Source: a virus (Duplodnaviria; Caudoviricetes). Taken from it: DNA of 26,724 nt. The DNA lies in IMG/VR virus record IMGVR_UViG_3300046779_000818, positions 1-26,724 of that record. One strand, written 5' to 3'. The notes below the pieces were generated by a model. It was given only the letters and a program-made list of their open reading frames with translations. It was not told where the DNA came from and did no database searches. A program made the translations under genes and the position numbers. Shown one piece after another: positions 1 through 26,724 of the stretch. Positions within the stretch are counted from its first letter, which is position 1. Each line of letters starts with the position of its first letter.

Positions 1-1
1 G

Positions 2-151
2 GAAAGCATAGCCCAGGTTTGGACCCTTCTAGGCTTTTTTATTGCTTGGCTAACCCTTACTGGCACAGCCCAGGATGTAGTAGGGCTGGCAACAATAGCA
101 GCCACCGCTATTTGGCTAGTCACCATACCACTTCGAAAAGAAGACGAGTAA
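2..151 (+). CDS. partial membrane protein (3' end, two TM helices)
   Basis: Open frame from window edge: ESIAQVWTLLGFFIAWLTLTGTAQDVVGLATIAATAIWLVTIPLRKEDE*. Confidence 0.75.
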   Translation, partial: ESIAQVWTLLGFFIAWLTLTGTAQDVVGLATIAATAIWLVTIPLRKEDE

Positions 152-167
152 ATGCTATAATAGCCAT

Positions 168-386
168 ATGAGAAAATTAATTAGTATTGCCACGGCAGGC
201 GTGTTAATGCTACTATTGTCTAGTTGTGGTTATCAGGGTGGATATCGTTATTCATGCCAAGATCCAGCAAATTGGGAATTAGCAGAATGCAATCCGCCAA
301 TTTGTGAAACAACAGGAACATGTTCAAGAGACCTCGTAGGTGAAGATGTATGGACAGAATATCAGAATGGAAAAAAGAATGGCTAA
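168..386 (+). CDS. small Cys-rich lipoprotein
   Basis: Signal peptide with lipobox LSSC; TATAAT at 156-161 lies 6 nt before the ATG (leaderless). Confidence 0.75.
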   Translation: MRKLISIATAGVLMLLLSSCGYQGGYRYSCQDPANWELAECNPPICETTGTCSRDLVGEDVWTEYQNGKKNG

Positions 387-822
387 AAACCGACTAACGC
401 CAGCGGATCTAGATGCTAGATTAAAGTTTATTCTAGGAATCACGCTTGGATCAATTTTGTTTTTTACAGCAATGGGTATTTTATATGCCCTTATTTTCGT
501 AACACAACCAATTGGAGCACAATCTGAAAACGATAAAATGTTCTTCAACGTATTAGGTTCTGTTGCAACATTTATTACAGGAACACTTGCGGGTCTATTG
601 ATTGGACAGAGTGGTGCTAAAGATGTAATGGCAGCTCAGATGGCAAACAAAGAAATTGATGCTAAAAATACTCAAGCAGATAAGAAATTAGAATCAGAAA
701 TTAGAATGTCAGAGGACAAGCTTGATGCCGAACTTGATGAAGTAAGAGCACGTCTTGCCAAGAAGCCTGATGGAGAAATGCCAGCAGAACAAGAAGTAGA
801 TACAGATTGGGATAAAGAATAA
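379..822 (+). CDS. two-TM membrane protein with C-terminal coiled coil (possible holin/lysis accessory)
   Basis: Two hydrophobic segments then a charged helical tail; start at 379 overlaps the previous gene end; stop overlaps the CHAP gene start. Confidence 0.65.
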   Translation: MAKNRLTPADLDARLKFILGITLGSILFFTAMGILYALIFVTQPIGAQSENDKMFFNVLGSVATFITGTLAGLLIGQSGAKDVMAAQMANKEIDAKNTQADKKLESEIRMSEDKLDAELDEVRARLAKKPDGEMPAEQEVDTDWDKE

Positions 823-1421
823 TGACAACAAATGATTTTCCAGTCCCAGCAGAAACAGCAAAGGCTCCTAAAGGAAGTGTTGCACGTTTAATCCAAGTTG
901 CTAAATCTCAGGTAGGATATATTGAAGGTCCTAAAGATAATGAGACAAAGTATGGAGCATACACAAAGGCTAACTTTCAACCATGGTGCGGAAGTTTTGT
1001 AAACTGGTGTGCCAATGAAGCTGGTGTAAAGATTCCTAATACAGTATATACTCCAGGTGGTGCTGCAGCATTTAAGAAAGCTGGGGCATGGATTGATGGA
1101 GATCTAGCAGATCCAGAGCCAGGAGATATTGCCTATTTTGATTTCCCATCAGACGGTGTCGATAGAATTTCTCACGTAGGAATTGTTATTGAAGATAACG
1201 AAGACGGAACAGTTTGGTGTATTGAAGGAAATACTTCTTCAAATAAAAAGGGAAGTCAAAGAAATGGCGGAGAAGCCTGCAAACAACTTCGTGCTTATAA
1301 GAAAAACAAAGCAGGGGTTATGGTTTCAATTGTAGGATTTGGTCGCCCTAAATTTAAAACTGGAGGAGCAGCAAAGCCAGTAGCAACATCTTCTGGAGTA
1401 TGCCCAACCTGCGGTAAATAA
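822..1421 (+). CDS. CHAP/NlpC-P60 peptidoglycan hydrolase (probable endolysin)
   Basis: PWCGSFV (catalytic Cys), PGDIAYF, HVGIV (His), IEGNT motifs. Confidence 0.85.
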   Translation: MTTNDFPVPAETAKAPKGSVARLIQVAKSQVGYIEGPKDNETKYGAYTKANFQPWCGSFVNWCANEAGVKIPNTVYTPGGAAAFKKAGAWIDGDLADPEPGDIAYFDFPSDGVDRISHVGIVIEDNEDGTVWCIEGNTSSNKKGSQRNGGEACKQLRAYKKNKAGVMVSIVGFGRPKFKTGGAAKPVATSSGVCPTCGK

Positions 1422-1564
1422 TGAATACATATAGTATTAAGCTAGAAGTAAATGCAGAAGTTCAAGCATTTAGCGAAGAAGATGCTGCAGACTACATCAA
1501 TGATATTTTTGGTATTGATGATGAAGTTAAGTCTGTAAAAGTTATTAGCGTGAAGGAGAAATAA
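1421..1564 (+). CDS. hypothetical protein, 47 aa
   Basis: MNTYSIKLEVNAEVQAFSEEDAADYIND...; TAATG overlaps at both ends. Confidence 0.75.
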   Translation: MNTYSIKLEVNAEVQAFSEEDAADYINDIFGIDDEVKSVKVISVKEK

Positions 1565-2394
1565 TGGCAAAAGAAGGATACAAGCCGACGTCAGGAATGC
1601 AATCAGCAGCTCGTCGTGCAATTAAGTTAAAAGAGCAAGGCAAAGCAAAAGGTGCTGGTACTGCAGTAGGATGGACTCGTGCAGGTCAGCTTGCCCGTGG
1701 TGAGACACTGAGTCTTTCAACAGTTAAGCGCATGTATTCATTTTTCTCCCGTCATGAAGTAGATAAAAAGGGCAAAGACTGGGATAATGCCGAGAACCCA
1801 TCTAATGGAAAGATTATGTGGTTGGCATGGGGCGGAGACGCAGGATTCTCTTGGTCTCGTAAAATTGTAGAACGTGAAAAGAATATGAAAAAGTCTTTGA
1901 CGCATGATGATGTAGTTGAAGAAATTAAAGATATGTTAACAGATGCAGTAGAGCCATTTGATACTGTAATTGAAATTCCAGACGATGAAGAAATTACAAA
2001 AGCCCTACGTCCAGAAGTTACTAAGGAACAGCTTGGGATGATAATTGAGCATCTGATGGAAGCAATTGAAGGTATGATTGAGATGCCAGAAGAGGAAGAA
2101 GAGGGCGAAGAGTCTGAGTCAGAAATGCCTGTAGAAGAAGCCTCTCTTGATAACCCAGCTCCAGTTGGAGATCCAGACAAGAACGAAGTTAATTGGCCAG
2201 TAATTAAATCAGAGAATGGTGAAGATTATGAGTCAGACAACGAAGAAGAAGATAAGTGGGATAATATTCAAAAAGCCTGCTGGTCTGGTTATACTCAGCG
2301 TGGAATGAAAGAAAAGAATGGTCGCATGGTTCCAAACTGTGTGCCAGTTGAAAAAGTACAAAAGTCCATATGGGATGGAACTTTTATTAAATAA
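1564..2394 (+). CDS. phage protein, possibly head-associated; basic N-domain, acidic linker, CWxGY..VPNCVP motif
   Basis: RBS AAGGAG; N-domain (RMYSFFSRH...WLAWGGDAG) and C-terminal CWSGY..K.KNG..VPNCVP are motifs I recognise from other phage proteins; function not established. Confidence 0.6.
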   Translation: MAKEGYKPTSGMQSAARRAIKLKEQGKAKGAGTAVGWTRAGQLARGETLSLSTVKRMYSFFSRHEVDKKGKDWDNAENPSNGKIMWLAWGGDAGFSWSRKIVEREKNMKKSLTHDDVVEEIKDMLTDAVEPFDTVIEIPDDEEITKALRPEVTKEQLGMIIEHLMEAIEGMIEMPEEEEEGEESESEMPVEEASLDNPAPVGDPDKNEVNWPVIKSENGEDYESDNEEEDKWDNIQKACWSGYTQRGMKEKNGRMVPNCVPVEKVQKSIWDGTFIK

Positions 2395-2397
2395 CTA

Positions 2398-2427
2398 TTG
2401 ACATAGCCGTAGCTATTCCTGTATAAT
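2398..2427 (+). promoter_or_regulatory. sigma-A/70 consensus promoter
   Basis: TTGACA-N18-TATAAT upstream of the WhiB operon. Confidence 0.75.
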
Positions 2428-2466
2428 ATATATTAGTGGGATGCTGCGGTTTATGTTTAGGACAGC

Positions 2467-2691
2467 ATGTTAAATCTAACAGAATTAGGTGTAGAAGTCT
2501 TCATTAAGAAGGCAAAGAACATATCACCATTTTGGGATAATTATGATCTAGTTATCTGGAAAAAAGATATTAACGGATTTACAAATATAAAGGGCATGTT
2601 TAAAGATACATGGGGGACGGCAGAAAGAATATCTGTCGACGCTAACGGAATATGGAAATTGCCCACAAAATATGTCAAGCATTTTAAGTAA
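2467..2691 (+). CDS. hypothetical protein
   Basis: ORF track; AGGA RBS; overlaps the next gene. Confidence 0.75.
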   Translation: MLNLTELGVEVFIKKAKNISPFWDNYDLVIWKKDINGFTNIKGMFKDTWGTAERISVDANGIWKLPTKYVKHFK

Positions 2692-2983
2692 TCTTGGAGT
2701 AGACGAAGAAGATTTTGATTGGCACGATTTAGCAGTATGTCGTGGAATGGATACAAATTTATTCTACGATAAATACGAATTAGATGTCAATATAGCAAAA
2801 AACATCGATGAGATGTGCTTTTCTTGTCCAGTAATGGAAATGTGTTACAGATCTGGAATAGAAAAAGATGAACATGGAGTTTGGGGTGGAGTTTATTTAA
2901 CTGCAGGCTCTATAGATAAAAGTAAAAATTTGCACAAAACATCTGAAGTATGGAAGAGGCTAAAGAAGAGAAATGTTTATTAA
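2672..2983 (+). CDS. whiB: WhiB family Fe-S transcription factor
   Basis: W...AVC-x-D..LF, CxxCPV..xC and GVWGG turn: the four-Cys WhiB signature. Confidence 0.9.
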   Translation: MSSILSNLGVDEEDFDWHDLAVCRGMDTNLFYDKYELDVNIAKNIDEMCFSCPVMEMCYRSGIEKDEHGVWGGVYLTAGSIDKSKNLHKTSEVWKRLKKRNVY

Positions 2984-3287
2984 TAAAGATAAAGATCATT
3001 TTAAACATGGTATCAATTTATGGACAGGCGAACCAAATAAGCCTGTATTCTATACAGATGAAATGAAAAAAAGAGTACATGAAATACAGAAGCCATCAAT
3101 GCTTCTCATGGACATTGTTAAATACCCTGACTTTCTTGCAATAAGACTATATGAAGATAATTTTATACAATTTGACGGAACTAAAAAAGAAATAGTTATA
3201 GATTACGTATCAAAGGTAAAGAAATTAATTGAATCATATGGAGTAAGATGCGAGTTAGAGGGGGTTCCAAGTGCGAGAGTATTATGA
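2973..3287 (+). CDS. hypothetical protein
   Basis: ORF track; overlapping operon structure. Confidence 0.75.
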   Translation: MFINKDKDHFKHGINLWTGEPNKPVFYTDEMKKRVHEIQKPSMLLMDIVKYPDFLAIRLYEDNFIQFDGTKKEIVIDYVSKVKKLIESYGVRCELEGVPSARVL

Positions 3288-3468
3288 TACAATTTACATC
3301 GTATTTATTCATTCCGAAAATTGTTACGGAACGGTAGAAAAATTGGGAGCTTTTGCGTCTTTGGTAAAATATAATATGAACGGAAATGAAATAGAAGAGC
3401 TTTTAGAAAATGAAGATTTCACCATCGTGGATGAAATTGTTCATCAGCATATTGAGGAATCAAATTAA
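3271..3468 (+). CDS. hypothetical protein
   Basis: GTG start after GAGGGG; stop overlaps the next ATG. Confidence 0.7.
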   Translation: MREYYDTIYIVFIHSENCYGTVEKLGAFASLVKYNMNGNEIEELLENEDFTIVDEIVHQHIEESN

Positions 3469-3704
3469 TGGAAAAAATACTGTGCTACAGTTGCAATAAA
3501 TCAAAGAATAAATTAGATGTAAAGAAATCATCTTTACTTCCAATTAATTTATTGATGTGTGAAACCTGCATTACATCTAAATTAGAGCCACGATGGGTAA
3601 TTATTTTGGCAGGAAGATCAAATGGCGCAGAGCATGTCAAAGAATATATTCAAAAAAGACGCTATATTGGTAACGAAGTCTCAGCATCTGAGCTATTAGT
3701 TTAG
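3468..3704 (+). CDS. zinc-finger protein (CxxC...CxxC)
   Basis: CYSC and CETC; GAGGA RBS. Confidence 0.75.
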   Translation: MEKILCYSCNKSKNKLDVKKSSLLPINLLMCETCITSKLEPRWVIILAGRSNGAEHVKEYIQKRRYIGNEVSASELLV

Positions 3705-3732
3705 ACTTAATTAAAGGTATAATTAGTTTATT

Positions 3733-4041
3733 ATGGATTATACCTCTATTGTAATTGCTTTATTGGCTGCCGTATTTTCAGGTATGGGGACAGCCCTAGT
3801 GGCCTCCCTAAAAGATAGCAAAAAAGAAAAAACCAGGAAAGCTGAGCGTGAGCAGGACCATCTAAAGATGGAAATTAAGGATCTTAAAATAGCCTTATTT
3901 CAAATTGAGCGGGAATTAACTGATTGGAAGGACAAATATTATAACTCCATTCAAGAACTAATTGAAGTTAAATCTGAATTAGAAAATGCCCTAGTCCAAT
4001 TAAATTTAATTGAATTAAGAGACCTGGACTCCGAATATTAA
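3733..4041 (+). CDS. N-terminal TM + coiled-coil protein
   Basis: Hydrophobic N-terminus, heptad-rich remainder; TATAAT at 3718-3723. Confidence 0.75.
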   Translation: MDYTSIVIALLAAVFSGMGTALVASLKDSKKEKTRKAEREQDHLKMEIKDLKIALFQIERELTDWKDKYYNSIQELIEVKSELENALVQLNLIELRDLDSEY

Positions 4042-4059
4042 AAATAGTATACTAGGAAT

Positions 4060-4626
4060 ATGACCTGTATAGTAGCCCTTATAAACGAAAACAAAGTCCT
4101 TCTTGGAGGAGATGCTGCTGCATCAGATGATAAGTCTGGTTTAATTTTTCAAAGAACTGATCCTAAAGTTTTTAAAGTTGGGCAATATGGGATAGGCTTC
4201 ATTGATAGTTTTAGAATGGGACAAATCATTCAGTACTATTGGACACCGCCAGTCTATAAACCAACTGCTGGATATAGGAACTTAGATAAGTTTATTAAAA
4301 CTAAATTTGTTGAATCAATTAAAGATGCTTTTAAAGAATATGGATATGGCAACTTTGGTTCTGGTACAGAAGAAGGAGATCAAGGCGGAATCTTCATAGT
4401 AACAGTGCAGGGTTCTGGAAGAATCTTTACGATGGATAGCGATTTTCATGTTGCAGAATGTGATGTCCCATATATGGCAGAAGGCGCTGGGCAAGAACTT
4501 GCTCTAGGATCTTTATTCTCTACAGCATTAGTTAAGACTCCACGCAAGCGTGTACGCATGGCTTTGGAAGCGGCAGCTAAGTTTAACATGGCAGTAAGAC
4601 CTCCCTTTACAATTATCGAGGTCTAG
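4060..4626 (+). CDS. HslV/proteasome beta-subunit-like Ntn hydrolase
   Basis: N-terminal M-T-C-I-V-A (Thr nucleophile), GDxAAS, conserved K in PKVF, GAG (GSG equivalent)...ALG, ALEAA. Confidence 0.8.
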   Translation: MTCIVALINENKVLLGGDAAASDDKSGLIFQRTDPKVFKVGQYGIGFIDSFRMGQIIQYYWTPPVYKPTAGYRNLDKFIKTKFVESIKDAFKEYGYGNFGSGTEEGDQGGIFIVTVQGSGRIFTMDSDFHVAECDVPYMAEGAGQELALGSLFSTALVKTPRKRVRMALEAAAKFNMAVRPPFTIIEV

Positions 4627-4640
4627 AGTATAATAGATTT

Positions 4641-4997
4641 ATGAAATGGCTAAATCGTTTAGCCGCCCTACTGTTTGGATTAATATCAGTTGGGGTAATA
4701 AAAGACGTTCGTAGTAAGTATGATCTAATAATATTAGATAAGGAAAACTTACAATACGAGGAAGATGAAGACGACATGGAACATATCTCTGGATTAAGAC
4801 CAGAAAATTATGATAATGCCATGGATCTTCGTGGAAGACCTACACATGCATGTATATGTGGATGTAACATATTCAACATTAAAGCAATATTTGATGACTA
4901 CGAAATCGCTACATATTTTCTTGACATGGAATGTGTAAATTGTGGGACGCTAGTAACTGCTCCTACTCCGTTAGATAGAGAAGAAACAGATTTGTGA
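4641..4997 (+). CDS. membrane-anchored zinc-binding protein
   Basis: N-terminal TM; DLRG.PTHACICG and CVNCG..TAPTP. Confidence 0.75.
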   Translation: MKWLNRLAALLFGLISVGVIKDVRSKYDLIILDKENLQYEEDEDDMEHISGLRPENYDNAMDLRGRPTHACICGCNIFNIKAIFDDYEIATYFLDMECVNCGTLVTAPTPLDREETDL

Positions 4998-5164
4998 GAA
5001 AAGCAGAACGAATTAGAATTCTTGAATTAGAACTAATTAGACAACAATATGAGTTGGAATATATAAAGGCTACTCTTCATGCCTTTTTAGAATCAAGAGG
5101 AATGAACTTGCCAGAATTAGACGCTGGTAAATGGTACGAAAGAAAGCCACGCAGAGACTCTTGA
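4994..5164 (+). CDS. hypothetical protein, 56 aa
   Basis: GTGA overlap; MRKAERIRILELELIRQQYELEY...DAGKWYERKPRRDS*. Confidence 0.7.
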   Translation: MRKAERIRILELELIRQQYELEYIKATLHAFLESRGMNLPELDAGKWYERKPRRDS

Positions 5165-5189
5165 CGATATTCTGCTAATTTAGTAGAAT
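5161..5189 (+). promoter_or_regulatory. sigma-A promoter, leaderless transcript
   Basis: TTGACG-N17-TAGAAT, ATG 6 nt downstream, no SD. Confidence 0.75.
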
Positions 5190-5195
5190 AGTCAT

Positions 5196-6131
5196 ATGAA
5201 CAAAAAAATAATTACGGCTCTAGCAGCCTTACTACTACTTACTCCAATTACTGCTAATGCAGCACAACTACAAAATAAAACTGTAGTTAATCCTACAATT
5301 GCAATTTTAGATACAGCAATTGATACATCTATTCCAACAATTAAAGATAGAATTGTATACGAAGCATGTGTAACTCAATGGTCTACTTGCCCAAATGGAA
5401 TGTCTGAGATGGAAGGTCAGAACTCTGCTATACTGCCATCAAACCAAATTTCAAAGAATGGTTTTGATCATGGAACACAAATGGCTTCTTTAGCTATTGC
5501 TGCTAACCCAAATGTAAATATAGTATTCGTTAGAATTATTGGAATTAATAGAATTGGATTGAGACAGGCTTCTGGCGAGGCTACTGTATACAACGCTTTA
5601 GATTGGGTTCTAAGAAATCAGTCTAAGCTAAATATCCAGGCTGTATCTTTATCTCAAAGTCATCATAATTTAGGTGCTGCTGGTACAGATTACTGTCCAA
5701 AAACTCCTATTACTGAGAATAAAATAAAGCAGTTATCAGATATTGGAGTACCAGTATTTGTGTCTGCTGGTAACAATGGTGATGTAATGAGAATTGACTG
5801 GCCAGCGTGTATTCCAGCATCAGTCGCAATTAGTGCAACAATGCCTACCAAGTCAGTAGCGTTCTATTCAAACTTCGATCCACTGCTAACAGACTTCATG
5901 GCTTTGGGAACAACACAGGCAACTACAGTGGGTGGTAAGAAGATACCAGTTGCTGGAACATCTGCATCTACAGTAATTGCTGCAACACAGTGGGCAACTA
6001 TTAAAGCTAATAAACCACACCTATCATATACTCAAATATATGATTTAATTTCAAAAACCTCTATTCTTTCTACTAATTCAAAGGTTAAGAATGGCAAACT
6101 AATTAATCTTGAAGGAGCATTAAATGGATAA
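5196..6131 (+). CDS. secreted subtilisin-like (S8) serine protease
   Basis: Signal peptide (ANA|A); IAILDT (Asp), HGTQM (His), SAGN (oxyanion Asn), AGTS (Ser). Confidence 0.88.
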   Translation: MNKKIITALAALLLLTPITANAAQLQNKTVVNPTIAILDTAIDTSIPTIKDRIVYEACVTQWSTCPNGMSEMEGQNSAILPSNQISKNGFDHGTQMASLAIAANPNVNIVFVRIIGINRIGLRQASGEATVYNALDWVLRNQSKLNIQAVSLSQSHHNLGAAGTDYCPKTPITENKIKQLSDIGVPVFVSAGNNGDVMRIDWPACIPASVAISATMPTKSVAFYSNFDPLLTDFMALGTTQATTVGGKKIPVAGTSASTVIAATQWATIKANKPHLSYTQIYDLISKTSILSTNSKVKNGKLINLEGALNG

Positions 6132-6351
6132 GCAAATGACAGTTTTAGAAGGAATTATTGAAGACGTTGCTGTTGCATTATATCAAAAATGGTACAACGC
6201 AGTTCCTCAAGATCAAATTAATGAGGAGCATTCTAAGACTATGGAAAAAAATGCTAGGGATACTACCTTGTTTGTAATACAATTATTTATGGATAAGTTT
6301 AACAAAGCAGCAGAAGAACTGCAGGCTATTGACGATCCTAAGCAAGTTTAG
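6124..6351 (+). CDS. hypothetical protein
   Basis: AAGGAG RBS; ORF track. Confidence 0.75.
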   Translation: MDKQMTVLEGIIEDVAVALYQKWYNAVPQDQINEEHSKTMEKNARDTTLFVIQLFMDKFNKAAEELQAIDDPKQV

Positions 6352-6357
6352 TAGAAT
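6329..6357 (+). promoter_or_regulatory. sigma-A promoter, leaderless transcript
   Basis: TTGACG-N17-TAGAAT, ATG 6 nt downstream; same design as 5161. Confidence 0.75.
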
Positions 6358-6363
6358 ACATCT

Positions 6364-6858
6364 ATGCAAACATTTTTACCATACCCATCAAAGCGTGAGA
6401 GCTTAGATGCTTTAGATAATAAGCGTCTTAATAAGCAGATACTTGAATGCTATCAGATATTAAATATATTGACTGGCAACTCAAAGTCTGGCGCTTGGCG
6501 TAATCATCCTGCAGTATTGATGTGGGAAGGTGCAGAAGCAGAACTATATCGTTATGCTATGACTGCGGTTGTACTAGCAGACATGCGTGGCATTAAAACA
6601 GATAAGAATAGAGAGAATTTAGAAAAGCTTTCTCGTTCTCGTGCATCATTAATGTGGGAAGATAATACTCCAATATGGGCAACAAGTCCTAGTACTATCA
6701 AACGTGTTAATGCAACACATAAAGCAAATTTGTATCGTAAGGATCCAATTTACTATGCTGAGTTTTTTTCATCTGTATCAGATAAAAACAACAAGCCGTG
6801 TTGCGACAAATGCTTATACTACTGGCCAACTCACCCACTGAAAGCGCTGGCAGCATGA
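6364..6858 (+). CDS. pyrimidine-dimer DNA glycosylase / DenV-like (MSMEG_6728 family)
   Basis: MQTFLPY...LDNKRLNKQILECYQIL...W.NHPAV.MW.G...H..NL..KDP..Y. Confidence 0.8.
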   Translation: MQTFLPYPSKRESLDALDNKRLNKQILECYQILNILTGNSKSGAWRNHPAVLMWEGAEAELYRYAMTAVVLADMRGIKTDKNRENLEKLSRSRASLMWEDNTPIWATSPSTIKRVNATHKANLYRKDPIYYAEFFSSVSDKNNKPCCDKCLYYWPTHPLKALAA

Positions 6859-7157
6859 TAGTAACAGACTCAAATTTTGATGAAGTGGTATCAACTAACG
6901 GTTTAGTCTTGATGGATTTTTGGGCTGAGTGGTGTGGGCCTTGTAAAAAGCTTGGGCCAATCTTAGAAGAGATCTCAAATGAGACTGGATTACTCGTTGG
7001 TAAGTTAAATATTGATGAGAATCAAGAAAAAACTATTAAATACTCTGTACAATCAATACCAACTATGGTATTATTTAAGGATGGAAATCCTGTCCACACA
7101 CTAGTAGGGGCAATGCCAAAACATCGCCTGATGAAGGAATTGGCAGAATGGATTTAA
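6855..7157 (+). CDS. trxA: thioredoxin
   Basis: DFWAEWCGPCK, SIPT, GA.PK; start at the ATGA overlap (6855). Confidence 0.93.
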   Translation: MIVTDSNFDEVVSTNGLVLMDFWAEWCGPCKKLGPILEEISNETGLLVGKLNIDENQEKTIKYSVQSIPTMVLFKDGNPVHTLVGAMPKHRLMKELAEWI

Positions 7158-7381
7158 CATTTGACGAATGGATATCATTCGGGATAGAAAAAGGCTGGTG
7201 TGGCCCTCCCGTATGTTACACACATGATGGACTACCAATGTCCGAACATGAAATGCAAGGCTTTGACGATGGAGAAGATCCCTGCATGCATATTGTTCGA
7301 ATGTACGAAGACATTGATATGAAAACGGAAATTGAGGATAATCACTCACCGTCAAAGTGGCGGAACTCGTACACAAACTAG
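7148..7381 (+). CDS. hypothetical protein (CxxHDG motif)
   Basis: GWCGPPVCYTHDG...DPCMH; AAGGA RBS. Confidence 0.75.
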   Translation: MDLTFDEWISFGIEKGWCGPPVCYTHDGLPMSEHEMQGFDDGEDPCMHIVRMYEDIDMKTEIEDNHSPSKWRNSYTN

Positions 7382-7429
7382 AATTCCACGCTCATCAAGA
7401 GGTGGATAAATTAAGGAGAAATAAATTAA

Positions 7430-8557
7430 ATGAAATCATTTAAGAAGATCGCTCTAGCCATGGTTGCAGCCATGACTACCGCAACAATCGTAGCAACACC
7501 TGCAAGTGCTGCTGTAATGACAGTAGCTGTCGATTTGAATGGAACTGCAAATACAACTGCATCCGCTCTTGCGACACCAGCTTCATTGCCAGTCCCAGCA
7601 GATAACACAGTAGATGCAACAGATGCTCTACGTTTTGTGGCAACAGTTGATACAGGAACAGCAGTTTCTGTTACAGCAACAAACGCAACAATTGTATCTG
7701 CGCTACACACATCTGCTGCACCAGTAACAGCAGCGTCAGGATCAGCATCATTGACAATCGCAACTGGTACAGGAACAACTGCAACGTTTTATGTATATAC
7801 TAAAACGACAGCAATTGGTTCAGTCGTAATCAATAACGGCGGAACAACTCTTACATATTATGTACAGGGAACAGCAGGAAAGATTAATAATCTTACTGTA
7901 TCAGCACCAGCAACAGGTGCTGCTGGAACAAAGCAGGACATTCTAGTTACAGCAACAGACGTATTTGGAAATAAGGTTTCTGGTAAGTCTCTTACTGCAA
8001 CAGTATTTGCTGCTACAGCAACACTAGATTCAGCAACAGCAACAACTGGTGCAACACTTACAGATTTTGGAGTTGCCACATTTAAGGCAACACTTCCAAC
8101 TGTAGGAACACGTGCCCTAGTAATGTTTGCTCCAACAACATCAACAGATGCAGTTGCAGGCGCAGTTACTGGTCTCACAGCACCTACACTAGCACCATTT
8201 GCAGAGATCACAGTTCGTGACATGACAGCAGAACTTGCTGCTATGACTGCTGCAAAGCTTGCTGCAGAAAAGGCTCTTGCAGATGCAGTTGCTAAGGCTA
8301 CTGCAGATGCTGCAACAGCTAAGGCTGCAGCCGATGCTGCTGCTCTAACTGCTGCTGCAGAAATTGCTAAGCTAAAGGCGGAAGCAGTAAGCGCAAAGCT
8401 TGCTTCGGACGCAGCTCTTGCTGCTAAGGATGCAGAAATTACTAAGCTAACTGCAGATAATGCTAAGGCTTTGGCTGCTATCAAGGCTTCTTTCAACACT
8501 CTCGCTAAGAAGTGGAATGCAAAGAATCCAAAAGCTAAGGTTGCTCTAGTAAAGTAA
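7430..8557 (+). CDS. secreted Ala/Thr-rich surface protein with Ig-like beta region and C-terminal coiled coil
   Basis: Signal peptide MKSFKKIAL...PASA; strong RBS TAAGGAG; strongly biased GCA/ACA/GCT codons; own terminator. Confidence 0.75.
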   Translation: MKSFKKIALAMVAAMTTATIVATPASAAVMTVAVDLNGTANTTASALATPASLPVPADNTVDATDALRFVATVDTGTAVSVTATNATIVSALHTSAAPVTAASGSASLTIATGTGTTATFYVYTKTTAIGSVVINNGGTTLTYYVQGTAGKINNLTVSAPATGAAGTKQDILVTATDVFGNKVSGKSLTATVFAATATLDSATATTGATLTDFGVATFKATLPTVGTRALVMFAPTTSTDAVAGAVTGLTAPTLAPFAEITVRDMTAELAAMTAAKLAAEKALADAVAKATADAATAKAAADAAALTAAAEIAKLKAEAVSAKLASDAALAAKDAEITKLTADNAKALAAIKASFNTLAKKWNAKNPKAKVALVK

Positions 8558-8567
8558 TCTAAATTTA

Positions 8568-8603
8568 ATAAGGGGGCAGGGCTCTAGGGTCTTGCCTCCT
8601 TAT
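8568..8603 (+). terminator. intrinsic terminator
   Basis: ATAAGGGGGCAGG...CTTGCCTCCTTAT stem after the stop. Confidence 0.65.
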
Positions 8604-8626
8604 TATATAGATGATAAAATAATATG

Positions 8627-8755
8627 GTGGAAGATTACATACAGGATAAAGTTCGACGGGACATCATAAAAGAGATCCGTAATCTTGAACTTCCAAATGA
8701 GTGGAAGTCACAACAAGTAATTGATTACATAATCAGAAAGATAGATAGAAAATAA
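8627..8755 (+). CDS. hypothetical protein, 42 aa
   Basis: (M)EDYIQDKVRRDIIKEIRNLELPNEWKSQQVIDYIIRKIDRK*; stop overlaps the next ATG; alternative start 8624. Confidence 0.65.
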   Translation: MEDYIQDKVRRDIIKEIRNLELPNEWKSQQVIDYIIRKIDRK

Positions 8756-9024
8756 TGTTAAATAAATTAAAACAATGGTTATTCCCTACAGAGGTAGATG
8801 GATTTAAATTTGATGCAACTGATCGTGATGGGGATGGCCTAATTCAAGAGGGTAGCCCTTTTGAAAGAAAGGTGACAGTTGTGAAGAAAACAACAAAGAA
8901 GGCAGCAGCAAAGAAGCCAGCAGCTAAGAAGCCAGTAGAAAAGAAGGCTCCAGCAAAGAAGACTCCTGCTAAGAAGTCTCCAGCAAAGAAAACTGCTCCA
9001 AAAAAGACTACTAAAAAGAAGTAA
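8755..9024 (+). CDS. histone H1-like PAKK-repeat protein with DxDGDG motif
   Basis: DRDGDGLIQEGSPFER followed by KKxPAKK repeats. Confidence 0.75.
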   Translation: MLNKLKQWLFPTEVDGFKFDATDRDGDGLIQEGSPFERKVTVVKKTTKKAAAKKPAAKKPVEKKAPAKKTPAKKSPAKKTAPKKTTKKK

Positions 9025-9146
9025 TGCCTACAGAAGAAACGTGTGAGATGGGGGGTTGCAGCAAGCCTGCAACCCACATCACTAGTACAGAAACTAAATA
9101 TATAGTAATTTGCGACGATTGTTATAACAGCAGGTATAAATCTTAA
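9024..9146 (+). CDS. small zinc-finger protein, 40 aa
   Basis: MPTEETCEMGGCSKPATH...ICDDCY; TAATG overlap. Confidence 0.65.
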   Translation: MPTEETCEMGGCSKPATHITSTETKYIVICDDCYNSRYKS

Positions 9147-9213
9147 AAATGCTATAATAGAGTATAAGCGGATGTTCTAGACCCGCTTAAATTAAACCTA
9201 TAGGAGAAATAAA

Positions 9214-9372
9214 ATGGCAGACGGAAAAGATCTAAATGGCTTCACAAGCCCAAAAGTAAATGACGCTCCAGTTTGGAACGGCGTACAGTATGCTGCAGAT
9301 CCAAAGCCAGCGTTTCCATCAACAGATAAATCATCACAGGATGGCGCAGGACTAGGCAACGGCGGTAAGTAA
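9214..9372 (+). CDS. hypothetical protein, 52 aa
   Basis: TATAAT at 9153, leader hairpin TAAGCGG/CCGCTTA, strong RBS AGGAG; MADGKDLNGFTSPK... Confidence 0.75.
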   Translation: MADGKDLNGFTSPKVNDAPVWNGVQYAADPKPAFPSTDKSSQDGAGLGNGGK

Positions 9373-9373
9373 T

Positions 9374-9535
9374 ATGTGCATTGATTGTGGATGCGGTATG
9401 GATACAGTTGGTATGGGAATGGGAGATGCAAAGATCCCTGGAGGAATGCTAGACGTATCTAGAGATGGAGAAGCTGGATTAACTTTGAATATGACAGCAA
9501 CTCCAGAACAAAGAGAAAGTTTCATTAATGAGTGA
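9374..9535 (+). CDS. small protein with N-terminal MCxxCGC metal-binding motif
   Basis: MCIDCGCGMDTVGMGMGD... Confidence 0.65.
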   Translation: MCIDCGCGMDTVGMGMGDAKIPGGMLDVSRDGEAGLTLNMTATPEQRESFINE

Positions 9536-9740
9536 AAATGGAACAGGAATGTCTACTCCACCTAATAATCAACCAGCAGGTGCAGTAACTTCACAAGAAG
9601 TTAGTAGGAAGAATCCAAGTCAAGGTAAGTTTAAATCTGGTGTAGGAAGACCTGCAGTTAAGATTGATACAAACAAGCATGGTATTCGTAGAGAAACTAA
9701 TTTAGTCCCAAAGAGGACTGGAAGATCGAAGAAGGTATAG
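9528..9740 (+). CDS. basic hypothetical protein
   Basis: ORF track; followed by a terminator. Confidence 0.7.
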   Translation: MSENGTGMSTPPNNQPAGAVTSQEVSRKNPSQGKFKSGVGRPAVKIDTNKHGIRRETNLVPKRTGRSKKV

Positions 9741-9742
9741 GC

Positions 9743-9770
9743 TAAACCCCCGAAAGGGGGTTTAGTTTTC
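9743..9770 (+). terminator. intrinsic terminator
   Basis: CTAAACCCCC-GAAA-GGGGGTTTAG then TTTT. Confidence 0.85.
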
Positions 9771-9771
9771 T

Positions 9772-9858
9772 ATGTGTAAGCAATGCGGTGATTGTACAAA
9801 ACAACATGAATATAGCATGGATGATGCTATTGACAGGTCCATTGACTCTATTGTATAA
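9772..9858 (+). CDS. possible 28-aa Cys-rich peptide
   Basis: MCKQCGDCTKQHEYSMDDAIDRSIDSIV*. Confidence 0.45.
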   Translation: MCKQCGDCTKQHEYSMDDAIDRSIDSIV

Positions 9859-9859
9859 T
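9830..9859 (+). promoter_or_regulatory. sigma-A consensus promoter
   Basis: TTGACA-N18-TATAAT. Confidence 0.7.
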
Positions 9860-9883
9860 TAAGATTCATAGGAAGAGGCGGAT

Positions 9884-10132
9884 ATGTGGGAAATGATACT
9901 CTTATTAGCAGCATTTGCTTGTGGTATTGGAATTGGTAAAGCTAGAGCCACGAATGCTGATATAACAAATAGAACTAGTTATATGCAAGATTTGATTGAT
10001 GAAGCATATGAAAAGCGTGATGCCATGAAAAGGAATTGGCTTGATGCAGAAGAAAAAGCGGAAACATGGGAACGCAGATACTGGTCACTTTGGGAAGATA
10101 TAACAGAAGAGGACGAAGAAGATGGATCTTGA
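9884..10132 (+). CDS. N-terminal TM + coiled-coil hypothetical protein
   Basis: ORF track; GAGG RBS. Confidence 0.7.
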   Translation: MWEMILLLAAFACGIGIGKARATNADITNRTSYMQDLIDEAYEKRDAMKRNWLDAEEKAETWERRYWSLWEDITEEDEEDGS

Positions 10133-10382
10133 AGCAGCAGAAACATCTCATTTAAGAGATCCTAGAGATCAAATTAGTTATAAAAAAACTAGCTGGGCAT
10201 GCCCTTGTAATGGGTGCAAAAAGGCTGCTAAAAGAGAGCGGGAAAGAATTGCTGGACTTATTCAAGAACAGCATTTGCTTTCGGCATCAGGTGAATTAAG
10301 GCGGTATGGTTTAAGAATGGTGGAATGCATGACAGGTACATGTGATTGTTATGCAATTATAGATATGATTATGGAAGATTAA
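10122..10382 (+). CDS. Cys-containing hypothetical protein
   Basis: CPCNGC and C...CDC. Confidence 0.7.
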   Translation: MDLEAAETSHLRDPRDQISYKKTSWACPCNGCKKAAKRERERIAGLIQEQHLLSASGELRRYGLRMVECMTGTCDCYAIIDMIMED

Positions 10383-10541
10383 ATGTATAAGATATATGAA
10401 AAAGCAATTAGTCTTTCTGTAATTACTAAGCGTCCAGAAAAATGGCTATTGATAGACAGAGAAACTGGTCAGATTTATCAGGGAAATCCTAATGGATATT
10501 GGGACAAAATGGAGATTAAAGTGAGGGAAAATAATGAATAA
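10383..10541 (+). CDS. hypothetical protein, 52 aa
   Basis: MYKIYEKAISLSVITKRPEKWLLIDRETGQIYQGNPNGYWD... Confidence 0.7.
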   Translation: MYKIYEKAISLSVITKRPEKWLLIDRETGQIYQGNPNGYWDKMEIKVRENNE

Positions 10542-10671
10542 AAAGATAATTACAGCATTAATAGCTATATCAGCATTCCTTGCTATTACTGCTTTGACAT
10601 ACAAATCATTAGAAGGTTTAGATCAATTAGATCTAAGTGATCCATTTGAAGTTGAACTAGACGATGAGTAA
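10534..10671 (+). CDS. small membrane/secreted protein, 45 aa
   Basis: MNKKIITALIAISAFLAITALTYKSLEGLDQLDLSDPFEVELDDE*; GAGGG RBS. Confidence 0.7.
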   Translation: MNKKIITALIAISAFLAITALTYKSLEGLDQLDLSDPFEVELDDE

Positions 10672-11077
10672 CCTTGAATTAGGTCAAATGCTTTTAAGCA
10701 ATAATGACTGGCATCAATATGAGTGTAATTGGGCTCAGGATGGATTAACTTTAATTGCAGAGGTAATTGCTGAGATTCGTGGAAAATCTTATGGCACATA
10801 TGGGTGGGATGGACTGCTCACATCAAATTCTGGGGCTGAAGAGTATGTCAACGATGTATTTGAAATGCGTTCATATTGTTGGTGTGATGCTGGATGGGAT
10901 GAAAATCCAGATCATCCTCATGCTAAGGGTTGTCCACCAAACTTTTTGTATAAGCCAAATGGCATGATAATTACATGGTACAAGCATGCTGCTCGTGGAA
11001 CAACTTCAAACAAAAGTTATCCAGGTGCTAGGACTTGGTTTGAAATAGTGAAAGATTGTATCAGGAGTGTAGAATGA
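10664..11077 (+). CDS. hypothetical protein
   Basis: ORF track; NDVFEMRSYCWCD...PNF...WYKH. Confidence 0.75.
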   Translation: MSNLELGQMLLSNNDWHQYECNWAQDGLTLIAEVIAEIRGKSYGTYGWDGLLTSNSGAEEYVNDVFEMRSYCWCDAGWDENPDHPHAKGCPPNFLYKPNGMIITWYKHAARGTTSNKSYPGARTWFEIVKDCIRSVE

Positions 11078-11262
11078 CACACGATGAATTGCTAATTGAA
11101 ATAAATAGAAGGCTAGATGTTGCACTTTACAATGGTGATCCTCAAATAGCTCATGCCCTTCGTGCAGTAGTTGAGTATATTAAGCCTAATGATTGGGACT
11201 TTACTGATGAAAGATATAATAAGCTAGAGATATTTAAGATTATTGAAAGAGAGCTAAAATGA
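11074..11262 (+). CDS. hypothetical protein
   Basis: AGGAG RBS, ATGA overlap; MTHDELL...ALRAVVE. Confidence 0.7.
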   Translation: MTHDELLIEINRRLDVALYNGDPQIAHALRAVVEYIKPNDWDFTDERYNKLEIFKIIERELK

Positions 11263-11429
11263 TTAAAACATTTTTAACAGGGGCAGTACCAGTAGGTTTA
11301 TTTGTGTATCTTGTAATGTTTCATACAACAGTATTTCTTGTGTTTTTTATTGGGCTTGGATTAGCTCTTGCTTCATATATGGTTGGTGAAGCAATTAGAG
11401 AAGAGTTTTTTAAGGATAAAAATGGGTAA
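11259..11429 (+). CDS. small two-TM membrane protein, 56 aa
   Basis: MIKTFLTGAVPVGLFVYLVMFHTTVFLVFFIGLGLALASYMVGE... Confidence 0.7.
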   Translation: MIKTFLTGAVPVGLFVYLVMFHTTVFLVFFIGLGLALASYMVGEAIREEFFKDKNG

Positions 11430-11697
11430 AAAGAAAATTGATCGCCCAGCATATATTATTAAGGTTACTCGTGACTGGAGATATGGAAAGAGAGCCAGAT
11501 TCTGGGAGATACAAAAGTGGTATCAGATGGGTACAAAGTCAGATGAAGGATACTGGAGTCGTGCCTGTAAGGGTGGTCTTGCATACACTGAATGGGGCAT
11601 GTGGAGAGCTATTGATAAAAAGTTAAAGAAAATGTCTTACGGCTATTATGAAAACTATTTTAGTTTAGATAGAAATCCAATCGAGGAGCCTAAATGA
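11422..11697 (+). CDS. hypothetical protein (Trp/Tyr/Lys rich)
   Basis: AAGGA RBS before MGKKKID. Confidence 0.7.
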   Translation: MGKKKIDRPAYIIKVTRDWRYGKRARFWEIQKWYQMGTKSDEGYWSRACKGGLAYTEWGMWRAIDKKLKKMSYGYYENYFSLDRNPIEEPK

Positions 11698-11888
11698 CCC
11701 CTACTTGCGACAGATGCAGCATGAAGTTTAGCTCCTCCATATTCTGGGACTGGCATAAGGTTAGCTCAGACCGCATGGTAATGTGTAGAAATGGGGCGGG
11801 GAAGCCATATACAAAACCAAAGAATTATAATATAATAACCAATATAGATAACACATACATTAATTTAGGTCATATTGATCGCAATTAG
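11694..11888 (+). CDS. zinc-finger-like hypothetical protein
   Basis: GAGGAG RBS; CDRC...H. Confidence 0.65.
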   Translation: MTPTCDRCSMKFSSSIFWDWHKVSSDRMVMCRNGAGKPYTKPKNYNIITNIDNTYINLGHIDRN

Positions 11889-11925
11889 TGAAGCGAAAAG
11901 TGCAGCGGAAAGAGAGAAGACATAA

Positions 11926-12147
11926 ATGTATATAGCAGAATGTACTGGCATGGATAAAGCATTTAAGGCACAGACCATATACGCAGCATGCGTAAAGCTG
12001 GTCGAAGAATCTATGCCTGGAATTAATCCAGAATCAGCCAGAGAATTGGGTAGAATTAAGGCGGAATCCTTGATCTATTCTAAGATTACTCATAATGAAT
12101 GGGATTCAATTATCGACGGGCTGAAGAAAGAGATTAAAGTAAAATGA
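11926..12147 (+). CDS. hypothetical protein
   Basis: ORF track. Confidence 0.65.
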   Translation: MYIAECTGMDKAFKAQTIYAACVKLVEESMPGINPESARELGRIKAESLIYSKITHNEWDSIIDGLKKEIKVK

Positions 12148-12281
12148 TTCTTGGTAGAATTATATGTAGAATAAAAGGACATAAAGAGCTAATTACGGCT
12201 GGATCATGTCCATTTACTGGCTCAACATATGACTATTGTGAAAGATGTGGAGCTATGATCCCTAGAGAGGTAGCAGAATGA
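12144..12281 (+). CDS. small zinc-binding protein (C..GH...CxRC)
   Basis: MILGRIICRIKGHK...CPFTG..YDYCERCG; ATGA overlaps at both ends. Confidence 0.7.
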   Translation: MILGRIICRIKGHKELITAGSCPFTGSTYDYCERCGAMIPREVAE

Positions 12282-12664
12282 AAGAAATTACCACACCAGA
12301 GCATAGAACACGCATAGTACCTTTGCGCTTTATTGCCAATAATGTGTTTCATCCTATTTCAATGTGGTTCTTTCATATTGGACTTAGACATAACGATAAA
12401 TTAGAGTGGGATTCAGAGTATAAGTGGCATAACCGATTCATGGAAGCTTTTGGATTTAGGTTATATAAACTATTTGACTATCCCTATGAGTGGTGGGGAA
12501 CAGTATATAAACTAGACATGGATGCACTAAAAGAAAGTCTAGAAGATATAGATATGAGCGGGGAAGCCTGGGATGATTACGATGATAATGGTACTCCATA
12601 TTGGGATTATTGGTGGAATGAAGATCCAATTACAGGAGATGCTTGGAGAATAGTTCGTAAATGA
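12278..12664 (+). CDS. hypothetical protein
   Basis: GAGG RBS; ORF track. Confidence 0.75.
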   Translation: MKEITTPEHRTRIVPLRFIANNVFHPISMWFFHIGLRHNDKLEWDSEYKWHNRFMEAFGFRLYKLFDYPYEWWGTVYKLDMDALKESLEDIDMSGEAWDDYDDNGTPYWDYWWNEDPITGDAWRIVRK

Positions 12665-12744
12665 AAATTGCATTTGGTATACTAGTATTTCTGTTTTTAT
12701 TTTTAAATTACATGGCATGGTTACAGAGCCAGAATTGGGGATAA
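12661..12744 (+). CDS. 27-aa membrane peptide
   Basis: MKIAFGILVFLFLFLNYMAWLQSQNWG*; ATGA overlap. Confidence 0.55.
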   Translation: MKIAFGILVFLFLFLNYMAWLQSQNWG

Positions 12745-12749
12745 ACTAG

Positions 12750-12920
12750 TTGACTAAGAATAATCTATTTTGTGAACATACATATAAATACATGTATGCT
12801 AATCCTTGTCCAAAATGTGGCGGGGAAACCCATGAAATTGATTGGAAACTAGTAGCAGAACAACATAAGGATTGGATAGCATCAGGAAAGGCGGTAGCTC
12901 AAGGATGGTGGAGTATATGA
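12750..12920 (+). CDS. small zinc-ribbon protein
   Basis: TTG start; CEH...CPKCGGETHEIDW. Confidence 0.6.
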   Translation: MTKNNLFCEHTYKYMYANPCPKCGGETHEIDWKLVAEQHKDWIASGKAVAQGWWSI

Positions 12921-13051
12921 GTATAGTATGCAAGTGTGATAAATCATCCCTATTTCCTAGATGTAATAAGAATCCAGAATATTGCCCAAGAGTCGAAGAA
13001 AATAAGATCCAAGACGACATATGGGCTTCACAAATTTCATTTGAAGAATAG
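12917..13051 (+). CDS. small Cys-rich protein, 44 aa
   Basis: MSIVCKCDKSSLFPRCNKNPEYCP...; ATGA overlap. Confidence 0.6.
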   Translation: MSIVCKCDKSSLFPRCNKNPEYCPRVEENKIQDDIWASQISFEE

Positions 13052-13062
13052 GGGCGGGAGAA

Positions 13063-13194
13063 ATGGGAATCCTAGATAACCTAGAAGCATATATAGAATA
13101 TATAGAGTCATATAGAGTACCTTGCAGTATATGCAAGAAGATATTCCTCAAATCAAATGAGGATCCATTTACATGTTTAATCTGCTCCAAGTAG
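13063..13194 (+). CDS. small zinc-finger protein, 43 aa (last + strand gene)
   Basis: GGGAG RBS; CSIC...CLIC. Confidence 0.6.
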   Translation: MGILDNLEAYIEYIESYRVPCSICKKIFLKSNEDPFTCLICSK

Positions 13195-13292
13195 CGCTGT
13201 GAACCATTTAGAAATTGTTTTACGCTAAAGGATAGCTTCTCCTATTCCCCCTCCCAAAATCTCCCTTGTATGGGCATTCTATGCCCTTTTAT

Positions 13293-13320
13293 GTGGAGTA
13301 AAGTGGAGTATTGTGGAGAG
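13293..13320 (+). repeat. three GTGGAG direct repeats at 10-bp period (MraZ-box-like or iterons)
   Basis: GTGGAGTA 13293, GTGGAGTA 13303, GTGGAGAG 13313; AT-rich tract follows. Confidence 0.7.
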
Positions 13321-13560
13321 AAATGGTTATTAATTTACTATCAATTATTGGTAATTATTATATATAGATATATACATGTAATTGACCATCTCATTATATA
13401 AGACGTAATCCCATTTGTAGCAAATTTTCAGCGATTTGTCAATACCTGTCGTAAATGGCATATTTGGCCCATTCTGTCAACATTTCTGGGATATAAAAAT
13501 GCTCCCGTAAACGGGAAAATTTGCCCACAATTTTGACAGATTTGGATCTCATTATGTGAG

Positions 13561-13597
13561 ATTCTATATACATTTATTTAAATTCTATATACATTTA
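13561..13597. repeat. 16-bp direct repeat ATTCTATATACATTTA x2
   Basis: 13561-13576 and 13582-13597. Confidence 0.8.
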
Positions 13598-13679
13598 ATT
13601 ACATTTAGATCAAAATTTCCAGGATTTTTTTCATTCGTCGTAAAAGCGCTAAGCTGCCCTCATTTTGAAAATAGAAAAA

Positions 13680-13712
13680 GGGACAAATTGGACATCTCTG
13701 TCCAACTGTCCC
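13680..13712 (-). terminator. terminator of the minus-strand arm
   Basis: GGGACA..TTGGACA / TGTCCAA.TGTCCC inverted repeat followed by a U-tract on the minus strand. Confidence 0.65.
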
Positions 13713-13730
13713 AATTACTTCTATTTAGAT

Positions 13731-14015
13731 CTAAGGCAGTTTGATGTTATTGAATTGATTTGCTTGCTTTATCTTATCTACAAGTTGGTCTAGTTTATAT
13801 GCTATAGCAAGACCTTCGGAGACTTCTTGATGTCCCGCCCGTTCTTCATAGACACGAGCATTCTTCTCAATAATCCAGAGAACTACCTCCATGACCCTGT
13901 CGATAGTCCATATAGGTTGCTGTGATAGATAATATCCTAGACTTGCTGGATTGAAGTAATGGTCTTCTACTGAGTTTGCTAGTAGTTCTCCCACCTTGTG
14001 TTCTTTTGTTGCCAT
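13731..14015 (-). CDS. hypothetical protein
   Basis: ACGAAAGG RBS; ORF track. Confidence 0.8.
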   Translation of the reverse strand: MATKEHKVGELLANSVEDHYFNPASLGYYLSQQPIWTIDRVMEVVLWIIEKNARVYEERAGHQEVSEGLAIAYKLDQLVDKIKQANQFNNIKLP

Positions 14016-14038
14016 TGTATCCGCCTTTCGTTTTGTCG

Positions 14039-14060
14039 ATTATATCAGAAGGGGCTGACT
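14039..14060 (-). promoter_or_regulatory. variant PafBC-type promoter
   Basis: AGTCAG-N10-TATAAT (one mismatch); overlaps hairpin 14051-14072. Confidence 0.55.
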
Positions 14061-14089
14061 TTCGCCAGCCCCCGTCTCAATATATGAGA

Positions 14090-14236
14090 TTACTTCTTTG
14101 GGGTCTTGACTTCAGCTGAGAACTTAATTCCATTTTGTTCCGCCTCTGCCAAAGCCTGCTTCGCTGCACCTGAGAAACGGCCACGGCGGCCAACAGTAAT
14201 TCCCTTGCTTGCTAGATATTCACGCTTTGTTGTCAT
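14090..14236 (-). CDS. Lsr2 DNA-binding-domain-like small protein, 48 aa
   Basis: MTTKREYLASKGITVGRRGRFSGAAKQALAEAE: RE....G..V..RGR pattern of the Lsr2 C-domain; GAAAGGA RBS. Confidence 0.65.
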   Translation of the reverse strand: MTTKREYLASKGITVGRRGRFSGAAKQALAEAEQNGIKFSAEVKTPKK

Positions 14237-14267
14237 TTGTTTGATCCTTTCATGATCGGTTATATTT

Positions 14268-14296
14268 ATTATATCTGATATTCACGAATTTGTAAA
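14268..14296 (-). promoter_or_regulatory. sigma-A promoter for the Lsr2-like gene
   Basis: TTTACA-N17-TATAAT. Confidence 0.65.
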
Positions 14297-14313
14297 TACC
14301 CTCGTAAGAGAAA

Positions 14314-14553
14314 TTATTTGCCCTCAATTAGAATCCCATTTTCCATTGATGGCCATTCATCCTCTATATCTTTATTTAGTTGTATATCTACGAGCTCCAC
14401 CTCAATTGGTTCAATTACATCATCTGTTTCCAATTGAGACCACTTGTGGGACTCTAAATTTGCTGCTATGTCGTATGCCTGGTCCGCATCTGCCGCTTCT
14501 ACATTGACGGCATAATCGGACATAAGACGACCAATTACTTTAAATGTCTTCAA
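14314..14553 (-). CDS. acidic hypothetical protein
   Basis: TTG start after GAGGG; VEAADADQAYDIA. Confidence 0.7.
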   Translation of the reverse strand: MKTFKVIGRLMSDYAVNVEAADADQAYDIAANLESHKWSQLETDDVIEPIEVELVDIQLNKDIEDEWPSMENGILIEGK

Positions 14554-14773
14554 GTAATTCCCTCATTTCCCACTCTGCATATGTACGGACAATAAAGTCC
14601 TTACCTAGATTGTAGCAATATTCACAAGCATCTGTCAAGGACTCTGTCTCATATATTGGAAGCTGAACTGGTTCAATTCCTTCCTTATCATAGATCTCAA
14701 ATGTTCTAGTTCCTCCTGGTGATACATCGTATGCAATTTCCAGGATTTCTAAGCTTGGTGCATAATTACTCAT
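14540..14773 (-). CDS. hypothetical protein
   Basis: GGGGGA RBS; ORF track. Confidence 0.7.
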   Translation of the reverse strand: MSNYAPSLEILEIAYDVSPGGTRTFEIYDKEGIEPVQLPIYETESLTDACEYCYNLGKDFIVRTYAEWEMRELLEDI

Positions 14774-14894
14774 TTGGTCCCCCGTCCCTCTCGATAATAG
14801 ATCTAACTAAATCTTTAGCCAAATCTTCGTGCCCGTTTTGAATCCAGGCACGGGCTAATTCTAATTTGTAATTAATTAACTCCTGATCATTCAT
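14766..14894 (-). CDS. hypothetical protein, 42 aa
   Basis: MNDQELINYKLELARAWIQNGHEDLAKDLVRSIIERDGGPNE*; fills the operon gap. Confidence 0.65.
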   Translation of the reverse strand: MNDQELINYKLELARAWIQNGHEDLAKDLVRSIIERDGGPNE

Positions 14895-15219
14895 CATCTT
14901 CCTCCTCAACAAGTTCAATGATTTCCTGGTCAATCATCCAGTCACGTAGTGATTCATATAGGTCCTCAGTCCCATATTCTAAACTAAATCCATTTTTATC
15001 TGCCTGTGTCCAGAACAATTCCCAGACCTCTTCTTCACCCATGGTGACGCAGTACTCATCGTCTCCGCCTTCCTGAATGTCTCTGTATAGGTCCCTTGCA
15101 ACATCCCAAACATAAACCCAAACTAAGGGTTGTCCAACTGGGAGCACGGAAATCTTTTCAATGATGTCTTCGATATCATGATATACGTCCTGCATGCGTG
15201 TTTGTTCTTGTAGGTCCAT
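14887..15219 (-). CDS. acidic hypothetical protein
   Basis: TAATG overlap; ORF track. Confidence 0.75.
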   Translation of the reverse strand: MDLQEQTRMQDVYHDIEDIIEKISVLPVGQPLVWVYVWDVARDLYRDIQEGGDDEYCVTMGEEEVWELFWTQADKNGFSLEYGTEDLYESLRDWMIDQEIIELVEEEDDE

Positions 15220-15500
15220 TATTCTCCAGCCTCCCTTGCCGCCAAGGCAAAACTAATGTCGTATGTGTATTTGTACATCATTGTGAGAGCGTCTAGAAAT
15301 CCTTCTTCGTACTTACGCTCCATGGATTCCATTGCGTCTGAGTAGTCGTTCTCCTCCTCAATACGCTGTGCTTCTGCGTAACGGGCTTCTGCCTCCAGCA
15401 TGTCAATCTTTAATTGGCCATGCATGATATCAATGCCGCTAACTCCAGCCTCAACTAAGCGCTGTAGATGTGGGTCCAACTTGTCCGCCTGCTCTTGCAT
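15219..15500 (-). CDS. acidic hypothetical protein
   Basis: AAGGAG RBS; TAATG overlap. Confidence 0.75.
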   Translation of the reverse strand: MQEQADKLDPHLQRLVEAGVSGIDIMHGQLKIDMLEAEARYAEAQRIEEENDYSDAMESMERKYEEGFLDALTMMYKYTYDISFALAAREAGE

Positions 15501-15715
15501 TATTTCTCCTTTGTTTTGGCCAGTATATCACGAGCCACTGACAATAAGTGGGCGGTAGCAATGATTTGCCCGTTAGTAGAGATATCCTCAATCTCCAAAG
15601 CATGGTATTCATTTGATTCCATTTCCTCAAATAAATCCATTTCAACTTGTAGAGCCTCTGAATCTTGTTCTAAGCTAATTAAATGTAACTTCATATATTC
15701 GATCATTTCTTCCAT
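15500..15715 (-). CDS. acidic hypothetical protein
   Basis: TAATG overlaps. Confidence 0.75.
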   Translation of the reverse strand: MEEMIEYMKLHLISLEQDSEALQVEMDLFEEMESNEYHALEIEDISTNGQIIATAHLLSVARDILAKTKEK

Positions 15716-15885
15716 TATTCAAAATACCCCTCTGCCCATAAGCCTTGTAAGAACGATAAACTTGTTTTAAGTCCGCCTAGATTTCTATCAGAAATTGACG
15801 GGGTCTGAGAAGATTCTTCAATCTGAATAACTTCTGCTAATGAATCCATCATTATATTTAAATCCTCTAAGTCATAGCCTAGCAT
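15715..15885 (-). CDS. hypothetical protein, 56 aa
   Basis: MLGYDLEDLNIM...FLQGLWAEGYFE*; GAGGAGG RBS; TAATG overlaps. Confidence 0.75.
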   Translation of the reverse strand: MLGYDLEDLNIMMDSLAEVIQIEESSQTPSISDRNLGGLKTSLSFLQGLWAEGYFE

Positions 15886-16115
15886 TATGCCTCCTCATCA
15901 AACTCTAGATAATATTGGTTGTCAGGTTCTAAATCATAAAATTGATTAAACCTACCTTTTAGATAATTGCTAGATGACATATCTGCAATTCTCCAATCTG
16001 CATACAGTTGGCCTTCATCTAAATTAGAATTCATCCAATCATCTAACAATTGTTCTGCAATTTCTTGCAATTCAGCGTCAATCACCATTTGGTTTTCGTT
16101 TTCTAAGAAACTCAT
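15885..16115 (-). CDS. acidic hypothetical protein
   Basis: MSFLENENQMV...; ATGA overlap with the upstream gene. Confidence 0.75.
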   Translation of the reverse strand: MSFLENENQMVIDAELQEIAEQLLDDWMNSNLDEGQLYADWRIADMSSSNYLKGRFNQFYDLEPDNQYYLEFDEEA

Positions 16116-16885
16116 GCTTCCACCTTTTCTGTAGATTCCAATAATACCATGTGGGTCTGACATTCTTTCATAGCCTCTTCATCTCTCCATGAGCCCTCAT
16201 TACAAGATGAACAGAATTGACCACAATCATTATCGCAATAATCTAATGTATCATATGAATCACATGCATAACAACGTGTCTCATATTCCATGATTTCTTT
16301 TACTTCACCACGGACAATCTCTAGTTCTCCACCCCAACCCTGCTCTTCTTCGTATTCTAATGTAAGAAGAGAGTTAGGAACAAGATGAGACAACTTCTGC
16401 AAAACGGTGACGGCAGGAGACCAAGCAGTCTCATACTTATATACAAGCCAGTTGTCATAACCCTCTGACTTATATTCAATTAGTTCTGTGTTTGGATATT
16501 CATCCTCATCACGAACAGCGACATCCCATTTGGTTCCCCAGTTGGAATTGTTCCAAGAATACCAATCCTTTTGGGTCTTAGCAAACTCAACAGATTTGCG
16601 GAACCAATCAGGGTCTTTCATGTCGATATTGCCACGGTCAGGCTGGCATGCATATTCCTCATCTGTAATGCCGTCATCCTTATATGAGTGGATATTAAAG
16701 AAAGCAAAGACAGGATTAGAATACTCAACCTGCTTAATTTTGGTGGGGAAACCTGAAGATGAGATATCACCCATACCATATGTCTCTTGTGCTAAAGTAA
16801 ATGGACGATTCAGTCTTTCTTTGATAGAATCAATTTCCTCTTTTGGACCTTGAATTGTCAAGGTGTTATATACCCAATTTGGCAT
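16112..16885 (-). CDS. YubB/DUF1281 (Api92-like) ferredoxin-like domain protein with C-terminal Cys cluster
   Basis: MPNWVYN.L.I.G, WYSWN..NWGTKWD, YETAWSP, L.YEEE motifs; CxxC...CxxxC...CxxC tail. Confidence 0.75.
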   Translation of the reverse strand: MPNWVYNTLTIQGPKEEIDSIKERLNRPFTLAQETYGMGDISSSGFPTKIKQVEYSNPVFAFFNIHSYKDDGITDEEYACQPDRGNIDMKDPDWFRKSVEFAKTQKDWYSWNNSNWGTKWDVAVRDEDEYPNTELIEYKSEGYDNWLVYKYETAWSPAVTVLQKLSHLVPNSLLTLEYEEEQGWGGELEIVRGEVKEIMEYETRCYACDSYDTLDYCDNDCGQFCSSCNEGSWRDEEAMKECQTHMVLLESTEKVEA

Positions 16886-16912
16886 TGTATATCCTTTCGT
16901 TGATATGGCTTA

Positions 16913-16934
16913 ATTATACATTCCACCACTGACA
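16913..16934 (-). promoter_or_regulatory. PafBC/RecA-NDp-type promoter
   Basis: TGTCAG-TGGTGGAATG-TATAAT. Confidence 0.75.
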
Positions 16935-17063
16935 ATTGTCTATAGAATATCCCTGTGATGCCCACCACATTTGATCGAGCTCGATCTCAAATTGTGGAAT
17001 TTTAGGGAAAATACTTGACACTCGTAAATAGCATATGCTACCCTCACCATCTGAGGGCAAAGC

Positions 17064-17210
17064 AAAAACCCCAGGAAAGCTACTGGGGGTTTTAAAAGTA
17101 GGGCTGCTAGTCAAACGAAAGGAATTAAGTAAACCTGCTTTACTTAGCGACTTGGTGATTATACCTAATTAGCCGCACCCTACTACTCAATGAACAGGTC
17201 ACACGGACCT
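17064..17210 (-). ncRNA. candidate structured small RNA with anti-RBS segment
   Basis: TATAAT 17217-17222; closing stem AGTAGGG/CCCTACT; hairpin TAAGTAAA/TTTACTTA; segment AUUCCUUUCGUUUG; terminator CCCCAG/CTGGGG+UUUUU; no convincing ORF. Confidence 0.55.
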
Positions 17211-17227
17211 ATTCATATTATAGCATA

Positions 17228-17635
17228 TTAGTTGACTAGCATTTCATCAAGCGCATACTTCTCACAGAATGTCGAAAGGTCCATTGTGAATAGCGCCTCA
17301 TTCTTCATTCCACGGACCTTGTTCTCCGTATTACGGAAATCATCCTCTTCATGAAGACTGAATGTCTGTTGCTCCCAGTCAACGATAGCAATCTTGTGCT
17401 CGTTGTCTGAAATCTCATTTACATGTAGACCGAATCCAGTCTCCATGTTCCAGTCATTACCAATGATATTGCTAATTGCTATACGTGTTGCATATGCTGG
17501 GTCATTCCAACGTGGACGAGCAGCGATGACGGCGTCCGCTAGTTTGCCTAACATCTGATGTCCTGCCCAGTGTCCATATAGTACGATTGTATTTCCATTC
17601 GGCTGTACAAATCCGAAATTTGCTCTATCTCCCAC
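17228..17635 (-). CDS. hypothetical phage protein
   Basis: GTG start, GAGGT RBS; MGDRANFGF...LYGHWAG. Confidence 0.8.
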   Translation of the reverse strand: MGDRANFGFVQPNGNTIVLYGHWAGHQMLGKLADAVIAARPRWNDPAYATRIAISNIIGNDWNMETGFGLHVNEISDNEHKIAIVDWEQQTFSLHEEDDFRNTENKVRGMKNEALFTMDLSTFCEKYALDEMLVN

Positions 17636-17637
17636 CG

Positions 17638-17847
17638 TTATACCTCTTCCTTTTCTATTACGGGTGTTTCTTCTGTCTTATTCAATTGTATAATTTCAAA
17701 GGCCTTTTTGTCAAGGGCCTCTTTATTCTTATTATAATGATGCCCGCAGAATGCAAGCTCACCCTCTATAAGTTTAACTAAATATAAAGCTTGGGCGGAA
17801 CCACATTGGTCACAGCCAATCCACTTATTTAGATCCTCAGAGGTCAT
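17638..17847 (-). CDS. small zinc-binding protein (CDxC...FCGHH)
   Basis: CDQCGSAQA...LAFCGHH, a pattern seen in small actinobacterial proteins. Confidence 0.7.
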   Translation of the reverse strand: MTSEDLNKWIGCDQCGSAQALYLVKLIEGELAFCGHHYNKNKEALDKKAFEIIQLNKTEETPVIEKEEV

Positions 17848-17992
17848 AATCTACAGTCCCAAATTCGATTTGGTCGGCAATGTCATCATAAACTTGTCCG
17901 TCATCAGATGATTCAGCCCATAATCTAATATTGGCAATAATAACCTCACGGGCAAACTTGACACCGTCTTCAAAACCGTCTTGGTAATCCAT
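17837..17992 (-). CDS. hypothetical protein
   Basis: AGGAG RBS before MDYQDGFEDG. Confidence 0.7.
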   Translation of the reverse strand: MDYQDGFEDGVKFAREVIIANIRLWAESSDDGQVYDDIADQIEFGTVDYDL

Positions 17993-17993
17993 T

Positions 17994-18206
17994 TTATCTC
18001 CTAGTATATCCTGTTGGTTCGTATTCAGATACATAAGTTTCTGTTAGATTATATGTATCTCGTATTGAACTTACTTTCTCAATACTACCAGTTCCGATAT
18101 TGAATGTCAATGGTGCAATTAATTGTGGGTCTAACCCAACAATCTCCGCTGACCAGTAGGCCCTTTGCAGGGCCAACTGGTTTGGAGCAGTTAATTCAAA
18201 ATACAT
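17994..18206 (-). CDS. hypothetical protein
   Basis: TAATG overlap; MYFELTAP... Confidence 0.7.
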   Translation of the reverse strand: MYFELTAPNQLALQRAYWSAEIVGLDPQLIAPLTFNIGTGSIEKVSSIRDTYNLTETYVSEYEPTGYTRR

Positions 18207-18853
18207 TAGTAACTCACGTCCGAATCTTCTACTGTCCAAGATTCGACAACAACGTCTCCATTGTATGCATCAAGAGTTAAAGTATCCTGTAGGAAGTAAT
18301 GTGCATCAAAATCTTCTACCTCTTCTAGAGGAATGTCGTAGTCGATTTCAAATGAAATAGTTCCAGTAATGCGAACTGTTTGCTTTGGCTCGTGACCAAG
18401 AATTTCGCATAGGTCATTGAGAACTTCTAACTTCTCGTAGTTTGGATTATACCAACCGTCGGCAGAAAGATTATCAAGAATCTTGCTAATCTGTCCATTG
18501 CTAATCGCTAACTGGTCTTGTAGTCGGCGGTATGAATCAAGATGAATCTCTAATTCATTTACCTTCATTGTAGGGTAAGTTACCTCACCATTATTAATTG
18601 ACTTATATGTTACCAAGGTATTAGCATCATATGAGTATGGAGCCGTGCTTGTTGTTTCCATTTCATTCCTTTCGTTTGTTGGTGTAATTGTAGCATCATG
18701 TACTGACAAAAGAATTGGGACACGCCCACATGGACATGTGATGTTATTCACACTTCCAGACGGGAATCCAAATCCATCTCTGGATGTAAATTCGATCAAT
18801 GAGTCACATTCATTTGGGTCACATGCGTACGTATATTTAGTCCAGGTTGTCAT
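18206..18853 (-). CDS. hypothetical protein; long leaderless form (start 18853) and short internal form (start 18661)
   Basis: ATG 7 nt after TATAAT (18861); internal promoter and ACGAAAGGA RBS precede the in-frame ATG at 18661. Confidence 0.7.
   Translation of the reverse strand: MTTWTKYTYACDPNECDSLIEFTSRDGFGFPSGSVNNITCPCGRVPILLSVHDATITPTNERNEMETTSTAPYSYDANTLVTYKSINNGEVTYPTMKVNELEIHLDSYRRLQDQLAISNGQISKILDNLSADGWYNPNYEKLEVLNDLCEILGHEPKQTVRITGTISFEIDYDIPLEEVEDFDAHYFLQDTLTLDAYNGDVVVESWTVEDSDVSY
18687..18708 (-). promoter_or_regulatory. PafBC-type promoter, intragenic
   Basis: TGTCAG-TACATGATGC-TACAAT. Confidence 0.7.
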
Positions 18854-18860
18854 GCTGAGA

Positions 18861-18882
18861 ATTATACAGGCCCACACTGACA
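18861..18882 (-). promoter_or_regulatory. PafBC-type promoter
   Basis: TGTCAG-TGTGGGCCTG-TATAAT. Confidence 0.75.
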
Positions 18883-18979
18883 TTTACAAGGATTTCCAGG
18901 GAATTTCTTTGTGATACGTAACACAAAAAATTGGCCTTTAGATCTGCGGGCGTCTCACATATTGATATTGAAATCTCAG

Positions 18980-19053
18980 CGATTCGTACGGGACTTGAAC
19001 CCGTGATCTCTACCGTGACAGGGTAGCGCTTTATCCAACTAAGCTAACGAACC
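18980..19053 (-). tRNA. tRNA-Asp (GTC), CCA not encoded
   Basis: Acceptor GGTTCGT/ACGAATC, D arm, anticodon stem CTACC/GGTAG with loop CT-GTC-AC, T loop GGTTCAAGTCC. Confidence 0.95.
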
Positions 19054-19058
19054 GTGTG

Positions 19059-19086
19059 GAGCAGTTTTAAATCATGCTCAGGATTT
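19059..19086 (-). ncRNA. compact H-type pseudoknot, copy 1
   Basis: AAATC-CT-GAGCA-T-GATTT-AAAAC-TGCTC. Confidence 0.55.
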
Positions 19087-19094
19087 TGCGTTAA

Positions 19095-20102
19095 TTAAAA
19101 CGCTTTTACTACTTGCAGAATTTTATTTTTTTCTGCGGTAATAATTGGGTCGAATCCTGAAGCAGAAGCCCACTTAGATTCGTTATTATTTTTCCGAGTT
19201 GGTCGGAAATAATCTAGGCGTTCAGTTAGAGCGTTGAATGCGCCCCACTTTGTGCCTTTGATATTAGCGTTAGTTGGTGAGTTATGATAAAGGTCATCAA
19301 GCAAAACGACTTTATTTTCCCACTTAGTCAAAGCCAACTTAGACTTATCTTCAGGCTTAGGATAAATTGTTTTGATAAGGTCAGAGAATTCCTTATCAGT
19401 AATTTCCTGCTTGAAGAGTTCCTGCGCTTCTTTTTCGAATGCGTCAAAGTATCCAAGAGTAAGCCCAAGAGTTTCACGAGCAATTTGAATCTTGCCGTCT
19501 GCGGTCTGCGTGTGGCGAATCTTGAAAGATTGCTTAGCAGACTTCATCGCAAGATTTAGAGTGTTTTGGCATACAACACGAACAGGAGTAATTGCAGCCT
19601 GAACAGCAACAGAACCATCATGAGATGTCCAAACAATAAGATACAATTTTGTCTTATCGTTAGCACCTTGTGGGTCTAGCACCATTTCACGAGGAACAGT
19701 AAGAGAGCCGAATACGACTTTACCATTCTTTAGAGAACCAGCAGATTCCCAAGCACAGCGAGAATCTCCGTCTAAGATATTGTCTGCGAATGAGAATAGT
19801 TCTTCATTCTGCACGACTTTATAGCGAGAACCAACAACAGAGAGAACATCAGTTCCGCTATTGAATGGATTTGTGCGGGTTACATATTGAGCACCGCTAG
19901 TATCATTCCAAGATTCTGGAATATAATCAGCAACAGGAGAAAGCGAAACATTCCAATTAGAAAGTTTTGCTTCATCAAGCATTAGTTGAGTAGAAACCGC
20001 TTCATCTTGTGAGAAGATTCGGTTAGCGAGATTGTGCCATGCAGGAGTTCCACGCAAAGCGAAAGCGACTTCGTCGCCATTTGTTTCAAGGTTATGAGCC
20101 AT
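19095..20102 (-). CDS. DUF932 / TIGR03299 phage-plasmid protein
   Basis: MAHNLE...AWH.L, Y.VVQN.E.F, ESAGSL..G..VF, SHDGS..V....TPVRVVCQNTLN.A, RHT, T.WGAFNALTE. Confidence 0.9.
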   Translation of the reverse strand: MAHNLETNGDEVAFALRGTPAWHNLANRIFSQDEAVSTQLMLDEAKLSNWNVSLSPVADYIPESWNDTSGAQYVTRTNPFNSGTDVLSVVGSRYKVVQNEELFSFADNILDGDSRCAWESAGSLKNGKVVFGSLTVPREMVLDPQGANDKTKLYLIVWTSHDGSVAVQAAITPVRVVCQNTLNLAMKSAKQSFKIRHTQTADGKIQIARETLGLTLGYFDAFEKEAQELFKQEITDKEFSDLIKTIYPKPEDKSKLALTKWENKVVLLDDLYHNSPTNANIKGTKWGAFNALTERLDYFRPTRKNNNESKWASASGFDPIITAEKNKILQVVKAF

Positions 20103-20134
20103 GAATTTTTCCTTTCAGTTAGGTTGATTTAGCA

Positions 20135-20156
20135 ATTATAGCAGGGGGGTCTGACA
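20135..20156 (-). promoter_or_regulatory. PafBC-type promoter
   Basis: TGTCAG-ACCCCCCTGC-TATAAT. Confidence 0.75.
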
Positions 20157-20223
20157 TTATCAATAGTTAGATGTAATATGTCCGAATTGTCTCAGGTGAT
20201 CAATCTCACAAAATTTTACGGCG

Positions 20224-20254
20224 TTTTCCACAGCTTTCGTAAGGCTGTGGATAA
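20224..20254. promoter_or_regulatory. inverted pair of DnaA boxes
   Basis: TTTTCCACA (20224) and TGTGGATAA (20246, perfect TTATCCACA on minus). Confidence 0.55.
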
Positions 20255-20285
20255 CCCCCCACGTCTGCGGGCCTAGCTTGGGAAA

Positions 20286-20321
20286 TGGGGCGGGATTGAA
20301 ATGCATTAAGATCCCGCCCCA
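20286..20321 (-). terminator. terminator-like hairpin
   Basis: TGGGGCGGGAT / ATCCCGCCCCA just after the stop at 20328. Confidence 0.65.
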
Positions 20322-20327
20322 AGATTA

Positions 20328-20570
20328 TTAGCCAAGCAATTTAGTTAGTTCTGTTTTCTTTGGGATAACTTCCATCGGTAAATAAACTGCTGTTGTTTTC
20401 TTTTTCTTTAGTTGGTCATAAACATAAGCACGAACATTACCAGAGAAGCGGCGGAGATTGGAAAAAACTAATTCCGTTAAGTATTCTTTATCAACACCTT
20501 GCTCTGAATAAATAGTAAGGTCGTTGTCCTTGTTCTCATCATAGATTTCTACACGAAAACGATTTTTCAT
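20328..20570 (-). CDS. hypothetical protein
   Basis: AAAGGA RBS; TATAAT at 20598-20603. Confidence 0.8.
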   Translation of the reverse strand: MKNRFRVEIYDENKDNDLTIYSEQGVDKEYLTELVFSNLRRFSGNVRAYVYDQLKKKKTTAVYLPMEVIPKKTELTKLLG

Positions 20571-20607
20571 TTTGTTCCTTTGTTAGTAGGGATTAGAATT
20601 ATAGCAT

Positions 20608-20633
20608 GGGGGCTAGATTTTTGTCTAGCCCCC
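20608..20633 (-). terminator. hairpin overlapping the next promoter
   Basis: GGGGGCTAGA / TCTAGCCCCC. Confidence 0.6.
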
Positions 20634-20643
20634 TACTATTTAT

Positions 20644-21063
20644 TTATAGATAACGAGCAACTGCGTTATAAGTTGAAGTATTTACAACTTCCTCGTCGGT
20701 CATCTTGAGAATACGAATTGCGTTCTCAATTTCCTCTTTCTGCTCACGATACTGCCACTCATGGAAAGTAATGTAATCCTTAGTTGGTTCAGCAGGAATT
20801 ACAAAAGTTCCAGCAGGTAGAGAGAAAGATACATTTATCTCACCATTGTAGCGAGTATGAGCAGACAAGTTTTCTGCCTTAGAGATTTTATCAAGGGCAA
20901 GTTTCGCAACTTCCTTGTTCCACTTCTCTACTGCCTTCTTGTGCTTAGCCTCGTTTGCTTCTTGCGAAACATAGTCTTTATTTAGTTTTTCAAGCGCACC
21001 TTCTAGTGCCTTGATTACCTTAGTTGTAGCGATTTTTACGCTAATTGCTTTTCCTCTTGCCAT
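20644..21063 (-). CDS. hypothetical protein
   Basis: ACGAAAGGG RBS; ORF track. Confidence 0.85.
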   Translation of the reverse strand: MARGKAISVKIATTKVIKALEGALEKLNKDYVSQEANEAKHKKAVEKWNKEVAKLALDKISKAENLSAHTRYNGEINVSFSLPAGTFVIPAEPTKDYITFHEWQYREQKEEIENAIRILKMTDEEVVNTSTYNAVARYL

Positions 21064-21102
21064 CTGTTTATTTCCCTTTCGTTAGTTGTTTGTTTAGCCA
21101 AT

Positions 21103-21124
21103 AGTATAGCGGATACCACCGACA
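21103..21124 (-). promoter_or_regulatory. PafBC-type promoter
   Basis: TGTCGG-TGGTATCCGC-TATACT. Confidence 0.75.
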
Positions 21125-21133
21125 AAAATTGCG

Positions 21134-21160
21134 GAGTAGTTTATAGACATACTCAGGTCT
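21134..21160 (-). ncRNA. compact H-type pseudoknot, copy 2
   Basis: AGAC-CT-GAGTA-T-GTCT-ATAAAC-TACTC. Confidence 0.55.
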
Positions 21161-21169
21161 TATCTTTAT

Positions 21170-21322
21170 TTAGTTAGATACGCTAGTCCAGCGTTCTGTC
21201 CCATTTACATCAAGCAAGACACGATTTACACCGCTTGGGTGATTATCTACTGCTTTGATTACTCCGACAACACCGCTCTTTGCGGTTGTAATTGTCTGTC
21301 CGATTTCTAGGGTTGTGCTCAT
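21170..21322 (-). CDS. small beta-rich (SH3/KOW-like) protein, 50 aa
   Basis: MSTTLEIGQTITTAKSGVVGVIKAVDNHPSGVNRVLLDVNGTERWTSVSN*; ACGAAAGGA RBS. Confidence 0.75.
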   Translation of the reverse strand: MSTTLEIGQTITTAKSGVVGVIKAVDNHPSGVNRVLLDVNGTERWTSVSN

Positions 21323-21352
21323 TTTGTTTCCTTTCGTTAGTTTGAGAGTTGA

Positions 21353-21374
21353 ATTATAGCAGAGCCCACCGACA
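21353..21374 (-). promoter_or_regulatory. PafBC-type promoter
   Basis: TGTCGG-TGGGCTCTGC-TATAAT; CRP-type palindrome at 21393-21408. Confidence 0.75.
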
Positions 21375-21399
21375 TTTAGTAGGCTCTGCCTGTGTGAGT

Positions 21400-21675
21400 T
21401 TAGTCACAATTCGGTAGCCATGCGTCTAAGTGGTGTTGTTCCACGATAGCATGGGCGGGCGCATACTTATCTCCACGATAAAATACACCTTCAGGCATTT
21501 CGATCAGTTTGTTGTAGTCCTCGTCCCAATAAGCGTCAATAGCCTCGATACAAGGCTCAACCATTGAGAGCGGGACGGGTGGGTAATGATTACCCTGTAA
21601 GTGATAACCAATAGCAGTTTCTAGGTCTAAGCCTAGCTCATCTGACGCAAGGTCATAAGCGAGATTACTCCCCAT
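21400..21675 (-). CDS. hypothetical protein
   Basis: GAGGT RBS; HLQGNHYPPVP...HHLDAW. Confidence 0.8.
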   Translation of the reverse strand: MGSNLAYDLASDELGLDLETAIGYHLQGNHYPPVPLSMVEPCIEAIDAYWDEDYNKLIEMPEGVFYRGDKYAPAHAIVEQHHLDAWLPNCD

Positions 21676-21940
21676 TGTTCAATACCTCATCTCTCATTGT
21701 TTCGATTTCGGTGATACTTTCAATTAGTTCTCTGAATTGTGTTTCAGTTAGTAATACTTTAGTAACTTTATCAGTTACGGCAGAAGCAATTTCGGTAGCA
21801 TACATGAACATGGCTTTAGCCATTTCATCTTGCGAAAAATCGTTTCGGTTATGAACAATATAAGAAGCCATTAGCATCTGGCTTTCACCAATTATGCCTT
21901 CCTCAGTTGCGTTTAGTAGAGCAGAAGCGGTAGATAACAT
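21665..21940 (-). CDS. hypothetical protein
   Basis: ACGAAAGGA RBS. Confidence 0.8.
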   Translation of the reverse strand: MLSTASALLNATEEGIIGESQMLMASYIVHNRNDFSQDEMAKAMFMYATEIASAVTDKVTKVLLTETQFRELIESITEIETMRDEVLNNGE

Positions 21941-21968
21941 TTATTTCCTTTCGTTGTGCGGTGGGTAG

Positions 21969-21990
21969 ATTATACACCTACCCACCGACA
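21969..21990 (-). promoter_or_regulatory. PafBC-type promoter inside a 10-bp inverted repeat
   Basis: TGTCGG-TGGGTAGGTG-TATAAT. Confidence 0.75.
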
Positions 21991-21993
21991 TTT

Positions 21994-22245
21994 TTACGCT
22001 AGGGCTAAGTAAGCCTGACCGTAGCCCTCATTTACACGGTCAAGTTCGTCTTGAATTTCAGACCTAGACATGAGAGATACTTTTCCGATTAACTCACGGA
22101 TAGCGCCCTCGTTCATTAGAGTAAATACGGAAGCAGGCATACGAGATACTTGCTGATACATAGAGCCATTAGGGTCTAATAAAGATACGAATTCCACACC
22201 ATCAACGGTGAATGGATACGATTTCCAGTTTGCGAATTGAGACAT
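21994..22245 (-). CDS. hypothetical protein
   Basis: ACGAAAGGT RBS. Confidence 0.8.
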   Translation of the reverse strand: MSQFANWKSYPFTVDGVEFVSLLDPNGSMYQQVSRMPASVFTLMNEGAIRELIGKVSLMSRSEIQDELDRVNEGYGQAYLALA

Positions 22246-22273
22246 TTTTTACCTTTCGTTTGTCGATAGCGCA

Positions 22274-22295
22274 ATTATAGCGTAACCCACCGACA
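22274..22295 (-). promoter_or_regulatory. PafBC-type promoter
   Basis: TGTCGG-TGGGTTACGC-TATAAT; perfect CRP-type site at 22333-22348. Confidence 0.75.
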
Positions 22296-22411
22296 TTTAC
22301 TAATCGAGCTTCGGCGTGTCGTAAATTTATTTTGTGATAAATTTCACAAAATCCAGGGCGTGTCGTAACTTGACGTAACAGGAGTTTTGCCCCCACTCCT
22401 TTGCGGGCCCT

Positions 22412-22525
22412 TTACTCCTCCTGGTCCCAAATGTCAGGATCGACTTCTTTTAAATATTTTTTCGCAGCTTCTCGTTCCTCTTCTGATCCAAGGACCGTGG
22501 CCATTAATGCATTAAAGTATTTCAT
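22412..22525 (-). CDS. hypothetical protein, 37 aa
   Basis: AAAGGAG RBS before MKYFNALM. Confidence 0.65.
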   Translation of the reverse strand: MKYFNALMATVLGSEEEREAAKKYLKEVDPDIWDQEE

Positions 22526-22535
22526 TTCTTCTCCT

Positions 22536-23276
22536 TTATTTTTTAGTTGCGCTAAATCTAACATCTGCTTTTCCATATACACAAAGTCCGCATGATACGC
22601 AGGCGGAACCATTAGTTGAAATTAACGGAATTTGTTTATTATTCTCAGGACACTTAGCACCAGGCTTTCCGATTAAATCTTTCATGGTACTTTCGGTGAC
22701 TGCAAAAGTTTTTCCTAGATACGCTAATTTAATACCGTCGTTATTTTTGCGTAAGTCATGAGCAATTTCTTTATTCTCATCGTCGGTAGAGAAATAAAGA
22801 GATAAGTTAGGAATATCCTTAAGAATAAGCGCTGCAGACTTTACACGTGTATATACCCAGAATTGAATATCAGGCTGTTCCTCAATTACTAAGCGCCATG
22901 CTTGTGCATACTCATCGTTAAAGAAATCGCCATCCCAGTGAATGCGGAATAACATCTTAGCATTGCGCTTAACACAATCAGCCTTGAAATCTGCAATCAT
23001 TTCGGAAAGTAGAGAATACATCCCCATACGGTCTTCATTACGTAGTAGGTCCCAGTTATGCAGAAGAGTTGCTTTTACTCCCTTATAAACTTTTTCGAGC
23101 TTACCAGCGTAGCAAACACTTTCACAGATAGACGTTGCGCCAGGACATGAATAGTTTTTTCCTGCAGGTAGGCCGAAGGTGTTGGCAATTGTTGGAGTTT
23201 TTCCATTTGGGGAGACGGCATTAGCGACCTTTCTATCGTTAGAACGTTTTAATTTAGACGAGTTCAAAGTAGTCAT
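22536..23276 (-). CDS. GP88 family protein (radical-SAM-like Cys cluster)
   Basis: FGLPAG..SCPGAT..C...CYA, FRIHWDGDFF, FWVYTR, LSLYFS.D, C-terminal CP...ACVSCGLC. Confidence 0.8.
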   Translation of the reverse strand: MTTLNSSKLKRSNDRKVANAVSPNGKTPTIANTFGLPAGKNYSCPGATSICESVCYAGKLEKVYKGVKATLLHNWDLLRNEDRMGMYSLLSEMIADFKADCVKRNAKMLFRIHWDGDFFNDEYAQAWRLVIEEQPDIQFWVYTRVKSAALILKDIPNLSLYFSTDDENKEIAHDLRKNNDGIKLAYLGKTFAVTESTMKDLIGKPGAKCPENNKQIPLISTNGSACVSCGLCVYGKADVRFSATKK

Positions 23277-23403
23277 GAGTTCCTTCCAATTCGTCAAAAG
23301 TTTTTTCATGAGCCCATTCTTGATAGTGAATAACACATAGATTATTAGGCTTAATTGAATAGGCAGTTAGCCCGTGAGCATTTCCATAGCATACAGCGCA
23401 CAT
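23254..23403 (-). CDS. small zinc-binding protein, 49 aa
   Basis: MCAVCYG...LCVIHYQEW; ACGAAAGGG RBS. Confidence 0.7.
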   Translation of the reverse strand: MCAVCYGNAHGLTAYSIKPNNLCVIHYQEWAHEKTFDELEGTHDYFELV

Positions 23404-23428
23404 AAGTTTTCCCTTTCGTTATGCGGTA

Positions 23429-23450
23429 ATTATAGCGGATAGCACCGACA
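23429..23450 (-). promoter_or_regulatory. PafBC-type promoter
   Basis: TGTCGG-TGCTATCCGC-TATAAT; perfect CRP-type site at 23468-23483. Confidence 0.75.
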
Positions 23451-23556
23451 AAAACTAATCTATTTGTTGTGAGAGATCTCACAAAATTTCAGGGTGTGTT
23501 GGTACTTGACGTAACGATGATCATGCCCCCACAGCTTGTGCGGGCTAGTTGAATTT

Positions 23557-23682
23557 TCAACTACTTTTATTTTTGTGTTTTCGTTTTCGTGAATAAACTT
23601 TTTTACTAGGGATCGGAGTGGCCGCATTACTGCGGCGCAACTCCAAAACTTTTTTTATTCTTTCTTTATTTGGTAATTTCAT
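23557..23682 (-). CDS. small basic protein, ArfA/BrfA-like
   Basis: MKLPNKERIKKVLELRRSNAATPIPSKKVYSRKRKHKNKSS*; AAAGGA RBS. Confidence 0.55.
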   Translation of the reverse strand: MKLPNKERIKKVLELRRSNAATPIPSKKVYSRKRKHKNKSS

Positions 23683-23699
23683 TTTCTGTCCTTTTTATT

Positions 23700-23888
23700 T
23701 TAGTTGGTGAAAGTTGGAATTTTGTAATTGCTTGCGTCATAAAAACGATTTGCGTCAAATCGTGGATTATCTTTCGCAAACATCTCCGCAAAATCTACAA
23801 CCATTTTAGAAAAAACGGCTGGGTGTGTTTTATCTGAAACATACTTTAGAATTTCTGCAGTTGCAACATAGTCTTTTCGTGTCATCAT
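23700..23888 (-). CDS. hypothetical protein
   Basis: MMTRKDYVATAEIL...DNPRFD..RF; TAATG overlap. Confidence 0.8.
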   Translation of the reverse strand: MMTRKDYVATAEILKYVSDKTHPAVFSKMVVDFAEMFAKDNPRFDANRFYDASNYKIPTFTN

Positions 23889-24091
23889 TATCGCTTTACT
23901 ACCTTTCCGTTTCGGTGAAAAATCTTTGTGTAGCATTTGCCACTTGGTGTAAATAAGTTAATTGTTGCATACTCATCAGCAAAACCCCAATCAACAAACT
24001 TAGCAAACTCCTCATGAGCATTTAACTCATCTGAGTATTCTTTTGACCAATGAGGTGCATTTTCATCATAGGCAACTGAAATCTTATACAT
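23888..24091 (-). CDS. hypothetical protein
   Basis: MYKISVAYD...; TAATG overlaps. Confidence 0.75.
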   Translation of the reverse strand: MYKISVAYDENAPHWSKEYSDELNAHEEFAKFVDWGFADEYATINLFTPSGKCYTKIFHRNGKVVKR

Positions 24092-24225
24092 TACAAACCC
24101 CACACATCTAATGCACAATCGCATTGTTCTACATCATAATTATTTTCATCTCCCCAAAATAGGAAGCCAGCACCACCACACTCATCACAAGCAACGGCGA
24201 TTATTTCTTTTACATCTTTTACCAT
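24091..24225 (-). CDS. small zinc-ribbon protein, 44 aa
   Basis: CDECGGAG...CDC; ACGAAAGGA RBS. Confidence 0.7.
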   Translation of the reverse strand: MVKDVKEIIAVACDECGGAGFLFWGDENNYDVEQCDCALDVWGL

Positions 24226-24254
24226 TTTAGTTTTCCTTTCGTTTTGTTGTTGGT

Positions 24255-24276
24255 ATTGTATCAGTTAGCACTGACA
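24255..24276 (-). promoter_or_regulatory. PafBC-type promoter
   Basis: TGTCAG-TGCTAACTGA-TACAAT. Confidence 0.75.
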
Positions 24277-24278
24277 AA

Positions 24279-24401
24279 TTAGAGAGCACCCTCTTGAAAT
24301 AAACCGATTTCAAGAGTTAGCATTTCATCGGGAGTGGCTTCGGATAAATCTACCCAGCCAGCACCCTGCTCATCAAGTCTAAAAATTTCAATGTATCCCA
24401 T
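24279..24401 (-). CDS. hypothetical protein, 40 aa
   Basis: MGYIEIFRLDEQGAGWVDLSEATPDEMLTLEIGLFQEGAL*. Confidence 0.7.
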   Translation of the reverse strand: MGYIEIFRLDEQGAGWVDLSEATPDEMLTLEIGLFQEGAL

Positions 24402-24403
24402 TA

Positions 24404-24592
24404 TTACTCACCAACCTTTACGGCTAGTGTGCGGAATTTTCCATTTGATAATTCTACGAGATAACTCTCGCAACCATCATACCAAACTGCGTGAGGGTGT
24501 TTCTCAGCATGGACAATTTTGCTTTCGGTTGAACGAGAGCGATAAGTTTTTCCTACAAGTAGGTTTTCGATTGTATAGACATTTGCGGACAT
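24404..24592 (-). CDS. hypothetical protein
   Basis: ACGAAAGGTGG RBS before MSANVYTIENLLVGK. Confidence 0.75.
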   Translation of the reverse strand: MSANVYTIENLLVGKTYRSRSTESKIVHAEKHPHAVWYDGCESYLVELSNGKFRTLAVKVGE

Positions 24593-24623
24593 AGTTTCCA
24601 CCTTTCGTTTTTGTTATGCCGTA

Positions 24624-24645
24624 ATTATAGCCTACGGGTCTGACA
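24624..24645 (-). promoter_or_regulatory. PafBC-type promoter
   Basis: TGTCAG-ACCCGTAGGC-TATAAT; perfect CRP-type sites at 24695 and 24823. Confidence 0.75.
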
Positions 24646-24841
24646 TTTTTCTACTTACTAGCCAGTAATTCCATATTTTGAGACGCTCAGCCCGTGTGAT
24701 AAAAATCACAAGATCTTCGGCGTGTCGCAGGATTTTTAGGGGATTTCTTAAATCGGACATAAGGGACAAATTGCCCCCATAGCTTTTGCGGGCCGTGTCA
24801 AGTCGACACGCCGTTGTGTCGATGTGAAATGTATCACACGA

Positions 24842-24931
24842 TTATTCGTGGATACATTCCGATTCGATCTCATGACCGAATTCATCTACGAGTTCCTCGT
24901 AGATTTCATCCATGTAATCTAAGAAATCCAT
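24842..24931 (-). CDS. 29-aa acidic peptide
   Basis: MDFLDYMDEIYEELVDEFGHEIESECIHE*; GAAAGGA RBS; TAATG overlap. Confidence 0.6.
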   Translation of the reverse strand: MDFLDYMDEIYEELVDEFGHEIESECIHE

Positions 24932-25035
24932 TATTCGTTTTCCTTTCTAATAGTAGCGGATAGAACGGCAAGGGCTTCCGCCTTGCTTGCTTCACGTTGT
25001 GCTTCAACGTGCTTTTTGAATTCGTCTAAATTCAT
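24931..25035 (-). CDS. 34-aa peptide
   Basis: MNLDEFKKHVEAQREASKAEALAVLSATIRKENE*; TAATG overlaps. Confidence 0.6.
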   Translation of the reverse strand: MNLDEFKKHVEAQREASKAEALAVLSATIRKENE

Positions 25036-25223
25036 TATGCTAACCAACTTTCTTTTGTATAAGATAACCATTCACCAAGAGTCATTAAACCCTTGTATTC
25101 ATTACAATTTCCGCAGTAAAAACTTCCTGCGTAGTCTGAGCAAAAAACGCAGACGATTTGATTTGCTTCATCAGCAGAAACATTAGCGAGAGTAATCTCT
25201 CTGATTTGATTTAGTGTAGTCAT
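25035..25223 (-). CDS. small zinc-ribbon protein
   Basis: GAAAGGT RBS before MTTLNQ; CVFC...CGNCNEYKG. Confidence 0.75.
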   Translation of the reverse strand: MTTLNQIREITLANVSADEANQIVCVFCSDYAGSFYCGNCNEYKGLMTLGEWLSYTKESWLA

Positions 25224-25275
25224 TTTAACTACCTTTCTTTTAACGATTAAAACCTTATTTAATCTTGATACTAGT

Positions 25276-25297
25276 ATCCTAACATAGACCACTGACA
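25276..25297 (-). promoter_or_regulatory. PafBC-type promoter
   Basis: TGTCAG-TGGTCTATGT-TAGGAT. Confidence 0.7.
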
Positions 25298-25349
25298 TTT
25301 TGACCCGTTTTTCGGGCGTGTCGCAAAACTATTTTTGTGATTTAGGTCA

Positions 25350-25411
25350 TGTGGATAACTTACGCTCAATTTTTAAGGGATTTCCACACCTGTGTATAAA
25401 GCTGTGGATAA
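25350..25411. promoter_or_regulatory. DnaA-box cluster
   Basis: TGTGGATAA (25350), ATTTCCACA (25380), TGTGTATAA (25391), TGTGGATAA (25403). Confidence 0.6.
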
Positions 25412-25476
25412 CGCCCGCAAAAGACTGCGGGCCGATCTGACAAAGTCAAATCGACACGCCGTTAGGCGTATGTGAT

Positions 25477-25623
25477 TTACGCCTCTTCTTTATCTCGCAT
25501 CGCTAAGCGCCAAGACCAAATAAGGGCGGGGATACCAATAAGCAAATAGGTAGGGATATTAGCGTATAGCCCTAAGAAATCGGAATTTATATATAGAAAT
25601 TCTGTAGTTAGTTCTAGTGTCAT
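25477..25623 (-). CDS. small membrane protein, 48 aa
   Basis: MTLELTTEFLYINSDFLGLYANIPTYLLIGIPALIWSWRLAMRDKEEA*. Confidence 0.65.
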   Translation of the reverse strand: MTLELTTEFLYINSDFLGLYANIPTYLLIGIPALIWSWRLAMRDKEEA

Positions 25624-25809
25624 TTACTTATCTCCAAACATATTAAATACTTCATCTAATTCATCATCTGTTAAGTGGTCTATCTGTATAGCCTTAGTAA
25701 AGCCGAAGATATCCTCTTCTTCTTCTACTAGTTGCTCATATTGTTCTTCTTCATCCATCCAAACATAAGCATCTTTAACATCTTCTTGAATTGTATCCCA
25801 CTTAGTCAT
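25624..25809 (-). CDS. acidic hypothetical protein
   Basis: TAATG overlap; ORF track. Confidence 0.75.
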   Translation of the reverse strand: MTKWDTIQEDVKDAYVWMDEEEQYEQLVEEEEDIFGFTKAIQIDHLTDDELDEVFNMFGDK

Positions 25810-25973
25810 TACTTGTTATCCTGTTCTACTTTAGAGATGAACGCCTCAAACTTAGGCTTTACATCTGTGCTGTTTAGTTCTTTAATTGTATCCATTACCT
25901 CTGACATTTTCTTAGCGGTAAATCCTGTGCCCTTGCATAGAGAGCCTTGCCATACTGAGTAAGTGATTTTCAT
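25809..25973 (-). CDS. hypothetical protein, 54 aa
   Basis: MKITYSVWQGSLCKGTGFTAKKMSEV... Confidence 0.7.
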   Translation of the reverse strand: MKITYSVWQGSLCKGTGFTAKKMSEVMDTIKELNSTDVKPKFEAFISKVEQDNK

Positions 25974-26009
25974 TTATTGTTCTTCTTTCTGTTAGTTTCT
26001 AATAAGATT

Positions 26010-26031
26010 AAGGTACATCATAGGTCTGACA
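26010..26031 (-). promoter_or_regulatory. PafBC-type promoter
   Basis: TGTCAG-ACCTATGATG-TACCTT. Confidence 0.7.
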
Positions 26032-26059
26032 TTTTCAAGTCTATTTAGTGTGGTGTTGC

Positions 26060-26317
26060 TCACATATTGCAAGCCACACCCTCGCTATGTAGTCCGCTTA
26101 GGTAGTGACCTTTAGCGATACAATTTTTAGCTAAATCATGAAACGATTTGCATTTCATCTCATGCCATAAGATGTAGTCCTTATGCACTACCTTATCGCA
26201 AGTAGAGCAGAAGTGCCACTTATGGTTATCCTTGCGGACTACTTGACCCTCTACGATTTCGTAGCGGTCAATAAACTTAGCACCATGTGTGCAATTATTC
26301 TTTAGGCACTTGTTCAT
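26060..26317 (-). CDS. Cys/His-rich zinc-binding protein
   Basis: C...CTH...CSTC...HEMKC...C..GH...H..AC. Confidence 0.7.
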   Translation of the reverse strand: MNKCLKNNCTHGAKFIDRYEIVEGQVVRKDNHKWHFCSTCDKVVHKDYILWHEMKCKSFHDLAKNCIAKGHYLSGLHSEGVACNM

Positions 26318-26318
26318 A

Positions 26319-26531
26319 TTAAGCACCTACTTTCTGAGAGAGTACCCATTTACTCTCATTAGGTGATAGGTACTTGTGAGAGATAAGGTTCTCACTTGCT
26401 ACCATATAGACATATGCCATACGGCTAATGTAGTTACCATTAGCAAGGCGGAAGATATTGTTATCCTTAGTGTTACTAGAGGATAGAGCATGAGTAGGTT
26501 CTACTACTACTGAGATTATAGTGTTAGTCAT
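26319..26531 (-). CDS. hypothetical protein
   Basis: ACGAAAGGT RBS. Confidence 0.75.
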   Translation of the reverse strand: MTNTIISVVVEPTHALSSSNTKDNNIFRLANGNYISRMAYVYMVASENLISHKYLSPNESKWVLSQKVGA

Positions 26532-26580
26532 TTTGACCTAACCTTTCGTGTTGAGACTTTCTCAACTTCTTATGTATATA

Positions 26581-26602
26581 ACTCTACATGAGGGGTCTGA
26601 CA
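26581..26602 (-). promoter_or_regulatory. PafBC-type promoter
   Basis: TGTCAG-ACCCCTCATG-TAGAGT; perfect CRP-type sites at 26637 and 26663. Confidence 0.7.
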
Positions 26603-26724
26603 TTTTCAAGGGGACAATTCGGACATATTAGGACATTGTGAGGTAGGTCACATGGTTTTTTCTGTGAGTTAAGTCACATATGGGCGCACTAATTAGACAA
26701 ATCGGACATTTTAAAATCGTGGAT

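Follow-up and report, generated by a model that had tools for sequence, protein, structure and literature searches.

The window is the whole 26,724-nt stretch of viral DNA analyzed here, from an uncultured lake phage of actinobacteria. Its gene arm and named genes are as follows.

2672..2983, plus strand, WhiB-family gene, outside the arm
13731..26602, minus strand, leftward arm, ~40 small ORFs, most with no family assigned
14090..14236, minus strand, Lsr2-like small protein (PHROG 6269, E 1.5e-9)
18979..19053, minus strand, tRNA-Asp(GTC)
19095..20102, minus strand, DUF932 protein
22536..23336, minus strand, GP88 family protein

The tRNA is the sole match in an Rfam search for structured RNA. 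The WhiB-family gene, which is also seen in the related virus G002, points to an actinobacterial host. The capsid protein of Streptomyces cluster BE and BK phages (Stanwilliamsviridae) is ~54–61% identical to that of G002, from which the query was taken. Cluster BE terminal repeats (~11 kb, PMC5764925) contain a DUF932 gene and an lsr2-like gene, as does the arm. Because both genes occur in BE repeats, the arm likely corresponds to the long terminal repeat that these phages carry. For the Lsr2-like protein, this link rests on the PHROG match, since tblastn against cultured phages returned nothing. Contig depth, which does not give copy number, is ~2x in the arm in two runs and mixed in a third.

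Seventeen exact matches to TGTCRG-N10-TAnnnT lie in the window, all on the minus strand and in this single arm, with none in positions 1–13700; 100 shuffles gave 0.46 ± 0.66 matches and a maximum of 3. A sequence-only reading of the same DNA had recorded 14 of these copies, all of which were verified; the three additional sites are at 15522, 16141, and 25885. The spacer of fixed length and the variant site that it described were likewise recovered. Spacers of 8, 9, and 13 nt yield no match in the window, spacer 11 yields one (plus strand, intragenic), and spacer 12 yields two, each a shifted reading of a spacer-10 site already counted. The GTC triplet of the −26 element is present in 17/17 sites by definition of the pattern, and the variant retains both the triplet and the spacing.

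14039..14060, minus strand, variant AGTCAG-N10-TATAAT, precedes ORF 13731–14015
15522..15543, minus strand, PafBC-type site, 3' end of ORF 15500–15715, newly found
16141..16162, minus strand, PafBC-type site, 3' end of ORF 16112–16885, newly found
16913..16934, minus strand, PafBC-type site, TAGACA at 18 bp
18687..18708, minus strand, PafBC-type site
18861..18882, minus strand, PafBC-type site, without a nearby ribosome-binding word
20135..20156, minus strand, PafBC-type site, precedes DUF932, TTGATA at 17 bp
21103..21124, minus strand, PafBC-type site
21353..21374, minus strand, PafBC-type site
21969..21990, minus strand, PafBC-type site, −10 box enclosed by a 10-bp inverted repeat
22274..22295, minus strand, PafBC-type site
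23429..23450, minus strand, PafBC-type site, precedes the GP88 cassette
24255..24276, minus strand, PafBC-type site
24624..24645, minus strand, PafBC-type site
25276..25297, minus strand, PafBC-type site
25885..25906, minus strand, PafBC-type site within ORF 25809–25973, newly found
26010..26031, minus strand, PafBC-type site, TTGAAA at 17 bp, weak −10
26581..26602, minus strand, PafBC-type site, TTGAAA at 17 bp (hybrid)

That every site directly precedes a gene cassette, as had been proposed, holds for most of them. A Shine–Dalgarno-like word lies at most 120 nt from 14 of the 17 sites; 18861, 25885, and 26010 lack one, and the three newly found sites overlap ORFs.

The earlier assignment of the motif to the PafBC promoter class is borne out: the consensus given in the accessible text of PMC8635444 is tGTCgg(N10)tA(N3)T, and plausible hosts carry PafBC and have this same motif at recA. 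As far as the available parts of PMC8635444 and PMC11804915 describe them, mycobacterial PafBC-dependent (RecA-NDp) promoters share the −26 GTC triplet, the 10-nt spacer, and a sigma-A-type −10 box, and mostly have no −35 element. The sites described here differ from those promoters in being phage-borne, in occurring as 14–19 copies per arm, and in preceding small genes of unknown function rather than repair genes. Their −10 boxes are stronger, and in-phase CRP-type boxes lie upstream. In addition, the window contains no LexA box.

The array recurs in related viruses. Spacing was surveyed in 82 loci (80 from IMG/VR and 2 cultured-phage regions), which, like the host recA sites discussed below, are related sequences and not independent trials; at spacer 10, 887 matches fall on the gene strand versus 12 on the opposite strand, and spacers 7, 8, 9, and 11 give 18, 21, 12, and 2 matches. 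At least 10 sites are present in 56 of the 80 related viral loci, and 15 loci have none. The five complete relatives contain 83 arm-strand matches, nearly all within one ~10-kb block, as compared to 5 on the opposite strand and 9 for the reversed pattern.

The candidate hosts carry the corresponding regulator. Of 24 small Actinomycetes genomes that bear a rhodopsin, 23 have PafB, whose gene mostly adjoins pafC, and the arginines that read DNA (R46 and R50 in M. smegmatis) are invariant in 10/10 aligned sequences. Streamlined freshwater-type Actinomycetes, acI included, retain PafBC with both arginines. Upstream of recA, the motif occurs at spacer 10 in 22 of 23 candidate-host regions and in none at spacers 8, 9, 11, or 12. 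The unconstrained spacer positions of 525 phage and 54 host 22-mers are correlated (r 0.61, column-permutation p 0.002). Across five whole candidate-host genomes, the bare pattern is hardly more frequent than its reversed control (11–16 versus 9–16). The search of hosts and phages for WYL/PafBC genes that the sequence-only reading had suggested finds PafBC in the candidate hosts; the five complete phage relatives have neither a WYL match nor a PafB profile match, which leaves its alternative of a phage WYL homologue unsupported.

The host was also sought by other routes. A thioredoxin scan of genome contigs led to unrelated phyla at 36–52% identity and was rejected. Searching 351 Actinomycetes genomes with the phage surface protein returned no match, and the neighbours of this protein in the Atlas are viral. 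A DNA search matched 53 of the 351 genomes, including 23 of the 24 small ones; because the matches are almost only a low-complexity lysine/alanine repeat and tRNA-Asp, they reflect composition and were discarded as host evidence. The phylum-wide genome sample contains no identifiable acI genomes.

Boxes of the CRP, DnaA, and WhiA types also occur in the arm.

16954..26678, 12 CRP/GlxR-type palindromes TGTGA-N6-TCACA (8 exact), at 16954, 18737, 18910, 20195, 21393, 22333, 23468, 24695, 24823, 26049, 26637, and 26663
20224..25411, 4 DnaA-box-like TTWTCCACA, at 20224, 20246, 25350, and 25403
18719..25460, 7 GACACGCC boxes, at 18719, 22313, 22357, 24719, 24805, 25315, and 25453

We take TTWTCCACA to be the DnaA box consensus. 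The accessible text of PMC13473873 gives GACACGCC as the WhiA consensus. Relative to the start predicted for the PafBC-type site that follows, 11 of the 12 palindromes have their centres between −53.5 and −96.5. TGTGA/TCACA palindromes number 319 exact copies at N6 versus at most 4 at any other spacer, and their placement is helically phased (R 0.65 for a period of 10.4 bp; 10 loci, n = 86), a value reached by 0 of 20000 uniform draws. Each of five candidate hosts (5/5) encodes one CRP-family protein. Class I CRP-dependent promoters, as described in the available part of PMC2844151, likewise place TGTGA-N6-TCACA on one helix face upstream, at −61.5, −71.5, −81.5, and −91.5; the centres in the arm fall at ~−54, −64, −74, −85, and −95 if the start is as assumed, and the core promoter differs in being of the PafBC type.

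The sites themselves, their fixed spacing, polarity, and confinement to the arm, their conservation, and the host motif together with an intact PafBC lead us to propose that the 17 sites are promoters read by host sigma-A RNA polymerase with host PafBC at TGTCRG (−26), a reading to which we assign a probability of roughly 0.7 from sequence comparison. Host PafBC at the −26 element and sigma-A polymerase would then use the ssDNA alarm of the host to switch on a block of small genes that are probably the first to be injected, and the arm, as a putative long terminal repeat, would be expressed first. According to the accessible text of PMC11804915, PafBC and RNA polymerase join only on their own promoter DNA with ssDNA present, and end-resection tails are proposed there as an activating, local source of ssDNA. 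During infection, local ssDNA could come from the resected end of incoming linear DNA or from damage caused by infection or UV. The few hybrid sites with a −35 element at the head of the arm may fire without PafBC and prime the remainder, and the CRP, WhiA, and DnaA boxes might adjust output to host state. We infer, as did the sequence-only reading, that the arm may hold early or takeover genes, with phage DNA or UV as the trigger.

The makeup of the core promoters could also be read differently. Phage −10 boxes are much nearer TATAAT than host −10 boxes (5.07 versus 3.65 of 6), an extended −10 TG is present at 393/699 sites, and a TTG-type −35 (5/6 hexamer) lies at 17–18 bp at 92/699 sites, including 15/30 first sites versus 29/384 middle sites. 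In the window, 5/17 sites have a sigma-70-type score with a −35-like hexamer, and TTGAC-type promoters, which had been described as the type of the plus arm, occur on the minus arm as well (14609, 17685, and 18082). With strong or extended −10 boxes and some −35 elements, sigma-A might fire many sites unaided, and the −26, CRP, WhiA, and DnaA boxes would then serve as decoys for host regulators or give a slight boost. The crowding of four kinds of host-type box into one arm would fit decoys, as would a link between PafBC and phage resistance that PMC12848934 attributes to a paper it cites (Rafique et al. 2025, on mycobacteriophage). However, a decoy has no need of a single strand, a fixed 10-nt spacer to the −10 box, or a downstream ribosome-binding word, the helical phasing of the CRP-type boxes to the predicted start suits activation, and the dependence of the PafBC–polymerase encounter on promoter DNA and ssDNA noted above also argues against titration. 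We consider this combined reading, unaided firing by sigma-A with decoy or slightly boosting boxes, unlikely. N4-type hairpin promoters were rejected, a long inverted repeat being a minority feature found at 1/17 window sites; in relatives, inverted repeats number 25 versus 13 of 300 at a length of at least 6 bp and 11 versus 0 at a length of at least 8 bp.

A reader of TGTCRG other than PafBC would have to come from the phage or from elsewhere in the host. A phage factor, whether a 46-aa HTH protein, WhiB, or an unrecognised small protein, might redirect host sigma as T4 MotA/AsiA do. The conserved HTH protein has a weak sigma-region-4 match and is present in 5/5 complete relatives, and there is room for others: arm genes are mostly without family, and the ORF scan of G002 (149 ORFs of at least 60 aa) missed shorter ORFs and those across 20-kb cuts. 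Yet 83 records of cultured phages contain the HTH protein too, and BillNye, whose copy is 67% identical, has 0 sites. Moreover, the phage element mirrors the spacer preferences of the host, and should the arm be the first region expressed, phage proteins would not yet be present unless injected. These points make a phage factor rather improbable. Another host activator with the same −26 geometry, either a WYL paralogue or a sigma-adapting factor from another family, seems less probable still. Many actinobacteria have several PafC-like matches, and AfsR is one of several other factors that act through sigma adaptation (PMC11804915, in the part available), but the PafB query finds a single match in each of the 23 streamlined genomes, whose recA is marked by the motif. 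Host PafBC remains the preferred reader.

The scan of cultured actinophages covered 14 genomes in full and, from Microbacterium phages, another 9 part-regions. None of the 14 genomes has the site array, with 0–4 sites each; BE and BK members carry 0–2 exact sites each and rely instead on promoters with a TTG-type −35. In such promoters, TGTC stands at the PafBC offset in 4/12 cases in Jay2Jay, in 1/16 in Karimac, and in none in BK and Rhodococcus relatives. A literature search found no phage regulon built on PafBC-type promoters. A parallel is CtrA "lytic deferment" in Alphaproteobacteria phages, in which, according to the accessible text of PMC9437464, phage promoters likewise carry host-regulator sites that sense host state. 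The regulator and signal differ (cell cycle there, ssDNA here), and in the present case the host factor would define the core promoter.

A broader scenario can be offered only tentatively. An abundant clade of lytic actinophages from lakes may have ceded control of its first-expressed genes to host sensors, with PafBC as the core switch activated by the resected incoming end and with phased CRP, WhiA, and DnaA boxes gating on energy and cell cycle, so that lysis could be deferred in idle cells; Microbacterium cluster EC phages, ClearAsMud and KaiHaiDragon among them, would have the same switch at recombination genes such as those for exonuclease and ERF. Hosts are known to use WYL-domain ssDNA sensors in DNA repair and in defence against phages. 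If a lytic phage does launch its programme from PafBC promoters, the alarm itself would be its infection switch, and the moment of infection in some very abundant freshwater bacteria would be dictated by damage to host DNA, such as that inflicted by sunlight in surface water. Loss of pafBC would be expected to block or slow such phages. In cultured Microbacterium cluster EC phages, the motif precedes recombination genes, and its presence there opens the idea to bench testing.

TGTCRG-N10-TANNNT, a -26 element and a -10 box held ten nucleotides apart, occurs 17 times in the window, always on the minus strand (15522 to 26602), versus 0.46 expected from 100 shuffles. This clustering is real and strongly non-random. 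All 14 exact sites listed by the sequence-only reading are present, with additional ones at 15522, 16141 and 25885. The claim that the spacer is fixed at 10 is borne out: varying the spacer of the same pattern gave no match in the window at 8, 9 or 13, a single one at 11 (plus strand, within a gene), and two at 12, both shifted readings of spacer-10 sites. The plus arm (1-13700) has no such site, and its promoters are indeed TTGAC-type, but not exclusively its own, as three of this type also lie in the minus arm. A Shine-Dalgarno-like word follows 14 of the 17 sites and is absent for the rest, so not each of them lies directly upstream of a gene cassette. Around the -10 box of site 21969 (window 21960-21990, minus) the sequence forms a perfect inverted repeat of 10 bp; in relatives, such repeats are a minority feature.

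Conservation was examined in 80 IMG/VR loci and two cultured-phage regions; the loci are related, some being near-duplicates. At spacer 10, this set yields 887 gene-strand matches versus 12 on the opposite strand, with 18, 21, 12 and 2 at spacers 7, 8, 9 and 11; the 109 at spacer 12 are read as a shifted shadow of the spacer-10 sites. Ten or more sites occur in 56 of the 80 loci, 5-9 in five, 1-4 in four, and none in 15. On the arm strand, each of the five complete relatives (107-120 kb) carries 14-19 sites, almost all of them within one ~10-kb block, and by estimate about 820 stored viral stretches contain a stricter form of the motif. Related lake phages of higher GC (43-48%; L053, L057-L063, L065, L070-L075 and L077) lack the array, and some of them bear many DnaA-type boxes instead. 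LexA-type boxes number 14 in the 80 loci (L045, L046, L051, L052, L056, L058-L063 and others), several of which match the host recA box exactly, and none lies in the window.

The assignment to the PafBC promoter class holds: the motif agrees with the consensus tGTCgg(N10)tA(N3)T, whose GTC triplet is read by PafB R46 and R50 (PMC8635444). Assembly of the PafBC complex requires both ssDNA and the DNA of a PafBC promoter, and local ssDNA sources such as end-resection tails have been proposed for it (PMC11804915). The promoter class is known and the setting new, and, judged from sequence, host PafBC most likely reads the phage sites as promoters (probability roughly 0.7). The earlier suggestion that such a phage regulon is undescribed fits the papers listed on PafBC/RecA-NDp and phages and on phage early promoters and DNA damage, mostly outside subscription journals, whose titles and abstract openings yielded no phage promoter of this class. 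PMC12848934 cites a paper on pafBC and phage resistance.

Candidate hosts were taken from 351 Actinomycetes genomes, 42 of which had a rhodopsin match; 24 of 1.3-1.7 Mb were picked. A 16S gene was found in four of five genomes tested, and all four contain the acI probe target; a few higher-GC genomes among the 24 are probably other lineages. The proposed host search found PafB in 23 of these 24 candidate hosts, mostly followed by pafC, and R46 and R50 are invariant in all ten aligned PafB sequences. Upstream of recA, the exact motif stands at spacer 10 in 22 of 23 candidate-host regions, with none at 8, 9, 11 or 12; the remaining region has TGTCGT at the same offset. Counting against this reading, the bare pattern genome-wide barely exceeds the reversed control in five candidate genomes. 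These genomes hold 69 sites; for the 42 that come from four of the genomes, downstream genes include recA, an ATPase whose domains we read as RadA-like, CarD, a 3'-5' exonuclease and LysM proteins. At 17 of the 42, an ORF begins 6-7 nt past the -10 box, leaderless-like, with mechanically called starts that are in some cases doubtful. At the ten unconstrained spacer positions, the base profiles of phage sites resemble those of host sites (r 0.61, p 0.002). One host site, L308 (G519:C1:424788), has a full TATAAT and a phage-like ribosome-binding word downstream; many host sites cluster around it, before methylase, ATPase and antitoxin-like genes.

PafBC-independent firing, or a role of the sites as decoys, is unlikely. 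Phage -10 boxes match TATAAT at a mean of 5.07 of 6 positions versus 3.65 in hosts, an extended -10 TG is present at 393/699 phage sites, and a -35-like hexamer occurs at the first sites of the arm in 15/30 loci, the second sites in 15/30, and 29/384 middle sites. These features allow basal firing without PafBC and suggest that the remaining sites may be primed from the head of the arm. Recognition by a phage-encoded factor is less probable still. The alternative of a phage WYL homologue gained no backing: none of the five complete relatives matches the WYL family or, in a search run without a positive control, the PafB profile. No WYL or sigma family appeared among 81 window ORFs scanned, where WhiB, an Lsr2-like protein, DUF932 and GP88 stood out. 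WhiB is also the only transcription factor named by Pfam in 149 ORFs of the relative G002 (ORFs of at least 60 aa, uninterrupted by 20-kb cuts), and PHROGs added none among 101 ORFs chosen from G001 and G002. A small protein after ruvC, conserved in all five relatives, matched below cut-off in a sigma-region-4 search:
L524 1483-1623 (G002): 46-aa HTH protein, with homologues in G001 and G003-G005, common to BE/BK (Streptomyces) and Rhodococcus phages.
Cultured-phage records that contain it number 83; the copy in one of them, BillNye, which has zero sites, is 67% identical. This protein is a minor rival to host PafBC as the reader.

That another host factor reads these sites is very improbable. 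Boxes of other types share the arm: 12 TGTGA-N6-TCACA palindromes, none with more than one mismatch (0.99 expected), seven GACACGCC boxes (0.13 expected), four DnaA-type boxes (0.78 expected; four reached by 1/100 shuffles), and four GGCCCGC words, each heading a long non-coding cassette with WhiA, DnaA or CRP-type boxes:
Window 20267, minus: GGCCCGC.
Window 22403, minus: GGCCCGC.
Window 24788, minus: GGCCCGC.
Window 25427, minus: GGCCCGC.
Published sources give TGTGANNNNNNTCACA as the CRP consensus (PMC2844151) and GACACGCC as the WhiA consensus of M. tuberculosis (PMC13473873). Each of five candidate hosts has one CRP-family protein and a WhiA. Across 81 sequences, the palindrome occurs exactly 319 times at N6 and at most four times at any other spacer, and it lies within about 200 nt upstream in 370/720 promoter contexts. 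Relative to the assumed start, its centres concentrate near -54, -64, -74, -85 and -95 (10 loci, n=86; R 0.65 at 10.4 bp), and all 31 exact palindromes of the five complete genomes are in the arm or at its head.

Fourteen cultured actinophage genomes contain 0-4 exact sites each, and none has the array. Microbacterium phage ClearAsMud has three, all lying 17-58 nt upstream of the exonuclease, ERF and gp60 genes and on their coding strand; of the part-regions compared with it, Megan has two and Kozie none. Seven further regions of related Microbacterium phages give nine exact spacer-10 matches on the coding strand and zero at other spacers or on the opposite strand; the regions examined of Cressida and MementoMori have none.
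MT657336.1 32853, 33996 and 37218 (L513), also L515, L517-L520 and L523; coding strand: PafBC-type sites of Microbacterium cluster EC-type phages.
These sites precede RecE-like exonuclease, ERF and DUF932-region genes, making the phages a possible bench model. In addition, they have a small gene with a sigma-factor annotation. Another motif, of 18 bp, has been described in these phages (PMC7302621); the main text of that paper contains neither "promoter" nor "TGTC". TGTC stands at the PafBC offset in 4/12 TTG-type promoters of the Jay2Jay terminal repeat (L081 1-11000), 1/16 in Karimac, and none in BK and Rhodococcus relatives.

The 26.7-kb window record has a GC content of about 39%, and most of the 20 runs in which it occurs, whole or in part, are metagenomes from fresh water. 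Its closest cultured relatives are the Streptomyces BE/BK phages (identity about 49% for DUF932, 55% for GP88, and 54-61% for the capsid protein of G002). In BE phages, DUF932 sits within a ~11-kb terminal repeat that also contains an lsr2-like gene (PMC5764925); we infer that the arm is the counterpart of that repeat. A weak hint comes from contig depth, which is roughly doubled over the arm in two of three DNA-type runs. Where the arms converge (window 13200-13730), about 500 AT-rich bp without convincing ORFs form a candidate physical genome end. On the plus strand, window 7430-8557 encodes a protein rich in alanine and threonine whose N-terminus is signal-like, whose predicted fold is Ig-like and whose Atlas neighbours are viral.
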